From: Chloroflexota bacterium
GTDB taxonomy: Bacteria > Chloroflexota > Dehalococcoidia > Bin125
Assembly (NCBI GenBank): GCA_026705025.1
Contig: JAPPBN010000030.1
Location: forward strand, 12,822-76,821
DNA: 64,000 nucleotides
Direction: 5' to 3'
Made by a program: the position numbers and the translations under genes. Of this stretch, positions 1-64,000 are shown piece after piece; the first letter of the stretch is position 1, and the number at the start of each line of letters is the position of its first letter. A model generated the notes under the pieces. It searched no databases, was not told the DNA's origin, and saw only the letters and a list, made by a program, of their open reading frames with translations.

Positions 1-3
1 TCG

Positions 4-1710
4 TCATAGGACGCTCCCGCCAAACTGGTGCTTCGCCGAGGTGATGGGATTGGGCGCCATCTGACCGAGGCCGCAGAGCGATCCCGCGGCAATCAACGGG
101 ATCAGCGCCTCAACGTCGGCCCAATTGCCTTCCGCGAGGGCGGCGGCCATTCGCCCTGAGCCCTCGCGGCAGGGCGTGCATTTCCCGCAAGACTCATTGG
201 CGTTGTACTCCGCCCAGACGGCGAGTGCGCGCTCAATCCCGAAGGATTGCGGGATGGCGATGATCCCGCCTGCGCCAAGCAGCGCGCCATGTCCATCCAT
301 TTGGCCGGGCGCAATCGGCGTGTCGAAGTGCTCAGGCGCGAGGAATCCGCCCGACGGGCCGCCCATGGTCACACCCGCCAGCGGTTCCGCCGGCTCGCCC
401 AATGCGACGATCTCCGAGACCGGCGTGCCCAACGGCAACTCGATCACTCCACGATTGCGGAAGGCCCCGCTGAGTTGGATCAGTTTGGTGCCGGGCATGC
501 CCTCCGCGCCCACTTCGCGGAACCAGTCCGGGCCGAACTCGAAGATGTCGGGAAGATTGGACAGGGTCTCGACGCTGTTGATCGCCGTCGGCCGTCCCCA
601 GAGTCCACGCTCGGTCGGATAGGGCGGTTTGAGTCGCGGCACGGCGCGGCGACCCTCGATTGACTCCAGGATCACCGACTCCTCGCCGCAAACGTACCCG
701 CCGGCGCCTCGTCGAATCTCGACAGTCAATCCATCCAACAATCCAGCCGTTTGGGCGGCAGCGATCGCTGCCGCAGCAGCCGAGGCAGAGCGGTCGGCCA
801 TGCCGTTGATATACCAGAACGCGTGCGGGGCGCCGAGCGCGTGACAGGCGATCCCGATTCCCTCAAGAATCCGCTGCGGATCCGACTCCATCAACCAGCG
901 ATCCTTGAAAGTTCCCGGCTCACCTTCTTCGCCGTTCGCGACGAGGTACGGCTGTCCGCTTCTCGAAGATGCATCAACCGCGCCGCCCCACTTGAGATGA
1001 ACGGGGAAGTAGGCGCCACCTCGGCCGAGCAGTCCCGCGCGCTCGACCAACGCCAACGACTCGGACCGACTCAGTCGCGTCGCGGCCCGCCAACCGCGCC
1101 AATCCGGCGGATCGGTTGTTCTCTTACCAGTCACTCGAGTCAATCCGCCAGGGACGGTTGCCCTGGCCGCATCGAAGACTGATTCGGCAACCGACGACTC
1201 AAGGCGGTCCGGTCCCGACACTGAGATTGGACTGTCGCTCGCGGCAGCGCAGAGGAACATGCACTCGTGATCGTCACCAACGCTCGCCGAGTCGCCTGCC
1301 GCAATCCGACACGGCAATCCTCGACAGACGCGCGTCGAATCCTCTGTCAGCGGACTCCAGCGAAACTCGGTGTAGCTGGTCGCGACAGCAAACAACTCCG
1401 CGCGTGGCATATGCACCCATTGCGCGACCTGCTCCAGAGCCTGGTGATCGAGATAGCCGTACACCTCGTCAACGATGTGAAGTGCAGGCAAGACCTGCGT
1501 TCGCTGACGAGGCAGCGCTGCCAACGCCAGCTGGAGTTCGCTCAGATGCGCCTCGGTTGCCGTCTCTGTGACCACGTCGTTCTTGCCCTTCACCCGGTTA
1601 AGTCGGCGATTGATCGCTCCCTGAGACGTGCTGGATACCATTCTAGATACCACTGCGGGAGGTCCCACGAGCGCGAGAAGTGAAGATGACCGAGCAATCG
1701 AATCTGCCAC
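4..1710 (-). CDS. NuoE/NuoF-type fused NAD(H)-binding Fe-S flavoprotein (NADH dehydrogenase subunit F / formate dehydrogenase beta-subunit family)
   Basis: 568-aa ORF. N-terminal NuoE-like part (LPALHIVDEVYGYL, VCRGLPC) followed by NuoF-type motifs GGAYFPVHLKWG, GEEGEPGTFKDR and ESCGKCTPCREG. Stop TGA at 4-6. Start uncertain: GTG 1710 overlaps the divergent gene; ATG 1641 is an alternative. Confidence 0.85.
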   Translation of the reverse strand: MADSIARSSSLLALVGPPAVVSRMVSSTSQGAINRRLNRVKGKNDVVTETATEAHLSELQLALAALPRQRTQVLPALHIVDEVYGYLDHQALEQVAQWVHMPRAELFAVATSYTEFRWSPLTEDSTRVCRGLPCRIAAGDSASVGDDHECMFLCAAASDSPISVSGPDRLESSVAESVFDAARATVPGGLTRVTGKRTTDPPDWRGWRAATRLSRSESLALVERAGLLGRGGAYFPVHLKWGGAVDASSRSGQPYLVANGEEGEPGTFKDRWLMESDPQRILEGIGIACHALGAPHAFWYINGMADRSASAAAAAIAAAQTAGLLDGLTVEIRRGAGGYVCGEESVILESIEGRRAVPRLKPPYPTERGLWGRPTAINSVETLSNLPDIFEFGPDWFREVGAEGMPGTKLIQLSGAFRNRGVIELPLGTPVSEIVALGEPAEPLAGVTMGGPSGGFLAPEHFDTPIAPGQMDGHGALLGAGGIIAIPQSFGIERALAVWAEYNANESCGKCTPCREGSGRMAAALAEGNWADVEALIPLIAAGSLCGLGQMAPNPITSAKHQFGGSVL

Positions 1711-2699
1711 GCTCCTACGAAGAAGCCCACCTCAAGGCGCGCCCGGCCAATCGCTATGGCCCCTCGTTCACGTTTCTCGGCGTGCCGCGAGCCAACCTGC
1801 GTCAACCGGAGACATTGGATGATGCCGGCGTGGTCATCCTCGGCGCTCCGTTCGACGCCGGCACCAGCTACCGACCCGGCGCCCGATTCGGACCGCAGGC
1901 GATCCGCTCGGCCGACTACATTCCCCACTCCGGCTACCGTCCACATCTGGGGCTCGGCGTCGATCCGTTGGGAGAACTGGGTGTCGTCGACGCCGGCGAC
2001 GTCAACATGCAGCAGCTGGACAGCGAGCCCAGCCTGCAACGCCTGATGGAAGCCTGCCGACAGGTCGCAGCCGCTGGCGCCATCCCCGTCGTTCTCGGCG
2101 GAGACCACACCATCACTTACGCGACCGCACAGGGAGTGGCCAAGCACCACGGATTCGGCCGCGTGGCGCTGATTCACTTCGACGCCCACGCCGACACCGG
2201 CGACTCCGACGGCGGACTCTGGGGTCACGGAACGCCGATGCGACGGCTCATCCTCAGCGGCGCGGTCCGCGGCGACCGATTCCTCCAGATCGGCCTGCGC
2301 GGCTACTGGCCCGACCCGCCAATCCTCGAGTGGATGGCCGACCAGCGCATGCGGTGGTTCGAAATGACCGAAGTGGTTCAGCGCGGACTCGACGACTGCC
2401 TCGACGAAGCGCTCGACATCGCCGCAGATGATTGCGATGGTGTGTTCCTGTCCGTCGATGTCGATGTGGTCGATCCCGGCATGGCGCCCGGCACCGGCAC
2501 GCCCGAGTCCGGCGGCCTCACCTCCCGCCAACTCCTCGACGCCGTCCGACGGATCGGCATGGAGTCCAACCTGCTCGGCATGGACGTGGTCGAAGTCGCG
2601 CCGCCCTATGACACGTCGGATGTCACGGCACTCCTCGCCAATCGAGTCGTGCTGGAGGCGCTCTCCGGAGTCGCCGTGCGGCGCAAGGGCGACGAATAG
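1680..2699 (+). CDS. agmatinase/arginase-family ureohydrolase
   Basis: 339 aa with ureohydrolase metal-binding motifs GGDHTITY, HFDAHADTG and SVDVDVVDPGMAPGTGTPESGG. Alternative ATG at 1686. Confidence 0.85.
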   Translation: MKMTEQSNLPRSYEEAHLKARPANRYGPSFTFLGVPRANLRQPETLDDAGVVILGAPFDAGTSYRPGARFGPQAIRSADYIPHSGYRPHLGLGVDPLGELGVVDAGDVNMQQLDSEPSLQRLMEACRQVAAAGAIPVVLGGDHTITYATAQGVAKHHGFGRVALIHFDAHADTGDSDGGLWGHGTPMRRLILSGAVRGDRFLQIGLRGYWPDPPILEWMADQRMRWFEMTEVVQRGLDDCLDEALDIAADDCDGVFLSVDVDVVDPGMAPGTGTPESGGLTSRQLLDAVRRIGMESNLLGMDVVEVAPPYDTSDVTALLANRVVLEALSGVAVRRKGDE

Positions 2700-2726
2700 C
2701 GCGGGATCTACAGCTAACCTGATCGC

Positions 2727-3740
2727 ATGACCTCTCCCAACGGCCAGATGAAGTTCGGCGTCCTGCAATTCTTCAGCTGGCCCGGACGTCGCGTGCCGCT
2801 GCCTACCGTCTACGAGCGCGCGCTCAACCGGATCGACATCATGGACGAGACCGGTTACGACTGCGTCTGGCTGGCCGAGCATCACTTCTCCACCTACTCC
2901 GTCTGTCCCTCCGTCCACCTGATGGGTATGCACGTCGCCGGACGCGCGAAGCAACTCCGCATCGGCACCGCCGTCACCCTCGCCTCCTTCTATCACCCGC
3001 TGCGCATCGCCGAGGAGGTCGCCCTGCTCGACATTCTCTCCGGCGGACGCGTCAACTGGGGCGCCGGCCGCGGCTTCGACCGCACCGAGTTCCGCGCCTT
3101 CGGCGTCGAATTCGAGGAGTCGTACCCACGCTTCCGCGAATCGGTCCAGGTCGTCATTGAGGCCTGGCGCCAGGAGCGAATCACCTGGCACGGCGACTAC
3201 TACGACTTCGACGAGATCGAGGTCCTGCCCAAGCCGTACCAGCAACCCACGCCGCCCTTCTGGGTCGCCGCCGGCGGTCCCGACGCCATCGACTGGGCCG
3301 CGAAACAGGGCTACTCGATCCTTATGGACCCGCACGCCACCCACGAAGAACTGGGTGACAAGCGCCGCAACTACTTCAAGGCGCTGGATCAATACGGTCA
3401 TCAGACCGAGGACCGTTCAATCCCCATGGCCCGCCTGATTGCCGTCGCCGAGACCGACGCGGAGGCCGAGCAGATCGCGATCAACGGCGCCCAGTGGACG
3501 ATCGGCTCCTACGCCAACGAAAAGGTCAGCGGCAACGCCAGTCCCGTCCGTCAGCTGTCCGACGACGAACGCATCGACCGCTATGCCAACCAGGTGGTGA
3601 TCCATGGCAGCGCCTCGAAGGTGATCGACCAGCTCGAAGAACTGCGAGAGACTATCGACCTCGACTACCTGATCGCCTCCCCCTTCTCCCACGACTCGTT
3701 CGTCCGCTTCACCAACGACGTCATGCCCCATTTTCAGTAG
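2727..3740 (+). CDS. LLM-class (luciferase-like) flavin/F420-dependent oxidoreductase
   Basis: 337 aa. MKFGVLQFF start region, WLAEHHF and GGRVNWGAGRG are typical of luciferase-like monooxygenases. Confidence 0.8.
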   Translation: MTSPNGQMKFGVLQFFSWPGRRVPLPTVYERALNRIDIMDETGYDCVWLAEHHFSTYSVCPSVHLMGMHVAGRAKQLRIGTAVTLASFYHPLRIAEEVALLDILSGGRVNWGAGRGFDRTEFRAFGVEFEESYPRFRESVQVVIEAWRQERITWHGDYYDFDEIEVLPKPYQQPTPPFWVAAGGPDAIDWAAKQGYSILMDPHATHEELGDKRRNYFKALDQYGHQTEDRSIPMARLIAVAETDAEAEQIAINGAQWTIGSYANEKVSGNASPVRQLSDDERIDRYANQVVIHGSASKVIDQLEELRETIDLDYLIASPFSHDSFVRFTNDVMPHFQ

Positions 3741-3768
3741 CCCGCAACGCGAAAGGGAAAGGACCGAC

Positions 3769-4626
3769 ATGTCCTACGAACTGATCACCGTCGAGCGCAA
3801 AGGCGATCACGACGGCATCATCTGGCTTGAGCTCAATCGTCCGGAAAAGCTCAACGCCCTGACCTTCCCGTTGCTCGCCGAAATGTACGACGCGCTGACG
3901 AGGATCCGGATGGATCGCACCGCGCGTGTCCTTGTGATCACCGGCAAGGGCCGCGGATTCTGCGCCGGCATGGATGCCGGCGGAGCCGGAGACGGACGCG
4001 GAACCGAGTTCTGGGATGACAACCCCGATCCGCTGCAGGGCGCGCCGGATTCCCCCAACTACACCGACAACGAAGGGCAGCGGCTCAACTTCCGCTACGA
4101 GACCAAGACCTTCGCCGAGCTGCGCCGCCTCGACATTCCCGTGATCGCCGGCGTCAATGGACCATGCGTTGGCGCAGGATTCGATATGGCATGTCTCTGC
4201 GACCTCCTCGTCGCCTCGACCAACGCCCGCTACCAGGTCGCCTACGTCAAGCGCGGTCTCTACGCCGACCTCGGCGGCTTCTGGGCCATCCCCAAGATCT
4301 TGGGATGGCGCAAGGCCATGGAGATGATGTTCACGGGACGCTTTATGACCGCCGAAGAAGGCCATGAAGCAGGCGTCAGCAACTACCTCGTCGAACCCGA
4401 AGCGTTCCGGGACAGGCTGATGGAGTTCGCGCAGGAAGTCGAAAACGGACCGCCCGTCGGCCAAAAGGTCGGCAAACTGATGGCCTACCGCACCGCGTAT
4501 CTCGACTACGAGTCCGCCCTCGAACTCTCCGGCGGAGTCCTGCCCCTCGTCACCGGTTCCTACGACCGCATCGAGGGAGGTACATCCTTCCGAGAACGCC
4601 GAGAACCAAAGTTCACCGGCTTCTAA
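3769..4626 (+). CDS. enoyl-CoA hydratase/isomerase (crotonase) family protein
   Basis: 285 aa. ITGKGRGFCAGMD and AGVNGPCVGAGFDMACLCD crotonase-fold motifs. Confidence 0.8.
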   Translation: MSYELITVERKGDHDGIIWLELNRPEKLNALTFPLLAEMYDALTRIRMDRTARVLVITGKGRGFCAGMDAGGAGDGRGTEFWDDNPDPLQGAPDSPNYTDNEGQRLNFRYETKTFAELRRLDIPVIAGVNGPCVGAGFDMACLCDLLVASTNARYQVAYVKRGLYADLGGFWAIPKILGWRKAMEMMFTGRFMTAEEGHEAGVSNYLVEPEAFRDRLMEFAQEVENGPPVGQKVGKLMAYRTAYLDYESALELSGGVLPLVTGSYDRIEGGTSFRERREPKFTGF

Positions 4627-4643
4627 GACCGCTCATAAGGAAC

Positions 4644-4691
4644 CAGACCTCCCCCTCCGGGGGAGGTGCCGCGAAGCGGCGGAGGGGGCCC
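4644..4691. repeat. REP family 1 (CCTCCCCC-N3-GGGGGAGG hairpin plus GCCGCG-AGCGGC tail)
   Basis: cagacctccccctccgggggaggtgccgcgaagcggcggagggggccc. About 42/48 nt identical to 37925-37972; the hairpin core recurs at 18727-18747. Confidence 0.8.
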
Positions 4692-4695
4692 ACCA

Positions 4696-4914
4696 ATGTG
4701 CCGCTCAATCAAACGCCTGCGCCAACCCGCCGGAATCGACCCAACCCAGGAAGAAATCGAACAGGCCGCCCGCCAGTTCGTCCGCAAGATCTCCGGGATC
4801 CAGCACCCCTCATCGAGAACCGAAGACGCCTTCCAGCAAGCCGTCAATGAAATCAGCCAGGTAGCAACAACACTCCTCCAGGACCTTCCGCCCCTCAAAC
4901 AACCCCGAGCCTGA
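4696..4914 (+). CDS. DUF2277-like small protein
   Basis: From ATG 4696: MCRSIKRLRQP...EEIEQAARQFVRKISG, matching my recollection of the DUF2277 N-terminus (MCRxI..L ... YVRKVSG). The first 10 codons of the tracked ORF (4666) are the translation of a REP element. Confidence 0.7.
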   Translation: MCRSIKRLRQPAGIDPTQEEIEQAARQFVRKISGIQHPSSRTEDAFQQAVNEISQVATTLLQDLPPLKQPRA

Positions 4915-4920
4915 CGCTCC

Positions 4921-4997
4921 CGCCACCCCCTCCCGACGCCCCGTCACCCCTTCTTATGCCCGTGCCCTCTCTCGATGCCCCGTGCTTGACACGGGGC
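4921..4997 (+). repeat. degenerate ~21-nt tandem units (CCGATGCCCCGCAC-like) ending in a hairpin
   Basis: Units cccgacgccccgtcac / ttatgcccgtgccc / cgatgccccgtg, then hairpin gccccgtg-cttga-cacggggc (4977-4997) followed by ccagaccgcgatc. Same architecture at 32789-32880. Confidence 0.7.
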
Positions 4998-5091
4998 CCA
5001 GACCGCGATCACAAAGCGCAGCCAGACAGTAACCCTCGCCTCAGCTCCTCACGAACCACTACCCTCCCCGACCCATCGCGGGATACAATCA

Positions 5092-5103
5092 GAACATAAG
5101 TAC
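5092..5103. promoter_or_regulatory. GAAC-N4-GTAC dyad (LexA/Cheo-box-like operator candidate)
   Basis: tcaGAACATAAGTACac lies 26 nt upstream of ATG 5129. A near-identical site sits upstream of the paralog at 55866-55877. Confidence 0.35.
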
Positions 5104-5128
5104 ACACTCCCAAACAAGGAGCATCCCA

Positions 5129-5431
5129 ATGCCAAACCCCTACCACTTCCGAGCCAACATCGATCGGCTCTGGCGACAGGCCAACAGCAACGTCGCCGCC
5201 TACCGCCGCCTCAATGCCCTCGACATGGTCGTCCGAGAACTCTTCGCCCCCAACGAACGCGCCCGCCTCAACTATCAGCGCTACCTCGCCACCGACCCCT
5301 ACGACGTCGCCCGCCACCTCCTCCGCGACCTCTACGACCGCCCCGGTCCCATGATCCTCGCCGGCGAAGACTCCCTTCCAGTCTCTTTCGCAGAGGAAGA
5401 GGCCAACGAAGAAGACGCCGACCCGTTGTAG
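5129..5431 (+). CDS. hypothetical small protein with acidic C-terminal tail (paralog A)
   Basis: 100 aa, MPNPYHFRANIDRLWRQ...ends EEEANEEDADPL. Clear paralog of 55901-56215 at protein and DNA level. Followed by a T-rich tract. Confidence 0.65.
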   Translation: MPNPYHFRANIDRLWRQANSNVAAYRRLNALDMVVRELFAPNERARLNYQRYLATDPYDVARHLLRDLYDRPGPMILAGEDSLPVSFAEEEANEEDADPL

Positions 5432-5558
5432 TCGCCAACTTCATCTCTTTTTCCCGCCCGTTTTTTTTCTCACAGGCCTCGCACCGCTGTCGGCCCCGTC
5501 CTGCCCTACGCTGAGCATGGCTCCCAGACACGACCCGGCGTCTGAAAGGCAATGCATC

Positions 5559-6725
5559 ATGACCACCTTCCAGCTCTCCGAAGCCGACCGCATGGTCCAG
5601 CAGACCGCTCACGACTTCGCCGCCAGGGAGGTGCGCCCCGTCGCCATGGAGTACGACGAGCGCAACGAATTCGCCTGGGATGTCGCAGCCAAGGCCGCCG
5701 AGATTGGTCTCACCGGCGTGCCGCTTGGTGGACTTTCGGCCGAGCCCGGCATCACCGCAATGATCACGGCCGAAGAGCTGAGCTGGGGCTGCGCCGGGAT
5801 CGCCCTGGGCACGCAGGTCTCTGGCCTCGCCGCGACGGCCATCTCGGTGATCGGCACGCCGGAGCAGAACGAGCGCTGGCTGCCCGAGTGCACCTCCGAC
5901 GACGGCAATCTGCGTCTCGGCGCGCTCGCCCTGACCGAGCCCGACGCCGGCTCCGACGCTGCGATGATCAAGACCCGCGCTGTCCGCGATGGCGACGAAT
6001 ACGTGCTCAACGGCACCAAGCGGTTCATCACCGGCGGAGGCATTGCCGACATCACTGTTGTCTTCGCCCGCGAATCCGACTCCGAGGGCTGGCGCGACGT
6101 CTCCGCCTTCGTCGTGCCCAAGGAGGCCGAGGGATTCTCCCAGATCAAGATGTGGGACAAGATGGGCATTCGCGCCTCGCACACCGCCGACCTGGCCTTT
6201 GATGACGTGCGTATTCCCCTGGAGAACCGCCTCGGCGACCCCGACCCCGACTTTCGTTCCGGCGGTCGTGGCGCCCTCGGCACCCTCGCAGCGACCCGTC
6301 CCTGGATTGGCGCCTTCGCCGTCGGCCTGGCCCGCGCCTCCTTCGAATACGCCGCTGCCTACGCCCGCGAACGCAAGACGATGAAACGCCCGTTAATCGA
6401 GCACCAGGGCGTCGGCTTCATGCTCGCCGACATGGACATCGCCATTGACGCTGCTCGCCTACTCACCTGGCGAGCCGGCGAGATGGCCGCCTCGAATGAG
6501 CCGTTCGACCTCGAGGAAGCGAGCAAGGCCAAGACCTTTGCTTCCGACATGGCAATGAAAGTCACCACCGACGCCGTCCAGGTCTGTGGCGGCGTTGGAT
6601 TCATGCGGGAACTCCCGCTCGAGAAGTGGATGCGAGACGCCAAGATCTTCCAGATCTTCGAAGGCGCCAATCAGATCCAGCGAATGGTCATCGCCCGCAA
6701 CATCCAGAATCGGTACTTCGCCTAG
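5559..6725 (+). CDS. acyl-CoA dehydrogenase
   Basis: ACAD architecture from MTTFQLSEADRMVQQTAHDFA. ALTEPDAGSD, GTKRFITGG and C-terminal IFEGANQIQRMVIAR motifs. ATG 5559 chosen with GAAAGG upstream. Confidence 0.9.
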   Translation: MTTFQLSEADRMVQQTAHDFAAREVRPVAMEYDERNEFAWDVAAKAAEIGLTGVPLGGLSAEPGITAMITAEELSWGCAGIALGTQVSGLAATAISVIGTPEQNERWLPECTSDDGNLRLGALALTEPDAGSDAAMIKTRAVRDGDEYVLNGTKRFITGGGIADITVVFARESDSEGWRDVSAFVVPKEAEGFSQIKMWDKMGIRASHTADLAFDDVRIPLENRLGDPDPDFRSGGRGALGTLAATRPWIGAFAVGLARASFEYAAAYARERKTMKRPLIEHQGVGFMLADMDIAIDAARLLTWRAGEMAASNEPFDLEEASKAKTFASDMAMKVTTDAVQVCGGVGFMRELPLEKWMRDAKIFQIFEGANQIQRMVIARNIQNRYFA

Positions 6726-6769
6726 CCCCAAATGGTTCGGCTGGCGAAACACTGACTGTTCCCTACATA

Positions 6770-6781
6770 GAACAGGCGTGC
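6770..6781. promoter_or_regulatory. GAAC-N4-GTGC dyad (operator candidate)
   Basis: cataGAACAGGCGTGCc, 34 nt upstream of ATG 6815. The core AACAGGCGT recurs inverted at 7203-7214. Confidence 0.3.
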
Positions 6782-6814
6782 CGTCTACATTGTGCGCATT
6801 GGAGCGGAAGCACG

Positions 6815-7114
6815 ATGGCGGTCTTCAATACGGCACGATTGCTGGACATTCTCGTACGAGGCCGCTTTGCCGCTCCCGAGCCAGCCACCGAGTTCGTCAC
6901 AGAGCTCGAAGACCAGATGAGCGACGCGCTGACGGCATATCCCACCAACGATCAAGTGAACCTGGGGTTCGAGCGTGTCCTTCGGGCCATCGCGGAGCTA
7001 GACGTCCGCCGAGCTGAGATGGAAGCTCGCCAGGCCCGACACGTCAATCAAGCAGACGGAATTCTGCTCGCCGGTCTCGCCCTGGCGGTGGGGATCATTC
7101 TCGGCTTCGGGTGA
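6815..7114 (+). CDS. small tail-anchored membrane protein (DUF1640-like architecture)
   Basis: 99 aa, MAVFNTARLLDILVRGRF...coiled region...C-terminal TM ILLAGLALAVGIILGFG. Tandem paralog of 7249-7527. Confidence 0.6.
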   Translation: MAVFNTARLLDILVRGRFAAPEPATEFVTELEDQMSDALTAYPTNDQVNLGFERVLRAIAELDVRRAEMEARQARHVNQADGILLAGLALAVGIILGFG

Positions 7115-7202
7115 GCCAGATGGTCATCCGCATGGGCTGGCCGTGGCACGACTCCAACTCCACTGCCGTTTGCTCCTTGGAAGAGCCAGGGTTTTCTATC
7201 TA

Positions 7203-7214
7203 GAACGCCTGTTT
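7203..7214. promoter_or_regulatory. GAAC-N4-GTTT dyad (operator candidate)
   Basis: tctaGAACGCCTGTTTgg followed by TATGAT, 35 nt upstream of ATG 7249. Confidence 0.3.
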
Positions 7215-7248
7215 GGGGTATGATGTGGAAATCGTTTGGGGTGAACGT

Positions 7249-7527
7249 ATGGCAGTGTTCAATACATCGCGTCTGCGGGATGTTCTGGTCCGAGGACGGA
7301 TAGCCGATGATCGGACGGCCACAGACTTCGTAGAAGAGCTGAACTCACAGACCGAAGAGGCACTCTCGGCCTACGCGCCTCAAGAACAGGTGGGACTGGC
7401 GTTCGAGCGACTGTTGCGCGCGGTTGCCGAGGCGGAAGCGAGACAGGCCAGGCATCTCAATCGAGCCGTCGGAATACTGTTGCTCGGCCTGGCGCTCGCC
7501 GTTGGTATCGTGCTTGGCGTTGGATAA
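7249..7527 (+). CDS. small tail-anchored membrane protein (DUF1640-like architecture)
   Basis: 92 aa, MAVFNTSRLRDVLVRGRI...C-terminal TM ILLLGLALAVGIVLGVG. Paralog of the preceding gene. Confidence 0.6.
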   Translation: MAVFNTSRLRDVLVRGRIADDRTATDFVEELNSQTEEALSAYAPQEQVGLAFERLLRAVAEAEARQARHLNRAVGILLLGLALAVGIVLGVG

Positions 7528-7545
7528 CTTGCGGCTGTTGGTTGT

Positions 7546-7656
7546 CTAGAACGCGCCCGCCCAGGCCAGAATCGTCCAGACGACCATGGCCACGAAACCG
7601 GCGCCCAGCAGCAACTGGAATAGAATCAGACTCTCGGCGGGGCCTCTCTTGGGCAT
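7546..7656 (-). CDS. hypothetical 36-aa membrane peptide
   Basis: ATG 7656 preceded by GGAGG. MPKRGPAESLILFQLLLGAGFVAMVVWTILAWAGAF has one hydrophobic helix. Confidence 0.4.
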   Translation of the reverse strand: MPKRGPAESLILFQLLLGAGFVAMVVWTILAWAGAF

Positions 7657-7684
7657 GGTCAACCTCCGAGAGACAGGGTAATCG

Positions 7685-8029
7685 ATGCTCGAATTGGCGG
7701 TCTTTGAGGACCTTGCCGAACTGCGTGACGCGGTGTTGATTCTGGCCGGAATCGGCGGCTGTGTCGTGGCGTTGCTATTCCTCGCTGCCGCGGTCAAATT
7801 CTCGCTCGTGGCCTATCGGATCGTGCGGCGGCTCGAGCGCTTTCACGAGCGCCGGATCGCAGGCAACGTTGCGGCCGCCGACGCGAAGCTCGCTGCTTGG
7901 CTGGAGGAGGATCGCTGGTCGGTTCGAGGCGTCCTCGAGGTGCTGCAGCTCGCTGCGCAACAAGTACAGGCCCGGCGCAACCCGCCGCCGAAGAAGCGGC
8001 GTCTGTTCGGACTGCTGCCTCCCGCGTAG
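7685..8029 (+). CDS. hypothetical membrane protein
   Basis: 114 aa with one TM (ILAGIGGCVVALLFLAAAV), codon usage like neighbours, no recognisable family. Confidence 0.45.
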   Translation: MLELAVFEDLAELRDAVLILAGIGGCVVALLFLAAAVKFSLVAYRIVRRLERFHERRIAGNVAAADAKLAAWLEEDRWSVRGVLEVLQLAAQQVQARRNPPPKKRRLFGLLPPA

Positions 8030-8144
8030 CATCGGCTGCCGCCGGATGATTGTTGTCTCCGCTACAGCGCTCGCCTAGCATGATCGCCAGCCGCGCCAGA
8101 CCGCGCGGCATGTTGGATCCGCACAACCTGGGAAGGAAACCGCC

Positions 8145-9260
8145 ATGAAAGCTGCCATCTGGGAACCGGGAGCACAGGCCAAGGACGGCGACCGCGACTT
8201 GCTTGAAGTGCACGATGTTGAAGTGCGCGACCCTGAGCCGACCGAAGTGCTAGTCCGCACCACGACCAGCGGCGTCTGCCACTCAGATCTCCACTTTATC
8301 GACGGCAAGTGGGGCGCCGCGTTTGGCGGTCGACCGACCATTCTCGGGCACGAGGCTGCCGGTGTCGTCGAAGAGGTTGGATCCGACGTCACATACGTGG
8401 CACCCGGCGATCACGTGATCATGTCCTTCCGCCCCTTCTGCGGTGACTGCTATTGGTGTTGGCGCGGCGAGCCAAACCTCTGTCCGGCCCCGGCCGACAC
8501 CCGGCTGTCAATGAATCGCTTGAGCTGGGACGGCCGTCAGGTCATGCAGATGGCCTCAGTCGGCTCGTTCGGCGAGTACATGCTCACCACGCAATCCGGT
8601 GTGCTGAAGATTCCCGAGGACGTCCCGCCGGCCGAGGCCGCGCTGGTCGGATGTGGCGTGATGACCGGAGTCGGCGCTGCGCTTTACACGGCCAAAGTGC
8701 CCGGCGGCTCCATCGTTGCCGTGATCGGCTGCGGCGGTGTTGGCTTGAACGTGATTCAGGGCTGCAGAATCGCCGGAGCGAGCCGAATCATCGCAGTGGA
8801 CATCCTCGACAACAAGCTCGACTTCGCCGAGCAGTTCGGCGCGACCGACCGGATCAACGCCAAAGAGGTCGACGCGGTCGAGGCCGTCAAGGACTTGACC
8901 GAGGGTATGGGCGTGGAGATCGCGTTTGAGGCGATCGGCAACGTCAATGCCGCACGCCAGGCCTGGGATATGGTCCGCCCCGGCGGCACCGCCTGCATCG
9001 TCGGGATGATGCCGCTCGGCTCCGAGGTCAACCTGCCCGGTCCCGAGTTCCTGCAAGAGAAAAAGGCGATCGGCTGCATGTACGGTTCGACTCGCTTCCG
9101 CGAGCACATGCCGAAACTGCTCGACCTCTACCGCCAGGGCAAGCTCGACCTGACTGGTCTGGTCTCCAAGCGCTTCGCGCTCGACGAAATCAACGACGCC
9201 TTTGCAGCCATGCAGGCCGGAGAAGTCGCCCGCGGCGTGCTCGACATTTCGCAGCCATAA
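8145..9260 (+). CDS. zinc-dependent alcohol dehydrogenase (class III / mycothiol-dependent formaldehyde dehydrogenase-like)
   Basis: 371 aa. GVCHSDLH, GHEAAGVVEEVG and GCGGVGL Rossmann motif. Confidence 0.85.
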   Translation: MKAAIWEPGAQAKDGDRDLLEVHDVEVRDPEPTEVLVRTTTSGVCHSDLHFIDGKWGAAFGGRPTILGHEAAGVVEEVGSDVTYVAPGDHVIMSFRPFCGDCYWCWRGEPNLCPAPADTRLSMNRLSWDGRQVMQMASVGSFGEYMLTTQSGVLKIPEDVPPAEAALVGCGVMTGVGAALYTAKVPGGSIVAVIGCGGVGLNVIQGCRIAGASRIIAVDILDNKLDFAEQFGATDRINAKEVDAVEAVKDLTEGMGVEIAFEAIGNVNAARQAWDMVRPGGTACIVGMMPLGSEVNLPGPEFLQEKKAIGCMYGSTRFREHMPKLLDLYRQGKLDLTGLVSKRFALDEINDAFAAMQAGEVARGVLDISQP

Positions 9261-9348
9261 TCCGCGACCAGCGGCAACCAAACGCGCCGTCCGCACACCG
9301 GGCGGCGCGTTTGCGTATGTCGGATTCGATCGTGAGGGAGAGTCGGCG

Positions 9349-10644
9349 ATGACGACCATGGACTTCGATGCATACCTGCCGCCTCGATCCGCACCGAGCT
9401 TATCTCGTGAGGGCTCGCCAGAGCAGGCACTGCGCCAGATTCCCGACGGCGCCCGTGTCGTCGTGCCGCCGATGTCGGCGACCCCTGTCGGATTGCTGCA
9501 CGCTCTCGACGAAATCCGGGACGGTTGGACCGACATCGAGATAGCCACTGGCAACCTCTTCACTCATGTGGCTCCACTCGACCACCCAGGCCAGCCATTC
9601 CGATTCTCGACCTACCAAACCAGCGGCCCACTGCGCGAAGTCGAATCCGCCGGCGCACTCGAACACATCCCGGCAACCTATGCCCAGGTACCGTCCCTGT
9701 TCCGGCCGGATGGTCCAATGCCCGCCGACGCCATCCTGATCCAGGTGTCGGAATCAGGCCCCGAAGGCATGTACTCGCTGGGGACTTCCGTCGGCGGAAT
9801 CGTAGATGTCGTCAGAACGGCCCCGTTGGTCATTGCACAGGTCAACCCGAATCTTCCCTATACCTTCGGTGCAGCCGAGCTCCAGCCCGAGGAGATCGAC
9901 TGGGTCGTTCCCCTCGAAAGCGACGTGTTGGAGCTACGCCGGGCCGATCCGGGACCACTGGAACGTGAGATCGCGGAATCGGTGGCTGAACTTGTCACCG
10001 ACGGCGCAACCCTGCAGTTCGGCATTGGTGGCGTGCCCGAAGCGATCATGGGCATGCTCGGCGATCGGCGTGACCTGGGGATCCACTCCGGCTTGATCTC
10101 TGATGGCGTGATGGGGATGGTCGAGAGCGGCGCACTCACGGGGTCGCGGAAGTCGACGGCTCCCGGACTGATCATCACGACCGAAGCCGCTGGCAGCGCC
10201 GAGTTCTTTCACTGGATCGACCGAAACCCGGCAGTCTGCATGGCGCCTGCGGGCTACACGCACGCGCTCGAGGTACTGGCGAGGCAGCATAACTTTGTGG
10301 GGATCAACTCCGCCGTGCAGGTCGCTCTCGACGGCACGATCAACGCCGAGTCACTGGGCCCGCGGCAGATTTCCGGTCCCGGCGGCCAACCCGACTTCGC
10401 CTCCGGCGCGATGCTCAATGGTGGAGTCTCGGTTGTGGCGATGCCTTCGACGGCGGCGAGGGGCAAGGTCTCGAGGATTGTCAGACGACTGGATTCCGAC
10501 GCCGTCGTGACGACGCCGCGCACATTGGCCGATCGGATCATCACCGAGTTCGGTCAGGCCGAGTTGGCGGGACGCACCCTGGGAGCGCGGACCGAGGCAC
10601 TGCGCGAAATTGCCCATCCCGACTTCCGCGACCAGCTGACGTAA
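9349..10644 (+). CDS. acetyl-CoA hydrolase/transferase family protein
   Basis: From ATG 9349 (GAGGGAG upstream). Overall similarity to 4-hydroxybutyrate/acetyl-CoA transferase family (GIGGVPEAI, SGPGGQPDF motifs). Confidence 0.75.
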   Translation: MTTMDFDAYLPPRSAPSLSREGSPEQALRQIPDGARVVVPPMSATPVGLLHALDEIRDGWTDIEIATGNLFTHVAPLDHPGQPFRFSTYQTSGPLREVESAGALEHIPATYAQVPSLFRPDGPMPADAILIQVSESGPEGMYSLGTSVGGIVDVVRTAPLVIAQVNPNLPYTFGAAELQPEEIDWVVPLESDVLELRRADPGPLEREIAESVAELVTDGATLQFGIGGVPEAIMGMLGDRRDLGIHSGLISDGVMGMVESGALTGSRKSTAPGLIITTEAAGSAEFFHWIDRNPAVCMAPAGYTHALEVLARQHNFVGINSAVQVALDGTINAESLGPRQISGPGGQPDFASGAMLNGGVSVVAMPSTAARGKVSRIVRRLDSDAVVTTPRTLADRIITEFGQAELAGRTLGARTEALREIAHPDFRDQLT

Positions 10645-10793
10645 ACGGCGATCCCTTCGGTTCGCAACTTGATTCACAAGCAGGTGGCCAGTGGTCTCGC
10701 CCGTACACCACCGAGACGGAGCGACCCGTTATCTTGCACGTGAAGCAGCGCACGACCCGCGTCGAGCGCCAGGGATCAGCTTCGGAGGTTGAA

Positions 10794-11234
10794 ATGCCGG
10801 TTTCGATTGAAGACATGCTCGCCAACACCTCGCTGTTCTCTCGCGTTGATCGCGATGAACTGCACAACCTCGCCGCCTGGGTCCAGGTCCAGAACTACAA
10901 CTCAGGCCAGGTGATCGACGCTGAGGGAGACTTGGGCACCACGCTGCATATCATTCGCAGCGGATCGGTGGATGTGTACCAGTCCTACGGGTCGGACGAC
11001 CAGACCCTCCTCGCCTCGTTTGGCGAGGGCGACTTCTTCGGCGAGATGGCGCTTCTGCTCGGGCGGCCGCGCTCGGCCACCGTGATCGCCAAGGAACAGA
11101 CCGAGTGCTTGCAGATTCTGCGCAACTCATTCGAGGAAGGCGCGACCGTTCCGGTCCTCTGGGCCATGCTCCAGCACGTCGCCGAACGCCTAGCCCACGC
11201 CGACGAGACCATCGGCGAGATGCACTCGCACTAG
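10794..11234 (+). CDS. cyclic nucleotide-binding domain protein
   Basis: 146 aa from ATG 10794 (GGAGG upstream). cNMP-binding signature GDFFGEMALLLGRPRSATV. Confidence 0.8.
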   Translation: MPVSIEDMLANTSLFSRVDRDELHNLAAWVQVQNYNSGQVIDAEGDLGTTLHIIRSGSVDVYQSYGSDDQTLLASFGEGDFFGEMALLLGRPRSATVIAKEQTECLQILRNSFEEGATVPVLWAMLQHVAERLAHADETIGEMHSH

Positions 11235-11238
11235 ATTC

Positions 11239-12126
11239 CTATTCCGAAACGCTCTGGCCGAGCCCGGACACGACGCGTGCCAGTGCCTGTGTGCCTTCGT
11301 CTCCAAGATCAGACGTCTGCAGTTGGTAGTAGAGCTGCTGCACGAGCGAGGTGTTCGGCAGCGGCTGCAATACATCCCCGCCGGCCTCAAGCGCCAGCCG
11401 CAGATCCTTCTGCATCAGCTTGACCATGAAGCCCGGCGCGTAGTCCCCGACAGCGATTTTGGGCCCCAGGTTGGTGAGTTGCCAGCTGCCCGCTGCGCCG
11501 GCCGAAATCGCGGCCAGCATTCGCTCTTGGTCCACGCCCGACTTGTCCGCCAGCGACAGCGCCTCGCAAACGCCGAGAAGCGCGCCCGCGATCGCTACCT
11601 GATTGCAGAGTTTCACAGTCTGTCCGGCGCCAATCGGTCCGCAATGGGTGATGGTCGTCCCCATTGCCTCAAGCACCGGCAGACAGCGCTCCAGGACGTC
11701 GCCGTCTCCACCGACCATGATTGACAATGTGCCCGCCTTGGCGCCGGTGTCGCCCCCTGACACCGGCGCGTCGAGCATCGCCACGCCGCGATCAGCGAGT
11801 TGCCGGGCGACATCGCGTGTCACCGCCGGTGAAATCGTCGACATATCGATGACGACAGACCCAGAAGCCAGGCCATGGATCGCGGCGTCATCACGTTGGA
11901 CGAGTACGGATTCCACATCGGGTGAGTCGGTGACGATGGTGATCAGGATGTCGCTCGCTTCAGCCACCGCCCGAGGAGAATCGGCCGACGAGGCGCCCAG
12001 TTTTGTGCAGGCATCGATTCCCGGCCGGGAACGATTCCACACGGTCGGCAGATGGCCTGCCTTGATCAGGTTGGCCACCATCGGCACACCCATGATCCCG
12101 AGGCCGATGAATCCGATCCGTTCCAT
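11239..12126 (-). CDS. NAD(P)-dependent 3-hydroxyisobutyrate dehydrogenase-family oxidoreductase
   Basis: 295 aa. MERIGFIGLGIMG dinucleotide fold, DAPVSGG, HIBADH-type C-terminal domain. Confidence 0.85.
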   Translation of the reverse strand: MERIGFIGLGIMGVPMVANLIKAGHLPTVWNRSRPGIDACTKLGASSADSPRAVAEASDILITIVTDSPDVESVLVQRDDAAIHGLASGSVVIDMSTISPAVTRDVARQLADRGVAMLDAPVSGGDTGAKAGTLSIMVGGDGDVLERCLPVLEAMGTTITHCGPIGAGQTVKLCNQVAIAGALLGVCEALSLADKSGVDQERMLAAISAGAAGSWQLTNLGPKIAVGDYAPGFMVKLMQKDLRLALEAGGDVLQPLPNTSLVQQLYYQLQTSDLGDEGTQALARVVSGLGQSVSE

Positions 12127-12170
12127 GGCTGGCTCCGTTCTTGCGTTCGACTGCGACTACGATACGACCC

Positions 12171-12452
12171 ATGCCGCTCTACCTATCGCAAGCCCGTTGG
12201 GATGTCCGAAGGCCGCTGGAGCAGGTGCTGACTGAGTTTGAAGGCATCGTCCAACGGACCGGCGGTCAGGTGCTGCAAGTGCTCCAGGTTGACGGTGATC
12301 TCTCATTCACCATTGAGACCCCTGATGACCTGTCTCTGTTCCGGATTGGGCGCGAGGCGTCCGTGCTGGGCCTGGAGCTGTCCTCGCGCGTAGCATTGTC
12401 ACGAACCGAAGCGGAGGCGCTGGACAACGCGCATCGAGATCGGAATAGATAG
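12171..12452 (+). CDS. hypothetical protein
   Basis: ORF with ATG 12171 (tracked from 12141). No family recognised. Confidence 0.4.
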   Translation: MPLYLSQARWDVRRPLEQVLTEFEGIVQRTGGQVLQVLQVDGDLSFTIETPDDLSLFRIGREASVLGLELSSRVALSRTEAEALDNAHRDRNR

Positions 12453-12463
12453 GAGTCGGTCAG

Positions 12464-12661
12464 ATGGCGGACGACGCACGCTGTGAAGAAATGCGGGCCG
12501 AGCGCGCGCGACTCAACAAGCTTGCCGACGATATGCCCGGCAAACTGCCTCCTCGGCCCGGCGAGGGACCACTAGGCCGACCGAATCCCGAACTGCGCCG
12601 CATCTACGACCAGATCAACGATCTGCGCAAGGAACTTCTGGCAATGGGTTGCAAACCGTAG
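12464..12661 (+). CDS. hypothetical small protein
   Basis: 65 aa, AGGAG upstream of ATG 12464. No family recognised. Confidence 0.4.
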   Translation: MADDARCEEMRAERARLNKLADDMPGKLPPRPGEGPLGRPNPELRRIYDQINDLRKELLAMGCKP

Positions 12662-12796
12662 AGCGGACAACCTGAAGCCGGGGCACGGCTGTCCGGCCGA
12701 CGTTGCTTGCCTGAGATTCACACTCGGTTAACACTCGGAACCAGGCATTGGCAATTGTCTCCAGGACTGGTTACCCTTGGAGGCACAACAGAATAT

Positions 12797-12948
12797 TCGG
12801 GCCGAATCCCTGTGATGCCCAACAGCGGACCAGGGAGCGGGGGACCCAACACTCTGGGGTGAATGCGAGACTCGTCTTCATTGAAGCGAAATCGCACGGC
12901 GCACTCCTTCGCGCCGAACCCGTCAGCTAACCCCGTAGGCGACCGAGG
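12797..12948 (+). promoter_or_regulatory. c-di-AMP riboswitch (ydaO/kimA class)
   Basis: GAAUCCC...GGAGCGGGGGACCCA...GGGGUGAAU...GCCGAACCCGUCAGCUAACCCCGUAGGCG. Matches the conserved cores I recall from B. subtilis ydaO (GAGCGGGGGACCCA, GGGGUGAAUC, CCCGAACCCGUCAGCUAACCUCGUAAGCG). Confidence 0.8.
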
Positions 12949-13139
12949 GAGATGCGCTGCGGAGCGTTTGCACCGAAGCGCAATTCAAGAACCCGTGTCT
13001 TGAGCACGGCTCCACCGGTTCGCCCAACTGTTGAGAGACAGTGATCGGCCGCGAACGTGAGAGTCACGTCGGGAGCGACCGCCCGGCGCACTCAGGGGCA
13101 CGGGTTTCTCGCTCGCCCGTCCCCGTCCTTCCTGGCCGA

Positions 13140-13172
13140 CCCCCGGACCTGCTGTCCGGGGGTTCGGTTTTT
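13140..13172 (+). terminator. intrinsic terminator
   Basis: cccccggac-ctgct-gtccggggg followed by ttcggttttt. Confidence 0.75.
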
Positions 13173-13200
13173 CCAGGCGATCCGCACGACGCTGGCAGGT

Positions 13201-14016
13201 CTAGCGGCCGACGAAGTTCGGGGGACGCTTCTCGAGGAAGGCGCGGGCCGCTTCCTTGTTGTCTTCGCCCGTGAAGGACAGCATGACGTGCGATCCTTCC
13301 TGGTAGAGCGAGTCGCTCAGGCTTGACGTGGCGGCGTAGTTCAACGTCCACTTCATCATCGAGAGCACCGCGGTCGGACCCTGCGCCAGCTCGCGACAGA
13401 ATGCCAGACCCTCGGACAACAGATCGTCATGCGGCACGATCTTCGTGACGATGCCGAGCGCCTCGGCCTCGTCGGCGTTGATCCGACGGTCGAGCATCAG
13501 CAACTCACGAGCGCGTGTGATCCCGACCATCTGATTCAGGAACCAGGCGACGCCGTAGTCGCCCGAGACGCCGATGTTGCGGAACGCAGTCACGAAGCGC
13601 GCACGGTCCGAGGCAATCCGAAAGTCGGTCGCCAGGCACAGGCCGAGCCCGCCGCCGGCGGCCGGCCCGTTGACCAGCGACACGGTCGGCGTGCCCATTT
13701 CGTGCAACATCCCCGATGTCTGCTGTTGGCTGCGATGGCTACGCCGGTTGACTACACCCGGGCCAGGCGGAGTGCCGGAAGATCCGCGGCTCATGTTGTT
13801 GATGTCCGCTCCGGCTGAGAACCCACGCCCCGCACCGGTCAGCGCCACGCAGCGCACGTCCGGATCATCTTCACAATCGACCAGCGCTTCGGTCAGTCTC
13901 TGAAGCAGGTCGTCGCCGAAGGCATTCAAGCGCTCCGGTCGGTTCAGCGTGATCAGGGCGACGCCATCGTCGCGCTTGTCGAGGATGACCGTCGGTTCGC
14001 CGTTCGTGTCTGACAT
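13201..14016 (-). CDS. enoyl-CoA hydratase/isomerase family protein
   Basis: 271 aa. LTGAGRGFSAGADI and VNGPAAGGGLGLCLATD crotonase motifs. Confidence 0.85.
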   Translation of the reverse strand: MSDTNGEPTVILDKRDDGVALITLNRPERLNAFGDDLLQRLTEALVDCEDDPDVRCVALTGAGRGFSAGADINNMSRGSSGTPPGPGVVNRRSHRSQQQTSGMLHEMGTPTVSLVNGPAAGGGLGLCLATDFRIASDRARFVTAFRNIGVSGDYGVAWFLNQMVGITRARELLMLDRRINADEAEALGIVTKIVPHDDLLSEGLAFCRELAQGPTAVLSMMKWTLNYAATSSLSDSLYQEGSHVMLSFTGEDNKEAARAFLEKRPPNFVGR

Positions 14017-14087
14017 GTATCGGGCCTCTCACTGAGCATTGAATTCCTCCGCTCAATGCTAAGGCCAGACCTACCTACACTGACCTC

Positions 14088-14792
14088 ATGTGCGCCCGAT
14101 TCACACTGACACAAGAAGAGGAAGCGCTCGTGGAGACCTGGGGGGAACTCGGGATCGAGGTCAGCTTTGACTTCTTCTCACACAAGCCACGATTCAACGT
14201 CGCCCCGACCCAGGTGCACCCGATCCTGCTGGCCGAGCGCGAAGCATTCGCCGTTCAGCCGGCTCGTTGGGGTCTGGTCAACTCGTGGGCGAAGGACGCC
14301 AAGCGTGCCTCGCGGCAAATCAACGCACGTTCCGAAACCGTAGCGGAGTCCCGCGCGTACGCACGGCCGTTCAAGCGTCGACGCTGCCTCGTCCCAGCCG
14401 ACGGCTGGTACGAGTGGAGCGGGCCGAAGAACCACCGCCAGCCGTACTGGATCCACCGCGCCGACCGAGAGGTCTTCGTCTTCGCTGGTCTCTTCGACAT
14501 CTGGTACCCCGAGCCCGAACACCCGGCGGTCACGTTCACGATCTTGACCCAGGACTCGACCGAGTCGCTGGCCAGCATCTACCCGCGAATGCCGGTGGTC
14601 TTGCCTCCCGATCGCCTGGAGGCCTGGCTCGACTCCGGCAAGGAGGACACGGAGTCCGTGCTAGCCCTGCTCGACCTCCCGCCCGACGACGCCTTCATTG
14701 CCGAACCGGTCTCGACCCGTGTCAACTACGTCAAGAACGACGACCCTGACCTCTTGCGGGTCGAACAACAGCCGACGCTCGACCTCGGATAA
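14088..14792 (+). CDS. SOS response-associated peptidase (SRAP/YedK family, abasic-site processing)
   Basis: 234 aa starting MCARFTL (catalytic Cys2). NARSETV and WYEW motifs. Confidence 0.85.
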   Translation: MCARFTLTQEEEALVETWGELGIEVSFDFFSHKPRFNVAPTQVHPILLAEREAFAVQPARWGLVNSWAKDAKRASRQINARSETVAESRAYARPFKRRRCLVPADGWYEWSGPKNHRQPYWIHRADREVFVFAGLFDIWYPEPEHPAVTFTILTQDSTESLASIYPRMPVVLPPDRLEAWLDSGKEDTESVLALLDLPPDDAFIAEPVSTRVNYVKNDDPDLLRVEQQPTLDLG

Positions 14793-14806
14793 CCCTGGAG
14801 CATCAC

Positions 14807-15334
14807 ATGTTCACCGACATCGATAGCTTTCTGCGCTACTTCCGCTCCGTCAACCGACGCGCGGTACGTGACGTGACTGCACTGCCTCCGGCAGCGGACG
14901 GTTGGACCCCGATTGGCGGTGAAGGCGAGAACGCGTGGTCGATCAACAAGCTGATCGGGCACATGTGCGGCTCGCGGCTCTACTTTGCCAGCGCCTATCG
15001 TCGCCAGGGTTGGATTTCTCCGGAGCCGCCCGACGTCTCGAGCCCCGACCTCTGGGCGCCGGCGCTGGACGCCAGCTTTGAGGAGTTCAGCCGGCTCGTG
15101 ACCGAGGTTGGTCCTGAAGGGCTGACCCGCCAGATCGAAATGATCGACACGCCCGGAGCCACACTGAGCGGTTGGCGACTGCTACTGATGATGATGGAGC
15201 ACGACATCCATCACCGCTCCCAGATCGACACCTACGCCGGCCTCAACGGCTGGGATCCGCCCGACATCTATTTCCGCTCCGCCGAGACCATCGCCGAGCG
15301 CCAGCCCGAGCAGATCGCGAAGTACCGCTCGTGA
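14807..15334 (+). CDS. DinB-family (DinB_2) metal-dependent protein
   Basis: 175 aa. LIGHM...MMEHDIHHRSQI four-helix-bundle His motifs. Confidence 0.7.
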   Translation: MFTDIDSFLRYFRSVNRRAVRDVTALPPAADGWTPIGGEGENAWSINKLIGHMCGSRLYFASAYRRQGWISPEPPDVSSPDLWAPALDASFEEFSRLVTEVGPEGLTRQIEMIDTPGATLSGWRLLLMMMEHDIHHRSQIDTYAGLNGWDPPDIYFRSAETIAERQPEQIAKYRS

Positions 15335-16305
15335 GGCCCACACTCGTCGCTCCGGCCCTGGAGGAGATCAGACGCGCACACGAAATCATCAATCGAGAGA
15401 TCGGACTGCCGACCCCGCTGATACACAGCCCTGGGCTCTCTGAGCACCTGAACGCTCACGTTTCGATCAAGTTGGAAGCGGCGACGCCTACGTCTGCCTT
15501 CAAGGTTCGGGGCGGCATCTATCTCGCTTCTCAACTCGGCGTTGACGCTCGCGAGCGGGGGCTGGTGACCGCGTCAACCGGCAATCACGGCCAGTCCATC
15601 GCGTACGGCGCCGCCGTCGCTGGAACGTCGGCAACGATCTTCATGCCGACCGACGCCAATCCCGACAAGATTACGGCGATCGAGCGCTTCGGCGGCCGCG
15701 TGGAGCTGGTCGGTGAACGAGTCGATGAGTGTTTCATCGCGGCGGCGGAGTATGCCCACGAGCGAGGCGCGCTCTACGTGGAGCCGGTCAATCAACCCAC
15801 CTTGATCGCAGGAGTCGCGACAGCCGCGCTGGAAGTGCTGGAGACGCAGCAGCCAGACACCGAACTCGTGATTGTGCCGCTTGGCGGCGGTACCGGGGCG
15901 TCTGGGTGGGTCCTTGTGCGCGATGGTCTGGGACATCCGGCAGAGGTGTGGGCGGCACAATCGTCGCAAGCACCGGCCGTTCACGATGCCTGGCGTTCGG
16001 GCAAGATGGAACCGCGACCCAATCGAACGCTTGCCGAAGGCATCGCCACTGGCGTGGTGTTCGAGCTCCCGCTGGGAATCCTGCGCGCTTCGCTCAACGA
16101 CTTCATTTTGGCCGATGACGGCCAGATCCTTGCGGGCCTGCGTCGGCTCTGGGATCTGCAGCACATCATGTCCGAGCCCGCGGGCGCCGTTGGCGTTGCC
16201 GCTGCCGAGCAGGAGCGCGAGCGGCTCTCGGGGAAGCGCGTCGTCATCGTCGTCAGCGGCGCCAATGCGACGCGAGCGCAACTTGCTAAGTGGCTGGGCG
16301 ATTAG
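15331..16305 (+). CDS. threonine/serine dehydratase-like PLP-dependent enzyme
   Basis: GTG 15331 overlaps the preceding stop (GTGA). PTSAFKVRGG (PLP lysine), ASTGNHGQS, GGGTGASG. Confidence 0.8.
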   Translation: MRPTLVAPALEEIRRAHEIINREIGLPTPLIHSPGLSEHLNAHVSIKLEAATPTSAFKVRGGIYLASQLGVDARERGLVTASTGNHGQSIAYGAAVAGTSATIFMPTDANPDKITAIERFGGRVELVGERVDECFIAAAEYAHERGALYVEPVNQPTLIAGVATAALEVLETQQPDTELVIVPLGGGTGASGWVLVRDGLGHPAEVWAAQSSQAPAVHDAWRSGKMEPRPNRTLAEGIATGVVFELPLGILRASLNDFILADDGQILAGLRRLWDLQHIMSEPAGAVGVAAAEQERERLSGKRVVIVVSGANATRAQLAKWLGD

Positions 16306-16592
16306 TTCGCTGCGTCATTGATTTGACCCGCCAGGACGAAGTCGAAGTCGGTGACGCCGCCGGCGTCGTGGGTGTTGAGGGCGATCGAAACCGTGTTGTA
16401 GACGTTCGACCAGTTGGGATGGTGGTCGAGCTTCTCGGCCAACAGGGCGACCGACGACATGAACCCGAAGGCGGAGACGAAGTTGTCGAACTGGAACTCG
16501 CGGGTCAGCGAACCGTCTTCGTAGCCCCAGCCCGGGATTTCCGACAGCCGACCGCTAATCTCAGAATCATCAAGCTTGCGTCGCTCCGGCAT
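16302..16592 (-). CDS. pterin-4-alpha-carbinolamine dehydratase
   Basis: 96 aa from ATG 16592 (GGGAGG upstream). FxFxxF...AEKLDHHPNWSNVYNTV signature. Confidence 0.8.
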   Translation of the reverse strand: MPERRKLDDSEISGRLSEIPGWGYEDGSLTREFQFDNFVSAFGFMSSVALLAEKLDHHPNWSNVYNTVSIALNTHDAGGVTDFDFVLAGQINDAAN

Positions 16593-16641
16593 GAGAACCT
16601 CCCGCTGAACTTCCTCTGGATGCCGCGAGTATAGGAAGCCG

Positions 16642-17070
16642 ATGACTTCACTCGATGATGTTCGCGCCACGCTCGAAACGGCCCGACACGGATATCTCTC
16701 AACGGCTTCGGCAGAGGGCGATCCGCATCTCCAGCCGGTGGTGTTTCAGCTTGTGGAGGACTCGGTCTACATCGCCATTGACGAGAAACCGAAGACAACA
16801 CTTCGTCTTCGACGGCTGACGAACATCGAGTCCAATCCGAGGTTCGCTTTGCTGGTCGACAACTATGACGATACCTGGGATCGACTGTGGTGGATTCTGT
16901 TGCGCGGACCGGCGACTGTGTTGTGGCCATCAACGTGGGATGTTGATGAATCGAACGCGGCGATCAGGGCGCTTCGAGCGAAGTATCCGCAGTACGAGTC
17001 GATGGCGCTGGAGGAGCGCCCTCTGCTGAAGCTGACGCCCGACCGGATTACGCGCTGGTCGGCCTCGTGA
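16642..17070 (+). CDS. PPOX-class (pyridoxamine 5'-phosphate oxidase-like) probable F420-dependent oxidoreductase
   Basis: 142 aa. ARHGYLSTASAEGDPHLQPVVF and RNIESNPRFALLVD split-barrel motifs. Confidence 0.7.
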   Translation: MTSLDDVRATLETARHGYLSTASAEGDPHLQPVVFQLVEDSVYIAIDEKPKTTLRLRRLTNIESNPRFALLVDNYDDTWDRLWWILLRGPATVLWPSTWDVDESNAAIRALRAKYPQYESMALEERPLLKLTPDRITRWSAS

Positions 17071-17071
17071 G

Positions 17072-17863
17072 CTACCTCCAGTCGCGGCCGGTGAACTGGT
17101 TGTAGCGGGCGTCGGGACCGGTCCAGCCGCCGTCGACGACGAGCTTCTGTCCGGTGATCAGCGCTGAAGCGTCGGATGCCAGGAACAGCGCGGCATTGGC
17201 GATGTCGATCGCCTCTCCCGATCGGCCGATTGGGTGCATCTGCGCCCAGTCCTGTCTGGTCTGTTCGACGCGCTCTTCGCTGAGCCATCCCTGACCGGTG
17301 GCGATGCCTCCGGGGCAGATGCAGTTGATCCGGATGTTCTTGGACGCCCACTCGCCAGCCGCAGCCTGGACCATGGCGATCACGGCGCCCTTGGACGCGC
17401 AGTAGGCTCCCATCCCGGCCAGGCCGACCAGCCCGGCAACCGATGCCGTCGCAATGATCGATCCGCCGCCGGCGCGCTCGAGGTGCGGGATGCCGTACTT
17501 CATGCCCAGCCAGACCCCGCGGATGTTGACGTCCGAGACCAGGTCGTAGGTATGTTCCGGACACTCCAGAATGCCGCCCTCAGGCGGTCCGACGCCGGCA
17601 TTGTTGTAGATCACGTCGACCCGGCCCCAGGCTTCGTCGGCGGCCGAGAACATGCCCTGCACGTCCTCGCCGTTGCGCACATCGGTCTCGACGTACAACG
17701 CCGCGTCGCCGATGTCCGAAGCGACCGATGGTCCTCGCTCCGCGTTGCGATCGGCGATCAAGACCCTCGCTCCTTCGGAGGCGAAGAGCCGCGCCGTCGC
17801 CTCACCGATGCCCGACGCGCCTCCGGTGATCACCGCCACCTTGCCTGTCAATCGATCAGCCAT
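17072..17863 (-). CDS. SDR-family oxidoreductase (paralog 1 of 3)
   Basis: 263 aa from ATG 17863. TGGASGIGEA, NNAG, YCASKGA. Confidence 0.9.
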   Translation of the reverse strand: MADRLTGKVAVITGGASGIGEATARLFASEGARVLIADRNAERGPSVASDIGDAALYVETDVRNGEDVQGMFSAADEAWGRVDVIYNNAGVGPPEGGILECPEHTYDLVSDVNIRGVWLGMKYGIPHLERAGGGSIIATASVAGLVGLAGMGAYCASKGAVIAMVQAAAGEWASKNIRINCICPGGIATGQGWLSEERVEQTRQDWAQMHPIGRSGEAIDIANAALFLASDASALITGQKLVVDGGWTGPDARYNQFTGRDWR

Positions 17864-17876
17864 GAACTGTTCCTCT

Positions 17877-18674
17877 CTATCCCTGCGAATACTGAGGTCC
17901 CATGACCTGGACGTAGCGGTCGTCGAGGCTGGTCCAGCCGCCGTCGACGACCAGTTTCTGCCCTGTAATGAGTGAGGATGCGTCCGAGGCCAGGAAGAGC
18001 GCCGCATTGGCGATGTCGATCGCCTCGCCCGAGCGGCGCACCGGGTTGTACTGAGCCATGAATTCACGTGACTGCTCGATCTGGTCCTCGTCGCGAGAAC
18101 CCTGGCCGGTCGCGATGTTGCCGGGCAGGATGCAGTTGATGCGGATGTTCTTCGAGGCCCATTCGCCGGCGGCTGCCTGAACCATCGCAACCACGGCGCC
18201 CTTGGAGGCGCAGTATGCCGAGACACCGGCCACGCCCGTGATTGCCGCGATCGAGGCGGTGACGATGATTGAGCCGCCACCCGCGCGCTCCAGGTGCGGG
18301 ATTCCGTACTTCATGCCCAGCCAGACGCCGCGAATGTTGACGTCGGAAATCAGGTCGTATCGCTCTTCCGAACACTCGGTCACCCGACCCTCGGGACCAC
18401 CGACGCCGGCGTTGTTGTAGATCACATCCACGCGGCCCCAGGCCTCGTCGGCCACGGCGAACATGCCCTGCACGTCCTCGCCGGAGCGCACGTCGGTCTC
18501 GACGAAGCGGGCTGCGTCGCCGATTTCTGAGGCCACCATCGGTCCTCGCGACGAGTCGCGGTCGGCAATCACGACTCGCGCGCCTTCCGAAGCGAAGAGC
18601 CGGGCTGACGCTTCGCCGAGCCCGGAGGCTCCTCCGGTGATGACCGCGACTTTGTCTTTGAGCCGTTGAGGCAT
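17877..18674 (-). CDS. SDR-family oxidoreductase (paralog 2 of 3)
   Basis: 265 aa from ATG 18674. TGGASGLGEA, NNAG, YCASKGA. Highly similar to 17072-17863. Confidence 0.9.
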   Translation of the reverse strand: MPQRLKDKVAVITGGASGLGEASARLFASEGARVVIADRDSSRGPMVASEIGDAARFVETDVRSGEDVQGMFAVADEAWGRVDVIYNNAGVGGPEGRVTECSEERYDLISDVNIRGVWLGMKYGIPHLERAGGGSIIVTASIAAITGVAGVSAYCASKGAVVAMVQAAAGEWASKNIRINCILPGNIATGQGSRDEDQIEQSREFMAQYNPVRRSGEAIDIANAALFLASDASSLITGQKLVVDGGWTSLDDRYVQVMGPQYSQG

Positions 18675-18726
18675 CGGTCTCTCCGTTGTTTTCGTCGGAG
18701 GGCGGCCCCCTCCGTCACTTCGTGAC

Positions 18727-18747
18727 ACCTCCCCCAGAGGGGGAGGT
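18727..18747. repeat. REP family 1 hairpin core
   Basis: acctccccc-aga-gggggaggt between two SDR genes. Confidence 0.7.
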
Positions 18748-18761
18748 CTTGGTGTTGGCGC

Positions 18762-19568
18762 CTACGAGAAGTCGACGCCGGCGAAGTCGGCCCAACGTCC
18801 GTCGACCGCCGTCCAGCCGCCATCGACAACGATTGCCTGACCGGTCATGAAGGATGACTCATCGGAGGCGAGGAACAACGCTGCCTGGGCGATATCGCTG
18901 CCCTCGCCCGAGCGGCCCAACGGGTGCGCTGTGGCGTTACGCTCGCGTCGGCGTTCCAGCTGCGCGGGATCCTGGGGGCCTTGCGAGTTGTCGCCGATCC
19001 GCGTCGCGATCGCGCCGGGGCAGATGCAGTTGATCCGGATGCCCGACGATGCGAACTCACCGGCAACGGTGCGGGTCAGGGAAATCACGCCGCCCTTGGA
19101 GGCGCAATAGGCGGTGATGCCCGACAGTCCTGAGAGTCCCGCCACAGAGGCTGTGGAGATGATCGAGCCTCCCCCCGCGCGCTGCAGGTGGGGAATGCCG
19201 TACTTCATGCCCAGCCAAACGCCGCGCAGGTTAATCGCCATGATCTCGTCGAAGACTTCCTCGGGACAGTCGCGGACGTTGTCTTCGCGGCCACCGATGC
19301 CGGCGTTGTTGTAGATGATGTTGACCCCGCCAAAGGCGTCGACGGCGGCCTGGTACATCGCCTGGACGTCCTCGCCTTTGGAGACGTCGCCGGTGAAGGC
19401 GACGGCCGCCTCCCCGATTCCCGAGGCAGCATCCTCGGCCCGTTCGGCCCAGCGATCCATGACCAGGACGCGAGCGCCTTCCTCGGCAAACAGCTCGGCT
19501 GTCGCCCGGCCCATGCCCGAGCCCGCTCCGGTGATGACGGCGACTTTGCCGTCCAGTAGTCTTGCCAT
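18762..19568 (-). CDS. SDR-family oxidoreductase (paralog 3 of 3)
   Basis: 268 aa. TGAGSGMGRA, NNAG, YCASKGG. Confidence 0.9.
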   Translation of the reverse strand: MARLLDGKVAVITGAGSGMGRATAELFAEEGARVLVMDRWAERAEDAASGIGEAAVAFTGDVSKGEDVQAMYQAAVDAFGGVNIIYNNAGIGGREDNVRDCPEEVFDEIMAINLRGVWLGMKYGIPHLQRAGGGSIISTASVAGLSGLSGITAYCASKGGVISLTRTVAGEFASSGIRINCICPGAIATRIGDNSQGPQDPAQLERRRERNATAHPLGRSGEGSDIAQAALFLASDESSFMTGQAIVVDGGWTAVDGRWADFAGVDFS

Positions 19569-19692
19569 CTCAGAACCTCCTGCTAGAGGCGCGACCCACG
19601 ACGCGCACCGTAGGGAGGGTAGAGCCTGGAAGAAGCGGTTTTCAGGTTTCGGCTGAAATTCTTTTTCACGGCCGAAACGGACCGGATCTGGT

Positions 19693-19723
19693 CACGATCT
19701 CCAGTGTTTAGCTGGAGATCGTG
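19693..19723. promoter_or_regulatory. perfect 12-bp inverted repeat
   Basis: cacgatctccag-tgtttag-ctggagatcgtg, in the 600-nt region upstream of the SDR operon. Confidence 0.5.
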
Positions 19724-19734
19724 AATCCGGGACG

Positions 19735-19779
19735 TTCAGCTTTTTTCAGCTTTTTTCAGGTTTCTTCAGCATTCTTCGG
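19735..19779. repeat. 10-bp phased TTCAGC/T-tract tandem repeat
   Basis: ttcagctttt ttcagctttt ttcaggtttc ttcagcattc ttcgg. Confidence 0.7.
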
Positions 19780-20056
19780 ACCTCTGCAGGCGTTCCCTGT
19801 GTTCGGGCTCGTTCGGATGCGTTCGGCGGTGTCGGAACAGCAGGCGGTTGTCACGTGGTCGCTCCCTCGCAGCTATGTTGGCGCCGCCGGAGGCGACGGC
19901 CGGTGCGCTACGGGTTAGTGTACAGAACTTGTGTTCTCCTGCCAGTGATCTGTGCGTGGGAGTGTTCGCTCAGGGCGAGTCGGGAACCTGGAGAGCAGCG
20001 CAGCGGCCGGGACGTACCCACTTAGATGGGCACAGCCGCGGTCACCCGCTGCGGAG

Positions 20057-20090
20057 CCCTCACCCCCACCCTCTCCCTCGGGAGAGGGGG
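20057..20090. repeat. REP family 2 (CCCTCACCC-N-CCCTCTCCC-N3-GGGAGAGGG)
   Basis: ccctcacccccaccctctccctcgggagaggggg. Related copies at 36504-36536, 62652-62684 and 62710-62743. Confidence 0.8.
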
Positions 20091-20181
20091 CCGAAACCAG
20101 GAGCGATGGGCAGGTCTCCAGAGGAGAGTGCGGACGCGGATATTGCCATTTCAGGCGGATGGCTGGTCGTTTGGACAGCAC

Positions 20182-21426
20182 CTAGGTGAGGGCGTCGGCG
20201 ATCGCCAGTTCCGCGATTCGTTCGTCGTCGTAGCTGAGGATGTCGCGCAGCACCAGATCGTTGTCTCGGCCGATTGACGGGGCAACCGAGCGGTAGCTGG
20301 GTGGCGTCTCCGTCATCTGCCCCTTGGCCGCCTCGAAGGTTGTCGTGCCGTGCTCGGGATGCTCCATGGCGACGAAGTGCCCACGATGCCGCATCTGCGG
20401 ATCCTGGGCGGCCGCCGAGCTGTTTGAGACCGCGTGGGCTGGCACGCCGAAGGCCTGGAGCATGTACTCGATCTCGACCGCGCCGCGTTCCGAAGCCCAG
20501 GTTGCAACGATGCCGTTGAGTTCGTCCTCATTCGCCCGGCGCGCGGCGAGGTCGGCGAAGCGGTCGTCGCAGGTCAGTTCGCCCTGGCCCATCGCTGAAC
20601 AGAGATTGGCCCAGTCGCCGTCGTCGCGGACGGCGATCGCGACCCAATCGTCGTCGCCGGATGCGGCATAGCAGCCGTGGGGCGCCATGTCGGGGTCGGC
20701 GTTGCCGACGAGTTGTGGGACGCGTCCGTTGACGTGGTAGTCGAGCAGCGCCGTGCTCATGAAGTGCAGAGACGACTCCGCCTGTGCCTGGTCGATGTAG
20801 AGTCCCTCGCCTGTCCGATCGCGGTGATCGAGCGCGGCGAGGATCGTTGGCAAGGCGAAGCGCGGGGAGAGGTAGTCGGTATAGGCCGAATACGGCCCGA
20901 TCGGCGAGCCGCCGGGATTGCCGGCCAGCGCGATGTACCCACCGATCGCTGCGCCCATCGTGCCGAATCCGGCAACCCGTGAGAGCGGCCCTTCCTGTCC
21001 GAAGAGGCAGGTCGAAAGCATGATCAGCTCTGGTTTGATCTGCCTGAGCGACTCGTAGTCCATGCCCCACGCGCGCATGGCGCGGGGCGAGAACGACTCG
21101 GTTAGGACGTCGCACCACTTGATCAGGTCGAGCAGGACGGCACGCCCCTCGTCGGTGCCGAGATTGAGCGAGAGTCCGAGCTTGTTGACGTTCATGTTGC
21201 CGAACAGGCCGGAGTGGTCCGGTCCCTGCCCGTTGTTGTGATAGGGACCAATCCCACGCGCCGTCTCGATCCGGTTGGCCGATTCGACGCGGACCACCGT
21301 CGCCCCGAAGTCGGCCATGGCGCGGGTCGCCGTTGGTCCGGCTACAACCCACATCAGGTCGAGCACCTTGAGTCCGGCGAGCGCGCCCTCGGCCGGGATT
21401 CCGGGAGCGTTGTTGAGCGTTGTCAT
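20182..21426 (-). CDS. family III CoA-transferase (CaiB/BaiF)
   Basis: 414 aa. LAGLKVLDLMWVVAGPTATRAMADFGATVVRVES N-terminal signature. Confidence 0.9.
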   Translation of the reverse strand: MTTLNNAPGIPAEGALAGLKVLDLMWVVAGPTATRAMADFGATVVRVESANRIETARGIGPYHNNGQGPDHSGLFGNMNVNKLGLSLNLGTDEGRAVLLDLIKWCDVLTESFSPRAMRAWGMDYESLRQIKPELIMLSTCLFGQEGPLSRVAGFGTMGAAIGGYIALAGNPGGSPIGPYSAYTDYLSPRFALPTILAALDHRDRTGEGLYIDQAQAESSLHFMSTALLDYHVNGRVPQLVGNADPDMAPHGCYAASGDDDWVAIAVRDDGDWANLCSAMGQGELTCDDRFADLAARRANEDELNGIVATWASERGAVEIEYMLQAFGVPAHAVSNSSAAAQDPQMRHRGHFVAMEHPEHGTTTFEAAKGQMTETPPSYRSVAPSIGRDNDLVLRDILSYDDERIAELAIADALT

Positions 21427-22668
21427 CTAGATCACCCCACGTTCCCGCAGGTCGCTGATCGCGTCGTCGTCGAGGCCGAGTTCCGCGTAGACCTCGGCGT
21501 TGTGTTCGCCGAGCGTTGGCGCTCGGCGACGGTACTCAATCTCGTTGTCGGAGAGCTTGACGAACGGCCCGGGGAACCGCACCGGGTCCGGCCAGCCGGG
21601 CATCTCGTGCTCGCGCCAGAACTCCCGTGCCTCGAACTGCTCCGAGTTGGCGACTTCGTCGACGGTCGTGACGGGGACGATCAGGAGTGAGCGCGACTGG
21701 GCCTCTGCGAACAGCTCGTCGCGGCTGCGCTTCTTCAGGAACTCGCCGACCACCTCCATCAACCGGGCCCAGTCGGAGAGCGGCCGCGCGCCGGAGATGA
21801 ACTCCGCGCCGAGACCGATCCAGTCGAGATCTCGGTCCTCGAGCGAGCACTCGCCTTCGTCGTACATCCACTCGAAGAGGCGTCGCGAGAACGGTCCGAT
21901 GCCCGAGCCGAAGAGGAAGGTCAGGGAGATGTATCCGTCGGCGACCTCCCAGATCAGTTTGCCGGTGAACGGCCCGACAGCCATGCCGCCGGCGACGCGG
22001 GCAGTCTCGGCCGCTCCGATCGAGGCAGCGAGATTGGCCGACATCGTGGCGGCGGCCACGGATTGTTGGGCCGAAATGTCGATGTGCTGTCCGCGGCCGA
22101 TCTTGCTTCGCGCGCGCAGCGCGACCATGGCGGCGATCGCCGCTTCGCCGCTGGCGTGACTCCAGGCCTGCGGCACGGACACGCGAACCGGCGCCTCACC
22201 GGCGCCGCCCGAGAGAATCAGCGGTCCGCCTGCCGCCATAAGGATCAGGTCTGTCGCCTGGTATCCAGCTTTGGGGCCCGATTGTCCGAACGCGGAGATT
22301 GATGTGTAGATGAGACCGTCATGATCCGCCGACAGGTCGTCGTAGCCCAGCCCGCGAGCGGCCATCGCGCCGGGGTCGGCGGACTCGAGGACGAAGTCGG
22401 CGCCGGCGGCGAGTTGGCGGATCAGAGCTTGACCGTCCGGATGGTCGAGGTTGCAGGTGATGCCGCGCTTGTTGCGCGCGTAGGCCCACCAGAAGAGCGA
22501 GCGGTCGGGCCCGGGATCGTCGCCGGCGAAGGGTCCGACAGCTCGCGCTGATGATCCATCAGGCGGCTCAATCGCGATCACGTCGGCGCCCAGGTCGGCG
22601 AGGATCTGGCCGGCCAACATGCCGCGCTGATCGGTCAAATCCAGCACGCGATACGGCGATAACAGCAT
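21427..22668 (-). CDS. family III CoA-transferase (CaiB/BaiF)
   Basis: 413 aa. YRVLDLTDQRGMLAGQILADLGADVIAIEPP. Abuts the downstream paralog with no gap. Confidence 0.9.
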   Translation of the reverse strand: MLLSPYRVLDLTDQRGMLAGQILADLGADVIAIEPPDGSSARAVGPFAGDDPGPDRSLFWWAYARNKRGITCNLDHPDGQALIRQLAAGADFVLESADPGAMAARGLGYDDLSADHDGLIYTSISAFGQSGPKAGYQATDLILMAAGGPLILSGGAGEAPVRVSVPQAWSHASGEAAIAAMVALRARSKIGRGQHIDISAQQSVAAATMSANLAASIGAAETARVAGGMAVGPFTGKLIWEVADGYISLTFLFGSGIGPFSRRLFEWMYDEGECSLEDRDLDWIGLGAEFISGARPLSDWARLMEVVGEFLKKRSRDELFAEAQSRSLLIVPVTTVDEVANSEQFEAREFWREHEMPGWPDPVRFPGPFVKLSDNEIEYRRRAPTLGEHNAEVYAELGLDDDAISDLRERGVI

Positions 22669-22728
22669 CAGGCGGCCTCCTCCCCCTCGGCGATTGAAGG
22701 GTATCGCAAGCGACGAGCGGTCGGCGGC

Positions 22729-23799
22729 TTACTGCAGCGCGCCGGATCCGCTGATCTCCCACGCCTCCTGGACCACACCGGCTCGATGCGCGTGGAGCAT
22801 TCGGTGCAGGAGCACCGTGCTGTCTGAGTAGTGCGGAATCATCTCGACCCGGTCGCCGATCCTCAGTGCATCGCCGTCGTCGCGCGATAGGTGGGTGTGC
22901 TCGGCGCTGAGCCCGACGCAGCTCCAGCCTTCCGGGTTGACAACCGACGGCAGACCGGTGTGCCGGCCCGTCGCCTTCCAGCCAGCGTCTCCGGAGGCCC
23001 TATCGGGGCTGGCGGCTGAAACGACCTGACAGACGAGGCTCAGAGCTCTGCGGTGGTTGGTCACGCCCATCGTTTCGTAGGTCAGGTCCATGAGCGCCGC
23101 GCCGCCCGCCTGGAGTTCGCGCAGGATGCCCTGCTTGAGCACATAGCGATAGTTGCCGCTGCCGCCTCCGGAGAGCACTTCGATCTCATGTCCGTCGGCC
23201 CGGCACAAATCATGAGCACGCGCGAGGATCGACGCAGATGCCGCGGTCTCGCGTTCCTTTTCCTCCTCCGGCAGTCCCATCACATGACCTTCGTAGCCCA
23301 TCAGACCACGGAGTCGGACCGCCGGCATGTCGGCAATCAGCGCGCAGAGGGCCGGCGCTTCCTCGGGCGTGACGCCGCAGCGGTGCAGATTGACGTCGAT
23401 GTCGACCAGCAGATCGATGGTCACGTCGGCGGCGTCGGCCGCTGCGGAGATCTCGCGGATGTTGGCGGCGTCGTCAACCGCCACGCAGAGGGTCGCCAGT
23501 CTGGCGACTTCGACCAGTCGCGCGACCTTCCGCTCTCCAACGACCTCATTGGCGATCAGGATGTCGGTGATGCCGCCGTTGGCCATGGCCAACGCCTCCG
23601 ACGCCTTGGCGCATGTCACGCCGACGGCGCCGGCGTCGATCAACCTCAGTGCCATCGCCGGAGCCTTACAGGCCTTGACGTGCGGGCGCCAGTCGATACC
23701 GGCGTCGGCGCAGCGTTGCGCCATCAGTGAGGCGTTGTGGTCGAGCGCGTCCAGATCGACCAGCAGCGCCGGCGTGTCCAGATCCCAGATTGAGGTCAT
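22729..23799 (-). CDS. alanine-racemase-fold PLP enzyme (D-serine deaminase / D-threonine aldolase-like, DSD1 family)
   Basis: 356 aa. TPALLVDLDALDHN, PHVKACKAP (PLP Lys) and C-terminal beta domain. Confidence 0.7.
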   Translation of the reverse strand: MTSIWDLDTPALLVDLDALDHNASLMAQRCADAGIDWRPHVKACKAPAMALRLIDAGAVGVTCAKASEALAMANGGITDILIANEVVGERKVARLVEVARLATLCVAVDDAANIREISAAADAADVTIDLLVDIDVNLHRCGVTPEEAPALCALIADMPAVRLRGLMGYEGHVMGLPEEEKERETAASASILARAHDLCRADGHEIEVLSGGGSGNYRYVLKQGILRELQAGGAALMDLTYETMGVTNHRRALSLVCQVVSAASPDRASGDAGWKATGRHTGLPSVVNPEGWSCVGLSAEHTHLSRDDGDALRIGDRVEMIPHYSDSTVLLHRMLHAHRAGVVQEAWEISGSGALQ

Positions 23800-23847
23800 A
23801 GCATGCTCCCTACCAAAGACAGTGGAAGCCTAACGAAACGCCGACCC

Positions 23848-24590
23848 ATGCCCTTTGCTGAGATCAACGGACTACAGCTCTTCTATCACGAACAGGGACC
23901 GGTTGATCCTGATGCGCCGACGATCGTCTTCGTTCATGGCACGCAGGGCAATGCCTCGCTGTACGCGGGTCTGATGGATGCGCTCTCTGACCGATTTCGC
24001 TGTGCGGTACTGAACCATCGCGGGCGTCCGCCGTCGGAATCGCCGGACGATGCATCGATGTACAGCATCGAGCAGTTTGCCGACGACCAGGCGTCGTTCA
24101 TCGAACAACGAGGCTACGAAAACATCACCATGATGGGCTGGTCGCTGGGCGTGCGGACGACGCTGGCTTACCTGCATCGGCACGGATCGGGTCGGGTGGG
24201 TCAGGCGATTCTCGTCGCCGGGCCTCCATCTCCGAACTTCGGCGGGCAAGCGTTGACGCCTCCCGATCAGAGCGCGCCGCCGCGCGAGGTGTGGGGGGAG
24301 CAGTTCAGATCGTCGACCGAGGCGTGCTGGGAGGGGTCGCAGCATTCGAGGGCCACGTGCGACCTGGAAGCATCGCAATCCCGGTCGCAATCTTTCCCGG
24401 CCGACATGATCCGATCTGTCCACATGCGGCGGCTGAGTTCATGGCTCGGGAGATTCCGCACGCGACGCTGAGGACGTTTGAGGAGTCGGGCCACGCGCCG
24501 CTGGTCACTGAGGCTGAACGCTTCGTGGAGGAGACAGCCGCATTCATCAAGCGCTGCGAAGCGGCTCGCTCGGCCATTACTGGGGACTAG
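23848..24590 (+). pseudogene. alpha/beta hydrolase, frameshifted
   Basis: N-terminal part (IVFVHGTQGN, GWSLG nucleophile elbow) is in the frame of ORF 23803-24471. The C-terminal part (IPVAIFPGRHDPICP...ESGHAPLVTEAERF) is in the frame of ORF 24291-24590. The switch coincides with a G6 run at 24293-24298. Confidence 0.65.
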
Positions 24591-24647
24591 TTATCCCCGA
24601 AGCGGACAGCGAAGTGTACAGCCGCTGCCGGTCTCCGGAGAGCGGTG

Positions 24648-25313
24648 CTAGCCCTCGGCCAGTTCCTTGACCAACTCGATGAGGGCGTCGGCCCGGGTCG
24701 GGCCGCGTTCGCCGTTGATCACTACGGTGGGCGTACTGGCTAGGCCCTGCGAGACCGCGTCCGTGTGCTGCTGATAGATCCGGTCGAGGTGCGCGCCGTC
24801 GTCGATGCACTGCGCGAACTCGTCGGTGTCCAGACCGAATTCAGCCGCGACGGCAACTGCACCGTCGCGTGTATAGGCGTCGCGACTCGGACCTTCGAAG
24901 TAGTAGTCGTGGAACTCCCACCAGTGGTCCTGGTCGCCGGCGCATTCGGTCGCCAGCGCGGCCATCTCGGAGGCTGCGCCATGATTGATGATGTGCCGGT
25001 ACTCAAAGCGGGCCAGGCCCGTGGCCACCAATTCTTCTTCGATGCGCGGCCCAACCTGGGTCGCGAAATGACGGCAGCCGCCTCAAAGGAAGTCGGAGTA
25101 CTCCTGGATCACGACCGGCGCGTTGGGATCGCCGAGCGAGGCGCGATCGCGGATGACCTGGACCCGCGCCTGCGCTTCGGCTGACTCCGCCTCCTGCGAC
25201 GCGGTCGACTGGGTCCCGGTCTCCTGCGCGACATCGTCCCCACCCGAGCACGCAGCGAGGAACAACGCACTGAACAGCATGACCAGGACGGTGCTCCGGA
25301 GGCAGTGGTTCAC
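24648..25313 (-). CDS. DsbA-like thioredoxin-fold lipoprotein, predicted selenoprotein (UGGC motif; in-frame TGA at 25083-25085)
   Basis: ORFs 25083-25313 and 24648-25031 are in one frame (offset 435 nt). Reads ...APVVIQEYSDFL-U-GGCRHFATQVGPRIEEELVATGLARFEYRH.... Lipobox LFLAAC. GTG 25313 with GAGGAGG upstream. Confidence 0.8.
25046..25064 (-). promoter_or_regulatory. SECIS-like hairpin (gene 1)
   Basis: GCGACCC-AGGUU-GGGCCGC, starting 21 nt after the U of UGA. Confidence 0.6.
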
Positions 25314-25315
25314 GT

Positions 25316-26251
25316 TCAGCCCTCCTCAGACTCCAACTGTGCTGCGAGCTCTTGCACCTGCTCGATCAGCGCGTCGTTGACTGCCCCGCCCTCGCCGTTG
25401 ATCCGGATCGTCGGCGTCCGGTTGAACCCTGCCTGGGCGGCGGCTCGATGCTGTCCTTCGACCAACTCAAGGTGAACCTCGTTGTCCAGGCACTGAGCAA
25501 ACTGCTCCGTGTCCAGCGAGAGCGAGGCAGCCAGAGCGACGGCTCCGTCGCGGCTGAAGTCCTGCGTGGTCATGTAGTGGTCGTGGAAGTCCCGCCAGCG
25601 GCCCTGATCGCCGCCGCACTCAGTGGCCAATGCCGCGGCGACAGAGGGCGGACCGTGATTGAGAATGTGCCGGTACTCGAATCGCGCCAGGCCGGTGCGC
25701 ACCAGTTCGTCGATCACGCGCGGCTCAACCTGAGCCGCGAACCTGCGGCAGTTTCCTCAAAGGAAGTCCGAGTACTCGGTGATCACGATCGGGGCGTCGG
25801 GATTGCCAACGACGTTGCGATTGGCGAACAGCCCGGCCCGATGTCCGGACTCGATGATCTGGCCGACCATCGCCTCCGGCTCAGCTTCAGTCTCGGCCGA
25901 GGGCTCATCCTCGGTCTCAGCCTCTTCGCTCTGCTCTGACGCCTGCGGCTCGGCCCTCGTTGCCTGTTCTTGCTCGGCCGCGTCGGTCAGGCCGGCTTCG
26001 TCGGCGGACTCACCAGCTTGTTCGGCTTCCACTGGCGACGATTGCTCTGCGGCCTCGTCCTCAGCCGTCTCGCTCTGGCCCGCCCGGTACGAAGTCGCCG
26101 GCTGCTCTTGCTTCGCCTCTGACTGTGCGGCTATAGATGTATCGCTTGTCCGCGATTGTTGCCTTGCATCATCGTCAGTCGAACACGAGAGGAACAGCAC
26201 GGTGATTGCAGTGATGAGGGTTGCGGCACGCCAATATGATGAGTGCTTCAT
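25316..26251 (-). CDS. DsbA-like thioredoxin-fold lipoprotein, predicted selenoprotein (UGNC; TGA at 25757-25759)
   Basis: ORFs 25757-26251 and 25316-25717 are in one frame (offset 441). Reads ...APIVITEYSDFL-U-GNCRRFAAQVEPRVIDELVRTGLARFEYRH.... Lipobox LFLSC plus acidic/Gln-rich linker. Confidence 0.8.
25719..25739 (-). promoter_or_regulatory. SECIS-like hairpin (gene 2)
   Basis: CGCGGCUC-AGGUU-GAGCCGCG, perfect 8-bp stem. Confidence 0.65.
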
Positions 26252-26254
26252 TGG

Positions 26255-27265
26255 TTATCGCTCCGCATCATCCGTCTGCTTCCTTTGCGCTTGCTCTTGT
26301 CCCCGATTTAACAGATCCTCCACCTGTTCGAGCAACGCATCACTGATCACCGAGCCGCCCTCCATACTGATCTCAACATAGAGTGCCGGTGTGGCTCCTC
26401 GTTCCTCGGCCTCGCGATGCTGATCCATCACGTAGTCGAGATATCTCTGACTATCGATGCACTCAGCGAACCGCGCTGTGTCAAGCGAGAACGACTCTGC
26501 CACGGAGATGGCGGCCGCGCGGCTAAAGTCGCTCGTCGCCATGAAATGATCATGGAAATCCCACCAAGCTTCCTGGTCCCCTCCACACTCCGTGGCAATG
26601 GCGGAGAAGACTGAGGGCGAGCCGTGAGTCAGGTAGTGATGGTAAACAAAGCGGATTTGACCGCCGCGGATCAACTCTTGGATCAGTCGCGGTTCAACCT
26701 GAGCCGCGAAGGTGCGGCAGTGAGGTCAAAGGAAGTCTGAAAACACCGTGATTGTGACCGGCGCCAATGGGTTGCCGACGGAGTTCCTATCCGCGAACAA
26801 CCCGGCTCGGTGTCCCGACTTGATTACTTGCCCGCCCATCTCCTCCTGTTCGACGGACGACTGCTGTTCGGCCGGCTCGCCCCTCGGTTCGCCACCGTGT
26901 TCAGCCTCCTCGGTTTGGTTGGACGCTTGCCGCTCGGGCTGAGCCTCGGTGTAGGCCTGTACGGTCTGCGTCGACTGCTCCCGTTCAGCAGTCTCGCTTC
27001 TCTGAGGTTCCTTAGCATGTTCGTCTGCGGCAAACCGGTCCGGCCGCTGTCGCTCCCGGGGGACCTTTTGCTCGGTGAGGTCGTCTTGGCCCGACTGGGC
27101 CTGGCGGCTCTGACGGGAACTCGCTGGTTGTTCTTTTGGCTGCCCGTTTGCTTGTACTGACGCAGCCGAACGCTCATGGCGCGGTGGCACCTCTTCGGAA
27201 CTTCTCGAACACCCGATGAGCAACATCGCAGTTGCTGTCAAGACGATGCCCGATTTGAGCATCAT
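26255..27265 (-). CDS. DsbA-like thioredoxin-fold lipoprotein, predicted selenoprotein (UPHC; TGA at 26726-26728)
   Basis: ORFs 26726-27448 and 26255-26674 are in one frame (offset 471). Reads ...APVTITVFSDFL-U-PHCRTFAAQVEPRLIQELIRGGQIRFVYHH.... Start ATG 27265 (MMLKSGIVLTATAMLLIGC lipobox) overlaps the upstream stop. Confidence 0.8.
26689..26707 (-). promoter_or_regulatory. SECIS-like hairpin (gene 3)
   Basis: GCGGCUC-AGGUU-GAACCGC (one mismatch). Confidence 0.6.
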
Positions 27266-28020
27266 CAGCTGCCCTCCTGGTTCTCTACGGCTTCGGCGGC
27301 GGCGCGCACCTGCTCGATGATTCCGCTCAGTGAACGGGCGGCGGGCTGGCCGTTGATTCTGAACGTGGGCGTTCCGCTGATCCCGACGGAGCGTGCATGC
27401 CGCTGCATCTCGAGGATGCGGCCGCGATGCTCCTCGTTGTCGACACACTGCGTAAACCGAGCAACGTCGAGCCCGTTGTCCCGGGCCAGGTCAATCGCAC
27501 CCGCTCGCGTGAAGCTGCGTGCCTGGGCATCAAGCAGATAGGCGTCGTGAAACTCCCACCACGCGCCCTGATCACCCGCGCATTCGGTCGCCATCGCGGC
27601 AAACTGGGAAGCCGACCCGAAGATGATGAAATGGCGGTATTCATACCGGGCAATTCCGCTGTGAATGAGTTCTTCCATAATCTGCGGCTCAGCCTGAGCC
27701 GCGAATCGGCGGCAACTTGGTCACTGGAAGTCGGAATACTCGACGATCAGCACCGGCGCCTCGGGATCGCCGACCACGTTCCTGGCAAACGGCAGCCCCT
27801 CGCGATGGCCGAACGCAATCACGCCGGAATCTGCGCCCACCTCTGCTGGTTGGTCAGCTCCCTGTTCTTGCTGCATGATCGACGCTTCACGATCGGTGCG
27901 GTCACTGCGCACCGTGCCGGTTGAGACGTCCTCATCGGCGTCTCCGTCACCGGATCCGCAAGCCGATACGAGCAATCCGATTCCTGCGAGCAGGGCTACC
28001 AGAAACAGCGTCAGCTTCAT
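27265..28020 (-). CDS. DsbA-like thioredoxin-fold lipoprotein, predicted selenoprotein (UPSC; TGA at 27721-27723)
   Basis: ORFs 27721-28071 and 27265-27678 are in one frame (offset 456). Reads ...APVLIVEYSDFQ-U-PSCRRFAAQAEPQIMEELIHSGIARYEYRHF.... Start ATG 28020 gives MKLTLFLVALLAGIGLLVSAC. Confidence 0.8.
27684..27702 (-). promoter_or_regulatory. SECIS-like hairpin (gene 4)
   Basis: GCGGCUC-AGGCU-GAGCCGC, perfect 7-bp stem. Confidence 0.65.
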
Positions 28021-28067
28021 GGGTTGACTGTATCTGACACTGGTTTCGCCTGACGCAAACGACCCGA

Positions 28068-28859
28068 TCACTGTGCGGCCTGTCCGGCAGCTTCCCTGAC
28101 TGCCTCGTCGATCGCCTCGAAGGTCGGGTCGACTCTCCTGTCGTTGACGAACACCGACGGTGTTCCCGCTACGCCGCGCGCTTCTCCCTCAGCCTTGGAA
28201 GCGTCGACGAGAGGCGCCATCCGTCGCTCATTCATGCAGGTCACGAACTCTGGGTAGCTCAGACCTTCAAACGTGATCTGCCGCCGCAATCCGGCCTCGG
28301 TGAAGAGTGTCTCGTCGCCGGCCATGAATCTGTCATGCAGCGGCCAGAACCCGCCCTGTTCCGCCGCGCATTCCACCACTTGCGCGGCAAAGTCTGCCGC
28401 CTCGCCGCGAACTGGAAAATGTCGGAAGACGAAGCGGGCGATGCCCGGCTCGACCAGTTGCTCCAGAATCATGGGCTCAACCTGAGCCGCAAACCACTGG
28501 CAGCCGCCTCAAGTGAAGTCGCCGTAGTAGCGAATCTCCACCGGAGCGTCCGGTTCACCCAGAACGTGGCGCTCCGATCGCACCCCTTTGTGCTCACCGA
28601 CAATCTCGGTGGGGAGTTCAACAACCTGCTGTTCCTGAGGCTCCTCCTCCGACGCCGCAGTCTGCTGTTGCGGGTCCGCCTCGTCCACCGGCTGCTCTTC
28701 GACCTCCGCGTCCGGTGCTGCCTGTTGCTGTTGAGCGACGGTCGCCTGTCGCTGCACGCGCTCCGCCGCCGCCGTCCCCGTTGGCTGCCCCTCCCCGCCC
28801 GATCCGCAAGCAACCATCACCAGCCCGACCATCGCCGATGCGATAGAGAACCACCTCAT
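28068..28859 (-). CDS. DsbA-like thioredoxin-fold lipoprotein, predicted selenoprotein (UGGC; TGA at 28509-28511)
   Basis: ORFs 28509-28859 and 28068-28472 are in one frame (offset 441). Reads ...APVEIRYYGDFT-U-GGCQWFAAQVEPMILEQLVEPGIARFVFRHFP.... Lipobox LVMVAC. Confidence 0.8.
28473..28490 (-). promoter_or_regulatory. SECIS-like hairpin (gene 5)
   Basis: GCGGCUC-AGGUU-GAGCCC. Confidence 0.55.
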
Positions 28860-28991
28860 GACGTCAGCCTATCGAGGGACCGGAGTCGTTTGACGAGCGG
28901 ACGCTACGCGACTATCGTTCCCGATACACCCCCTGTGCGCTTCGGCGGCAGGGCGCGAGGCTGCCGGAAGGCAGCCTCAGCCATTTCTTGG

Positions 28992-29624
28992 GTGAGAGTC
29001 ATCCGCGCCAACATCTACGTTGACGGCTTCAACCTCTACTACCGCGCGTTGCGGGACACGCCTGATCGTTGGCTGGACCTTGGCCGACTGGCTCAACTCC
29101 TGCTGCCCGGGCACCAAATCAATCGGATTCGCTACTTCACCGCTCGCGTGAGCAGTCGGCCCGGTGATCCCACCCAGGCGCAGCGCCAACAGGCGTATCT
29201 CCGTGCACTGAAGACCGTTCCCGACCTGACGATCCACTACGGGCATCTGCTCGCCAAGCGCAAGCGCCGCCCACTGGCCACGCCACCGCCAACTGGATCT
29301 GCCATCGTTGAGATACTCGACACCGAGGAAAAAGGATCCGACGTCAATCTCGCCTCATACCTCTTGCTCGACGGATTCGAGCAAGACTACGAACTCGCTG
29401 TTGTCATCTCTAACGACTCCGACCTGCAGCTCCCAATCACGTTCGCGCGTGATCGACTCCTGAGAACCGTCGGCGTCTTCGATCCCAGCCGCCGTCGCAG
29501 CTTTCAGCTGTCTCAAGCCGCGTCCTGGTATCGCCGCTTGAGGCGAGGTCCGCTGAGCGCTAGCCACTTCGCCGACACCCTGTCCGACGAGCAAGGCGTG
29601 ATTGTCAAGCCATCCAGCTGGTGA
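28992..29624 (+). CDS. NYN (LabA/PIN-like) domain protein
   Basis: Only the 3' 210 codons of the 429-aa tracked ORF look coding: VRVIRANIYVDGFNLYY...EEKGSDVNLA...VVISNDSDL. GTG 28992 proposed as start. Confidence 0.65.
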   Translation: MRVIRANIYVDGFNLYYRALRDTPDRWLDLGRLAQLLLPGHQINRIRYFTARVSSRPGDPTQAQRQQAYLRALKTVPDLTIHYGHLLAKRKRRPLATPPPTGSAIVEILDTEEKGSDVNLASYLLLDGFEQDYELAVVISNDSDLQLPITFARDRLLRTVGVFDPSRRRSFQLSQAASWYRRLRRGPLSASHFADTLSDEQGVIVKPSSW

Positions 29625-29635
29625 CGCTCGGAGCC

Positions 29636-31324
29636 TCATTCCCGCAACCGCGACATTTCGTCTCGCAGCTGCTGCAGACCCATTGGGCCCAGATCCAGCG
29701 CGGCCTTGTGGAAACTCTTCAAGTCGAATGCATCGCCCATCGACTCTCGCGCCGCCTCACGTGCGGCCAACCACTCGCGCTCTCCGACCTTGTAGCTGAT
29801 TGCCTGGCCCGGCCAACCCAGATACCGATCGACCTCGCTGGCCAGCATCTTCTCGGGGAAGAACGAGCGCTCGATCAGGAATGGCAGGGCCAGCTCCGGC
29901 GTCCAGGTCTCGCCGCCGTGATACTCCTCCTGCTCGGGGATCGGCAGCTCCAGATGCATCCCGATGTCGATCACCACGCGCACCGCGCGCAGCGCCTGAC
30001 TGCTCAGCAGACCCATGTAGTAGGCCGGATCCTCCAGATAGCCCAGCTCCGCCATCAGACGCTCGGCGTACAGCGCCCAACCTTCGACGTAACCCGACGT
30101 CCCCGCCAACAGCCGCTGATAGCAAGTCAGTTCCTCGCCCAGATACCGCGTCGTACCGATCTGCAGATGATGTCCCGGCACGCCCTCGTGGTAGCAGACC
30201 GACAGCTCACGCCACAGCGGGAATCGAGTCTCCCCGCCCGTCGGATACCAGGTCCGGCCCGGGCGCGAAAAGTCTTCCGATGGTCCCGTGTAGTACATCG
30301 CCAGCGCCCCGCCAGGTGGGGCGATCATTGCCTCGATCCGCTGCACCGGCTCGGCGATATCGAAGTGCGTGCCCAGCAGCGCCTGCATCGTCTCGTCCTG
30401 CGTCTGCTGCATCCATTCGCGGAAGGCGTCCTCCCCGGTAATCGCCCGTGCGTCGTCCGATTCCAGCAACGCGATCGCCTCGGCCGCCGACGCGCCCGGC
30501 GAGATTCGCTCGGCCGTCGCCGCCATCTCCGACTGGATCCGCCAGACTTCTTCCCAACCCCATTGATACGTCTCGTCCAGGTCAAGCTCGATGCCGTTGA
30601 ACCCCCGTGACGCCGCCTGGTAGCGCTCCCAGCCGACCGGATCCCGAGGATTCGCATTCGGCAGGTACTCCCGCTCCAGCCAATCTCCCATTGCCGCATA
30701 GCCCTGTTCCGCCGCCGTCGCATTCGGCCCACCATCGATTCCCAGTTCATCGCACAGCCCCTGGAAGAACCCGGCTCCCGTTTCGCTCGGGCCACCGCTT
30801 GGTCCCGCTCCAGACCACACCCGACACTGCTCGACCGCGCCCCGCACCTGCCGCTGAGCCACCACGATCCCCTGCGCCATTCCCGACGCGAGCGACGCCC
30901 GATAGCGGTCCAACGCCTCCGGCACCGCTCCCATGCGCTCAACGATGATCGCCTGGTCCTCCTCCGTCTCACGGGGCATTAGGTCAAAGATCTGCCGCGT
31001 GTTCTGTAGCGGCGACGCCAGGATGTTCAGCGATCGCAAGTGTTCCTGCTGCGTCTCCAGTTCCGCCTCATAGTCAAAGCGCTCCAGCATCACGTCGCGA
31101 GCCACGCGGTCTCGCTCCGTCTCCACGTTGATCAACCGCAGCGCCGCCTCCGCCTGCCGGCGAATCGCCGACCGTTCCGCATGCCCATCCGGCGAGTAAT
31201 CCGTCAACTCTGTCTCGCGACCCGGAATCCCCAGGGCCGTCGCCATGTTCGGACTCGCCGCCGCGAGGGCGTCGACGTACCAATCCGAGATTGCCGACAC
31301 GGACGAGACATCTGGTGTAGTCAT
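29636..31324 (-). CDS. DUF885-family putative metallopeptidase
   Basis: 562 aa from ATG 31324. YHEGVPGHHLQ motif and overall DUF885 layout. Confidence 0.75.
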   Translation of the reverse strand: MTTPDVSSVSAISDWYVDALAAASPNMATALGIPGRETELTDYSPDGHAERSAIRRQAEAALRLINVETERDRVARDVMLERFDYEAELETQQEHLRSLNILASPLQNTRQIFDLMPRETEEDQAIIVERMGAVPEALDRYRASLASGMAQGIVVAQRQVRGAVEQCRVWSGAGPSGGPSETGAGFFQGLCDELGIDGGPNATAAEQGYAAMGDWLEREYLPNANPRDPVGWERYQAASRGFNGIELDLDETYQWGWEEVWRIQSEMAATAERISPGASAAEAIALLESDDARAITGEDAFREWMQQTQDETMQALLGTHFDIAEPVQRIEAMIAPPGGALAMYYTGPSEDFSRPGRTWYPTGGETRFPLWRELSVCYHEGVPGHHLQIGTTRYLGEELTCYQRLLAGTSGYVEGWALYAERLMAELGYLEDPAYYMGLLSSQALRAVRVVIDIGMHLELPIPEQEEYHGGETWTPELALPFLIERSFFPEKMLASEVDRYLGWPGQAISYKVGEREWLAAREAARESMGDAFDLKSFHKAALDLGPMGLQQLRDEMSRLRE

Positions 31325-31403
31325 GCTCAAACTCCAATCCTCACCATTATCGACGCGATTATCGCCGAGCCGCGCGCCGTGTGCCCAGTCGTAAACTCTT
31401 CGC

Positions 31404-32783
31404 ATGAGGCGAAGTATCCAGGGCTGGAGATCGAACACCTTCCTCGCCCTCGGGCATCCCCAGTTCCGCATCCTCTTCGGCGGCACGCTCTTCGCAATGC
31501 TCGCCTACATGATGATGTTCGTCGCCATGTCGGTCGTGGCCTACGACCTGGGCGGCACCAACTCGGCCGTCGGACTCGTCTCGATGGGCACCGGCATCTC
31601 GATGCTGATCGGCTCGCCCTGGGGCGGCGTGATCGCCGACCGGGTCAACCGCAAACGTCTGATCATCTGGGGCCAGGGCTCAGGCGCCTTCATGCTCGCC
31701 CTGACCGGCGTCCTGCTGCTGCTCGACCTCGTCAACCTGCCCCTGATGTTCATCCTCACGTTGATCCTGGGCGCGACGTTCGTCTTCATGGGTCCGGCGC
31801 GCAACGCTTTCACCGGCGACATCGTCGGCCCCCGCCTGATCGGCAACGCGGTCTCGCTGAATCAGCTCGCCCACAGCTGGGGACAACCCGTCGCGCCCAT
31901 GATCGCGGCGTTGCTGCTCGAGTCTGCCGCCGGAGGCGGCGGCACCTATGTCGTCATGGGCGTGCTCGTTTCGATCGGCGTCCTGTCGATGGTCGTCATG
32001 CCCAACACGGGCAAGCCGCAACAGACTGAGCGACGCAGCCCGATGTCGGATCTGCTCGACGGTGTGCGCTACGTGACGCAGCGCCCGCCGCTGCGCCTGA
32101 TGCTGCTGCTGTTCATGGCCACCGTCGTGATCGGGTTCATGTTCCGCGTCCTCACCCCCGCCCTACTGGAACAGCATCTCGACCGCGCCTCGACCGACAT
32201 GGGCCTGATGATGACCGTGTTCGGCATCTCCAGCGCCGTGGTCGCCATCGCGATCGCCGGGATGGCCACCTCACGCTGGTCCTGGCCGGTGATCTTTGTG
32301 CTCATGGCGGTGATGGGTCTGGGCTATCTGATCATGTCGCAGTCCCAGAGCTACGGCGCCGCGGTCGCCTCGATGGTCCTGCTTGGACCTGGCCTCCAGG
32401 GTCCAACCCTGCTGCTGCAGGCCAAGATCGTGATGACGACCGAGTCCGCCTACCTCGGCCGAATAACTGCCTTCACGATGATGGCCTACGGCATCTCCTC
32501 GGTCGGCGGCGGACCGGCCGGGGCGGTCGCCGATTGGCTCGGCGAGCGCGAGGTCCTGGCCGGCGTCGCCCTGCTGACCTTCGTTGTCGTCGCTCTCGGC
32601 GTCGTCGGCTGGCTGGGCATCCGCAAGTACGAGGCGAGACTCCCGCAGATCCGCCTGACGCCACAGACTGACATCCGAGGAGCCCATGCCGCCTCCAACG
32701 CAGGCATACTCACCCCAGATATGCCGCCGCCGCCCATGCTGCGCCCGGTCGCTCTGATGTCGGGCCAGAAGCTCCGCAACTGA
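31404..32783 (+). CDS. MFS transporter
   Basis: 459 aa, about 12 hydrophobic segments, GGVIADRVNRKR loop motif. Paralog of 44898-46316 including the tail PPPPMLRPVALMSGQK. Confidence 0.85.
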   Translation: MRRSIQGWRSNTFLALGHPQFRILFGGTLFAMLAYMMMFVAMSVVAYDLGGTNSAVGLVSMGTGISMLIGSPWGGVIADRVNRKRLIIWGQGSGAFMLALTGVLLLLDLVNLPLMFILTLILGATFVFMGPARNAFTGDIVGPRLIGNAVSLNQLAHSWGQPVAPMIAALLLESAAGGGGTYVVMGVLVSIGVLSMVVMPNTGKPQQTERRSPMSDLLDGVRYVTQRPPLRLMLLLFMATVVIGFMFRVLTPALLEQHLDRASTDMGLMMTVFGISSAVVAIAIAGMATSRWSWPVIFVLMAVMGLGYLIMSQSQSYGAAVASMVLLGPGLQGPTLLLQAKIVMTTESAYLGRITAFTMMAYGISSVGGGPAGAVADWLGEREVLAGVALLTFVVVALGVVGWLGIRKYEARLPQIRLTPQTDIRGAHAASNAGILTPDMPPPPMLRPVALMSGQKLRN

Positions 32784-32788
32784 ATGTT

Positions 32789-32880
32789 CTCCGATGCCCG
32801 CACGCCCCCCTCCGATGCCCCGCACGCCCTCCCCGATGCCCCGCACGGCCCCCTCCGATGCCCCGCACTTGATGCGGGGC
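32789..32880 (+). repeat. four ~21-nt tandem units (CTCCGATGCCCCGCACGCCCC) ending in a hairpin
   Basis: Units at about 32789, 32810, 32831 and 32855. Terminal hairpin gccccgca-cttga-tgcggggc (32860-32880) followed by ccagcccgcgatc. Same design as 4921-4997, with a degenerate reverse copy near 52624-52694. Confidence 0.8.
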
Positions 32881-32984
32881 CCAGCCCGCGATCTGCCCAC
32901 GCAGCACCGCTCTGATCCTGCGCTGAGACGTTGCGAGCTCTGGGCTCCGCGTCGAGCGCGGAGCAACGGACTCAGCCTGCAGAC

Positions 32985-33680
32985 TCAGACCGGCGGACCA
33001 TGCGTATGACGCTCCAGCGCCGACAACCGCTGTTCAATCGCCAGCAACCGACCGTCTCCGTAGCCCGACAGCCAGGCGACGCGCTCAAGCAGGGCCGCCC
33101 AGGGAAAGTCCTTCCCCGGATCCGACTTCTGACGGGTCAACTCGCTGTGACCGACGTGGTGCGTCCGATCGATCGGGATGCCGTACTTGCGGCAGACGTA
33201 GGCCGACCACGCCGCGACGGTCTCGAACTGCCGACTGCCCGGGTTGAACGTCTGGCCGATCTCGCGGGCGTAACCCTCGATCTCGATTGAGAGCATGCAG
33301 GCGTTGTAGCTGACGTACTCGTCCCGCCACCACGACGGCCGCGGCAGGACCAGGTCCTTGCGCCGGACCCCCTGGGCCCAGGCGAAGTCCGCGTCGCGCA
33401 CCATCTGGTACAGATCGCCGTCCGAGTCGGCGTAGTAGTTGGTGCTGGCATTGGCGCGAGGATCCTCAAACCAGGCTGGAGTGACCTCGTTGTCGTCCCA
33501 CGGTTCCTCCGGCGTGTGGTAGCAAATCGCCACGAACCGCCGCGTCGCCCCCGAGTAGGGCCGCGACGCGGCGGTGTAGTAGTTGCTCGGATGCGCAGGG
33601 CGCCAAATCGTCCGCGCGCCCTCGGGCAGACCCGTGAGGCCGCTCAGGTCTGGCGCTGGCGCAGTCACGTCCGTCGTCAT
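32985..33680 (-). CDS. N-acetylmuramoyl-L-alanine amidase (PGRP/Amidase_2-type endolysin)
   Basis: 231 aa from ATG 33680 (ATGA overlap with the upstream gene). ICYHTPEE, NASTNYYADSDGDLYQMV, SIEIEG, HHVGHSELT..KSDPG. Confidence 0.8.
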   Translation of the reverse strand: MTTDVTAPAPDLSGLTGLPEGARTIWRPAHPSNYYTAASRPYSGATRRFVAICYHTPEEPWDDNEVTPAWFEDPRANASTNYYADSDGDLYQMVRDADFAWAQGVRRKDLVLPRPSWWRDEYVSYNACMLSIEIEGYAREIGQTFNPGSRQFETVAAWSAYVCRKYGIPIDRTHHVGHSELTRQKSDPGKDFPWAALLERVAWLSGYGDGRLLAIEQRLSALERHTHGPPV

Positions 33681-33952
33681 TCCGCACCTCCAGTCTTCCC
33701 GTCGCGGGCGCGCAAGAGTCCGTAGCCCGCAGCGATCGCAATAGCGATCGAGCGCACGGCGTCGGAGGCCTGAGCGCCCACGGCGCCCGTCTCCAGCAGC
33801 GCCCAGACGCCAATCACTCCCAGCGCGATTAAGGCCCGGACGCTGCCTCGGGGCAGCCACAGCGGATCGTGCTGGCCATCGCGAGCGCGCTCAGCCGTTT
33901 CGGATGGATGTTGTTGTTCACTCATGGTTCGTTCCGTTTCTGTTGCAGTCAC
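33677..33952 (-). CDS. holin-like small membrane protein
   Basis: Two hydrophobic helices (ALIALGVIGVWALL, IAIAIAAGYGLL) directly upstream of and overlapping the amidase gene. Start uncertain (GTG 33952 or ATG 33925). Confidence 0.5.
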   Translation of the reverse strand: MTATETERTMSEQQHPSETAERARDGQHDPLWLPRGSVRALIALGVIGVWALLETGAVGAQASDAVRSIAIAIAAGYGLLRARDGKTGGAE

Positions 33953-33991
33953 CGTTCTTCGTCCCCGCGTCCGAGCGGGGATCTGGTCACC

Positions 33992-34240
33992 TCAGCCGCC
34001 GCGGATGATGAAGGCCGAGCCCAGACCGATCGCGGCCAGCAGGACCGTGCCTCCGCCGAGGGCGATGTACAGCCGGTCGATTCGCGCGTCGATCTGGTCA
34101 AGCCCGCTCTCGATCCGGCGCAGGTAGTGCCAGAGCGCATCGGTCGCTTCGCTGTGCGGCTCGTTCGGCCAGCCGCCCGACCCTGGTGGATCGGGCGGCT
34201 GCGGTCTCGAGGCTGGAAGGCGTGGATCCGGCATGGTCAC
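33992..34240 (-). CDS. tail-anchored coiled-coil protein (XhlA-like lysis accessory candidate)
   Basis: 82 aa. Coiled segment LRRIESGLDQIDARIDRLY followed by C-terminal TM VLLAAIGLGSAFII. Positioned in the lysis cassette. Confidence 0.4.
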   Translation of the reverse strand: MTMPDPRLPASRPQPPDPPGSGGWPNEPHSEATDALWHYLRRIESGLDQIDARIDRLYIALGGGTVLLAAIGLGSAFIIRGG

Positions 34241-34587
34241 TCAGCTCCTTCCTCGCTCGCTTCGGCCGCGGGGAACGCATCCCGTCCCTCGGCCAGCTCG
34301 CGCCAGGGCGCAGGTAGCTCGTCTGCCGACTCAGCCTCGCGCCATCCAATTGCTCGGTGCTTGAGGTACTTGGACGCCGGCACCTGGATCCAGTGCTCGT
34401 CTGCGTGCAGCCCGTCTGCGTCGGCCGCGTCGTCCTCGGGACGCCGCATGAGGATGTCGTAGTCCTCGACGCCTCGGCCCGCCGCGCGGGCGCGTCGAAA
34501 CTCGTCGTGGCTCAGGAGTACGGCGCGCTCCCCGGCGCGAACGAACAGCAGAACGTCCGCGCCTTCCTCGGTTGTCTTGCTTGCCAT
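34237..34587 (-). CDS. hypothetical protein (phage-like module)
   Basis: 116-aa ORF overlapping the downstream start by 4 nt. No family recognised. Confidence 0.45.
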   Translation of the reverse strand: MASKTTEEGADVLLFVRAGERAVLLSHDEFRRARAAGRGVEDYDILMRRPEDDAADADGLHADEHWIQVPASKYLKHRAIGWREAESADELPAPWRELAEGRDAFPAAEASEEGAE

Positions 34588-34630
34588 TGGTTGCTTCCTC
34601 TCTGTTCAGGGTTCTGCCCTGCGGTTGTGT

Positions 34631-34948
34631 TCAGCTCGGACCGAAACCAGCGTTGATCTCGGTCTGGAGCCAGGGTTCGGCCTCGATCGACACGGCCTCA
34701 TGCGGAAGTCCGTGCTCCTCGGCCGCGTCGAGCAATAGCCGTTCAGCTTCCCGCGCGTCGTGGAAACCGTTGCCCAGCAGCGCATGGTCTCGAGCGAGAT
34801 ACTCGCGACCGTGCCGGTCGCGTTTCGGTACTCGCAGATGCGCGCGCTGGGCCCGCAGCCTGCCTCCGAGCTGCGGCGCCGAGAAGGTCTCGGAGCGCAG
34901 CTGGGAGAAGTCCGCCGGCGACCAGAGTCCGCGGTCGTCCAGGGGCAT
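34631..34948 (-). CDS. hypothetical protein (phage-like module)
   Basis: 105-aa ORF 3 nt downstream of the capsid-like gene. No family recognised. Confidence 0.45.
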   Translation of the reverse strand: MPLDDRGLWSPADFSQLRSETFSAPQLGGRLRAQRAHLRVPKRDRHGREYLARDHALLGNGFHDAREAERLLLDAAEEHGLPHEAVSIEAEPWLQTEINAGFGPS

Positions 34949-34951
34949 GAC

Positions 34952-35833
34952 CTAGCCTCCGTCCGCTGTGATCTGGCAGCCGTGGTGGCTGAATCCGGCG
35001 ATGCCGGCGTTGTAGTCGGCCAGCGAGCGCAGCGTCACGCCGGGCCACTCGGCCTCTTCGAAGACCGACATCTGCCAGTCCATCGAGCAGGCCCAGACCA
35101 GCGCCTCGCTGCCGAACATCGAGCAGATGTAGTCGCCGCTGCCGTCGGCGGACATGTAGCCGTCGACGAACACGGCCGTGCCCATCAGCGGGATCTCCGA
35201 GACGTGGAATCGCCGGATCATCTGCTCCGAGATGCCCGCCGGAATCCAGTTGGATCCCGATCCCACACCGCTCGCGCCGATGTCCTCGAGTACGTGTTCG
35301 GCGACCACCGGTGAGAGCACCGTCACGACGTCGCCGCGCGGTGGTCCGCCCTTCGATCGCGCCACCGACTGTAGAATTCGGCGGGCTTCGCGCAGCTTCG
35401 CCAGGGTCAACTGTTCGCCGGTTGCCCCGACGTCGTTGTCCGTGTGCCAGTTCGCGAACTCACCGGTCAGGTCCGTGTCGATGTCCTGGCCCTGCGATAG
35501 CGCCATCTCGTCCGAGACCAGGCGGACCAGGTCTTCCTGCGAGTAGTTGATCGCGCGAACGTGAATGCGCACTGAGATCGCCCGGAACGTGGGCGAAATC
35601 GTGTTGCTGGCCAGGGTGAAGCGCGACGTCGTGCTCAGCTCTTCGCCCTCGCCCGGCGTTTGCACGCTCGAGACGCTGGAGACTCGCGGAATCTGAGCGC
35701 TGTTCGAGCCCTTGGGCACAATCAGCTTGCGCGCCAGGGACAGCATTGGCGCCGACTGCGGCATCTGCGCAATCGTCCGTTCGACCATCGCCGCGTACGA
35801 GGCCGAAATGTTGGTGGTCAGGGTGTCAGCCAT
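34952..35833 (-). CDS. phage major capsid protein-like
   Basis: 293 aa. Size, composition and position (after an acidic scaffold-like gene, colinear with terminase genes) fit an HK97-fold capsid protein. Not verified by alignment. Confidence 0.5.
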   Translation of the reverse strand: MADTLTTNISASYAAMVERTIAQMPQSAPMLSLARKLIVPKGSNSAQIPRVSSVSSVQTPGEGEELSTTSRFTLASNTISPTFRAISVRIHVRAINYSQEDLVRLVSDEMALSQGQDIDTDLTGEFANWHTDNDVGATGEQLTLAKLREARRILQSVARSKGGPPRGDVVTVLSPVVAEHVLEDIGASGVGSGSNWIPAGISEQMIRRFHVSEIPLMGTAVFVDGYMSADGSGDYICSMFGSEALVWACSMDWQMSVFEEAEWPGVTLRSLADYNAGIAGFSHHGCQITADGG

Positions 35834-35899
35834 GAAAAAGTCCTTTCAGTTGGTCGTCATTCCCGCGCAAGCGAGAATCTCGATTTCCGTGCATGAACG

Positions 35900-36337
35900 T
35901 CATGCCTCCGGATGTCGCGCCAGCCAGTCGGCGAACTGGGCTCGGCGCCGCTGCCGATGAGCTTCGTCATCGCTCGATCGGATGAAGTCGGTCCACTCGG
36001 CGACGCTGTCCGGCTGGGCAGCCGGCGGGCCGCCGCGCAGGCCGCTGGTCGGACGCGGTTGCGAAGCGCGGGCGCGCGCCTCGAAATCCCGTGTCAGCTC
36101 CGAGCGAACCGTGGCCTCGCGTTCGCGAGCCGCCCGCTCCGCGATCAGATCGCGCCAGGCGTTGGCCAGGTCGTCCGGCTCCTCAGCCGAACCAATGCGA
36201 TCGCGTTCATCTGCCGACAACTCGCCGATCGCATCGAGCATCGCCTCCCGTAGCGCCGTCCCGTCGCCCGCTCCCGCTTCCGGTTGCAAGCCGTCGCCAA
36301 CGGCCGTGGTCTCTGCAGATTCCATCTGCGCCTCCAA
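35900..36337 (-). CDS. scaffolding-like acidic/coiled protein
   Basis: 145 aa, Glu/Asp/Arg/Ala-rich, immediately upstream of the capsid-like gene. Confidence 0.4.
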   Translation of the reverse strand: MEAQMESAETTAVGDGLQPEAGAGDGTALREAMLDAIGELSADERDRIGSAEEPDDLANAWRDLIAERAAREREATVRSELTRDFEARARASQPRPTSGLRGGPPAAQPDSVAEWTDFIRSSDDEAHRQRRRAQFADWLARHPEA

Positions 36338-36429
36338 ACAAACTGAGCGCCGACGGACAATGTCCGGTCGGCGCTCGAAGGCGCGCGGTCCGTTGCGCTA
36401 GGTCGTCGAATGTATGCCGTCGCCCCATA

Positions 36430-36441
36430 GAACACAAGTTC
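36430..36441. promoter_or_regulatory. perfect GAAC-N4-GTTC dyad (LexA/Cheo-box-like)
   Basis: cataGAACACAAGTTCcctattgt, 93 nt upstream of the scaffold-like gene start. Confidence 0.35.
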
Positions 36442-36503
36442 CCTATTGTGCCCCCGGCAACACCCTCAAACTTGGAGGCCCCTACGAGATACAAGATCTG
36501 GTT

Positions 36504-36536
36504 CCTTCTCCCTGAGGGAGAGGGTTAGGGTGAGGG
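36504..36536. repeat. REP family 2
   Basis: ccttctccctgagggagagggttagggtgaggg. Confidence 0.8.
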
Positions 36537-36635
36537 CCCTTCAGCGATCGAGCCAGGCCAACTTCCCACCGCCAAACAGCAAACGCATCGAATTTTCTGG
36601 CGCTAGTTGGTCAAAACCTGACAAAACTGAGCCAG

Positions 36636-36675
36636 ATCTGGACCAATCTGGACAAATCTGGACAAATCTGGACGC
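36636..36675. repeat. four tandem 10-bp units ATCTGGACAA (iteron-like)
   Basis: atctggacca atctggacaa atctggacaa atctggacgc. The reverse-complement 16-mer gtccagatttgtccag recurs at 52575-52590. Confidence 0.8.
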
Positions 36676-36799
36676 CAGAACGCGCGATTCTCAGTCCACA
36701 ACAGCAGATCAACCAATCGCCTCCCAAAATCGCCCGCCCGCCCCACATCCCTCCCGGATCGGTGATTGGGCCCTCGATCGCTGCAAGTATCCTGACCCA

Positions 36800-39226
36800 A
36801 TGCTCAACGACACCCGAATTCTCGACCTCACCGACGAACCGCTCGCCCTCGGCGCGCGCATGCTCGCCGATATCGGCGCCGACGTCGTCCGCATCGAAGA
36901 CGCCCGCGGCGACCAGCTCCGCATGCGCGAACCAGCCATCAATGGCGACGCGCCCAGGGCCGAGCGCGGCTGGGCCCACCTGCTCTACAACGCCGGCAAG
37001 CGCTCCGTCGCCGTCAATGTCGACGATCCCGAGACCTGGACCCGGATCGAATCGCTGCTGCCGCACTTCGACGTAGTCCTCGCCCCGCTGGAACCGGCCG
37101 ATGCGCTGGCCGACTGGCTCGAACGCGGCCGCAACGGCGAGTGGTCCGCCGAGATCCCCATCGTCGACGCCGTCTTCCGCCGAGGCGCCGACGAGCCGAT
37201 GACCGACCTCACCGCCATGGCCGCCGGCGGACACATCGTGCTCAACGGCCATCCCGAAGACCCGCCCGTCTGGCCGGCCGGCAACCTCTCCCACAAGCAA
37301 GGCTCAATCGCCATGGCCGAGGCAGCCATGGCCCTGATCATGCAGCGTCGACGCGGCGGCGAGGTCGGCCGGATCACGGTCGGCATCCAGGAAGCGGTCA
37401 CCTTCACCACCCTGCAGACCGCCAGCGGCAACTGGTGGACCTGGCACGGCACCTCGCCCAGCCGCCACATCCCCATCGGCTCCGGCGTCACCTTTCAAGC
37501 CAAAGACGGCCACTGGCTCTCCTTCACCATCCACCCGCCGCACTGGTACCGATTCGTCAACTGGGTCGACGACGTGCTCGGCCTCGAAGAGGGCGAACTC
37601 AGAGGCGAAGACTGGGACGACGAGTTCTGGCGCGAGCAGCACCAACCAGAGATCGTCCCCTGGATCGACCGCCTCTGCAAGGCCCTCACCGTGGCTGAAC
37701 TGCACGACAAGGGCCAGGAACTCGGACTCCTCGTCCTACCGATCAACACGGTCGAGGAAGTCGCCAACGACCCCCACTTGATTGCAAGGGGCTACTACCA
37801 GTCCGTCGACCACCCCCAGCTGGCAACCAGCCTCATCCTCCCCCGCTCCCCAATCCGAACCCGAGGCGAACAAACCCGCGCCCGGCGAGCCCCCACCCTC
37901 GGCGAGCACAACCGCGAGATTCTCCAGACCTTCCCTTCCGGGGGAGATGCCGCGGAGCGGCCCAGGGGCCCCGCTCCAAACCAGGCGCCAGTCCTCTTCA
38001 ACGGCACACCCCCGCCACCACGAAAACCCCTCGACGGCCTCCGAGTCCTCGACTTCACCTGGGCCATCGCCGGCTCGCTCGGCACCCGGCTGCTCGCCGA
38101 CCTCGGCGCAGATGTGCTGAAGATCGAATCCGAATCGCGAATCGACCCGATCCGCTATCGAGGCGTCCAGCCGCCCGACCACTTCTCGATCAACACCAAC
38201 GGCACCTTCAATGACTGCTCCGGCGGCAAGAAGTCGGTCACGCTCAATCTCAAGACTGAAGAGGGAATCGAAGCCGTCCGCGAACTGGCCCAGCATGCCG
38301 ATCTCGTCACCTCCAACTACACCCCCTACCGGCTCGACCGCTGGGGCATCGGCTATGACGATCTGCGCCAGCTCAAGCCGGACATCATCGTCTGCAACGT
38401 CGCCGTCATGGGCATCGAGGGTCCGCGCGCCGAATGGCGCTCCTACGGCAACGGGATCGTCGCCATGTGCGGTCTTGCCCATCGCTCCGGATTCCCCGGT
38501 AAAGCGCCGATTGGACTCGGAACCCTGCACACCGATTTCACCGTCCCCTACTACCTGTCAACCTCAGTCATGGCCGCCCTCGACCATCGAGAGCGCACTG
38601 GCGAGGGCCGCTACCTCGAGATCGCCCAGTACGAGACTGCCGTCCAACTGCTTGACACCGAACTCATCGAAGCACTCAACGGTGCAGCTGAGCGTCCACG
38701 GATCGGAAATCGCTCGCTCTTCATGTCGCCGCACGGCGTCTTTCCCGCCGCCGGGGACGAGCGCTGGGTCGCGATCGCATGCCGCGACGACACCGACTGG
38801 CGCAGCCTCTGCCGGGTCATGGGCCGCGCCGACCTCGCGGCGAGGCCAGAGCTCGACAGCCTCGCCGGGCGCCAGGCCAACGAGGACGAGCTGGAAGCCG
38901 CCATTGCCAGCTGGACCCAAGCCCAGGACGACTGGACCTCGTACCGACTGCTGATCAATGCCGGAGTCCCCGCCAGCCCGGTCGAGCGTCTCGAGGACTT
39001 CTTCGACGGCCAGGACCGCGCGATGAGAGACAACTACAACCCTGCGGAATCGCCCGAGGGCTGCACATTCCAGATCCAGCAGGAGCCAATCATCTGGGAC
39101 GGCGAGCGCCTCCCCGCTGTCCGCGCTCCGATCTGGAGCGAGCACACCGAGGAAGTGCTCAAGGGTCTGCTGGGCTACAGCGACGACGATATGACCCGCC
39201 TCGCCGCCGCCGGCACGCTGGGTTAG
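36800..39226 (+). CDS. fused two-module family III CoA-transferase
   Basis: 808 aa from ATG 36800. Module 1 has TRILDLTDEPLALGARMLADIGADVVRIED...APTLGEHNREIL. A linker follows, then module 2 with LRVLDFTWAIAGSLGTRLLADLGADVLKIES...APIWSEHTEEVL. The 118 upstream codons of the tracked ORF run through repeats and are not coding. Confidence 0.85.
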   Translation: MLNDTRILDLTDEPLALGARMLADIGADVVRIEDARGDQLRMREPAINGDAPRAERGWAHLLYNAGKRSVAVNVDDPETWTRIESLLPHFDVVLAPLEPADALADWLERGRNGEWSAEIPIVDAVFRRGADEPMTDLTAMAAGGHIVLNGHPEDPPVWPAGNLSHKQGSIAMAEAAMALIMQRRRGGEVGRITVGIQEAVTFTTLQTASGNWWTWHGTSPSRHIPIGSGVTFQAKDGHWLSFTIHPPHWYRFVNWVDDVLGLEEGELRGEDWDDEFWREQHQPEIVPWIDRLCKALTVAELHDKGQELGLLVLPINTVEEVANDPHLIARGYYQSVDHPQLATSLILPRSPIRTRGEQTRARRAPTLGEHNREILQTFPSGGDAAERPRGPAPNQAPVLFNGTPPPPRKPLDGLRVLDFTWAIAGSLGTRLLADLGADVLKIESESRIDPIRYRGVQPPDHFSINTNGTFNDCSGGKKSVTLNLKTEEGIEAVRELAQHADLVTSNYTPYRLDRWGIGYDDLRQLKPDIIVCNVAVMGIEGPRAEWRSYGNGIVAMCGLAHRSGFPGKAPIGLGTLHTDFTVPYYLSTSVMAALDHRERTGEGRYLEIAQYETAVQLLDTELIEALNGAAERPRIGNRSLFMSPHGVFPAAGDERWVAIACRDDTDWRSLCRVMGRADLAARPELDSLAGRQANEDELEAAIASWTQAQDDWTSYRLLINAGVPASPVERLEDFFDGQDRAMRDNYNPAESPEGCTFQIQQEPIIWDGERLPAVRAPIWSEHTEEVLKGLLGYSDDDMTRLAAAGTLG
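37925..37972. repeat. REP family 1 copy inside a coding region (interdomain linker)
   Basis: cagaccttcccttccgggggagatgccgcggagcggcccaggggcccc, about 42/48 identical to the intergenic copy at 4644-4691. Confidence 0.75.
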
Positions 39227-39741
39227 CTCTGCCAGCGCCCCTTGCCCCAACCGCCCATGCCATCCCGATCGAAGCCGTTGTTCACGACATCTTCAATCCG
39301 GGTCGCTGCCTCCGACTTCTTCGTCTCGGCCTCTTCATCGGTCAGCTTGCCGGCCTCCACGGCCGCGTCGATCCGCTCGTTGGCCTTGACGACCAGCGCG
39401 TCGATCACCGTCTGCGCATCGACGCCGTTCTCCCCGGCAATCTCGGCCAGCGTCTTGCCTTCGGCGAGCGCAGTCTTCAGTCCGTCGACATCCGTGCCCA
39501 CCAGCTCGGCCAGCGCTGAAACACCGGCGCCGAACTTGCCGTGACCCCTGCGGCCTTCGCAGTCTTCCTTCTCCGATTCTCCTTCGCCCTCCGAGAATTG
39601 CTGGCCATGTTGAGTGCGATTGCCGTCTTCCGAACGTGCCGAGATGACCGTCACTGCTGCGACCCCGATCGAAGCAACCAGCGCCAGCGGCAGGAGCCAC
39701 TTGTAGGCCAGACCAATCCAGCGATTCGAAATTGTTTCCAC
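39223..39741 (-). CDS. hypothetical N-terminally anchored/secreted protein
   Basis: 172 aa. N-terminal TM WLLPLALVASIGVAAVTVI, then an acidic and helical region. Confidence 0.5.
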   Translation of the reverse strand: METISNRWIGLAYKWLLPLALVASIGVAAVTVISARSEDGNRTQHGQQFSEGEGESEKEDCEGRRGHGKFGAGVSALAELVGTDVDGLKTALAEGKTLAEIAGENGVDAQTVIDALVVKANERIDAAVEAGKLTDEEAETKKSEAATRIEDVVNNGFDRDGMGGWGKGRWQS

Positions 39742-39862
39742 CGGTCATTCCCTTCTTGCATCTGGGGGCCGTCCCCGATGCAAGAAACCTATGGAGACGA
39801 CGTAAGCGCCATCCGACCGGCAGGTATGCAGAGCGTCAACGCTCGGTGAAGTCTGGCGCTGG

Positions 39863-41206
39863 CTAGGGAATCTCGGGGTCGTAGTCCATCCCGATATGGC
39901 CGCGCTCCCGGAACGCCTCGTATTCCGACTCCGGATAGCCCAGCACCTCGCGATAGACGTAGTCGTTGTCTTCGCCCAGCGCGACCGCCGGCTTACGGAT
40001 CCCCAGCGGCGTCTCCGAGAACCTCATGAACGGCGTGTTGTAGCGGAACGAACCCACGTCGTCGTAAAGGTCGTGCTCTTCGTTCAGACCCCGGTGCTGC
40101 ACATGCGCATCGTCGTAGATCCGCGATGAATCCAGCACAGGCGCCGCGGGCACGCCGTGCGACTGCAACACATGCATCAGCTCATAATCCGTCTGAGTCG
40201 ATGTCCATTTCGCAATCTGCTCGTCCAGTAGGTCGTGACCTTCCAGACGCCCCGCCTCTCGCCGCAGTTCCGGCGCGCTTGCCCATCCCGGATCGCCCAT
40301 CGCCGCTCGCAGACCCAGCCACTGGTCGTCATCCATCACCGAGATCGAGATCCAGCGGTCGCTGCCGTCCGTCCCGTCGCCGTCCGATTTCGCCGGATAG
40401 AGGTTGTACGGAGCGTGTCCGTTGACCGATCGATTGCCGATCCGTTCCTGCACGACCCCATTGAACGAGTAGTCCATGAAAGCCTGTGCCAGCATCCCTC
40501 CTGCGCACTCCGCCTGCGCCAGCTCAATGAACTGGCCCTCGCCCGTCCGACGCCGGTGCCGCAGCGCCGCCATAATCGCGAACGCCGCGTGCGCCCCGGC
40601 GACATAATCCCCGGAAAAGATCGAAGTGATGTAGGACGGGTCAAGGTCGGGATAGCCGCGCAACAGCGTGTGTCCCATTACCGACTCGAGATGCACGCCC
40701 AACGCGCGTGCGAAGCGGTAGGGACCGTTCGACCCGTATGCGGGCATTCGCAGGGCGATGATGTCCTCGCGCGACTGACGCAAGAAGTCCGGTCCAATGC
40801 CCAGCTTTTCCAGCGTGCCCGAGGCATTGTTTTCGACCAGCGCATCCGATTTCGAGACCAGGTTAGCGAAGATCTCGCGACCTTCGTCGGAGACGAGATC
40901 GACGGTCATCGAGTGCTTGTTGCGGAACTGCTGGACGAAGGTCGGCGCGTAGTTCCAGGGCCGCGGTCCAGGTTCTGCGTTTGGGTAGCCCACCGCCCAG
41001 CCTGCGCCGGCTTTGACCATCTCCGCCGACGGCCGGGCCTGTCCGCCCCGGGTCATCGGTTGCCAGACGTGGATGTTCTCGACTTTGATCACTTCGGCGC
41101 CAAGGTCGGCCAACAGCGTTGTCCCGAAGGTCCCCGCCCAGACCACAGTCAGGTCAATCACGCGAATGCCAGAGAGTGGCAGAGTCAAGGCTGGATCGCT
41201 ACTCAC
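39863..41206 (-). CDS. family III CoA-transferase
   Basis: IRVIDLTVVWAGTFGTTLLADLGAEVIKVEN. GTG 41206 preferred (8-nt overlap with the upstream stop); ATG 41251 is the maximal ORF. Confidence 0.85.
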   Translation of the reverse strand: MSSDPALTLPLSGIRVIDLTVVWAGTFGTTLLADLGAEVIKVENIHVWQPMTRGGQARPSAEMVKAGAGWAVGYPNAEPGPRPWNYAPTFVQQFRNKHSMTVDLVSDEGREIFANLVSKSDALVENNASGTLEKLGIGPDFLRQSREDIIALRMPAYGSNGPYRFARALGVHLESVMGHTLLRGYPDLDPSYITSIFSGDYVAGAHAAFAIMAALRHRRRTGEGQFIELAQAECAGGMLAQAFMDYSFNGVVQERIGNRSVNGHAPYNLYPAKSDGDGTDGSDRWISISVMDDDQWLGLRAAMGDPGWASAPELRREAGRLEGHDLLDEQIAKWTSTQTDYELMHVLQSHGVPAAPVLDSSRIYDDAHVQHRGLNEEHDLYDDVGSFRYNTPFMRFSETPLGIRKPAVALGEDNDYVYREVLGYPESEYEAFRERGHIGMDYDPEIP

Positions 41207-42419
41207 CCAGCGCTCCCGTCGCTCGCAGATCCCCGATCTCTGACGAGCCAAACCCGCACTCCGACAACACCTCGTCCGTGTGCCCCCCCAGCTTGGGCGC
41301 CGGGCGCCTCAGCGACCAGGGTGAGGCCGACATCATGAACGGGCGGCCGGGAATCTGGACTTCACCCAACTCGTCGTGATTGGTCTCGGCCCAGAAGCCG
41401 CGATCGCTGAAGTGGGTGTCTTCGAAGAGCTCGTCGACCGAGAACAGTGGGCCGCAGAGCACCTTCGCCTCTCGCGCCTCGGCCCAGATCTCACGTTTGG
41501 TCCGCTCAAGCGCCCAAGGCAAGAAATGGGCGTTGAATTCTTCAACCAGCGCCGGATTTACTCCGGCGCCCGGCCGCCACCACTTCTCCTCCTGCAGCCA
41601 CTCGGGGCTGCCTAGCATCTCGTCCAGGCGCGGGACCCGAATCGCGGCACCCGAAAATTCCACGTAGCCATCGGCGCAGGGATAGACGCCCGATAGCATG
41701 CCCGCCGCCGGACCGGGCGCGCGCAGCGACTTGCGCCCGGCGTACTCCCAGCCCATGGTTGTCGCGTGGCGGCGGTCGACGCCGTTGAACTGTGCATCGG
41801 CCATGGCGAAGTCGACGTGCTGGGCGATGCCCTGCAGCTCGGCCGAGGTCAACGCTCCCATCGCCGCGGCCGCCGCTGCCGAGCCGCACTCGACGAGCGA
41901 AGCAGTGCCGTACATTTTGACCGGCTCACGATCCTGTACGCCGATCGAGTACATCTCACCGGCGAACCCGTACAGCACCAGGTCCGAGACCCGGTAGTCG
42001 CGGTAGGGCGAGTCGTGGCCGAACGGCGTGATCGAGACCATCGGCAGGTCGCCGCGCGACGCGCTCACCTGCTCCCAGCCGTAACCCAGCGACTCCAGCC
42101 GCCCGGCCGGCTGCGACTCGATTACGATGTCGGCCCGCCGCAACAGCCGCTCCATCACCGCTCTCGCCTCTTGCCGTTCCAGGTCAAGCACCATCGAGCG
42201 CTTGTTGGTGTTGAAGTAGAAGAAGGTCCCGGACCGTTCCGGCCCGCTGACGCCCTGATACCAGGGCCCGACTGACCGCGACGGATCGCCGCCGGGCGGC
42301 TCAACCTTGATCACGTCCGCGCCGAAGTCGGCAAACAGCTTGGTGCAGTACGGACCCGCGACGTGCTCGGTCAGATCGAGAACGGTGACGCCTTCGAGGG
42401 GTCCAGCTGGGTCCGCCAT
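41199..42419 (-). CDS. family III CoA-transferase
   Basis: 406 aa from ATG 42419: MADPAGPLEGVTVLDLTEHVAGPYCTKLFADFGADVIKVEPP. Confidence 0.85.
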   Translation of the reverse strand: MADPAGPLEGVTVLDLTEHVAGPYCTKLFADFGADVIKVEPPGGDPSRSVGPWYQGVSGPERSGTFFYFNTNKRSMVLDLERQEARAVMERLLRRADIVIESQPAGRLESLGYGWEQVSASRGDLPMVSITPFGHDSPYRDYRVSDLVLYGFAGEMYSIGVQDREPVKMYGTASLVECGSAAAAAAMGALTSAELQGIAQHVDFAMADAQFNGVDRRHATTMGWEYAGRKSLRAPGPAAGMLSGVYPCADGYVEFSGAAIRVPRLDEMLGSPEWLQEEKWWRPGAGVNPALVEEFNAHFLPWALERTKREIWAEAREAKVLCGPLFSVDELFEDTHFSDRGFWAETNHDELGEVQIPGRPFMMSASPWSLRRPAPKLGGHTDEVLSECGFGSSEIGDLRATGALGE

Positions 42420-42536
42420 GCGTCGGAGTGTAGGGGTAGCGTCGAAACACAGGCTCGGCAGCCGCGCTTCTCCAATGCGAACCGCAGCCGTTCTGAACAT
42501 AGAGCAGATAAACCAGGTATCCGCTATATTGACCAC

Positions 42537-42767
42537 ATGGCAGCAATGAATCCGATCCTTCGCATTCGCCGGGCATTCCGAGAGTTCGGCGCGACCTCCG
42601 CACAGGCCGACGAAGCGGTGAGCGCCGTTGACGAGTACTACGTGAGCCGGCAAGAGTTCGATGACCGGATCAGGGCCATCATGGCAGAGCAGACCAACCG
42701 CATACTCCTAGGCACATTCGTCCTGCTCAGCATCGCCGTCGGCGTGATTCTCGCTTTCGTCGCCTGA
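42537..42767 (+). CDS. small tail-anchored membrane protein (DUF1640-like architecture)
   Basis: 76 aa, MAAMNPILRIRRAFREFG...C-terminal TM LLGTFVLLSIAVGVILAFVA. Confidence 0.55.
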   Translation: MAAMNPILRIRRAFREFGATSAQADEAVSAVDEYYVSRQEFDDRIRAIMAEQTNRILLGTFVLLSIAVGVILAFVA

Positions 42768-42779
42768 GTTGAGCTCGAC

Positions 42780-43040
42780 ATGGCGACGATGAATCCAATC
42801 CTGAGACTTCGGCAAGCATTCCGATCGATGGGCGTTGAGGACGACCGGGCGGACGAAGCCGCGGACGCCATCGACCACCACACCTACGGACGTCGAGAGT
42901 CGGATCTGTTTCATGCCCAGATGATGTTGGAGTTTCGCCGTGACATGGCGGAAATGCGCACTCAGATGCTCCTGGCCATCTTCATCGCCGCGGGTTTGAT
43001 CATCACCGCGGTCGGAGTTCTCATTGCCGTGTTCGACTGA
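42780..43040 (+). CDS. small tail-anchored membrane protein (DUF1640-like architecture)
   Basis: 86 aa, MATMNPILRLRQAFRSMG...C-terminal TM LLAIFIAAGLIITAVGVLIAVF. Tandem paralog. Confidence 0.55.
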   Translation: MATMNPILRLRQAFRSMGVEDDRADEAADAIDHHTYGRRESDLFHAQMMLEFRRDMAEMRTQMLLAIFIAAGLIITAVGVLIAVFD

Positions 43041-43049
43041 CTCCATGGC

Positions 43050-44426
43050 TCAATCCGGATGACGCGCGATCTGGCCTCTCGGTTTTGTCGTGATCACAGC
43101 CGTCCCGGTTCTGAACGGTTTCAGGATCGTCAGTTCGTGCATGTAGCGGTCCGCGTCGAGGAGGTCGTCGTTCAGTTTCTTCGGTTTGGGCGATTGCTCG
43201 CCTGATTTCAGGTCCCACTGGTACTCGCGCATCCGCTCCGGAAAGCGGTGCATGGGCGGGGTGTAGTAGGAACCGGGCGGATCCTGACTGAGTCGCTGTT
43301 GGACCAGGCTGATGCCCCAGTTGAGAGAGTCCGGTCCTCCCTTACTGGGCACGACCCTGTGCCCCTGGCGGCGTTGATGATCGATCCAGGCCGACTGCGA
43401 GCGATCGGCGCACCACTGGATCGGGCCCAGCTTGCGCTGCCAGTGATGTTGCCATTGCTCGAGCCGTTCCGTCACGCCGGGCCCGCGATCTTCGAACTCA
43501 CCGAGACGGATCAGCACGTTGGGACCGCAGGGCGCGCGATTGGAGGTGATTCCGGCGACGACTCCAGCCGTGTAATGGTCACGCGGCGACTGCCCGCCGA
43601 AGTCGAGTCCTCCGATGTATCTGGCGAACGGGGGCAGCGGGGCGTCCCAGAGCTGGCGTCGGGGATCGAAGTCGGGGTAGATCTGACCCTCGAACGCATC
43701 GAAGCGGCCCTCGATGAAGCGCTGGACCCACTCGCCGGGCTGCAGCGCCTGCTGCTGAGCGGCATAGTTGTCGGGCAGGTGCGGGTTGTCGGGAATCCTG
43801 GCGGGGATGTACACGATCCTGCCTGCGGCCTCGGCGAATGCGGATTCGTCCAGCTCACGACGAGCAAACCAGCGCTCGAACCACCCAGGCCAGGGATTGG
43901 AGGCGGCGACGAACCAACGTTGGGGCTGCGCCGGATGCCTGAGACGGGTCAAGAGCATCTGCGCGGCCTCCTCGGCCACTTCGCCGGCTTCGTCGACAAA
44001 GACCGCGCCGTACTGTTCCGATCCCAGCCCAGTCCACTCCGACAGATGCCGAAAGTGGATCGTCGAGCTCACTCCGCCAGGCCAGGCCACATCTCGGATT
44101 GACACCCATTGCGGCGCCGATCGTTGCCGACCGACTATGAGGCGCTCCGGCAGACATTCGAAGAACTCACGCATCGTGGTGGTCTGTAGATCGGAGTAGT
44201 GCTGCCGCGCGACGAGGATGTTCGTCCCGGGATAAGAGAGTGCAGTATCGATCGCCAATTCAGCGATCGCGCGGGTCTTGCCGCCGCCCATCGCGCCGCC
44301 GTAGCCAACCAGAGTCGTGCCGCCGGCCGGCGTCTGGCGCAGAGCGTCGTACACCGCGAGTTGCCGAGCGGTTGGCGTAAATCGTTGCTCCTGGGGCTCA
44401 AGGGCACTCAGGCTACGTGTCGCCAT
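43050..44426 (-). CDS. phage terminase large subunit
   Basis: 458 aa. Walker A GYGGAMGGGKT, Walker B AVFVDEAGE, C-terminal nuclease-type LLDADRY. Confidence 0.8.
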   Translation of the reverse strand: MATRSLSALEPQEQRFTPTARQLAVYDALRQTPAGGTTLVGYGGAMGGGKTRAIAELAIDTALSYPGTNILVARQHYSDLQTTTMREFFECLPERLIVGRQRSAPQWVSIRDVAWPGGVSSTIHFRHLSEWTGLGSEQYGAVFVDEAGEVAEEAAQMLLTRLRHPAQPQRWFVAASNPWPGWFERWFARRELDESAFAEAAGRIVYIPARIPDNPHLPDNYAAQQQALQPGEWVQRFIEGRFDAFEGQIYPDFDPRRQLWDAPLPPFARYIGGLDFGGQSPRDHYTAGVVAGITSNRAPCGPNVLIRLGEFEDRGPGVTERLEQWQHHWQRKLGPIQWCADRSQSAWIDHQRRQGHRVVPSKGGPDSLNWGISLVQQRLSQDPPGSYYTPPMHRFPERMREYQWDLKSGEQSPKPKKLNDDLLDADRYMHELTILKPFRTGTAVITTKPRGQIARHPD

Positions 44427-44778
44427 CGCCCGCTCCCGCTCGTACTCCGGGAGGCTGATCCAGCGGCGGGGTCAATCGCACGACCGGCACGCCTCCCTCG
44501 GGTGTGCTCTCCTTGAACATGCCAATGTCTCTGCCCATGACTTCCCAGGCGCGCAACTGGACGTTCTCCGATGCGCTGCGATAGGCCAGTTGGCGAATCC
44601 CCTGTATCACCTCACTCCTGGTTACCGGCCCCTCGGGAATCTCGACCGCATCCTGTTCACGATCAGACAAAACAATCCTCGCATTCTGCAGTCTCGCCTC
44701 GGCAGGCGAGCCACACGCAATCGACGGAAGAATGCGGTCGATCATATACGTACATCTGTGCGAGGTCGATTTCGCCAC
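44413..44778 (-). CDS. terminase small subunit-like protein
   Basis: 121 aa overlapping the terminase large gene by 14 nt. ...LRAWEVMGRDIGMFKE resembles the helix seen in small terminases. Start uncertain. Confidence 0.35.
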   Translation of the reverse strand: MAKSTSHRCTYMIDRILPSIACGSPAEARLQNARIVLSDREQDAVEIPEGPVTRSEVIQGIRQLAYRSASENVQLRAWEVMGRDIGMFKESTPEGGVPVVRLTPPLDQPPGVRAGAGDGDT

Positions 44779-44897
44779 GCGCTATGACAGTGAAGCAAGC
44801 GACAGCCAGGAACCATGCGCCGCTCCGTGCCCGATCGATCAGAGCTCAGCCTCTGCAGCGCCCAGGCCTCGTCACCGGGACCGCCAGAACTTGGCGG

Positions 44898-46316
44898 CTA
44901 ATCCTTTTGACCCGACATCAGGGCGACGGGGCGCAGCGTTGGTGGAGGCGGCATCGTTGGTGCGGCGGCGCCGTTAGCGCCGTTGGTTGACGCGGCGGCT
45001 CGAGCGGGCGCGGGGAGCGCCGACGGCAGTATGGGATGGTCGTCCTTGCGGATGGCGAGCCAGCCGAAGGTTCCGAGGACGGCGACGACGAAGGCGGCGA
45101 GGCCCATCATGCCGAATACTTCCCGCTCGCCGATGGCGTCGGCGAGCACTCCTGCCGGGCCGGCGAAGACCATCTGCACGCCCCAGGCCATCATCGTGAA
45201 GGCCATCACCCGACCGTAGTAGGCCGACTCGGTGTTCATCATGATCCGCGCCTGGAGGATCATCACCGGCCCTTGCAGGCCGGGACCCAGGATGGCCATG
45301 CCGATCATCGCCTGACCGAAGGTCTGCGAGGCGGCCAGGACGAAGTAACCAACTCCCAGCGACGCCACCAGCAGCAGGGTGGTCGGCCAGGCCCAGCGGG
45401 TCGTGGCCAGGCCGGCGACGACAAATGAGATGATCGCCGCCGCGATCCCGTTGACCAGGAAGAGCTGTCCCATGTCGGTGGTGGGACGATCGAGGTGCTG
45501 GTCAAGGAAGGCCGGCGTCAGGATGCGGAAGAGGAAGCCGATCACGACAGTGCTGACGAACATCAGCAGCATCAAGCGCAGAGCCGGCCGCCGCCAGACG
45601 TAGCGACCGCCGTCGACGATGTCGGCGATGACGCCCCGTCGTTGGGCGGGCTGCTGGGCGCCCGTCGCCGTTGCCTCTGGAGCGCCCGGGTCGCCCTGGC
45701 GACGGCGATTCGGCATAACGGCCACGGTGAACACGCCGACCGCAACCAACGCGCCCATCACCAGATACGTGCCGCCTGATCCTGCCGCAGACTCCAACAG
45801 CAGGGCCGCGATGAACGGCGAGAAGGGCTGTCCAATCGTGTGCGATAGCTGGCTCAGCACGATCGCGTTGCCGATCAGGTGCGGGCCAACCAGGTCGGCG
45901 GTGAAGGCGTTGCGCGCCGGCCCCATCACCACGAAGGTGAAGCCGAGCCCCAACATCAGCACGAACATCAGCGGCAGCGTCATCTGACCCAGCAGGAGTA
46001 GCACGCCGGTGAGCGCCAGCATCGCTGCGCCGCCGCCCTGGCCGATGACGATCACCCACTTGCGGTTCATGCGGTCGGCAATCACGCCGCCGAATGGCGC
46101 AAGCAGCATTGCCAGGCCGACGCCAGTCCCGATCACTCCGACCGCGGTATTCGTCCCTGACAGGTCGTAGGAGACGACGGACATCGCCAGGAACATCATC
46201 ATGTAGGCGAATGTGGCGAACAGCGTGCCGATAAAGAGCACGCGGAAGTGGCCGTCGTTCAGAGCGGCGAACGTGTTCCGCCGCCATGCGCCGAATGCGT
46301 CGATACTTCGCGCCAT
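44898..46316 (-). CDS. MFS transporter (inverted paralog of 31404-32783)
   Basis: 472 aa. Same N-terminus (RRNTFAALNDGHFRVLFIGTLFATFAYMMMFLAMSVVSYDL) and tail (PPPPTLRPVALMSGQK) as the other copy. Confidence 0.85.
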   Translation of the reverse strand: MARSIDAFGAWRRNTFAALNDGHFRVLFIGTLFATFAYMMMFLAMSVVSYDLSGTNTAVGVIGTGVGLAMLLAPFGGVIADRMNRKWVIVIGQGGGAAMLALTGVLLLLGQMTLPLMFVLMLGLGFTFVVMGPARNAFTADLVGPHLIGNAIVLSQLSHTIGQPFSPFIAALLLESAAGSGGTYLVMGALVAVGVFTVAVMPNRRRQGDPGAPEATATGAQQPAQRRGVIADIVDGGRYVWRRPALRLMLLMFVSTVVIGFLFRILTPAFLDQHLDRPTTDMGQLFLVNGIAAAIISFVVAGLATTRWAWPTTLLLVASLGVGYFVLAASQTFGQAMIGMAILGPGLQGPVMILQARIMMNTESAYYGRVMAFTMMAWGVQMVFAGPAGVLADAIGEREVFGMMGLAAFVVAVLGTFGWLAIRKDDHPILPSALPAPARAAASTNGANGAAAPTMPPPPTLRPVALMSGQKD

Positions 46317-46434
46317 GCGAACAGTTTAGATTCGCCAGAGATTGACTCTCGGGCTCAATCCCGGCCACGGCGGTGAAGTGTGTTGGAGTGATCCAGCGGC
46401 TGGCGCGCAGCCGAACGCGAGATACGCTGACTCG

Positions 46435-47022
46435 ATGAACACCGCGGGGATCAACCTGCAGCGCTGGCTCATCATCGCGATTGTGGGTGGCATCGTCGCC
46501 GCCGGGATCTGGGCGTTCAGCGCCGATAAGCCGGCGCGCGTCAGCCAGGTTGAGATTGCGATTCGCCATATCGACGAGCAGCGCGCCGAGTTGGGTGTCC
46601 GCGAAACAGACCACGAGGGCCGTGAGTACTTTTACGAGGCTGACGGTCCGGACCTGGACCTGTCACTGGTCGATCGCCCGCGTTCTCTGTATAGCGAGGC
46701 GATTGTGCTGTCGAACGACAAACACAACGCGCCGAGCAAGGTGCGAATCACGATGCGCAGCCTGTCGGACAGCGAGGTCAAGCTGGGGCTGCGCTCAATC
46801 AGGTCGAGCGGGGCGTGGGATAGCACGCGGTTCCCTCGTGATGAGCCGATCACGATGTCGGAGCTGCGAAGCCAGGAGTGGACCTACCTGAGTTCGTTGC
46901 CGGTGCGAGTGCTGTACCACCAGCCGCTAGTCGACGGTGTCCGGCTGTTGCTGTATATCGCCGCCGCGTTCGGAGTCCTGTTCGCGCTCATCTGGATCGT
47001 CTGGAGACGCTGGCTGAGCTGA
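46435..47022 (+). CDS. hypothetical membrane protein
   Basis: 195 aa from ATG 46435, with N- and C-terminal TM segments. No family recognised. Confidence 0.45.
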   Translation: MNTAGINLQRWLIIAIVGGIVAAGIWAFSADKPARVSQVEIAIRHIDEQRAELGVRETDHEGREYFYEADGPDLDLSLVDRPRSLYSEAIVLSNDKHNAPSKVRITMRSLSDSEVKLGLRSIRSSGAWDSTRFPRDEPITMSELRSQEWTYLSSLPVRVLYHQPLVDGVRLLLYIAAAFGVLFALIWIVWRRWLS

Positions 47023-47844
47023 TCAGTCTCCGCCGCCGACCTGGTAGATCGTCCGATGGCGCAGGCGGGCCAGGTCTTCGCCAGATTCGCTGCTGATCGT
47101 CACGTCGAGCAGGCAGTACTCGTGCAGCTTGCGGCGGTAGCCGTCGGTCATGTGTCCGGAGACGACCAGGGTCTGTCCAGCCTTGACTGGTCCGAGCATC
47201 TGGATCTGGCTGCCGGCGTGGATTCCGGCTCGGTAGGTGTACGTGTGACGGATCAGCCGCGTACAGCGTCCGGCGATCCAGCCGGGATGTAACCGAGCAT
47301 CGTCCTCACGCCAGCGCCGATGCGGATCACGCGCGAACTGGTCGGCGTACTCGGCCGCGTCCTCGATTGACATCGGCACGGCCATCGGCGGCATGTCCTC
47401 GCCGACCGGCAGGTTTTCGTTGGTCAACAGCGTCAGAGGATCGGCCGGCGGCACGACGACGCGATTTTGCGCCACGGCGAGATCGCCGTAGAACTGGGCC
47501 TCGCCCATGCCGGCCGTACCGGCGATGCAGACCTCTCCGGATTCCTTTGACATGCTGAACTCAACGCCGTCGTCGGTCGGAGTCACGCGGGTTGTGATCT
47601 CGTCGCCGGGATAGACCGGGCGGCGCAGGCGGAAATCGATCCAACCGGAATCCAGCCAGCGTTCGCCGAGGGCTTCGATCAGGGCAGGGACAGCCCAGGA
47701 GTAGACGGTGACGCCGCCGACCAGGGCGCCGGAGAAGCCAAACGTTGCCGCGCCTTCGGTCGAGTGGATGATGTTGTCGATCTCGAGTGAATCCTCACCG
47801 TCGAGGAAGGCGGTGATTGAACGCTCGATGGTCTGGGTCGTCAT
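47023..47844 (-). CDS. MaoC-like/hotdog-fold dehydratase candidate (two-lobed)
   Basis: 273 aa. IHSTEGAATFGFSGALVGG...RRPVYPGDEI pattern in the N-half and a second hotdog-like half. Tandem paralog follows. Confidence 0.5.
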   Translation of the reverse strand: MTTQTIERSITAFLDGEDSLEIDNIIHSTEGAATFGFSGALVGGVTVYSWAVPALIEALGERWLDSGWIDFRLRRPVYPGDEITTRVTPTDDGVEFSMSKESGEVCIAGTAGMGEAQFYGDLAVAQNRVVVPPADPLTLLTNENLPVGEDMPPMAVPMSIEDAAEYADQFARDPHRRWREDDARLHPGWIAGRCTRLIRHTYTYRAGIHAGSQIQMLGPVKAGQTLVVSGHMTDGYRRKLHEYCLLDVTISSESGEDLARLRHRTIYQVGGGD

Positions 47845-47854
47845 GATCAGCTCC

Positions 47855-48670
47855 TTAGCGTGCTCCGACCTGGTAGATCGTTGGTTGACGCATCACCACC
47901 AGGTCGCGGCCGTCCTCCGAGGTGATGGTGAGGTCGATCACTGCGTATTCGTGGCCCTTGCGTTCGTAGCCGGATTCAAGCCGACCGCTGACCAGCAGTT
48001 GCTGGTCGGCATGCACGGGGGCGAGGTGCTGAATCTGACTCGAAGCATGGATTGCGGTGTAGCGCCAGGTGTGGGCCAGCAGTGCATTCGCCCGCTGCGC
48101 GATCCATCCCGGGTGGACTCGGCCTCCAGCGCCGCGCCAGCGCGGATCCGGGTCATTGGCTTTCTCGTCGGCGTATGTCTCGGCATCGACATGGCTGAGG
48201 TCAATCGCCATCGCCGGTAGGTCCTCACCCAGAGGCGCCAGGGCTCGAGTGATGAACAGCCGCTCCTCGGGCTGGGGGACCGGCGTACGATCGGCGGCCG
48301 TCGAGATTTCGGTCAGGAAGCCCGCAACGCCGAGTCCGGCCGTGCCTCGAACCGCCACATCGCCGGTGTGCTTCGTCATCGTGAATTCAACGTCACCGCC
48401 GTTGGCAGTCACGCGAGTCGTGATCACCTCATCCGGATAGACCGGCTTGCGAAGCTGGAACTCCACCCAGCCCTCGTCCAGCCAGGCGTCGCCCAGGGCC
48501 TCAACCAGCGCGCCGGCCGACCACGAGTACACAGTCGTCCCTCCGACCAGCGCGCCGCTGTAGCCATAGCGCGCCGCGCCCGCGGTCGAGTGGATGATGT
48601 TGTTGATCTCCAGCGAGTCGTCCCCGTCGAGGAAAGCGGTGATGGTTCGTTCAACGATTGCAGTGGTCAT
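47855..48670 (-). CDS. MaoC-like/hotdog-fold dehydratase candidate (two-lobed)
   Basis: 271 aa, colinear paralog of 47023-47844. Confidence 0.5.
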   Translation of the reverse strand: MTTAIVERTITAFLDGDDSLEINNIIHSTAGAARYGYSGALVGGTTVYSWSAGALVEALGDAWLDEGWVEFQLRKPVYPDEVITTRVTANGGDVEFTMTKHTGDVAVRGTAGLGVAGFLTEISTAADRTPVPQPEERLFITRALAPLGEDLPAMAIDLSHVDAETYADEKANDPDPRWRGAGGRVHPGWIAQRANALLAHTWRYTAIHASSQIQHLAPVHADQQLLVSGRLESGYERKGHEYAVIDLTITSEDGRDLVVMRQPTIYQVGAR

Positions 48671-48688
48671 AGGTGTCTTCCTCCGAGT

Positions 48689-49333
48689 TCATTCAACGTT
48701 GGCCTCGTCGGCCAGACGCCAGATTTCGGCGCAATCGACCTTGAGGCCCACGAGGACGTCTTCGCCGTCAAGCGTTGCTGGACGCTCCAGCAGCTGGGGT
48801 TCCTGAGCAGGGCGGAAGATCCAGACGTTGCAGGCATCGAGGTCGACGAGCCAGCCGAGGCGTACGCCGTAGTGCATCCAGATTTCCATCTTGGTTTGCT
48901 GGTCACGGAGCCGGTCACTGGGGGAGCGGATCTCGACGACGAAGTCGGGGTTGAACGACATCGCGCCTTTGACGTCCTCGCGCATCGCTGTGGCCAGCCG
49001 CTCCGGGCTCACCCATGAGACATCGTGTTCCAGCAGCCGGGTTTGGCCGTTCGCATCGGTCATTCTGTAGCCAGCGCTGGAATCGCGGTTACGACCCCCG
49101 CCGCCACCGATGCGCCAGTTTCCAACCTGTCGCCCAAATTCTGCTCCGACGTCCGAGCTTTCATCACCGGCATGCACGTTGATCACCAACTCCCCGTCGT
49201 CGAGTTCGAACTTCCAGCCCGGGTTTTCGTCGCTGATGCGCTCGAGTTCTTCGTCGCTGATCGCTTCGAGGCCGCAGCCGATGCGGATCAGGCCGGGCAA
49301 GGGTGGTGCGTCGACAGGAGCGGTGGTGGCCAT
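48689..49333 (-). CDS. Uma2-family (DUF820) endonuclease-like protein
   Basis: From ATG 49333. PDFVVEIRSPSD and the WLVDLD-type C-terminus typical of Uma2. Confidence 0.7.
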   Translation of the reverse strand: MATTAPVDAPPLPGLIRIGCGLEAISDEELERISDENPGWKFELDDGELVINVHAGDESSDVGAEFGRQVGNWRIGGGGGRNRDSSAGYRMTDANGQTRLLEHDVSWVSPERLATAMREDVKGAMSFNPDFVVEIRSPSDRLRDQQTKMEIWMHYGVRLGWLVDLDACNVWIFRPAQEPQLLERPATLDGEDVLVGLKVDCAEIWRLADEANVE

Positions 49334-49376
49334 GCCATCTCCATTGCTTGCCGAGATCGTAGCAAGGCGAAGACCG

Positions 49377-50561
49377 CTAGATGACGCCATCTACGGCGAG
49401 CTGTTCCAGTACATCATCGCTGATCCCGAGCATGCCGCCGTAGATTTCGCGGTTGTGCTCTCCCAGCGTCGGCGCCCGATGCTTGACGGCTCCCGGCGTC
49501 CGTGACAGACGCGGCACGATGCCCGGTTGAGGGAGTTCGCCGTGTTGCTCGGATGGGACATCCACAATCTGGTCGCGGGCCGCGTAGTGCTCGTCGTCCA
49601 TGATGTCTGAGGTGGTGTAGACCTTGGTGGCGGGGACGCCATGCTTGTCGAGCAAGTGTTGGGCTTGCTCGAGCGTGAGACTGGCGATCCATTCGCCGAC
49701 AATCTCGTGGATTGCTTCGTAGTGTTGGCGTCGATCTCGATGGACCTCAAAGCGCGGGTCCAGGAGCAGCTCAGGCTGTTCCATGGCGGCGACGAGACGC
49801 TCGAAGGTGCCCTGCGTGGTCGCGTTGATGATCAGATGGTGGCCGTCTGCGGTCTCCCACTGTTCGGCCGGCACGACGCCGGGCCAGTAGTTTCCCGATC
49901 GTTCGCGGTTCCGCCCGGTCATCTGGAACTGCGACGCATGCGTGCCCGACTGCTTCCAGATCGCCTCGTAGAGCGCTACGTCGACATCCTGGCCGATTCC
50001 CCCGTTCACGTCGCGAGCGCGGAGGGCCATCATCGTGCCCATCGCGGCGAAGACGCCGGCGGAGTAGTCGGCGACCATGTAGCCGGGACGCACGGGCGGA
50101 CCATCGGCCCAGCCGGTCTGGTAGGTCATGCCGGCGAAGCCCAGCGCGACCCGGTCGAAACCGGCCCGCTCCCGGTAGGGACCGGTCTGTCCGTAACCCG
50201 ATACCCGCGTCACGATCAGGCCCGGATTGCGCTCTCGCAGCGAGTCGGGCGCGAGGTCCATCTTCTCCAGCGTGCCCGGTCGGAAGTTCTCGATCAGGAC
50301 ATCGGTCTGCGAGCACAGGCTGCGGAACAGATCTTTGCCGCGAGGATCGGCCAGATTGCAGGTCACACCTCGCTGCGAGCGGTTCTCCTGCACATATGAG
50401 ATCGTCCCGTGGTTCGTCTCGCCGGTGCCGGGCCGTTCCAGCTTGATCACGTCAGCGCCAAACTCGGCGAGGATCGTGGCGCAGTGCGGCGCAGCGAGGA
50501 TCTGCCCGGCGTTGATCACAGTGATGCCGTCAAGTGGAGGTCGGAGATTGTTGGTAGTCAT
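49377..50561 (-). CDS. family III CoA-transferase
   Basis: 394 aa from ATG 50561. ITVINAGQILAAPHCATILAEFGADVIKLERP...APTLGEHNREIY. Confidence 0.85.
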   Translation of the reverse strand: MTTNNLRPPLDGITVINAGQILAAPHCATILAEFGADVIKLERPGTGETNHGTISYVQENRSQRGVTCNLADPRGKDLFRSLCSQTDVLIENFRPGTLEKMDLAPDSLRERNPGLIVTRVSGYGQTGPYRERAGFDRVALGFAGMTYQTGWADGPPVRPGYMVADYSAGVFAAMGTMMALRARDVNGGIGQDVDVALYEAIWKQSGTHASQFQMTGRNRERSGNYWPGVVPAEQWETADGHHLIINATTQGTFERLVAAMEQPELLLDPRFEVHRDRRQHYEAIHEIVGEWIASLTLEQAQHLLDKHGVPATKVYTTSDIMDDEHYAARDQIVDVPSEQHGELPQPGIVPRLSRTPGAVKHRAPTLGEHNREIYGGMLGISDDVLEQLAVDGVI

Positions 50562-50799
50562 GGAAGCGAGGATACGAGCAGGTCCACCATCGTCATACCC
50601 GCGCTTGCCGCGGGTATCTCGCCGGGTCCAACATGAACCCTGGTGCCGGGAACAGCGAGATTGCCGCGGCAAGCGCGGCAATGACGAACCCATGACGTAG
50701 CTGTTGAGTTCATGCGGCCGAACGAGATGGGAAGCAGGCGCGGAGGACGTACGATTCGAACAACGGACCGATCAGACGAACATTGAAGAAGCGCGCACC

Positions 50800-52470
50800 A
50801 TGACCTACGACTTCGACCTCGGCGCCTACAGCCGAACGATCACGACCTCCTCGCCCGAGGCGCAGACCTGGTTCGACCGCGGACTGATCTGGACCTACGG
50901 CTTCAACCACGACGAAGCCGTCCACTGCTTCCGACAGGCGGTCGCAGCCGACCCGGATTGCGCCATGGCTCACTGGGGCATCGCCTATGCGATCGGGCCC
51001 AACTACAACAAGCCGTGGGAGGCGTTCGGCCGGAAGGAAGTCGCCCAGGCGCTGACGACGGCCTACGAGGAAGCCAACCTTGCGGTGTCACTGTCCGACG
51101 AATGCACACCGGCGGAGCGCGACTTGGTTGCGGCGCTGCGCCACCGATATCCGCAGACGGAGCCGTTGGACGACATGATGGGCTGGGTCGACGACTACGC
51201 CGACGCCATGCGCGAGGTCTACCGCAACCACTCCGAAGACTCCGATATCGGCTCGCTGTTTGCAGAGGCGATGATGAATCGGACTCCCTGGTCGCTGTGG
51301 AATCTGGAGTCGGGCGAACCGGCGGACGGCGCCGACACGGTCGAGGCGCGCGAGGTGCTGGAGGGTGCCATGGCGCGCATCGCTCATTGCGGCGAGCCGC
51401 GGCATCCAGGCATCCTGCACATGTACATCCACCTGATGGAGATGTCGCCCTTCCCCGAGCTGGCCCTGCGGGCGGCCGACCAGTTGCGCGGGATCGCTCC
51501 CCACTCCGGACACCTGCAGCACATGGCGACGCACATCGACGTGCTCTGCGGTGACTACCTGAACGTCGTCAACTGGAACGAGCGGGCAATCCAGGCCGAC
51601 CGACCGTACGTGGAAGCGCGCGGGCCGTTCAACTTCTACACGATGTACCGGGCCCACAACTATCACTTCAAAATCTACGGCGCGATGTTCCTCGGCCAGT
51701 TCGAGCCGGCGTTAGAGACCGCGCGGGCGATGCAGGGCGAGATTCCCGAGGAGCTTCTGCGGATGGAGACGCCCAACATGGCCGACTGGCTGGAGGCGTT
51801 TGTGCCGATCGATCAGCACGTGCTGGTCCGGTTCGGCAAGTGGGAAGAGATCCTCGAACAGCCGCTGCCGGAGGACCGCGAGCTCTACTGCGTCACCACT
51901 GCGACGATGCGCTACGCGCGGGCGATCGCCCTGGCCACGCTGGGCCGGACCGACGAGGCGGTGGCCGAGGCGAAGGAGTTCGATCGCGCCTTCGAATTGG
52001 TGCCCGACACCCGCTACCAGTTCAACAATCCCAGCCGCGACATCCTCGCCATCGCGCAGGAGATGATGCGCGGGGAGATCGCCTATCGGCAGGGCCAGTT
52101 CGACGCCGCCTTCACGCACCTGCGCCACGCGGTCGAGCTCGACGACCACCTGCACTACGACGAGCCCTGGGGCTGGATGCAGCCCGTCCGCCACGCGCTC
52201 GGAGCGCTGCTGCTGGAGCAGGACCAAGTGTCGGAGGCGCTCGACGTGTACCGCGCCGATCTGGGCTACGACTCATCGGTCAGCCGTCCCCGCCAGCACC
52301 TGGACAACGTCTGGGCGCTGGCAGGCTACGTGGAGTGCCTGGAGCGCACCGGCCAGGACGACCTCGCCGCCGTCGCCCGCCAACGCCTCCACCTCGCCCA
52401 GGCCCGAGCCGACACCGAAGTCCAGTCCTCCTGCTTCTGCCGCCTCGACCTCGGCGAGTGCTGCGAGTAG
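50800..52470 (+). CDS. TPR-like helical repeat protein
   Basis: 556 aa from ATG 50800. AQTWFDRGLIWTYGFNHDEAVHCFRQAVAADPDCAMAHWGIAY and further TPR-like helices. Confidence 0.65.
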   Translation: MTYDFDLGAYSRTITTSSPEAQTWFDRGLIWTYGFNHDEAVHCFRQAVAADPDCAMAHWGIAYAIGPNYNKPWEAFGRKEVAQALTTAYEEANLAVSLSDECTPAERDLVAALRHRYPQTEPLDDMMGWVDDYADAMREVYRNHSEDSDIGSLFAEAMMNRTPWSLWNLESGEPADGADTVEAREVLEGAMARIAHCGEPRHPGILHMYIHLMEMSPFPELALRAADQLRGIAPHSGHLQHMATHIDVLCGDYLNVVNWNERAIQADRPYVEARGPFNFYTMYRAHNYHFKIYGAMFLGQFEPALETARAMQGEIPEELLRMETPNMADWLEAFVPIDQHVLVRFGKWEEILEQPLPEDRELYCVTTATMRYARAIALATLGRTDEAVAEAKEFDRAFELVPDTRYQFNNPSRDILAIAQEMMRGEIAYRQGQFDAAFTHLRHAVELDDHLHYDEPWGWMQPVRHALGALLLEQDQVSEALDVYRADLGYDSSVSRPRQHLDNVWALAGYVECLERTGQDDLAAVARQRLHLAQARADTEVQSSCFCRLDLGECCE

Positions 52471-52572
52471 TTGCCCATCGGAGTTCGCAGGAGACGATCT
52501 GACCTGCCTGGGCGGTGATTTTGGGCTAGTTTTGCTCAATTTCGTGTGCTGGACAGGGAATTTTGGCCGTTT

Positions 52573-52610
52573 GAGTCCAGATTTGTCCAGAAGAGTCCAG
52601 ACCAGTCCGG
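52573..52610. repeat. 10-bp phased GTCCAG repeats
   Basis: gagtccagat ttgtccagaa gagtccagac cagtccgg. Reverse orientation of the array at 36636-36675. Confidence 0.75.
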
Positions 52611-52718
52611 GTGTCGTGAGTGTGAGTGCGGGCCGATCCGGGTGAGTGCGGGAATGTCGGGGGTGGGGTCTAGGGGGTGGTCGGAGCATCGGAGCTCGGC
52701 ACTCTGGGGTTGAGTCGT

Positions 52719-52893
52719 TCAGATGTTCTCATTGTATGCGGAGTCGGGGATGACGGGGTCGGTGGCCCCGGCGTCGAGGGCGGGGAACTGGTGGCGGATG
52801 TATGAAGTGTCGTCTTCGGAGAGGTCGTAGACGGGGAAGAACAGGGCATCGAGGCGGGTGCGGAGCTTGCGGCGCCCGGGTAGATCGCAGTAA
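52719..52893 (-). pseudogene. C-terminal remnant of a larger gene (possibly a DNA methyltransferase/restriction-type C-terminus)
   Basis: Startless open frame reading ...YCDLPGRRKLRTRLDALFFPVYDLSEDDTSYIRHQFPALDAG...NENI* with stop at 52719-52721. The LDA..h..YxLSxEE..YI...FP pattern resembles C-termini of type IIG/BREX-type methyltransferases as I recall them. A G9 run lies just upstream at 52895-52903. Confidence 0.3.
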
Positions 52894-53048
52894 AGGGGGG
52901 GGGCGACAGACGTTTGTCGTGCACATTTGGTCAGGGGTTGGTCATTGGGTTAGGGCCTAGAGAGTGCTTAGGAGTGGGTGGCGTGGATAGCGAGAACGCG
53001 ATAGCATGCGTCAGCCGAAATTTTCGCTTTTGTGAACTGAGGGTAGAA

Positions 53049-55571
53049 ATGCAACTCGCGACCGCCTACGTAAGATTCTATAAGGCATTCAACTACGACT
53101 ACCTTCGGAAGGCTCACCCTGATTTTGAACCGGATCCCTGGGATGTTTTGGAAGACGGTCCAGCATATCCATACATCACAGTCCCCATCGAGTCGAAACT
53201 CACTTGCATTGTCGGTGCTAATGAAGCCGGCAAGAGTCAACTCCTCGACGCGATTCAGTTGGCGCTAAGCACGGAAACCCCAAAGCCGACCGACCTTTGC
53301 CGTTACTCGGAGTTCTTTACGGTGTCCGGAGAACCGCGCGTACCCGACGTCGGTCTCCACTTCAGCCAACTTACGGATGAGGAGTCAGTCGAACTCCAAG
53401 AAGTCGTTGGACGGCAGGGGGGTCCTGCGATCAAATCCTTCAGAATGTTCAAGGTTCATCCCAGGAAAATCTTGCTCTACTTCGACAATGAGGAGGAACC
53501 CCTAGACATTTCAGATCGCGGCGACGAGCTTGCCAAGCTTCTACCCGACGCTGTCAGAATTGAACCAACCTATGAACTCCCAGACAGTGTGCCCATCGGC
53601 GTGCTATTGCCGCCGGGTGCCGAGGGCTCTCTTGATATCGGGCTCGATCGAAGGGATCAGATTGAATTCACTAAGCTGCTCCTGCCGATCATCGAGGCTG
53701 TACGCGAAGATGATGCAGAGACCACGGATCACACCGCGGTCATCGAGCCCCTGATCCAACAGATCAGGAAGGTCGCCCCAATGAGCGAGCGCGATAGGAA
53801 GGAACTGCAGCAACGACAAGCGCTTGCGCGCGACCTACTGGTGGAGATTGCTGGGATCGGCCCGCAAGCAATCAGCGACCTTCAGCAAACATCGCCTGAC
53901 GGAGGGTATGGTCATGCGAGCGCCATTGAGGCCAAGATGAACGGTCAACTGGGCGATGCGTTGAATCTAGCCAAATGGTGGAGTCAGGACAGCGAGTTCC
54001 GATTGAAGATAAACGCGCACGATCAACAGCTGTTGCTTACAGTCCGCGACAGAACGGGGAGCCAGTACACATTCGATGAGAGGAGTCATGGGTTGAAGTA
54101 CTTTCTGAGTTATCTCATTCAGGCTCTGACGCACATGAGGTCCCGGACGGGACGAGAGATACTCCTCATGGATGAACCGGATGCCTTTTTGTCGAATGAA
54201 GGGCAACAAGACCTGTTGCGCGTCTTCGCCGAGTTCACTAGGCCGATCGGAGATGCGCCGGGCGCTCAAGTCATATACGTCACGCATTCCCCCTTCCTCA
54301 TCGACAAGAACCGCGGCGATCGCATTCGCGTGCTGGCGAAGGGCGATAGAGACGAAGGAGTGAGGGTCGTAAAAGATGTCGGCAAGAACCATTTTGAGCC
54401 CATCAGAACGGCGCTGGGGGGATTTGTTGGCGAGTCAGTCTTCATAGGGAACTGCAATCTCGTGGTGGAAGGAATGGCGGATCAGATTTATCTCGCCGGA
54501 TTTTCCGAGATGATTAGTCAAAATGAGGAGGGCATTTCCGCGGAACATCTTGACCTCAATCGTGTAACCTTGGTCCCGGCTGGCGGTGCCTCGGAAGTTC
54601 CCTATCATGTCTATCTGGCCCGGGGCCGAGGTGCGGAGAAACCCGCGTTGGTTGTCCTGCTCGATGGAGATCAAGCCGGAGATGATGCGGTTAGGAAGCT
54701 AAGGAGGGGAGGGCCGGGCAACAAGATGCTGCTAGAAGATAAGTACATTGCGCAGCTCAAGCCAAGCGAGGCTCTCGAGGTTTCAAGTGATCTAGAGCAT
54801 GGCGCGTTGGCGACCGAGGATTTGATTCCTGTTGAGTTGGGGGTGAAGGCCGCGAAAGCCTATTTGACGACAATGAAAGTGCCATACCGCGCGGATCTAC
54901 TCACACCGCAATCCGTGAAGCAGCACCTTGAGGATGCCAAGGGAGTATTCGAGGCGATCGAAAGTGTCGTCGAGGGTGCGATCCAAGGATCGGGCCAAGA
55001 TGAGGTGAGCGAATTCAGGCTATACAAGGTCGCATTTGCTCGTCATGTGGTCGAAGAGTGTCGAAGGGGCAATGGTGATTTGAGAGCCAAGACCCTTTCG
55101 CGATTCAAAGTACTGTTCAGATCGCTTACTAGCATGCAACGCGAAGCGGAATATGAGCGGGCACAAGAGGCAATCACGTCCCGCATAGATCGAGAAGTCA
55201 CGAAGTTTATCAAGGATTGGTTTTCACATGTTACGAAGTCAGATGTGAACACCTTGCTGGAGAGGCTTGGCTACGTCATCGACGACTCAGTAGCCGGAGA
55301 GGCGACTGCTCGAGCGATGTCTCAACTGCGAGTTGAGTTCAATCTGGATGTGAATCCCAATGAACGAATCAAGGTAGGTGATCTTGAGGGATTGAGAGTC
55401 AGGCTCATGGGTCTCAAGGACGCCGGAATTCAAGAATCACAACTCGAGTCGATCACATCGACGGAAGATGAGTCTACGATTGTGGGATCTGGCGCCGCCG
55501 CAGGGGCCACTAATGAAGATGAGATTGATCCGTCCGAGGGAGGCGGCAGTGCCGCGAACCTTGCTTCCTAG
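53049..55571 (+). CDS. OLD-family ABC-type ATPase + Toprim nuclease-like protein (defence candidate)
   Basis: 840 aa from ATG 53049. Walker A IVGANEAGKSQLLDAI, signature-like ERSHGLKYFLSYL, Walker B ILLMDEPDAFLS, VIYVTHSPFLI. Then Toprim-like NLVVEGMADQIYL and VVLLDGDQAGDDA. About 270-aa helical C-terminal extension of unknown function. Visibly AT-richer than its flanks. Confidence 0.8.
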   Translation: MQLATAYVRFYKAFNYDYLRKAHPDFEPDPWDVLEDGPAYPYITVPIESKLTCIVGANEAGKSQLLDAIQLALSTETPKPTDLCRYSEFFTVSGEPRVPDVGLHFSQLTDEESVELQEVVGRQGGPAIKSFRMFKVHPRKILLYFDNEEEPLDISDRGDELAKLLPDAVRIEPTYELPDSVPIGVLLPPGAEGSLDIGLDRRDQIEFTKLLLPIIEAVREDDAETTDHTAVIEPLIQQIRKVAPMSERDRKELQQRQALARDLLVEIAGIGPQAISDLQQTSPDGGYGHASAIEAKMNGQLGDALNLAKWWSQDSEFRLKINAHDQQLLLTVRDRTGSQYTFDERSHGLKYFLSYLIQALTHMRSRTGREILLMDEPDAFLSNEGQQDLLRVFAEFTRPIGDAPGAQVIYVTHSPFLIDKNRGDRIRVLAKGDRDEGVRVVKDVGKNHFEPIRTALGGFVGESVFIGNCNLVVEGMADQIYLAGFSEMISQNEEGISAEHLDLNRVTLVPAGGASEVPYHVYLARGRGAEKPALVVLLDGDQAGDDAVRKLRRGGPGNKMLLEDKYIAQLKPSEALEVSSDLEHGALATEDLIPVELGVKAAKAYLTTMKVPYRADLLTPQSVKQHLEDAKGVFEAIESVVEGAIQGSGQDEVSEFRLYKVAFARHVVEECRRGNGDLRAKTLSRFKVLFRSLTSMQREAEYERAQEAITSRIDREVTKFIKDWFSHVTKSDVNTLLERLGYVIDDSVAGEATARAMSQLRVEFNLDVNPNERIKVGDLEGLRVRLMGLKDAGIQESQLESITSTEDESTIVGSGAAAGATNEDEIDPSEGGGSAANLAS

Positions 55572-55865
55572 TCACGTTCTCATGCGAAGCCAGGTGTTGA
55601 ATCGGACGAGATCGGTCGGTCGGTCAGCATCTTGTGCCTGTGCAAGAGGCGTTGGTCGCTGGTCCGCGTCGGTCAAGCTTCGGCCAACTCTTGCGAAGTT
55701 GCGCAAGGCCTCGCACGGTGGCGAGGACGGAGAATTCTCAGCCGCCCGACCACGCTGATTCCGCCGTCGACGCGATCTCCCCACCAATCGAACACGCGAC
55801 CTCCGTCAAGTCCGACAGCACGAGCGTCGCCCCCCGCCCGTCCGACGCAATATCCGCTACGATAA

Positions 55866-55877
55866 GAACATACGTAC
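55866..55877. promoter_or_regulatory. GAAC-N4-GTAC dyad (operator candidate)
   Basis: ataaGAACATACGTACcg, 24 nt upstream of ATG 55901. Counterpart of 5092-5103. Confidence 0.35.
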
Positions 55878-55900
55878 CGTCTACTGAGAGGCCTGACCCG

Positions 55901-56215
55901 ATGCGCAACCCATTCCACCTCCGAGCCAACATCGACCGACTCTGGCGGCGCTCCGCCGACCACAACCCCGGCTACGTCCGCGTCGCTGCTCTCGACGCCA
56001 TCGTCCGCGAGCTCTACGCGCCTAACGAGCGCGCCCGCGCCAACTACCAGCTCTACCTCGCCACCGACCCCTTCGACGTCGCCCGGCACAAGCTCCGCGA
56101 CCTCTACGACCGGGCTGCCCTGTCCGCCCCCACACTATTCGAAGTCGCCCCCGCGCAGGCGGGGGCCGTCCCCGAGGAGGAAGAACAGCCCGAAGACGAC
56201 GACGACCCCTTGTAA
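55901..56215 (+). CDS. hypothetical small protein with acidic C-terminal tail (paralog B)
   Basis: 104 aa, MRNPFHLRANIDRLWRR...ends EEEEQPEDDDDPL. Paralog of 5129-5431. Followed by a T-rich tract. Confidence 0.65.
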   Translation: MRNPFHLRANIDRLWRRSADHNPGYVRVAALDAIVRELYAPNERARANYQLYLATDPFDVARHKLRDLYDRAALSAPTLFEVAPAQAGAVPEEEEQPEDDDDPL

Positions 56216-56301
56216 CTGCCCCACCCAGCACCACCGTTTTTTTCTTTTTCCAGTCCACCGACCACCTGGCTCTGCCGTGCCTGACCGCTACCTCAGCCGC
56301 A

Positions 56302-57540
56302 TCAAGCGGACGAACCGCCCAACCAGGCCGACTCGGCCGTTGAGGCGATCTCTTCGCCGATCAGCAGCGACGCTGTCGCGCCGGGACTTGGCGCGTTCAG
56401 GATGTGAATCAGGCGATCCTGGTGGGCGATTTCGAAGTCGTCGGCGAGGGTTCCGTCTCGGCGGAGGGCCTGGGCTCGGACTCCGGCTCCTCCCCGGACG
56501 AGTTGGTCGGGTTCGAGGTTGGGCATCAGGCGCTGGAGGGCGCTGACGAAGGCGGACTTGTTGGCGCTGCGCCAGACTTCGCCGAGGCCGGTTTGCCAGT
56601 GGTCGCGGGCGAGGCGGAGGAAGCCGGGCCAGGTGAGCGACTCGGCGGCGTCGCGGAGGGCGACGTCGCGCCAGCGGTAGCCCTCGCGCTTGAGGGCGAG
56701 GACGGCGTTGGGTCCGGCCTCGACGCTGCCGTCCAGGCGTCGGGTGAAGTGAACGCCGAGGAAGGGGAAGGCCGGGTCGGGGACGGGATAGATGAGGTTC
56801 TTGAGCATCCCGCGGGCTGCGGGCACGAGGTCGTAGTACTCGCCGCGGAAGGGCACGATGCGCAGGTTCCGAGCCTCGGGCGCGCCGGAGCGTCGGGCGA
56901 TGCGGTCGGCCTGGAGTCCGGCGCAGTTGACGGCGTACCTGGCGCGGACGATACCGGTCGTGGTGGCGAGCTGGACGCCCTCGGCGTCGACTCGGACGCC
57001 CGAGACGCGCGAGCGCAGACGCACCGATCCGCCGGCGGACTCGAGCAGTTCGCGGTACTTCTCGCAGACGCCTCGATAGTCGGCGATGCCGGTTGAGGGG
57101 ATGTGCAGGGCGGCGACGCCGGCGGCGTTGGGCTCGAACTCGGCCAGCTCGTCAGGTCCGAGTTCGCGGATGTCCGGGACGCCGTTGGCGTCGCCGCGGC
57201 GGTGCAGATCGCGCATGCGCTCGAGTTCGGACTCGTGCGTGGCGACGACGACCTTGCCGCAGCGCTCGGCGCCGATCCCGTGCTCGTCGCAGAACGCGTA
57301 CATGCGCTCGGCGCCGGCGACGGCCATGCGCGCCTTGGCCGAGCCGGGACGGTAGTAGAGGCCGGAGTGGATCACGCCCGAGTTGTTGCCACTCTGGTGT
57401 CGCCCAACGCCCGATTCCTGCTCCAGCGAGACGACGCGCAGCCCCTCATGCTTCGTCGCAAGCGCCATGGCGGTCGAGAGTCCAAGGATGCCGGCTCCGA
57501 TGACGGCGACGTCGGCCGTGTCGGAGTTGTGGTCAGACAC
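56302..57540 (-). CDS. lhgO: L-2-hydroxyglutarate oxidase/dehydrogenase-like FAD enzyme
   Basis: DVAVIGAGILGLSTAMAL FAD fold and HQSGNNSGVIHSGLYYRPGS, as in LhgO. GTG 57540 overlaps the selD stop by 8 nt. Confidence 0.75.
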   Translation of the reverse strand: MSDHNSDTADVAVIGAGILGLSTAMALATKHEGLRVVSLEQESGVGRHQSGNNSGVIHSGLYYRPGSAKARMAVAGAERMYAFCDEHGIGAERCGKVVVATHESELERMRDLHRRGDANGVPDIRELGPDELAEFEPNAAGVAALHIPSTGIADYRGVCEKYRELLESAGGSVRLRSRVSGVRVDAEGVQLATTTGIVRARYAVNCAGLQADRIARRSGAPEARNLRIVPFRGEYYDLVPAARGMLKNLIYPVPDPAFPFLGVHFTRRLDGSVEAGPNAVLALKREGYRWRDVALRDAAESLTWPGFLRLARDHWQTGLGEVWRSANKSAFVSALQRLMPNLEPDQLVRGGAGVRAQALRRDGTLADDFEIAHQDRLIHILNAPSPGATASLLIGEEIASTAESAWLGGSSA

Positions 57541-58636
57541 GCGGAGCCTCGGTCGGCACGACGCTGAGGCGGCCGCCGTCGGCGGCTTCTGTGACTCGGG
57601 CGATGGGTGTCGCCGTGACCCCACGCTCTTGCAGCTCGTTGATCAGGTGGGGGGCTTCGACGATTCCGGCGGCGATCAGCAAGCCTCCGGAGGTCTGGGG
57701 GTCGTAGAGGAGGGCTTCCTCGAACGTGGTGAGCTCCCGGCTGCCTTTGACGGTCAGGCGGGCTCCGTAGTAGTCGCGATTGCGGGACTGTCCGCCTGAG
57801 CCGAATCCGGCCGCGACGGCTTCGGAGAGGCCTCCCAGCGCGGGGGGCGCGCCGAGATCGATCTCGATGGCGGCGTCGCTCAGTTCGGCCATCTCGTGCA
57901 GGTGTCCGGCGAGGCCGAAGCCGGTCACGTCGGCGATGGCGTGCACACCGGCGGCGAGGTCGGGTTCGGTCGCGGCCTCGGCGGCGTCGCGGTTGAGGGT
58001 CATCATCTGGGCGATGGCGGCGTCCCAGTGTTGCTCGGAGACTGCGCCCTGTTGGTTCGCGCCGATCAGGACTCCGGTGCCGATCTCCTTGGTCAGGATG
58101 ATCGTGTCGCCTGGCTGCGCGCCGCCGGTCGTGCGGATCAACTCGCGTGCGACTTCGCCGGTGACGGCGAGCCCGTACTTGGGTTCCTCGTCGATGATCG
58201 TGTGTCCTCCGGCGATGACCGCGCCCGCTTCGCGCACCTTGTCGGCGCCGCCGCGCAGGACGTCGGCGATGATGTCGGGCGGAAGATCCTCGGGGAAGGC
58301 GGCGATGTTGAGCGCGAACAGCACGCGTCCACCCATCGCGTAGACGTCGGACATGGCGTTGGCGGCCGCGATCGCGCCGAATTGGTAGGGGTCGTCGACC
58401 AGCGGGGCGAAGAAGTCGAGCGTCTGCACCAGCGCGCGTTCGTCGTCGATGGCGTAGACGGCGGCGTCGTCGGGGCGTGCGAGGCCGACGAGCAACTGGG
58501 GATGCTCGGATGGCGGGAACTGGGGACCGAGATGGCTCAACACGTGAGCCAGGCCTTCAGGGCCGAACTTGGAGCCTCAACCGCCGCAGCGGGCGAGGTC
58601 GGTGAGGCGGATGGCTCGACTGTCGCGATCGGACAT
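57533..58636 (-). CDS. selD: selenide, water dikinase (selenophosphate synthetase), Sec-containing form
   Basis: ATG 58636 with AGGAGGG 10 nt upstream. MSDRDSRAIRLTDLARCGG-U-GSKFGPEGLAHVLSHLGPQF...DDAAVYAI...DFFAPLVDDPYQFGAIAAANAMSDVYAMGG. The in-frame TGA at 58577-58579 aligns with E. coli SelD Cys17 (GCGCK). The tracked ORF starts only after the TGA. Confidence 0.85.
58534..58550 (-). promoter_or_regulatory. SECIS-like hairpin (selD)
   Basis: GGCUC-ACGUGUU-GAGCC starting 29 nt after the U of UGA. Same stem sequence as the DsbA-like genes. Confidence 0.5.
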
Positions 58637-58760
58637 GTGCGGGCACCCTCCTGTCTGAGTCGCAGCCTATCGCGGTGATGTGGAGGATCTTCAATAGTAC
58701 TTGCGTTCTGGTACCGGTGACCGTAGCCTGTCGCAGATGAGCATGATGAGGAACGCCGAT

Positions 58761-59288
58761 ATGGATGAGCACTGTTGGATTGACACGCCACTGGGGACGA
58801 TGTATCTCGCGATTCGTAACGGCGCGCTGCAAGAGGCGGGGTTCGTCGACACCTGGGCGCGCCCGGTGTTGTCGCCGGACGCCGAGGAGGCAAGCGAGGA
58901 CTTGTCGAGCGAGGCGCAGCTCGTGCGGGACGCGGTCGCCGGCTACTTCGAAGGTGACATCGAAGCGATCGAGTCGATCACGATCCAACCCGAAGGCACC
59001 GACTTCCAGCGTGCCGTTTGGCAGGCGATTCGCGAGGTGCCGGCCGGTCAGACGGTGTCGTACCAGGACATCGCCCGAGCGGTTGGTAAACCGTCGGCGT
59101 ATCGGGCGGTGGGAACGGCGACCGGTCGCAATCCAGTCGGGATCGCGGTCCCTTGCCACCGGATTGTGCGTTCGGATGGCGGCCTCGGCGGATACGGCGG
59201 CGGGCTGCATCGCAAGGAGTGGTTCCTCGAACACGAACGCAAGAGTCTGAGAACCAGCAAGCAACCCAGCAAGAACGGACACGACTGA
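58761..59288 (+). CDS. ogt: methylated-DNA--protein-cysteine methyltransferase
   Basis: PCHRIV active site and VSYQDIARAVG..RAVGTATGRNP. ATG 58761 preferred (GAGGA upstream); the tracked ORF starts at 58701. Confidence 0.85.
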   Translation: MDEHCWIDTPLGTMYLAIRNGALQEAGFVDTWARPVLSPDAEEASEDLSSEAQLVRDAVAGYFEGDIEAIESITIQPEGTDFQRAVWQAIREVPAGQTVSYQDIARAVGKPSAYRAVGTATGRNPVGIAVPCHRIVRSDGGLGGYGGGLHRKEWFLEHERKSLRTSKQPSKNGHD

Positions 59289-59674
59289 TGGCTTCAACTT
59301 CCGACCCCGGCGTCGCAGAGGCGTTGGCCAACGATCTGGTGATCGATATCACGACGATTGGCCGCTCTAGCGGCGAGGCGAAGCGACTCGAAATCTGGTT
59401 CCACAACGTCGACGATCGGTACTACATCACGGGTCGGCCTGGACCCAGATCGTGGTATGCGAACGTGCTCGCCAATCCGGCGATCACGTTTCATTTCAAG
59501 GAATCGACCGAGGCCGACCTTGAGGGCACTGCCAGAGCCGTAACCGATGCGGCCGAGAAGCGGGCATTCTTTCTCACGGCCAGGAAGCTGAGCGAATATA
59601 TCAACGAGGACAACGTCCAGGAGTGGGTTGAAGGCTCGCCGTTGATCGAGGTGGTGTTCGACGAGCGAGAGTAA
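59288..59674 (+). CDS. deazaflavin (F420)-dependent nitroreductase-family (DDN/DUF385-like) protein
   Basis: 128 aa from ATG 59288 (TGATG overlap with ogt). TTIGRSSGEAKRLEIWF...GRPGPRSWYANVLANP pattern. Confidence 0.6.
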   Translation: MASTSDPGVAEALANDLVIDITTIGRSSGEAKRLEIWFHNVDDRYYITGRPGPRSWYANVLANPAITFHFKESTEADLEGTARAVTDAAEKRAFFLTARKLSEYINEDNVQEWVEGSPLIEVVFDERE

Positions 59675-59997
59675 TGCCGCCATTCGTCATCGAACTGGCG
59701 TGGAACGCGGTATCTCTGGACGAGCTCGCCGCGCACGGACTGACCCTGGATGACGCTCACGCAGTGCTTCAGATTCGCCCCAAGTTCTTCCCAAACAGGG
59801 GGAACAGGGAACGTTTGCGACGCGGACTCCGGCGTCGCTGGGTCATGATTGGACCTAGCCAGACTGGGCAGTTACTCACGTTCATCATTGACGATCCAGA
59901 TGAGCAGCGAGTCGCGCACCTCGTCACTGGTTGGCCGTCGAACCTTGCCCAAGAAACTCGATATGCTCAACCAGGAGGTAAGAGGAACCGACCATGA
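59674..59997 (+). CDS. BrnT-like toxin candidate
   Basis: 107 aa. W..(7)..L..HGLTLDDA..VL...R..MIGP...GQLLTFII...VTGW....E..Y spacing resembles BrnT/DUF497. Overlaps the next ORF by ATGA. Confidence 0.4.
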   Translation: MPPFVIELAWNAVSLDELAAHGLTLDDAHAVLQIRPKFFPNRGNRERLRRGLRRRWVMIGPSQTGQLLTFIIDDPDEQRVAHLVTGWPSNLAQETRYAQPGGKRNRP

Positions 59998-60233
59998 CCC
60001 ATGATCCGCGATTTCCAGACGAGGACTTTGAAGATGAGCCGGAAGAGTGGATCATCGCAGAGAATCCTGGTGCCGTACTCGAGGTGAGATTTACCTCTGG
60101 GGAAATCCGGGAAATTGGCGAAGAGCAGCGCGCCACGGGTATGAATCCCATTCACTTCATTCACGACCTGACGCTTGACACCATCCGCGAACGTCGGGCC
60201 AAGCGCTCCGGCCAGGCCGAGGTCGCCGACTAA
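59994..60233 (+). CDS. BrnA-like antitoxin candidate
   Basis: 79 aa, AGGAGG upstream. An acidic N-terminus, then LEVRFTSGEIREIGEEQRATGMNPIHFIHDLTLDTI (ribbon-helix-helix-like). Confidence 0.4.
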   Translation: MTHDPRFPDEDFEDEPEEWIIAENPGAVLEVRFTSGEIREIGEEQRATGMNPIHFIHDLTLDTIRERRAKRSGQAEVAD

Positions 60234-61045
60234 CGGATCGCCAGGACGGCGATCTGGGTGAAGATGAAGAAGGGGTCGTTCGAGTCGGCCCAGGTTGCCC
60301 AGCCCGCGGACAATCTTTGCAGTTCCACCTGATCGGCGAGGCCGTACTCGAGGGCCTGGTCGGCGATGCCGCTGTAGAGGATTCGCTGCGACCAGGTTCG
60401 GCCCCAGATACGTGCCTCCTCGCCATCCATTGCGACGACGTTCGGGTGAATCTCAATCTCCGGGAACCCTGCCTGTCGGACCCAGGTGGGCAGGGTGCGT
60501 CCGGCGTCGGGTTCGGCGTTGTTGCGGTAGGCGACCTCGTGGTAAAGGCGGTTCCAGTCGAGGAACTCGGGGAACTTCGGGTGCGGCGACATGGTTGCGT
60601 AGTCGGCGTCGCGAACGGCCAGCAACCCGCCAGGCTTGAGCACTCGGCGCATCTCCTGCAGGGCGCGCACCGGGCCGGTCAGATGTTGCAGGAGCTGATT
60701 CGCGTAGACGACATCAAATTCGGCCTCGGCATACTCCAGGTGGTAGACATCGCCGTCGACGAATGTGACATTGTCGACCGATTCCTCCGCCGCGTGCGCT
60801 CTCGCGTGTTCGAGCACTCCCGCAGCCGAATCAAGGCCTACGACCTCGCCCGGTGAAACCGCCCGTGCCAGTCCGGCGGTCACCGTGCCGGGACCACATC
60901 CGCAATCCAATAGGCGCATCCCCGACTCGAGGCTTGGCAACAGAAACCAGGCCTCGACCTCGGCACGGCGGCGCGCGTGCGATTGCACGACCGATTCGTG
61001 GTGACCGTGCGTGTAGCGATCCCTGGGCGCGTTACTCATCCGCAA
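60230..61045 (-). CDS. class I SAM-dependent methyltransferase
   Basis: 271 aa. LLDCGCGPG motif I and LKPGGLLAV. Confidence 0.8.
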   Translation of the reverse strand: MRMSNAPRDRYTHGHHESVVQSHARRRAEVEAWFLLPSLESGMRLLDCGCGPGTVTAGLARAVSPGEVVGLDSAAGVLEHARAHAAEESVDNVTFVDGDVYHLEYAEAEFDVVYANQLLQHLTGPVRALQEMRRVLKPGGLLAVRDADYATMSPHPKFPEFLDWNRLYHEVAYRNNAEPDAGRTLPTWVRQAGFPEIEIHPNVVAMDGEEARIWGRTWSQRILYSGIADQALEYGLADQVELQRLSAGWATWADSNDPFFIFTQIAVLAIR

Positions 61046-61649
61046 ATCCGTCGACCAGGCGAGTCAAGGTCTCGACTGCGCGCTCCGAAAGCGTCAGTTT
61101 CAGGGCGGCCTCCTGGCCGTTGGGCGACATCTTACGCCAGGTCCGGCCCAGCGCCCGGCGCAACTGGCGATCGTCGAGGTCGTCCAGCAGCGGTTCGAGT
61201 TGGGTGTCGAGGAAGACGAGCGAGAGCGCGTCTTCCAGCGTTTGGGCGTCGGGATCGCCGGCCTGGAGCAGATCGGCCTTCGCCACGAGCGAGGCGACAC
61301 GCTCGACTGAGCGTCGCGGGTAACCGCATTCCTCCAGGATCGCCGCCGTCAGTTCCGCGTGAACAGCGTGCAGCGCCCGGCGCCAGCGGAGGTATGCCGA
61401 CCTGCCGTCGGGGAACGTCGAGCGTGGGATCATCCAGCGACGGATGTGATGTGCCCGAGCGGCGAGCAGCAGTTCTTCTGAGGCCTGCGGATCGAGTTCC
61501 CGGACCCAGCGGGTCATCATCTCGGCGTGCGTCTGCTCCTTGGGCAGCACCTCGCCGTCGACCATCAGTGTGAATGGATCGTCCGCGTTGGCTGCGTCGA
61601 TAGCGGCGATGGCCTGATCAAACCGGTCCTGATCGTCTATGTCGGGCAA
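61032..61649 (-). CDS. DUF4202-like protein
   Basis: 205 aa. AARAHHIRRWMIPRSTFPDGRSAYLRWRR pattern as I recall for DUF4202. Confidence 0.55.
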   Translation of the reverse strand: MPDIDDQDRFDQAIAAIDAANADDPFTLMVDGEVLPKEQTHAEMMTRWVRELDPQASEELLLAARAHHIRRWMIPRSTFPDGRSAYLRWRRALHAVHAELTAAILEECGYPRRSVERVASLVAKADLLQAGDPDAQTLEDALSLVFLDTQLEPLLDDLDDRQLRRALGRTWRKMSPNGQEAALKLTLSERAVETLTRLVDGFADE

Positions 61650-61692
61650 CGTCTTCAGTCTCCAGATCGAGACCAGCGTATCTGCCGTGCGA

Positions 61693-62610
61693 TCAGGACT
61701 CTAGGACGGCCCGCGCCGAGTCCCACTCCGCGGCAAACTCGTCGCACACGTCCACCGCCCTGCCGAAGGTCACTCCCGGCTTCGACTTCATGTAGCCGAT
61801 CAGCCGCTCCAGCATCGAGACTCGGCCAGGTCGGCCAATGATGTATGGGTGCATCGTCAGTGTGAACACGCCGCCGCGGCGGTAGATCTCGTCGAAGGCG
61901 TCGCGCCAGGTCGACTCGACCTGTTCCGGCGCAGCCTGCAGACGGCGGCCGTCTGTGGGCGCGAAGACGAAGTAGGGGTAGTCGTCCAGGGCCCAGTGAA
62001 TCGGCAGTTCGACCAGCGCGGAGTCTCCGGTACCGACCCAGTATGGTGCGTCGGAACCCATCAACGACGAGTCGTAGCGAAAGTCGCGCTCCGACATCAG
62101 GGCCAGCGAAACGTCGCTCAACTCCCACGATGGCGACCGGTAGCCAACGACAGCCTCGCCGGTGATGCCTTGCAGGATGTGACTGCCCTTGTCGAGGACT
62201 TCCGCCTCTTCCTCGGCCGAGAGGGTCGCTGGCGGCTCATGCAGGTAGCCGTGGTGGCCAATTTCGTGTCCGGCCGAAGCGATCTGCTCCACCGTTGCGG
62301 GGTTGCGTTCTGCGACCGAGCCGGGAATGTAGAACGAGGCCCGCACTTCGGCTCGCGAGAGCGCGGTCAGGATGTGCGGCACGGCAACCGTCGGTCCGTA
62401 GTCGCCGAACGAGCGGGCCGAGGGTCGCTGTTCGACGCGAGGATCGCGGTTGATCATCCCCGATGATCCGTCGACGTCGAAAGAGAGTACGACGGTGCAT
62501 TCGGCCGCGCCGTCGTCGGTGTCGGGAGACCAGAGCGCCGCTCCGCAGGCCGGGCAAAATCGGCGGTCGCCTATCCACGTGCAGTGAGGACAGTCATGGG
62601 CCATCTTCAT
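61693..62610 (-). CDS. polysaccharide deacetylase (NodB-homology) family protein with N-terminal zinc ribbon
   Basis: 305 aa. CPHC..(10)..CPAC, then LSFDVDG and HEIGHHGYLH NodB-type motifs. Confidence 0.75.
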   Translation of the reverse strand: MKMAHDCPHCTWIGDRRFCPACGAALWSPDTDDGAAECTVVLSFDVDGSSGMINRDPRVEQRPSARSFGDYGPTVAVPHILTALSRAEVRASFYIPGSVAERNPATVEQIASAGHEIGHHGYLHEPPATLSAEEEAEVLDKGSHILQGITGEAVVGYRSPSWELSDVSLALMSERDFRYDSSLMGSDAPYWVGTGDSALVELPIHWALDDYPYFVFAPTDGRRLQAAPEQVESTWRDAFDEIYRRGGVFTLTMHPYIIGRPGRVSMLERLIGYMKSKPGVTFGRAVDVCDEFAAEWDSARAVLES

Positions 62611-62651
62611 TGCTCCCGGACCAGTGGGGCTTCAACTTGATTTGCCGACCT

Positions 62652-62743
62652 CCCTCTCCATCTGGGAGAGGGCCGGGGTGAGGGTCCGGTCCTCGGAACG
62701 TCCCTAGGGCCCTCACCCTAACCCTCTCCCGCAGGGAGAGGGG
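62652..62743. repeat. two REP family 2 copies in inverted orientation
   Basis: ccctctccatctgggagagggccggggtgaggg ... ccctcaccctaaccctctcccgcagggagagggg. Confidence 0.8.
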
Positions 62744-62764
62744 ATTAGAGAGGAACTCGCAGGC

Positions 62765-63808
62765 TCAGGCGAAGTCGGTGATGGTGACGAAGCCGGTGGT
62801 CTGGAATGTCGTCATCGATTCCACCACGTCCGGAACCTCGTCGATCGAGATCGTCTCGCTGACGATCGTCTCCGGCTGCAGCTTGCCCGATGCGACCATG
62901 TTCAGCATCGACGGATAGTTCTGGTTGGGCAGGCCCAACGATCCGCGGAACTCGATCTCGGACATCGTGATGAAGTCGATCGGCAGGCCAACCTCGCCCG
63001 CTTCCTCGGCCGACGTGATGCCGATCTGGACATGCACGCCGCCCTTGCGCAGCGAGTTGACCGAGTTCAGCATGGTCGCCTTGATGCCCAGTGCATCGAC
63101 CGAGACATTGGCGCCGCCATCGGTGATCTCGCGGACCCTCATGGGCACATCGTGCTCCAGTGCGTTAATCGTCTCCACGGCGCCCTGAGAACGGGCCAGG
63201 GAGAGCTTGCCTTCCTCGAGGTCAACCGCGATCACCTGTGCGCCCAGCGCAGCGGCGACCTGCACCGCCGACAGACCGATTCCGCCGCAACCGTTGACCA
63301 CGACCCAGTCGCCGCCCGAGACCTCGCCGCGGTCGGCAACGCCGTGGTAGGAGGTCATGAATCGGCAGCCCATCGCCGCTCCGGCCTCGAAGCTGACGTT
63401 GTCGGGCAGTGGGATGGCGTTGAAGTCAGCGCCGTGGATCGCCGCCTTCTGCGCGAATCCGCCAGCGAATCCGGCCTGGTTGTCGCAGATGTTGGGAAGT
63501 CCGACGCGGCAGAGTTGGCAGTTGCCGCAGCCGTTGTGGAACGGCGTCAGCACCCGCTGACCAGGCCGGATGTGCTCAACTTCGTCGCCGACCGCTTCCA
63601 CCGTTCCCGCCCACTCGTGGCCCAGCACGACCGGCAGCGGGAGTTCGAATCCGACCCATGAGAGGTCGCCCTGCCAGAGGTGCCAGTCTGAGCGGCAAAC
63701 GCCGCACGCTTCGACTCGGACCAGCGCGTCCTTCGGTCCGATTACGGGGTCCGGAAACTCCCGGACGACCAGTGGCTGGCGGACGCCTTCCATCACAACG
63801 GCTTTCAT
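62765..63808 (-). CDS. zinc-dependent alcohol dehydrogenase family protein
   Basis: 347 aa. GVCRSDWH, GHEWAGTVEAVG, structural Zn Cys cluster GCGNCQLC, GCGGIGL. Confidence 0.85.
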   Translation of the reverse strand: MKAVVMEGVRQPLVVREFPDPVIGPKDALVRVEACGVCRSDWHLWQGDLSWVGFELPLPVVLGHEWAGTVEAVGDEVEHIRPGQRVLTPFHNGCGNCQLCRVGLPNICDNQAGFAGGFAQKAAIHGADFNAIPLPDNVSFEAGAAMGCRFMTSYHGVADRGEVSGGDWVVVNGCGGIGLSAVQVAAALGAQVIAVDLEEGKLSLARSQGAVETINALEHDVPMRVREITDGGANVSVDALGIKATMLNSVNSLRKGGVHVQIGITSAEEAGEVGLPIDFITMSEIEFRGSLGLPNQNYPSMLNMVASGKLQPETIVSETISIDEVPDVVESMTTFQTTGFVTITDFA

Positions 63809-64000
63809 GATTCAACTCCTTACCAGGATCTGTGCGCTCTCGAATCTGACCAGAAGCTAGCAGCTTCAAGGCTACCTAGATTCCATCGACGAACGCGGGC
63901 CAACTCATGTCGGACGCTCGGACAGGGTCACGCTCGCCGTCACTTCATAGGCCCGCAGGCCATCCCGGAACTTGACACGTGGACCACCAACCGTCGCGGT

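Follow-up and report, generated by a model that had tools for sequence, protein, structure and literature searches.

We found that five co-directional genes on the minus strand at positions 24648-28859 of the window (the whole 64-kb stretch of Dehalococcoidia (Chloroflexota) DNA analyzed here) very probably form one operon, each gene encoding an extracytoplasmic thiol-disulfide oxidoreductase of the DsbA/MdbA/BdbD type (Thioredoxin_4) that is predicted to contain selenocysteine (Sec) and to carry a lipid anchor. As an earlier note on this DNA had proposed, the ten ORFs in this region pair into five TGA-split genes: read-through yields five complete proteins with a single internal stop apiece, and in all five, this stop is an in-frame TGA located at the first Cys, the nucleophilic position, of the Thioredoxin_4/DsbA CXXC motif. 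The genes, denoted g1 to g5, and their predicted Sec codons are arranged as follows.

28068-28859, minus strand: g1, 263 aa; lipobox MVAC, Gln/Glu-rich tether, Thioredoxin_4/DsbA domain with U-G-G-C; terminal stop TGA
28509-28511, minus strand: g1 predicted Sec codon, in-frame TGA
27265-28020, minus strand: g2, 251 aa counted from MKLTLF; lipobox VSAC, tether, DsbA domain with U-P-S-C; terminal stop TGA
27721-27723, minus strand: g2 predicted Sec codon, in-frame TGA
26255-27265, minus strand: g3, 336 aa; lipobox LIGC, long tether, DsbA domain with U-P-H-C
26726-26728, minus strand: g3 predicted Sec codon, in-frame TGA
25316-26251, minus strand: g4, 311 aa; lipobox FLSC, acidic tether, DsbA domain with U-G-N-C
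25757-25759, minus strand: g4 predicted Sec codon, in-frame TGA
24648-25313, minus strand: g5, 221 aa; GTG start, lipobox LAAC, short tether, DsbA domain with U-G-G-C
25083-25085, minus strand: g5 predicted Sec codon, in-frame TGA

Downstream of UxxC, all five genes encode the sequence (R/Q)xFA(A/T)Q(V/A)(E/G)P. The genes are tightly packed, as previously claimed: the stop of g2 and the start of g3 overlap by 1 nt (TGATG), the gaps between g3 and g4 and between g4 and g5 are 3 and 2 nt, respectively, and, if MKLTLF marks the start of g2, 47 nt lie between g1 and g2. An alpha/beta hydrolase gene next to the array (23803-24590) looks frameshifted.

For the Pfam comparison, U was replaced by C in g1-g5. 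All five proteins match both Thioredoxin_4 (PF13462; E 3e-22 to 5e-30, 80-105 bits against the Pfam gathering cutoff of 23.2) and DSBA (PF01323; 28-45 bits against a cutoff of 25.6), and both Cys columns of CXXC and the TP motif are kept among the paralogues. When the five proteins are aligned to solved DsbA/MdbA/BdbD structures, the U column coincides with the first Cys of CPFC (in 4pwp), and the cis-Pro GTP aligns with GTP. The lipobox was identified with a regular expression of the PROSITE PS51257-type pattern [LVI][ASTVI][GAS]C, which matches all five N-termini; the Cys falls at positions 18-23, and the n-region contains K/R. Thus, the description of the products as DsbA-like lipoproteins in which U replaces the first Cys of Cys-type homologues holds for the entire array. 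Within NCBIfam, all five match NF041057 best (“Rcas_1661 family thioredoxin-like (seleno)lipoprotein”; E 8e-33 to 2e-42), but the scores of g1-g5 (114.0, 137.1, 132.1, 142.2 and 145.7 bits) lie below the equivalog cutoff of 190 bits, so that these proteins are better considered a sister subfamily, or related proteins, than equivalog members.

Orthologues were found in at least seven other assemblies of related Dehalococcoidia (L001-L007, L086-L089), and every one of them has the TGA in the same column; the arrays there comprise 1, 3 or 4 genes and are syntenic with DUF885. A further 109 homologues, more distant ones, have TGC or TGT in this column, and the 63 close homologues in the databases are all N- or C-terminal pieces broken at the UxxC TGA. 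The orthologues of g1 (in L001, L003, L006, L087 and L089) show 60-78% identity, with 70-83% for g2, 70-85% for g4 and 73-88% for g5; no orthologue of g3 was detected among the sampled genomes, the nearest sequences being of the g4 type (52-58% identity). The g1, g2, g4 and g5 paralogue types are old and kept across related genomes, and g3 is an additional, more diverged copy of the g4 type. The median dN/dS is 0.13 upstream of the TGA (35 codons) and 0.19 downstream, at dS of 0.5-2.2, indicating purifying selection on both sides. The second Cys codon of UxxC, which lies ahead of any downstream start codon, alternates between TGC and TGT.

A SECIS-like hairpin is present after each of the five TGAs and is conserved and covarying, in agreement with the earlier suggestion that such a structure is common to all five genes. 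This hairpin, GCGGCUCA-GGU-UGAGCCGC, begins 21 nt past the UGA, is conserved at synonymous sites and shows two compensatory pair changes; the 8-bp stem spans +22 to +40, with GGU in the apical loop, 26 nt from the UGA. The bSECISearch rules specify a UGA-to-loop distance of 16-37 nt and a G in the apical loop.

28472-28490, minus strand: g1 SECIS-like hairpin; 6-bp core GGCUCA/UGAGCC intact, two outer pairs mismatched
27684-27702, minus strand: g2 SECIS-like hairpin, GCGGCUCA-GGC-UGAGCCGC
26689-26707, minus strand: g3 SECIS-like hairpin, one C-A stem mismatch
25720-25738, minus strand: g4 SECIS-like hairpin, GCGGCUCA-GGU-UGAGCCGC
25046-25064, minus strand: g5 SECIS-like hairpin, GCGACCCA-GGU-UGGGCCGC; compensatory change of U-A to C-G, one A-C mismatch

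Across 23 sequences, 95% of the stem cells are paired, compared with 25-40% when the partner columns are slid. The pattern GGCTCA-N3-5-TGAGCC occurs four times in the window, against 0.05 expected, and only behind the in-frame TGAs of g1, g2, g4 and selD (see below). Because the hairpin region also encodes the conserved AAQVEP peptide, its conservation is partly at the protein level. The Rfam SECIS models gave no match, and the minimum free energies of the 60-nt segments were not significantly lower than those of shuffled sequences (z -0.5 to -1.7; GC-rich DNA), so that the evidence for the hairpin comes from conservation, not energy. The predicted activity of g3 is less certain given its stem mismatch and the lack of a detected orthologue.

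The same hairpin core is found in selD, which is located about 29 kb from the array inside the same window.

57533-58636, minus strand: selD (selenide, water dikinase); in-frame TGA at 58577-58579 in RCGG-U-GSK, at the column of E. coli Cys17
58534-58550, minus strand: selD SECIS-like hairpin, GGCUCA-CGUGU-UGAGCC; stem core as in the DsbA-like genes, covarying in L091 and L092

The selD product scores 339.8 bits with TIGR00476 (cutoff 125) and 305.1 bits with NF002098 (cutoff 299), and is predicted to be a Sec-containing selenium-donor enzyme for Sec synthesis. The TGA is also kept in L091 and L092, and in one relative (OZ244071.1), SelD and the array are encoded on one chromosome. Neither selA nor selB was found within the window or the retrieved related loci, and no tRNA, tRNA-Sec included, was detected within the window or 13 related loci; a database query with E. 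coli SelA matched enterobacterial sequences only. In sponge-symbiont bins, the SelA and SelB COGs co-occur in most cases (PMC5649159), and two Dehalococcoidia MAGs, with 46 and 49 selenoprotein genes, are among the most selenoprotein-rich bacteria (PMC13326102).

A pseudogene array, generated by independent or gene-converted nonsense mutations and producing N-terminal stubs or nothing at all, would fit the fragments shown by gene callers and public annotation as well as the frameshifted appearance of the neighboring hydrolase gene. Such decay is nevertheless exceedingly improbable because, for four paralogue types, all orthologues share the TGA at one column in at least seven assemblies at dS of 0.5-2.2, and because TAA or TAG never takes the place of the TGA and the catalytic Cys codon is always the one hit. 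Furthermore, g1-g5 are free of additional stops and frameshifts, and dN/dS past the TGA is about 0.19; together, the TGA conservation and the dN/dS values effectively refute the pseudogene reading. There is also hardly any chance that these are true split proteins, in which an N-terminal lipoprotein and a separately initiated C-terminal polypeptide are made and either reassemble or do not. An ATG, GTG or TTG is indeed available 12-20 codons past the TGA and is used by gene callers, but the break would fall inside the thioredoxin-fold active site, the C-terminal fragment would lack a signal peptide, and inspection of the sequence ahead of the internal starts showed no ribosome-binding site. From the TGA to the first start codon downstream, the stretch xxC-R-x-F-A-A-Q-V-E-P keeps its amino acids while its codons show synonymous variation, and hence it is translated.

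Read-through of the UGA that does not involve Sec, whether by reassignment of the codon (to Trp, Gly or Cys) or through suppression by a near-cognate tRNA (Cys/Trp), is also very improbable. With C or G after it, UGA is a comparatively leaky stop, which would be compatible with such read-through, as would the failure to see selA, selB and tRNA-Sec in the window or the retrieved loci. However, within the window, 18 of the 45 Pfam-supported ORFs, g1, g2 and g4 among them, end in TGA, so that the code is not reassigned, and the in-frame TGAs are confined to redox Cys columns (CXXC of g1-g5 and Cys17 of SelD). The conserved, covarying hairpin after each TGA, the presence and conservation of SelD, and the reported abundance of selenoproteins in this clade (PMC13326102) also speak against non-Sec read-through. 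The preference of the earlier note for Sec decoding over five pseudogenes is thus supported by the TGA conservation, the purifying selection, the covarying hairpin, the use of TGA as a normal stop and the Sec-type selD that shares the hairpin core.

Under Sec decoding, the hairpin on the translating mRNA would be bound by SelB with Sec-tRNA(Sec), resulting in the insertion of Sec at the UGA. The prolipoprotein would then be exported via the Sec translocon, acylated at the lipobox Cys and cleaved by signal peptidase II, and an acidic, Gln-rich disordered tether of 25-150 residues could keep the catalytic domain off the membrane. The selenolate would attack substrate thiols or disulfides, with resolution via a selenenylsulfide with the CXXC Cys; a Sec center might provide for quicker exchange and resist irreversible over-oxidation in the oxic extracytoplasmic setting. 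The XX dipeptides (GG, PS, PH, GN and GG in g1-g5) might tune the redox potential or the substrate range, such that the paralogues would split oxidase, isomerase and reductase roles.

By sequence, the closest solved structures are actinobacterial MdbA/DsbA (4pwp, E 1.7e-18; 4pwo and 7unn), B. subtilis BdbD (3eu3) and M. tuberculosis Rv2969c (4k6x and 4jr4), which align with the array proteins at the SDF-CxxC motif and at the cis-Pro GTP loop. In monoderm bacteria, these membrane-anchored extracytoplasmic oxidoreductases function in the oxidative folding of secreted proteins. They are of the Cys type, encoded by single genes and reoxidized by VKOR or BdbC partners, whereas no gene for such a partner, nor for DsbB or CcdA, was seen within the 64-kb window. 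At the 50% cluster level, the nearest Cys relatives are multi-domain DsbA fusions with 2-6 Thioredoxin_4 domains per polypeptide. In these proteins, the domain is multiplied as well, but within one ORF and mostly with Cys, whereas in the array, every Sec domain is encoded by a gene of its own, with a separate signal peptide and SECIS-like hairpin. In one three-domain fusion (L076), the third domain carries a TGA at CXXC.

Among known selenoproteins, the NF041057 family appears in catalogues as a “DsbG-like protein” with UxxC (PMC13188914). It is Chloroflexota-associated and, similarly to the array proteins, combines a lipoprotein signal with a Thioredoxin_4/DsbG-like domain that has Sec or Cys first in UxxC, but g1-g5 reach only 114-146 bits, below 190, and the genes described here come in tandem sets of 3-5 paralogues whose tethers are long and acidic; nothing in the selenoprotein literature searched was found to describe this family in tandem arrays. 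DsbA-like UxxC selenoproteins were also described by Zhang and Gladyshev in Sargasso Sea/GOS and genome surveys (PMC1088965, PMC1794560, PMC5029168). These share with the array proteins the DsbA superfamily assignment and Sec in place of the first CXXC Cys, and have a bacterial SECIS close downstream, where the array has its SECIS-like hairpin, but belong to COG2761/PF01323 (FrnE-type DsbA), with one per organism in the genome table, whereas the array proteins are PF13462 lipoproteins. The novelty asserted in the earlier note therefore stands for the five-copy array only: lipid-anchored thioredoxin-like selenoproteins are already represented by NF041057, and UxxC DsbA-like and DsbG-like proteins have been catalogued since 2005-2006. 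The new part is a sister subfamily of NF041057 expanded to 3-5-gene arrays with differing XX dipeptides, a finding that does not overturn current understanding.

A far broader possibility, which we consider rather unlikely, is that a Dehalococcoidia clade, possibly sponge-associated, has rebuilt its entire extracytoplasmic thiol-disulfide system around selenium. The 3-5 anciently diverged Sec-DsbA lipoproteins, with long acidic tethers and differing XX dipeptides, would then form a graded surface redox relay (oxidase, isomerase and reductase), with one lineage-specific SECIS stem (GGCUCA/UGAGCC) shared with selD. If so, this would be the first multi-component system of oxidative folding or surface redox defense to be described that is based on selenium. 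More immediately, 3-5 exported Sec oxidoreductases provide a test bed for why Sec replaces Cys in oxidizing compartments, and their distinct XX dipeptides for the tuning of the selenenylsulfide center. The uniform hairpin common to two unrelated genes could serve as a lineage-specific SECIS consensus to find other selenoproteins in these genomes.

Reading the ten fragments as five selenoproteins also alters selenoproteome counts in a selenoprotein-rich clade. As anticipated, the public gene calls examined for the homologues split them into N- and C-terminal pieces, with the loci annotated as “hypothetical protein” plus a truncated “thioredoxin domain-containing protein”, and selD is truncated too.

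The ten minus-strand ORFs at 24648-28859 resolve into five frames once the sole internal stop of each, a TGA in all five cases, is read through, in agreement with the pairing proposed in the earlier note. We refer to these tandem DsbA-like lipoprotein genes as g1-g5, with U denoting the TGA position read as selenocysteine (Sec) and the dipeptide being the two residues between U and the second Cys:

28509-28511, minus strand: in-frame TGA of g1 (gene 28068-28859), protein of 263 aa, dipeptide GG
27721-27723, minus strand: in-frame TGA of g2 (gene 27265-28020), protein of 251 aa, dipeptide PS
26726-26728, minus strand: in-frame TGA of g3 (gene 26255-27265), protein of 336 aa, dipeptide PH
25757-25759, minus strand: in-frame TGA of g4 (gene 25316-26251), protein of 311 aa, dipeptide GN
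25083-25085, minus strand: in-frame TGA of g5 (gene 24648-25313), protein of 221 aa, dipeptide GG

The lipobox and the acidic/Gln-rich linker noticed earlier in each N-terminal piece are present in all five proteins: the signal peptides satisfy a PROSITE-type rule for the lipobox, whose Cys is residue 18-23, and an acidic, Gln/Glu/Pro-rich spacer of ~25-150 residues separates the signal peptide from the domain. When scanned with U written as C, the domains match Pfam Thioredoxin_4 (E 3e-22 to 5e-30) and DSBA, both above cutoff. The stop lies in the context ...(Y/F)(S/G)DF(T/Q/L)-U-x-x-C-(R/Q)-x-F-A-(A/T)-Q..., and phmmer alignment of the read-through proteins to solved structures places the U column at the first Cys of SDFE-CPFC, as had been claimed from the sequence, with the cis-Pro GTP loop aligned as well (best match, the DsbA/MdbA structure 4pwp, E 1.7e-18; others include BdbD 3eu3 and 4k6x of M. 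tuberculosis). A further pair of Cys residues (E-C-A/G ... Q/T/E-C; C80 and C124 of g1 in alignment A1 of the five paralogues) is invariant in the helical insert of all five, which suggests a structural disulfide.

The genes are for the most part as tightly packed as previously described. The stop of g2 and the start of g3 share 1 nt, with AGGAGGG preceding the overlap, the gap between g3 and g4 is 3 nt, and that between g4 and g5 is 2 nt, with GAGGAGGG upstream; g1 and g2 are 47 nt apart. This spacing fits an operon, and a search for internal terminators and promoters within the array turned up none that were convincing.

Used as a query against 5.8 billion proteins, the g4 domain retrieved 63 homologues, all of which are fragments, either the C-terminal ~133 aa or an N-terminal piece, indicating that the genes of the whole clade are split at the TGA site in gene calls, as the earlier note had predicted of standard gene callers. 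At the DNA level, three tandem genes were found on contigs of 3.15 Mb and 4.97 Mb as well as on shorter contigs, and four tandem genes in OZ244071.1 (a Dehalococcoidia MAG with a 3.2-Mb chromosome) and in two other loci fetched from related genomes (L087 and L089); a single gene, with an N-terminal region that differs from those of g1-g5, is present in loci L086 and L007 (OZ241375.1). The TGA occupies the identical column in the genes of all these relatives, and their arrays, like that of the window, adjoin a DUF885 gene. The single-copy Sec DsbA-like genes carry the same hairpin as the array genes after GDPF-U-GYC (L007, ~6085-6090) and GDFL-U-GNC (L086, 7959); their N-terminal regions are not tether-like, and a lipobox is not evident. 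In 109 more distant homologues from many phyla, the TGA column holds TGC or TGT. Four of the paralogues (g1, g2, g4 and g5) have orthologues in other genomes, each 60-88% identical, whereas no orthologue of g3 was found among the sampled genomes, the nearest sequences being of the g4 type (52-58% identity).

These comparisons bear on the other ways in which five interrupted frames could arise. Were the genes pseudogenes, the stretches beyond the stops would be free to decay; the median dN/dS (Nei-Gojobori; 44-46 orthologue pairs, with a dS of 0.5-2.2 for the window's own pairs) is 0.13 for the 35 codons upstream of the TGA and 0.19 for the ~145 codons downstream, that is, purifying selection on both sides, which, together with the conservation of the TGA, excludes decay and bears out the earlier preference for Sec. 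The fragments might instead be separate polypeptides of split proteins. The codon for the second Cys, however, varies between TGC and TGT upstream of any possible downstream start, so that the stretch between the TGA and any such start is translated, which excludes this arrangement. Genome-wide reassignment of UGA is ruled out as well, because TGA is the ordinary stop of 18 of the 45 Pfam-supported ORFs in the window, including g1, g2 and g4 themselves.

Sec decoding is further supported by the stem-loop that the earlier note had seen after all five TGAs. The hairpin, GCGGCUCA-GGU-UGAGCCGC, begins 21 nt past each UGA, with the stem at +22 to +40, and is nearly invariant across 23 distinct sequences of five paralogue types, down to the third codon positions of GCG-GCU-CAG-GUU-GAG-CCG, whereas the flanking codons show free synonymous variation. 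The stem is 95% paired, a figure that drops to 25-40% if its 3' side is shifted by 1-3 columns. Covariation is confined to two pairs, one of the two changes being inherited by four sequences: U-A to C-G in the g5 lineage, where a synonymous Thr-codon change is coupled to Glu-to-Gly, and A-U to G-C in one g2 orthologue, where Gln-to-Arg is coupled to Val-to-Phe. With a G in its apical loop, 26 nt past the UGA, the hairpin presumably conforms to the published rules for bacterial SECIS elements. Folding-energy z-scores of the hairpin segments are weak in this GC-rich DNA and are therefore not counted as evidence. Likewise, a Rfam scan of the array region (gathering threshold, then E up to 10) that returned no SECIS family is uninformative, given Rfam's poor coverage of such elements from bacteria. 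The 19-nt hairpin by itself is non-specific, with only 5 of its 45 matches in metagenomes located in a Sec-DsbA context.

A gene for SelD lies ~29 kb from the array and contains an in-frame TGA of its own:

57533-58636, minus strand: selD (TIGR00476, 339.8 bits, cutoff 125; NF002098, 305.1 bits, cutoff 299)
58577-58579, minus strand: in-frame TGA of selD, in LARCGG-U-GSK, at the column of E. coli Cys17
58534-58550, minus strand: selD hairpin, with a GGCUCA/UGAGCC stem in common with the DsbA-like genes

Gene callers shorten this selD to ~336 aa. Close SelD homologues have likewise been called as N-truncated proteins of 336 aa, and one of these is encoded ~30 kb from the four-gene array of locus L006 on the same 3,204,945-bp chromosome, much as in the window. 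The selD TGA is kept in two relatives, and the stem downstream covaries (GGCUCA/UGAGCC, GGCGCA/UGCGCC and CGCGCA/UGCGCG). Judging by these features, selD, too, encodes a selenoprotein. Across the 64 kb of the window, GGCTCA-N3-5-TGAGCC has four occurrences where 0.05 would be expected, each of them following an in-frame TGA (g1, g2, g4 and selD), and among the 92 fetched loci the motif was found only in Dehalococcoidia Sec loci. That two unrelated genes have one stem in common after a UGA at a redox Cys column is difficult to account for unless SelB binds the same element in both.

The rest of the Sec machinery was not found in the regions searched: selA and selB are absent from the window and from the 10-kb selD neighbourhoods of two complete relatives, and ARAGORN runs on the window and on 13 related loci gave no tRNA of any kind, hence no tRNA-Sec. 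With an E. coli SelA protein query, the best 120 matches listed were all enterobacterial, and a GC3-based scan of the window for additional in-frame TGAs was too noisy to bring out other selenoproteins. Published work lends indirect support: most bins of sponge symbionts contain the COGs of both SelA and SelB (PMC5649159), and the ten most selenoprotein-rich bacteria of BSepDB, which takes in only species with a Sec pathway, include two Dehalococcoidia MAGs (PMC13326102). Taken together, the array is confirmed as described, and its Sec interpretation is very probably sound.

Under this interpretation, Sec would be inserted at each UGA in a SelB-dependent manner, and the proteins would be exported via the Sec translocon and then lipidated, to carry out tethered, DsbA/MdbA-like thiol-disulfide exchange through a selenolate/selenenylsulfide centre, with the paralogues possibly specialised in function via the XX dipeptide. 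Going by published Sec-for-Cys variants of thioredoxin-fold proteins, a U-x-x-C centre should exchange faster, be thermodynamically weaker as an oxidant and resist inactivation by over-oxidation, so that a part in isomerisation, reduction or redox defence is at least as likely as that of a primary oxidase. The redox partners VKOR, DsbB and CcdA were not found within the window.

Descriptions of UxxC selenoproteins of the DsbA-like and DsbG-like kinds date from 2005-2006 (PMC1088965, PMC1794560), and later surveys have counted them (PMC5029168, PMC13188914). The best NCBIfam match of g1-g5 is NF041057, "Rcas_1661 family thioredoxin-like (seleno)lipoprotein" (114-146 bits, cutoff 190), so that the exported, lipid-anchored Sec oxidoreductase is already a curated concept; g1-g5 are not equivalog members of that family but form a subfamily sister to it. 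A limited literature search found no report of a tandem array of 3-5 individual Sec genes that each have their own lipobox, tether and near-identical SECIS, with four paralogue types conserved across a clade. Domain multiplication is also common among the nearest Cys-type representatives, mostly fusions of 2-6 domains. The novelty is modest: the array adds members, and a rise in copy number, to a type of selenoprotein described before, and the lineage was already on record as rich in selenoproteins. In another Chloroflexota MAG (locus L076, JBBIKA010000013.1), a single lipoprotein ORF at ~5760-7750 (plus strand) encompasses three Thioredoxin_4 domains with CPYC, CPAC and TGA-PFC, the TGA at 7267 lying in the third CXXC, ahead of a hairpin that differs from that of the array (GCUCGUC...GACGAGC); Sec may have been acquired independently here, or the TGA may stem from a sequencing error or a decayed gene.

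The nearest relatives of the window (GC ~64%) are Dehalococcoidia and "Chloroflexi bacterium" MAGs, and its gene content, with seven CoA-transferase family III paralogues, short-chain dehydrogenases, enoyl-CoA hydratases and MFS transporters, resembles that of SAR202-type Chloroflexota. The CoA-transferase (CaiB-like) paralogues are located at 20185-22728, 36431-42707 and 49380-50771; one is a 931-aa stop-to-stop ORF, with profile matches in three separate stretches. A c-di-AMP riboswitch (ydaO/yuaA type, RF00379; 87.7 bits, cutoff 38) is present at 12790-12956 (plus strand), the next well-supported ORF, 13204-14028, being on the opposite strand. A low-GC island (56-60% vs ~64%) at 52914-55571 (plus strand) encodes an 885-aa AAA_21/AAA_15 (AbiEii/OLD-like) ATPase, probably a horizontally acquired defence gene. 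A lone gene resembling the phage terminase large subunit (43053-44471, minus strand) lies near DUF885 and CoA-transferase genes and recurs at syntenic positions in four fetched loci (L001, 3697-5079; L002, 3505-4893; L087, 1-371; L092, 456-1895); no other recognisable phage gene is found beside it, an Amidase_2 ORF being ~9 kb away (32988-33890). Directly downstream of the array, an alpha/beta-hydrolase gene (23803-24590, plus strand) is apparently frameshifted, with the N-terminal part at 23803-24471 and a stretch resembling a hydrolase C-terminus by inspection in another frame at 24291-24590, the mark of a decayed gene or else of a misassembly. On the strand opposite to the array, between it and DUF885, is an NYN-domain (PF01936) gene (28950-29624, plus strand), a position taken in related genomes by an Asp_protease_2 gene or by GIY-YIG genes.

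Follow-up and report, generated by a model that had tools for sequence, protein, structure and literature searches.

Probable selenoprotein genes of the locus

The window, that is, the whole 64-kb stretch of DNA that was analysed, carries five tandem DsbA-like genes on the minus strand, each with a UxxC active site in which the U corresponds to an in-frame TGA codon. These are g1 (24648-25313; TGA at 25085-25083 in U-G-G-C), g2 (25316-26251; TGA at 25759-25757 in U-G-N-C), g3 (26255-27262; TGA at 26728-26726 in U-P-H-C), g4 (27265-28020; TGA at 27723-27721 in U-P-S-C) and g5 (28068-28859; TGA at 28511-28509 in U-G-G-C). Pfam matches to Thioredoxin_4/DSBA were obtained for all of them (Thioredoxin_4 for g1), and no orthologue of g3 was found in the relatives. 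The N-termini of all five proteins are signal-peptide-like, that of the g1 product being lipoprotein-like, and the oxidoreductases are probably membrane-anchored and exported. The sixth gene, selD (57533-58636, minus strand), encodes a selenophosphate synthetase with AIRS and AIRS_C domains, and its Sec codon UGA lies at 58579-58577 in CGG-U-GSK. TGA is also the normal stop codon of g2, g5 and neighbouring genes, and the codon is therefore not reassigned genome-wide.

Hairpins downstream of the UGA codons

A 19-nt hairpin spanning codons +7 to +13 (+21 to +39 relative to the U of UGA) was found in five out of five DsbA-like genes, in agreement with the first-pass annotation, which had placed its start at codon +7, 21 nt after the U. 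Six to eight pairs form around a 3-nt loop. Since an A-U pair can close the loop, the hairpin is best written as 8 bp with a GGU or GGC triloop. All hairpins lie on the minus strand. The g2 hairpin (GCGGCUCA-GGU-UGAGCCGC, 25720-25738) forms all eight pairs plus one extra C-G pair, with a covariance model score of 34.2 bits and an energy of -13.2 kcal/mol; that of g4 (GCGGCUCA-GGC-UGAGCCGC, 27684-27702) also forms eight of eight (32.9 bits, -13.2 kcal/mol). In g1 (GCGACCCA-GGU-UGGGCCGC, 25046-25064) seven of the eight pairs are present, with an A.C mismatch and with C-G at the pair that is U-A in the other genes (29.3 bits; -8.1 kcal/mol, or -11.0 including flanking pairs). The weakest of the six is that of g3 (GCGGCUCA-GGU-UGAACCGC, 26689-26707), with seven of eight pairs and a C.A mismatch (29.8 bits); its minimal form reaches only -6.5 kcal/mol, and -10.8 with two flanking pairs. 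The g5 hairpin (GGCUCA-GGU-UGAGCC, 28472-28490) consists of 6 bp, a bulge and then two further pairs (25.9 bits, -9.3 kcal/mol). The coordinates and sequences given in the earlier annotation were all located in the window, with minor corrections for the two mismatches and the g5 bulge; the g2 hairpin was present as well, but its stem as first quoted begins one base earlier (+20).

In selD, the hairpin UGGCUCA-CGUGU-UGAGCCA (58533-58551, minus strand; 7 bp, 5-nt loop, -9.4 kcal/mol) starts 28-29 nt after the UGA, and the GGCUC-ACGUGUU-GAGCC reported previously at 29 nt after the U was recovered at 58550-58534. The exact motif GGCTC-N3-9-GAGCC occurs four times in the 64 kb (1.7 expected by chance), and all four occurrences follow these UGAs.

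The folding energy of UGA plus 50 nt was not below that of dinucleotide shuffles in the six genes (z = +0.13, -0.97, -1.63, -1.43, +0.04 and -0.72). The extra stability by which it had been proposed to judge the hairpins was thus formally not seen, in a comparison whose power is low given a hairpin of 19 nt and a G+C content of 64%. RNAalifold predicted no consensus structure with default settings and 150 sequences; the hairpin reappeared with 120 sequences or fewer, or with RIBOSUM scoring. Rfam gave no matching family, either at the gathering threshold for the whole window or at E <= 10 for two regions, and the same general function as that of the Rfam SECIS families is proposed without a match to them.

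Pair conservation among DsbA-like homologues

A total of 177 DsbA-like homologues from 74 genome loci were classified, with TGA at the Sec codon in 165 and TGY in 12. In a gap-free alignment of 150 distinct UGA+60 sequences from related Dehalococcoidia genomes, 93% of the pair cells of the 8-bp structure were paired, versus 28-38% in registers slid by 1-3 nt. Pair cells changed on both sides numbered 36 against 4.5 expected, a value reached in none of 500 shuffles, although such counts overstate the independent evidence because most compensatory cells go back to few ancestral events. The compensatory changes were U-A to C-G or G-C (pair 27-35: UA in 124, CG in 18 and GC in 3 sequences) and A-U to G-C (pair 29-33: AU in 128, GC in 8), the latter with at least two paralogue groups of origin. 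At the fourth pair, about 22% of the sequences in the family tolerate a 1x1 mismatch. The loop is G-[G/U]-N throughout, with A-U or G-C as the closing pair. Divergent Sec-type members carry hairpins of unrelated sequence at the same place (CGCCC-GUG-GGGCG, CGCCCUU-GGUC-AAGGGCG and CUGACGU-GGA-ACGUCAG).

The published bacterial consensus (bSECISearch) comprises an apical loop of 3-9 nt, an upper stem of 4-16 bp, the loop pattern N1-G-[G|U]-N-N2 with N1-N2 paired and a G in the first two loop positions, a UGA-to-loop distance of 16-37 nt and an energy of -7.5 kcal/mol or lower (PMC13188914, PMC10778597). Under the strict form of this descriptor, 119 of 165 Sec-type homologues passed, compared with 1 of 11 Cys-type homologues and 10.8% of background positions. 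In the relaxed form, the loop was found at +28/+29 in 150 of the 165 Sec-type genes; three of the 12 Cys-type genes passed, all of them elsewhere, and none had a loop at the Sec-type position. Two Cys-type genes (P0051 and P0052) form two of eight pairs each. The generic descriptor is unspecific in this G+C-rich genome, since it accepts 11% of random in-frame positions in its strict form and 44% in its relaxed form. The first-pass annotation had named the same nucleotide conservation in Cys-containing homologues from organisms without the Sec machinery as evidence against its proposal; the hairpin proved to be tied to UGA and missing from Cys-type homologues.

The likeness to SECIS elements that had been suggested was borne out by the fit to the published descriptor (PMC13188914). 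As in the bSECIS model, the stem-loop is part of the coding sequence and follows the Sec-UGA immediately, with the loop A-G-G-U-U in the DsbA-like genes and a UGA-to-loop distance of 26 nt in these and 32 nt in selD. Unlike the model, the DsbA element is a minimal 8-bp/triloop hairpin that is not extended towards the UGA by a conserved lower helix.

Constraint at synonymous sites

The mean third-position entropy was 0.36 bits in codons +7 to +12 versus 1.43 bits in the flanks (Mann-Whitney P = 1.5e-4). Ala codon +8 is GCU in 110 of 116 cases (95%) and Val codon +10 is GUU in 92 of 94 (98%), whereas each of these codons has a genome usage of 8%; GAG (125/127) and CCG (145/148) are similarly fixed at their stem positions. 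In paralogue pairs with the same amino acid, the codons were identical in 41 of 48 cases within the stem and in 317 of 665 elsewhere (Fisher P = 1.6e-7; the pairs are not independent). When the peptide was kept fixed and codons were resampled according to genome usage, the observed number of pairs was reached with P = 0.0005-0.016 per DsbA gene and 0.004 for selD. The comparison of synonymous sites inside and outside the stem thus came out as anticipated, and a constraint at the RNA level on top of the peptide is substantiated by the freezing of synonymous sites, the fixation of rare codons and the compensatory changes in the pairs.

Interpretation of the hairpins

Because the published bacterial descriptor fits, a SelB-binding SECIS is the best explanation, and the six hairpins are very probably bacterial SECIS elements, the UGA being read as selenocysteine via SelB. 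Genes for selA, selB and tRNA-Sec do not lie in the window. The short coding-sequence stem-loops would recruit SelB.GTP.Sec-tRNA(Sec) once the upstream UGA enters the ribosomal A site. Decoding of this codon would then place selenocysteine at the UxxC active site in each of the five DsbA-like enzymes and within the Gly-rich loop in SelD, and the position of the SECIS within the coding region would force the peptide A-[A/T]-Q-x-[E/G]-P. SelB binding, the actual insertion of Sec and the cellular role of the proteins are what we infer from sequence.

The nucleotides could instead be conserved only through a required peptide, FAAQVEP, with which the helix following the active site begins, the hairpin being incidental. 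The peptide is indeed highly conserved in the family, one Cys-type gene (L072) encodes FATQVEP, and the folding energies are no better than those of shuffles. Nevertheless, this explanation is extremely unlikely and already largely refuted by the resampling and by the rare codons and third positions frozen only in the stem. Moreover, amino acids change within compensating pairs (A..E to T..G; A..E to A..A with U-A to G-C; QV to RF/RS with A-U to G-C), L072 forms only four of eight pairs, and when 185,579 species genomes were searched for the peptide pattern, nearly all the genes retrieved were of the UGA type. Coding-region hairpins are able to pause ribosomes, and with signal-peptide-like N-termini in all five DsbA-like proteins a role in pausing for lipoprotein membrane targeting, or in mRNA stability, might be considered; a function of this kind, unrelated to UGA decoding, is very unlikely given the distribution over UGA-type and Cys-type homologues (150/165 versus 0/12 at that position), the equivalent element in the cytoplasmic SelD, and the G-[G/U]-N loop and spacing that fit the SECIS descriptor (PMC13188914). 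Public annotation implies that the UGAs are true stops in split or decaying genes: database entries for all close homologues are C-terminal fragments (133-aa 'thioredoxin domain-containing protein'), and the 64-kb window is without tRNA-Sec. This is next to impossible, as in 165 homologues the TGA coincides precisely with the first active-site Cys, conservation in frame extends to either side with the G+C periodicity of coding sequence, a fragment after the UGA would be devoid of signal peptide and active site, and selD itself is of the Sec type.

The selD hairpin and the scope of the consensus

The first-pass annotation had also proposed a lineage-specific SECIS consensus for finding further selenoproteins. 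This was not sustained, since the DsbA covariance model failed to retrieve selD: the window selD gave 10.4 bits (E about 4) on the wrong strand, and eight related selD loci yielded no selD hairpin at E <= 1. The similarity of the five DsbA hairpins reflects the paralogy of their genes, as a SECIS within the coding region is copied at each duplication. The hairpin of selD is distinct from these and older, being common to the selD genes of many phyla and homologous to their GGCGCA...UGCGCC element. In 42 Sec-type selD homologues from metagenomes, GGCGCA-(GGU/GUN or CGUGY)-UGCGCC is present at +29, the same position and frame (peptide LA[Q/H]VL) as in the window selD, and the stem is the same bar one pair; Cys-type selD homologues have lost it. 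The loop variant CGUGY of the window selD is common to the LAHVL subgroup. At the differing pair the window has U-A where the others, including relatives 82-88% identical, have G-C (GCU...AGC versus GCG...CGC). The change is compensatory and synonymous on the 5' side, with Ala GCG to GCU and Arg CGC to Ser AGC. The selD of the relatives has GGCGCA/UGCGCC while their DsbA-like genes may have GGCUCA/UGAGCC, and therefore the identical stems in the window represent a recent strain-level compensatory variant.

A lineage-wide code, in which the SelB of the clade recognises all selenoprotein mRNAs by a GGC[U/G]CA / UG[A/C]GCC stem and a G-[G/U]-N loop, would allow new selenoproteins to be predicted. 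In its favour, the unrelated DsbA-like and selD families share a 6-bp stem bar one toggling pair, in the window and in relatives, and published bSECIS elements of different genes usually show little resemblance to one another (PMC13188914). We consider it rather unlikely in view of the covariance model results, the different loops (3-nt GGU versus 5-nt CGUGU) and a spacing 6-8 nt apart (8 at the stem start as first drawn, 6 at the loop). In addition, divergent Sec-type DsbA homologues have quite different stems, the toggling pair differs between selD and DsbA stems within single genomes, the GGCGCA-type selD stem occurs far outside the clade, and the evidence base comprises two families.

Comparison with known systems

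The SECIS of Escherichia coli fdhF carries ...CA-GGUC-UG... at its apex, where an A-U pair closes the loop and SelB contacts the loop G and U; it also contains a bulged U, and its long lower stem takes in the UGA region. The corresponding sequence is ...CA-GGU-UG... in the DsbA-like element and ...UU-GGUC-AA... in that of one homologue (L069), a likeness that does not imply sequence homology; unlike fdhF, the present elements have neither a bulged U nor a long lower stem.

The hairpins are very probably an ordinary bacterial selenocysteine-insertion signal. For the DsbA-like genes, selenocysteine use is already established in the family, as DsbA-like selenoproteins, form 1, with UxxC (Sargasso Sea selenoproteome, PMC1088965; PMC1794560; table in PMC13188914). 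The likeness holds at the family level and includes the DSBA/Thioredoxin_4 fold, Sec in place of the first Cys of CxxC, widespread Cys-type homologues and a predicted bSECIS after the UGA. In contrast to the published family, the Dehalococcoidia genomes carry two to five tandem lipoprotein-like paralogues per locus, and their genes have a strongly conserved SECIS sequence of their own.

Results

The five DsbA-like genes (g1 to g5) form a tandem array on the minus strand (window 24648-28859). Each encodes a hydrophobic N-terminal segment ending in cysteine (LAAC, FLSC, LIGC, VSAC, MVAC), then a linker that is acidic or rich in Gln, and short in g1, and finally a domain matching both Thioredoxin_4 (E = 3e-22 to 5e-30) and DSBA (E = 1.6e-6 to 1.7e-11). 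The active-site motifs of g1 to g5 read UGGC, UGNC, UPHC, UPSC and UGGC, the first residue being the in-frame TGA (25085-83, 25759-57, 26728-26, 27723-21 and 28511-09, minus strand). A DSBA/thioredoxin-like domain with Sec first in the CxxC-type motif is the mark of the DsbA-like selenoprotein form 1 (UxxC). The selenophosphate synthetase gene selD (57533-58636, minus strand) displayed AIRS (E = 5e-27) and AIRS_C (E = 1.9e-15) domains, and its Sec codon TGA (58579-77, minus strand) lies in the N-terminal Gly-rich loop, ARCGG-U-GSK, as in the selenoprotein form of SelD. In Cys-type homologues of all six genes the UGA codon is replaced by TGY. Since g2, g5 and neighbouring genes end in TGA, the genetic code is not reassigned. 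A scan by frame-specific G+C gave no credible candidate for a further in-frame-UGA gene in the window, and no tRNA gene was found within the 64 kb. Among the neighbours checked in the window selA and selB were absent, selD being the only Sec-machinery gene within 64 kb. At the DNA level the window shares ~95% identity with the Chloroflexi MAG contig VXQZ01000033.1, and the relatives are Dehalococcoidia MAGs.

The first-pass annotation had described a SECIS-like hairpin at a fixed distance after each of these UGA codons, and all six were confirmed. Counted from the U of UGA, they span +21 to +39 in g1-g5; in selD the hairpin is at 58534-58550, 29 nt after the U. The DsbA hairpins comprise 6-8 pairs and a loop of 3 nt, or 5 nt with the A-U pair open; because A and U flank GGU, they are best described as 8 bp with a triloop. 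One mismatch each was found in g1 and g3, and in g5 a bulge separates 6 bp from a further 2 bp; selD forms 7 bp with a 5-nt loop. The loop sequence is GGU or GGC in g1-g5 and CGUGU in selD. In all 36 distinct canonical DsbA hairpins the loop begins with G, and the next base is either G or U. UGA and triloop are 26 nt apart in g1-g5, as in the 150 homologues aligned without gaps; in selD the spacing is 32 nt. Exact GGCTC-N3-9-GAGCC sites occur four times in the 64 kb, all downstream of these UGA codons. The calculated energies of the minimal 19-mers of g1 to g5 were -8.1, -13.2, -6.5, -13.2 and -8.5 kcal/mol, and that of selD was -9.4 kcal/mol; with two flanking pairs the g3 hairpin reached -10.8 kcal/mol.

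The stability relative to shuffled controls that had been proposed as a check was not obtained: the folding energy of UGA+50 nt was not better than that of dinucleotide shuffles (z = +0.13 to -1.63). This test was judged underpowered and not a refutation, because the position-specific and comparative tests were strongly positive. A search for a lower helix that would pair the UGA region revealed no conserved one.

In order to compare the element among homologues, one genome per species (185,579 species genomes) was scanned with a protein pattern, which gave 74 loci, nearly all of them in Dehalococcoidia. When the six-frame translations of these loci were searched with a profile, 179 DsbA-like domains were returned, of which 177 were classifiable; the active-site codon was TGA in 165 and TGY in 12. 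The 150 distinct UGA+60 sequences could be aligned without any gap, and the 8-bp structure had 93% of its cells paired, as against 28-38% when the partners were shifted by 1-3 nt. Changes on both sides were seen in 36 cells, compared with 4.5 expected, and none of 500 shuffles attained this value. Pair 27-35 is U-A in 124 sequences, C-G in 18 and G-C in 3, and pair 29-33 is A-U in 128 and G-C in 8. Two or more paralogue groups show the change from A-U to G-C, and the G.U intermediate is also seen. RNAalifold with default settings returned an empty structure for all 150 sequences because of the penalty for the ~22% of sequences mismatched at pair 25-37; with 120 sequences or fewer, or with RIBOSUM scoring (-24.7), the hairpin was recovered. 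Three divergent Sec-type lineages carry unrelated sequences that form a G-loop hairpin at the equivalent place (CGCCC-GUG-GGGCG, CGCCCUU-GGUC-AAGGGCG and CUGACGU-GGA-ACGUCAG).

The element was specific for Sec-type genes. A strict bSECIS descriptor was passed by 119 of 165 Sec-type genes and 1 of 11 Cys-type genes, the rate at random in-frame positions being 10.8%. With a relaxed descriptor, for which the background is 44%, 159 of 165 Sec-type genes passed (150 with the loop at +28/+29), and the 3 of 12 Cys-type genes that passed did so at other positions. The only Cys-type gene with an equal peptide (FATQVEP, locus L072) forms 4 of the 8 pairs, and P0051 and P0052, which are the nearest Cys-type proteins, form 2 of 8. 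No close Cys-type DsbA homologue above 37% identity was found, so this contrast rests on 12-14 distant Cys-type genes.

The hairpin lies within the coding region, and the question arises whether its conservation reflects the RNA or the encoded peptide. In g1-g5, paralogue pairs with the same residue used identical codons in 41 of 48 cases in the stem codons versus 317 of 665 elsewhere. Across the homologues, the third-position entropies of codons +7 to +12 were 0.34, 0.72, 0.06, 0.72, 0.10 and 0.22 bits, and those of 13 flanking codons ranged from 0.56 to 1.96 bits (means 0.36 versus 1.43, P = 1.5e-4). Ala+8 is encoded by GCU in 110 of 116 cases and Val+10 by GUU in 92 of 94, although each represents only 8% of the codons for its amino acid in the genome. 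Both codons supply U-A pairs to the stem, GCU placing its U opposite the A of GAG and GUU its final U opposite the A of CAG. When synonymous codons were resampled with the peptide fixed and genome usage kept, the observed pairing had P values of 0.0007, 0.0006, 0.015, 0.0005 and 0.016 for g1 to g5 and 0.004 for selD. Amino acids are replaced as compensating pairs (A..E to T..G; A..E to A..A with U-A to G-C; QV to RF or RS). The selection at the RNA level put forward in the first-pass annotation was thus borne out by compensatory changes and by synonymous constraint specific to Sec-type genes. Furthermore, the peptide pattern was found across the 185,579 species genomes almost only in UGA genes. 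It thus appears that the RNA element determines the DsbA-like peptide, and not vice versa.

A metagenome scan for selD yielded relatives of at most 57% identity, which are informative for the general selD SECIS and not for this clade. Sec-type genes made up 42 of the 50 classified, and they carry GGCGCA-(GGU/GUN or CGUGY)-UGCGCC at +29, encoding LA[Q/H]VLRP; Cys-type selD genes keep LAQVL and have lost the stem. The eight relatives that are closer (57-88% identity) all belong to the Sec-type and have GGCGCA...UGCGCC. Compared with the closest of these (82-88% identical), the window selD has GCU in place of GCG, a synonymous change, and AGC (Ser) in place of CGC (Arg); together these constitute a compensatory change of a G-C to a U-A pair. 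Judging from these relatives, the selD hairpin is taken to be a genuine, old selD SECIS, and the identity of its stem with those of the DsbA-like genes in the window to be a recent variant.

Within 56302-59288 of the window, selD is followed by a DAO-family FAD oxidoreductase gene, with an overlap of 8 nt in relatives; the pairing was kept in 5 of 5 relatives checked (L155-L159), an arrangement suggestive of a functional tie to selenium metabolism. An Ogt-like methyltransferase gene lies divergently upstream of selD in the window and in 4 of the 5 relatives.

Discussion

In the bSECIS model a loop of 3-9 nt tops an upper stem of 4-16 bp, 16-37 nt separate UGA from the loop, and the energy is at most -7.5 kcal/mol; the loop has a G as its first or second base, generally with a G or U after it (N1-G-[G|U]-N-N2) (PMC13188914). 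The hairpins agree with this model in loop, stem, early G and spacing, and lie directly downstream of an in-frame UGA aligned with Cys in homologues (PMC13188914). The energy threshold is likewise reached, in the case of g3 (-6.5 kcal/mol for the minimal 19-mer) only with the flanking pairs (-10.8 kcal/mol). The generic descriptor was rejected as stand-alone evidence, as 11-44% of random in-frame positions pass it as a whole. No Rfam SECIS family matched over the window at the gathering threshold, or at E <= 10 over 24500-29000 and 58400-58700; a permissive threshold gave chance matches only. The interpretation as SECIS elements is well supported by the conserved structure, the synonymous constraint, the specificity for Sec-type genes and the fit to the descriptor. 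On this comparative evidence the six hairpins are very probably bacterial SECIS elements, for which SelB binding and Sec insertion are predicted. DsbA-like UxxC selenoproteins with a predicted SECIS have been reported from Sargasso Sea data and are listed in later surveys (PMC1088965, PMC1794560, PMC13188914). Such proteins are thus already known, and nothing changes in the understanding of Sec decoding.

The further proposal of a lineage-specific consensus shared by different families was not supported. A covariance model, R1, was built from the 36 distinct 19-nt DsbA hairpins. In the window its matches were the hairpins of g1-g5 (25.9-34.2 bits) and, on the antisense strand, a G+C palindrome lying within g1; the selD hairpin gave 10.4 bits (E about 4, wrong strand), which is indistinct from noise. 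When 82 loci were scanned, DsbA elements were found and the selD loci of the eight relatives gave no match at E <= 1. The DsbA and selD stems can also differ, inside single genomes, at the pair that is U-A in the window and G-C in the selD of relatives. Since R1 misses selD and the stems can differ within genomes, the consensus is family-specific and inherited through paralogy. A weaker likeness between the two families compared (stem GGC[U/G]CA / UG[A/C]GCC, loop G-[G/U]-N) persists as a lead. The near-identical stems of two unrelated families would be accounted for if the SelB of this Dehalococcoidia clade read the stem sequence as well as the loop. This seems unlikely; if true, there would be a clade-specific SECIS code, usable to find all selenoproteins of the clade. 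Alternatively, the DsbA-like family could have turned into selenoproteins by evolving a copy of a selD-type element.

R1 was therefore rejected as a finder of other selenoproteins, having returned only the five DsbA-like genes and the palindrome in the window. Within its own family it flags selenoprotein genes cleanly in related genomes: in the 74 loci, 160 of 165 UGA-type genes scored at least 24.6 bits on the sense strand, and two off-target sites exceeded 18 bits (25.7 and 18.6). The palindrome (GGCCC-GGGUC-GGGCC, 24688-24706, plus strand, at the 3' end of g1) scored 25.7 bits, with an equal score in L002, a ~95% identical relative. There is no in-frame UGA at a suitable distance, and it is probably a chance match.

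A practical use of these results is the correction of public annotation of the DsbA-like genes and selD. Among the database proteins concerned (P0001-P0050 and P0057-P0078), every close homologue of the DsbA-like genes is a C-terminal fragment of ~133 aa (100-140), those with a name being called 'thioredoxin domain-containing protein', and most selD relatives are N-terminally truncated, beginning at an internal codon (336 aa). This indicates that public gene calls took the Sec UGA as a stop. The case is also a clear example of a coding-region SECIS that dictates codon choice and peptide (A-A-Q-V-E-P), and shows the inheritance of a SECIS via gene duplication. It seems that marine Dehalococcoidia devote resources to multiple Sec-containing disulfide oxidoreductases, predicted to be exported.

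VKOR is the usual substitute for DsbB. At L163 950-1126, the Cys-type homologue most similar to the DsbA-like genes (P0051, 37% identity) is encoded directly upstream of a VKOR-family gene, and this adjacency supports an oxidative-folding role for the DsbA-like family; no VKOR gene was seen adjoining the cluster in the window.

Gene g3 (window 26113-27262) is without orthologue in the 74 related loci, its best match (61% identity) being to g2-type genes, and the stretch 26113-27261 is wholly missing from L001 and L002, both ~95% identical. Its hairpin, with a C.A mismatch, is the weakest of the six, and g3 may be a strain-specific gain or a decaying copy. A second indel adjoins the cluster: the stretch 28815-29640, with an NYN-domain gene (28980-29624, plus strand), is missing from L001. 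An alpha/beta hydrolase (23803-24590, plus strand) appears to be broken up into a pair of overlapping frames (23803-24471 and 24291-24590), which reflects either a frameshift or an assembly error. Elsewhere in the window, a c-di-AMP riboswitch of the ydaO/yuaA type (RF00379) was detected at 12790-12956 on the plus strand (87.7 bits, E = 4e-19).

Follow-up and report, generated by a model that had tools for sequence, protein, structure and literature searches.

We analyzed a 64-kb window from an uncultivated Dehalococcoidia (Chloroflexota) genome, in which a gene for an 840-residue OLD-family-like protein lies between a TPR-repeat protein gene and lhgO (Table 1). The open frame spans positions 52914–55571, and the ATG at 53049, the start in homologues too, has GAGGG 5 nt upstream and yields the 840-aa reading frame of the original prediction. 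This gene had been described by eye as an AT-richer single-gene island, and the computed composition agrees: its GC (0.541) and GC3 (0.599) depart strongly from those of the flanks and of 18 other genes (GC 0.63–0.70; GC3 0.70–0.89), and it is the lowest-GC 2.5-kb stretch within the window (z = −6.9). The gene assigned as lhgO, for L-2-hydroxyglutarate oxidase, matches NF008726 (522 bits vs a cut-off of 299).

Table 1. Features of the locus in window coordinates; L006 is the closest genome and aa denotes residues of the 840-aa protein or its neighbors.
Feature	Position	Strand	Basis
TPR-repeat protein gene, left border	50800..52470	+	Pfam TPR_2, TPR_1; 82% aa identity to L006
Variable cargo region (hotspot), TPR gene stop to lhgO 3' end	52471..56314	.	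L006 homology break
Orphan ORF of 68 aa, oriented divergently to the OLD gene, with a frameshift in the window	52719..52926	-	Comparison of strain loci
Homopolymer tract, G9 here and G8 in another sample	52895..52903	+	Window vs L001–L005
OLD-family-like ATPase–Toprim gene, 840 aa, low GC	53049..55571	+	ORF, HMM, fold, composition
ABC ATPase N-terminal lobe, aa 1–185, Walker A G56–S63 (K62)	53049..53603	+	Pfam AAA_21/AAA_15/AAA_23, AF2
Five-helix ATPase insert, aa ~186–310, at the OLD dimerization domain position	53604..53978	+	AF2
ABC ATPase C-terminal lobe, aa 311–462, S346–F352, D375/E376, H413	53979..54434	+	Conservation, 6P74 alignment
Putative divergent Toprim, aa 463–595, E474, D478, D539, D541, E590, D591	54435..54833	+	HMM alignment, AF2
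Family-specific all-helical C-terminal domain, aa 596–808, K660 (K/R), R715	54834..55472	+	AF2, phmmer
Disordered acidic/Gly-rich tail, aa 809–840, not conserved	55473..55568	+	pLDDT, gaps
Ancestral lhgO 3'-end relic (…IASTAESAWSGG*)	55742..55789	-	77% identical to 56315–56362
104-aa gene, multi-copy Chloroflexi family, in a high-GC ~0.57-kb insert between relic and lhgO	55901..56215	+	Homology
lhgO (L-2-hydroxyglutarate oxidase), right border	56302..57540	-	NCBIfam NF008726; 92% aa identity to L006

A Variable Cargo Site Downstream of lhgO

Compared with L006 (OZ241982.1), the closest genome, the DNA is homologous up to 52470 and again from 56315. At that site L006 carries 3.9 kb of unrelated low-GC cargo, an R-M-like module of an MTase, an HTH protein, and a HEAT protein. 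The lhgO-proximal site of L093 holds a third low-GC cargo, a TA-like module with ParE-like and DUF4411 genes. The TPR and lhgO─selD─ogt flanks are kept in these two closest genomes, and the OLD gene is absent from the site in both, which answers the synteny check proposed with the original prediction. Conserved flanks with different cargo in the two closest relatives indicate, in this comparison of three genomes (window, L006, and L093), that the site is a variable hotspot downstream of lhgO. These observations suggest that the OLD gene was acquired horizontally into this cargo slot.

We detected no clear direct repeats or att-like sites bounding the low-GC segment, no integrase bounding the island, and no tRNA genes in the 64-kb window. 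A promoter and terminator scan of 52400–56400 returned no more than shuffled sequence. A prophage origin was rejected, since host genes syntenic with L006 lie between the terminase at 43050–44426 and the OLD gene.

The details of the "insertion scar" formerly described on both sides of the gene were misread. The left remnant, reported as a startless C-terminal gene fragment at 52719–52893, is instead a 68-aa orphan ORF (52719–52926) frameshifted at G9. The ORF is intact with G8 in P0222 and locus L004, and frameshifted with G9 in the window, L001–L003, and L005; the difference may be a sequencing error or true length variation. A search of 5.8 billion protein clusters with this ORF returned only a self-match and none outside the strain, and PADLOC and Pfam returned nothing. 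A likeness of its 'LDALFFPVYDLSEDD' to R-M methylase C-termini was unsupported and was dropped.

On the right, the lhgO 3'-end relic placed at ~55741–55840 is real, but it covers 48 nt (55742–55789, 77% identity) rather than ~100. The relic stops right after GG, as L006 does, and the present lhgO ends in GGSSA*. It belongs to a second, separate insert and not to the OLD gene. The 104-aa gene in that insert has 184 homologues, all from Chloroflexi/Chloroflexota where the source names the organism, with at least eight paralogues on one 3.33-Mb contig and a second copy in the window at 5129–5431.

ATPase Half

The protein matched the Pfam families AAA_21 (4.6e-14), AAA_15 (2.2e-13), and AAA_23 above cut-off. 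All of the motifs originally read from the sequence were found, and they are invariant or near-invariant among relatives: GANEAGKS (56–63), SHGLKYF (346–352), LLMDEPD (372–378), and VTHSP (411–415) in the ATPase, followed by VEGMAD (473–478) and DGDQAGD (539–545), the instances of VEGxxD and DGDxxGD. Across 68 relatives of 41–53% identity, no variation occurs at K62, S346/G348, D375/E376, or H413. In Foldseek searches, the ATPase resembled the heads of Ts OLD, SMC, Rad50, and PtuA.

The AF2 model places the insert helices (201–223, 229–242, 247–267, 272–281, and 287–305) between ATPase strands. About 330 aa had been assigned to the interval between Walker A and the signature; this is an overestimate, as K62 to S346 is 283 aa and the helical insert itself only ~125 aa (186–310). 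Pfam on the insert alone gave noise only. The helical insert in the ATPase of Ts OLD is its dimerization domain (PMC7049728), and by analogy the insert presumably mediates dimerization here.

Toprim Half

The Toprim assignment draws on sub-threshold HMM matches, motifs, and modeled topology. PF20469 (OLD-like_TOPRIM) fell below its cut-off in the 840-aa protein (E = 0.0027; 15.6–18.7 bits vs 23.2), and it matched 19 of 60 relatives at E ≤ 0.01. The phrog_4747 alignment covers residues 313–590 (5e-19). AF2 predicts a four-strand topology with four β─α units (β─α ×4). In the family profile alignment, E474 and D478 correspond to Ts E377 and D381, and the spacing of the catalytic residues agrees with that of the metal ligands listed for Ts OLD and Bp OLD in PMC7049728. 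The candidate second metal-B ligands are the invariant E590─D591, in a motif I/T-E-D rather than S/T-x-E. The HMM matches, motifs, and modeled topology point to a divergent Toprim domain.

The 68 relatives of 41–53% identity all share E474, D539, D541, E590, and D591, and at least 90% of them share D478, which argues for selection on catalysis. This bears on an alternative in which the role of effector or sensor would fall to the ATPase, with an accessory or non-catalytic Toprim domain, so that the protein would bind or clamp nucleic acid or deplete nucleotides instead of cleaving. The ATPase motifs indeed show no change even in the most distant relatives, and two of these, P0154 and P0174, no longer carry the Toprim E and DxD and retain the ATPase. 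A micropublication (PMC13261556) reports the Toprim domain of E. coli YbjD as dispensable and its ATPase as essential. The nuclease may therefore not be a universal effector. However, the acidic residues are held in the closer relatives, and Toprim mutants abolish the activities of P2 Old and Ts OLD (PMC7049728). We regard the alternative as very unlikely for this protein and prefer a Toprim domain that would cut nucleic acid.

C-Terminal Helical Domain

AF2 modeled the full-length protein with a pLDDT of 82 (pTM 0.76) and the C-terminal half (aa 462–812) with a pLDDT of 92 (pTM 0.87). A helical stretch after the Toprim domain, with no recognizable motif, had been predicted, and residues 596–808 are indeed confidently modeled as helical, without a match in Pfam, PADLOC, PDB, or BFVD. 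Pfam on residues 560–840 gave noise only, and PADLOC on the C-terminal half alone matched no model. When the C-terminal half was compared with PDB and BFVD by Foldseek, nothing reached E < 0.001 (best 0.079), and Toprim proteins appeared in that search with probabilities of only 0.6–0.87. The helical domain is probably packed against the Toprim domain. The tail (803–840) has a pLDDT below 50, and the family alignment contains 45–74% gaps there.

A phmmer search of 1.84 billion (1.84e9) representative proteins returned 104 matches, and nearly all of those of ~785–880 aa carry the helical domain at ~600–800. Among these representative proteins, the ~215-aa domain is confined to the C-terminus of the ~785–880-aa family. 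K660, which sits 69 residues past E590/D591, is invariant in the 68 relatives of 41–53% identity, and every relative has K or R there; conservation of R715 is limited to the closer ones.

Comparison with Known OLD Classes

The OLD-family ATPase─Toprim architecture proposed for this gene was borne out by both HMM (PADLOC, phrog_4747, 6P74) and fold searches. The best PDB match is Thermus scotoductus OLD (6P74), by phmmer (6.5e-9), family profile (1e-11), and Foldseek (4e-12). The 6P74 HMM alignment spans residues 358–482, through VEGxxD, at ~16–18% identity. The suggested PADLOC run matched AriA (1.3e-15), mad3, GajA, the retron I-B ATPase-Toprim, and Old as its top models. An hhalign comparison of the family profile with the single P2 Old sequence was uninformative (N-terminal ATPase only, probability 19%), and a canonical OLD profile from phage records was dropped because the five records found, two of them duplicates, gave just 3 distinct homologues.

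Like the Class 1 OLD proteins (Ts OLD, P2 Old, Vc OLD, and YbjD), the 840-aa protein is encoded by a stand-alone gene, with an N-terminal ABC ATPase bearing a helical insert, followed by a presumed Toprim whose metal site comprises E…(+4)D and DxD. It differs in length, Class 1 being delimited by a range of 500–600 aa (PMC12392090), and in the ~215-aa helical domain, which Ts OLD lacks (PMC7049728). The metal-B motif is also different, (I/T)-E-D and not S-x-E.

The order of ATPase, Toprim, and C-terminal helical domain recalls Class 2 (Bp OLD CTR, 6NK8; BcGajA, 8SM3), and GajA HMMs match at 1e-9 to 1e-13 with alignments to residue 544. In Bp OLD, the helical domain supplies the catalytic lysine K562; the interval is 54 residues there and 69 from E590/D591 to K660 here. 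However, the helical domain here is about three times larger, Foldseek did not match it to 6NK8 or GajA, and the model shows no helix of at least 4 residues between α3 and β4. The Foldseek search of the C-terminal half gave no support for a Class-2-type helical domain. No UvrD-like GajB helicase lies next to the OLD gene or any relative examined; downstream are the 104-aa gene and lhgO.

Class 3 (the retron I-B effector, e.g., of retron Eco8; 9LPA/9P4J) is likewise a long ATPase─Toprim protein, of ~740 aa. The PADLOC model ATPase-Toprim_I-B aligns to residues 355–549 (5.5e-12), and Foldseek aligned ~900 columns to 9lpa_B (E 1.6e-10) with low TM-scores of 0.24–0.27. We found no reverse-transcriptase Pfam families within about ±10 kb and no retron ncRNA in an Rfam scan of the window, in which the sole match was a c-di-AMP riboswitch. 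Class 4 (PARIS) likewise couples an insert-bearing ABC ATPase to a Toprim domain, and the fused AriAB model matches (1.7e-12) besides AriA. These alignments are limited to ATPase residues 284–423. DUF4435 was absent at E ≤ 0.1 (full length) and E ≤ 10 (C-terminal fragment), and as a nearby gene. The prediction of no adjacent UvrD-like helicase, reverse transcriptase, or DUF4435 gene therefore holds, and classical Gabija is excluded as predicted, as are a retron and a PARIS with a separate DUF4435 gene. The 840-aa protein is a variant of the OLD nuclease with an added C-terminal domain. Overall, the earlier reading of this gene is supported, and the observation underlying it is partly confirmed. 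Each of the three refuting outcomes named with that reading, namely flank-like composition, failed HMM placement, and universal synteny, was checked, and none of them occurred.

Relatives and Their Genomic Context

Proteins of the ~785–880-aa family occur in Chloroflexota MAGs and on plasmids of Actinomycetota, Deinococcota, and Cyanobacteriota. One homologue is WP_051636625.1 on pCRE138 of Rhodococcus erythropolis R138. The neighborhoods of relatives contain defense or mobile-element genes (Eco57I-like and type I R-M, HigBA, GmrSD, a canonical OLD, TIR, Fic/VbhA, T4SS, Bil-like genes, relaxase, integrases, and transposases), and relatives are located on plasmids and in ICE-like regions. We considered whether the gene could lie in the variable region by chance and serve something other than defense, either mobile-element maintenance and competition or housekeeping DNA metabolism like that of archaeal Cran1. 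The relaxase, T4SS, and integrase genes beside the relatives would suit the former, and Cran1 is an archaeal OLD class that is non-defensive (PMC12796447). Yet the gene is neither essential nor conserved, unlike Cran1; it is absent from the two closest genomes, has a foreign composition, and shares its slot with R-M-like and TA-like cargo, and its relatives' neighborhoods are rich in defense genes. A non-defensive role is highly improbable, and we favor defense.

No conserved neighbor or partner gene was found across 13 contexts of relatives, and tblastx of all flanks of the relatives' loci gave no partner gene common across loci. Four OLD homologues are followed by small genes, and these are mutually unrelated. 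The 840-aa gene is a solo OLD-type gene. Pairwise coincidences in the tblastx comparison were Eco57I-like genes (L089/L090), an ISL3 transposase, and a 226-aa protein (L091/L176).

A two-gene system, with the 68-aa ORF or the 104-aa gene as regulator, antitoxin, or trigger, is hardly credible. In all contigs of the strain, neither small ORF is more than 330 nt from the OLD gene, and the variable G tract could switch the 68-aa ORF on and off. Neither of them, nor any other neighbor, is conserved beside OLD homologues, however; the 104-aa family is multi-copy and dispersed in the genome with a host-like GC3 (0.87 for the gene here), and the 68-aa ORF has no homologue outside the strain.

Proposed Function

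The architecture, conserved residues, solo status, foreign composition, and variable site observed here make it probable that the protein is a stand-alone OLD-family enzyme of a long subfamily with an extra helical domain, horizontally acquired and defending against phages or mobile DNA. We infer the defense function from family and genomic context. The oligomeric state, catalysis, substrate, trigger, and defense phenotype would follow those of Ts OLD, Vc OLD, P2 Old, and GajA, the analogues from which the mechanism is drawn. An ATPase dimer would bind and hydrolyze ATP and so gate the Toprim domain, which would cut nucleic acid by two-metal catalysis. E474, D539, and D541 might coordinate metal A, and D478 with E590/D591 metal B. 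The basic residue K660 of the C-terminal domain may be the counterpart of K562 in Bp OLD or R487 in Ts OLD. Protection against phages or other mobile DNA would result.

OLD substrates differ, and the same enzyme could instead cleave host tRNA with its Toprim domain, without cutting DNA, so that translation stops and infection aborts. The first known solo OLD, P2 Old, is lethal through cleavage of tRNA, which ATP hydrolysis activates (PMC12445682). Its target is tRNA-Thr, which undergoes anticodon-stem amputation. AriB is a Toprim tRNase (PMC12409363). In PARIS it acts on tRNA-Lys. AriA is the best PADLOC match of the ATPase, and a large helical domain beside the Toprim could serve RNA recognition. 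Against this stand the lack of a DUF4435/AriB signature in the searches above, the confinement of the AriA and AriAB alignments to the ATPase, and the action of Ts OLD, the closest solved relative, and Vc OLD on DNA (PMC7049728, PMC12392090). A tRNase is unlikely on balance. We give a slight preference to an enzyme that would nick or cleave DNA, invading or replicating, over one that aborts infection by cleaving tRNA.

Of the OLD classes, Class 1, the solo nucleases, is to our knowledge the one about which least is understood, and phage-related phenotypes in it have been reported only for P2 Old, Vc OLD, and YbjD. It is possible, although we rate the chance at a little under even, that the ~800-aa solo proteins constitute an unclassified OLD class and a new single-gene defense system, whose family-exclusive ~215-aa domain would supply the catalytic K/R and select the substrate or sense the phage. 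The family is currently annotated as "AAA family ATPase" only and is excluded by length-filtered surveys of Class 1. Family members reside on plasmids of the cultivable Rhodococcus, Deinococcus, and Acaryochloris, which makes the new-class reading directly testable. A large and well-conserved sister family with an extra domain that appears packed against the Toprim would offer a natural experiment on OLD substrate choice and activation. The slot downstream of lhgO, with three accessory modules in three genomes, is useful for mining the defense genes of unculturable organisms.

The OLD Gene and Its Genomic Slot

The 840-aa reading frame placed by the original prediction at 53049-55571 was confirmed; it lies on the plus strand. 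We set the start at this ATG because the homologues all begin with the same Met (M1 at least 90% conserved; R9 and N15 invariant); a GAGGG lies 5 nt upstream. The lower GC content expected by eye proved to be a large effect when computed: the gene has a GC of 0.541 and a GC3 of 0.599, in comparison with 0.63-0.70 and 0.70-0.89 in 18 other genes of the window. It forms the lowest-GC 2.5-kb stretch of the 64 kb, 6.9 standard deviations under the rest, and the dip (~52.9-55.7 kb) comprises essentially this gene alone.

An ENA metagenome scaffold matches the window with 100% identity, and 14 contigs carry the OLD protein unchanged. The flanking genes place the genome in uncultivated Chloroflexota (Dehalococcoidia), with 78-92% aa identity to the closest genome record (OZ241982.1) in the MFS, two paralogous, CoA-transferase, TPR, lhgO, selD, and ogt genes; the lhgO and selD identities were confirmed by NCBIfam equivalogs. 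DNA homology to this record breaks off precisely at the stop codon of the TPR gene (52470) and restarts at the lhgO 3' end (56315). The corresponding slot of OZ241982.1 (11672-15562) holds 3.9 kb of unrelated DNA, also low in GC (0.53-0.62). Its products are a DNA methyltransferase of type II (PADLOC MTase_II, 5e-93), an HTH protein of the XRE type, and a HEAT-repeat protein of 489 aa; the last has no PADLOC match and may be a novel restriction partner. In MKWU01000086.1 (lhgO 89% identical), a third cargo, again low in GC, directly follows lhgO (9222-11911) and includes a ParE-like toxin, a 216-aa protein, and a DUF4411 protein. Since these two genomes hold other cargo there and all of 80 loci with the TPR gene lack a relative of the 840-aa protein, the site is a variable cargo slot and the OLD gene is not syntenic in relatives. 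The foreign GC and the variable slot support the predicted horizontal acquisition.

The window also carries a phage-derived region at ~36000-44900, not collinear with OZ241982.1, whose terminase large subunit matches phrog_2 (2.6e-32). It may represent a prophage or a phage-like element and lies apart from the OLD slot; that the OLD gene belongs to it was ruled out because syntenic host genes lie in between. A Uma2-family gene (PF05685, putative restriction endonuclease fold) between the CoA-transferase gene and the paralogue pair is missing at the same position in OZ241982.1, and is thus a second small indel of accessory DNA.

The predicted insertion scar was borne out in part (see table). 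On the left, the supposed startless C-terminal fragment is an orphan gene, frameshifted in the window and intact in another sample, with no homologue found elsewhere; the difference may reflect phase variation or an assembly error. On the right, the lhgO 3'-end relic stands, and between it and lhgO a high-GC unit of ~0.57 kb carries a 104-aa gene. The present functional lhgO (3' end 56302-56362) ends in ...LGGSSA-stop, which has replaced the ancestral end. The 0.57-kb unit looks like an insertion with its own surrogate gene end; together with the OLD segment, it indicates at least two such events in the slot. The OLD segment is not bounded by an integrase, att repeats, or a tRNA gene.

Features of the window
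Feature	Position	Strand	Remark
OLD reading frame	52914-55571	+	ATG 53049 gives the 840-aa product
68-aa orphan gene	52719-52926	-	divergent from the OLD gene
G9 homopolymer tract	52895-52903		frameshifts the 68-aa ORF; a second sample of this strain (L004, product P0222) has G8 and an intact ORF
Relic of ancestral lhgO end	55742-55789	-	ends ...SGG-stop vs ...LGG-stop in OZ241982.1; both stop after GG
104-aa gene	55901-56215	+	on the ~0.57-kb high-GC unit
Second copy of 104-aa family	5129-5431	+	68% aa identity to the copy at 55901-56215
Terminase large subunit	43050-44426	-	
Uma2-family gene	48689-49333	-	
c-di-AMP riboswitch	12790-12956	+	
REP-like repeats	~20056-20098, 36497-36538, 62648-62684, 62708-62744		

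The 104-aa gene belongs to a family with 184 hits, all from Chloroflexi/Chloroflexota where the source names an organism. Genomes contain several copies of it: a single 3.33-Mb contig carries at least 8 distinct paralogues. The proteins (~100-120 aa) share the N-terminus NP[FY]H[LF]RANIDRLWR and an acidic C-terminal tail, and have no match in Pfam, NCBIfam, PADLOC, or PHROG. Both window copies share ~40 nt of upstream motif and a T-rich tract downstream. The family may represent a small gene that is either mobile or associated with repeats.

Domain Architecture

Pfam AAA_21, AAA_15, and AAA_23 score over their cut-offs, and 68 full-length relatives share K62, S346/G348, D375/E376, and H413 without exception. 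The stretch between Walker A and the signature, predicted at ~330 aa, is in fact shorter (283 residues from K62 to S346), and the insert proper amounts to only ~125 residues: five helices (201-305) between ATPase strands in the AF2 model (pLDDT 82, pTM 0.76), at the position of the OLD dimerization domain (PMC7049728).

HMM and structure searches supported the placement in the OLD/Toprim family. The Ts OLD structure (Thermus scotoductus, 6P74) is the top PDB hit by both sequence and fold, phrog_4747 (a 610-position phage family) aligns with residues 313-590 (5e-19), and the alignments of the PADLOC models for GajA and the retron I-B ATPase-Toprim extend to residues 544-549. In the Toprim domain (463-595), modelled with a four-strand beta-alpha topology, E474, D539, D541, E590, and D591 show no variation, and conservation of D478 is at least 90%. 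The family profile aligns E474/D478 with the Ts OLD metal ligands E377/D381, and the spacings to DxD and to E590/D591 match Ts and Bp OLD. Pfam OLD-like_TOPRIM remains sub-threshold here (15.6-18.7 bits vs a cut-off of 23.2), and 19 of 60 relatives match it at E<=0.01. The C-terminal half alone matches no PADLOC model and retrieves Toprim proteins by Foldseek (retron Eco2, Ts OLD, T7 and DnaG primases) only at E>0.05. Altogether, we are highly confident of the OLD-family ATPase-Toprim identity.

In two distant members, P0154 and P0174, the Toprim is degenerate (VEG to VPR; DxD to NxN or NxD), but all ATPase motifs are retained, as is the invariant IEDLIP motif. Their sequences suggest a nuclease-dead sub-branch, or another role for E590/D591.

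Residues 596-808, modelled jointly with the Toprim (pLDDT 92, pTM 0.87), are all-helical and include a 50-residue helix (677-727). In agreement with the prediction of helical sequence lacking a recognised motif, they match nothing in Pfam, PADLOC, PDB, or BFVD. A phmmer search with this domain of 1.84 billion representative proteins returned 104 hits only. Because nearly all hits of ~785-880 aa have the domain at the same C-terminal position, and the shorter ones look like fragments, the domain is exclusive to this family. K660 is Lys, or Arg in the most distant members, and R715 is conserved among closer relatives. The last 32 residues are disordered and show no conservation.

Relatives and Place among the OLD Classes

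Many full-length relatives (41-53% identity) occur, mostly in Chloroflexota MAGs. Members at 35% identity, all annotated 'AAA family ATPase', are plasmid-borne in Rhodococcus erythropolis R138 (pCRE138), R. qingshengii, Deinococcus sp. QL22, and Acaryochloris marina S15. In 13 contexts of relatives, no neighbour is conserved, and genes for a UvrD-like helicase, a reverse transcriptase, or a separate Toprim/DUF4435 protein are absent. The predicted exclusion of classical Gabija, and the predicted lack of a nearby reverse transcriptase and of a separate DUF4435 gene, also hold for the window. Neighbours frequently belong to defence or mobile elements (R-M of the Eco57I-like kind and of type I, HigBA, PIN/Phd, GmrSD, a canonical OLD, TIR, Fic/VbhA, Bil-like genes, RES, T4SS/relaxase, integrases, and transposases). 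The relatives P0011 and P0035 (L089, 1874-4975; L090, 2737-5913) adjoin homologous Eco57I-type IIG R-M genes with 52-67% aa identity across segments; this pairing may be recurrent in one sub-branch but is not general.

The protein has the ATPase, insert, and Toprim that generally define OLD proteins, and the gene is solo, as in Class 1. However, Class 1 proteins have 500-600 aa (PMC12392090), and Ts OLD lacks a helical domain after the Toprim (PMC7049728). As in Class 2, the Toprim is followed by a helical domain that contains a conserved Lys, but GajB is missing and the domain is larger, with no detectable fold similarity to Class 2. Classes 3 and 4 are excluded by context and the missing DUF4435. 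For these reasons, we file the protein within the OLD family, in no existing class, as a divergent, unclassified subfamily of a well-known kind, which offers a testable hypothesis and cultivable hosts.

Proposed Mechanism

A stand-alone OLD-type enzyme is the best-supported reading of the gene product. Beyond architecture and conservation, we infer that the ATPase, presumably dimeric via the helical insert, would govern a Toprim nuclease with two-metal catalysis. The helical C-terminal domain would complete or guard the active site, with K660 as a possible analogue of Bp OLD K562 or Ts OLD R487, and may also select the substrate or sense infection. DNA is cut by Ts OLD (PMC7049728), Vc OLD (PMC12392090), and GajA, while tRNA is cut by P2 Old (PMC12445682) and AriB (PMC12409363); we rate DNA somewhat higher than tRNA as the substrate. 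A defence role of the predicted nuclease is likely, and we moderately favour action in defence or mobile-element conflict through nuclease activity. Caution is warranted in regarding the nuclease as always the effector, because the Toprim E and DxD are gone from P0154 and P0174, which keep the ATPase, and the YbjD Toprim is reported to be dispensable (PMC13261556).

Other Features of the Window

A c-di-AMP riboswitch matches Rfam RF00379 with 87.7 bits (gathering score 38). A REP-like short palindromic repeat, with the core CCCTCTCCCTCAGGGAGAGGG often after CCCTCACCCTAA, recurs in the window, in OZ241982.1 (~2759-2901), and in MKWU01000086.1 (~2673-2772), and is scattered through the intergenic DNA of the lineage.
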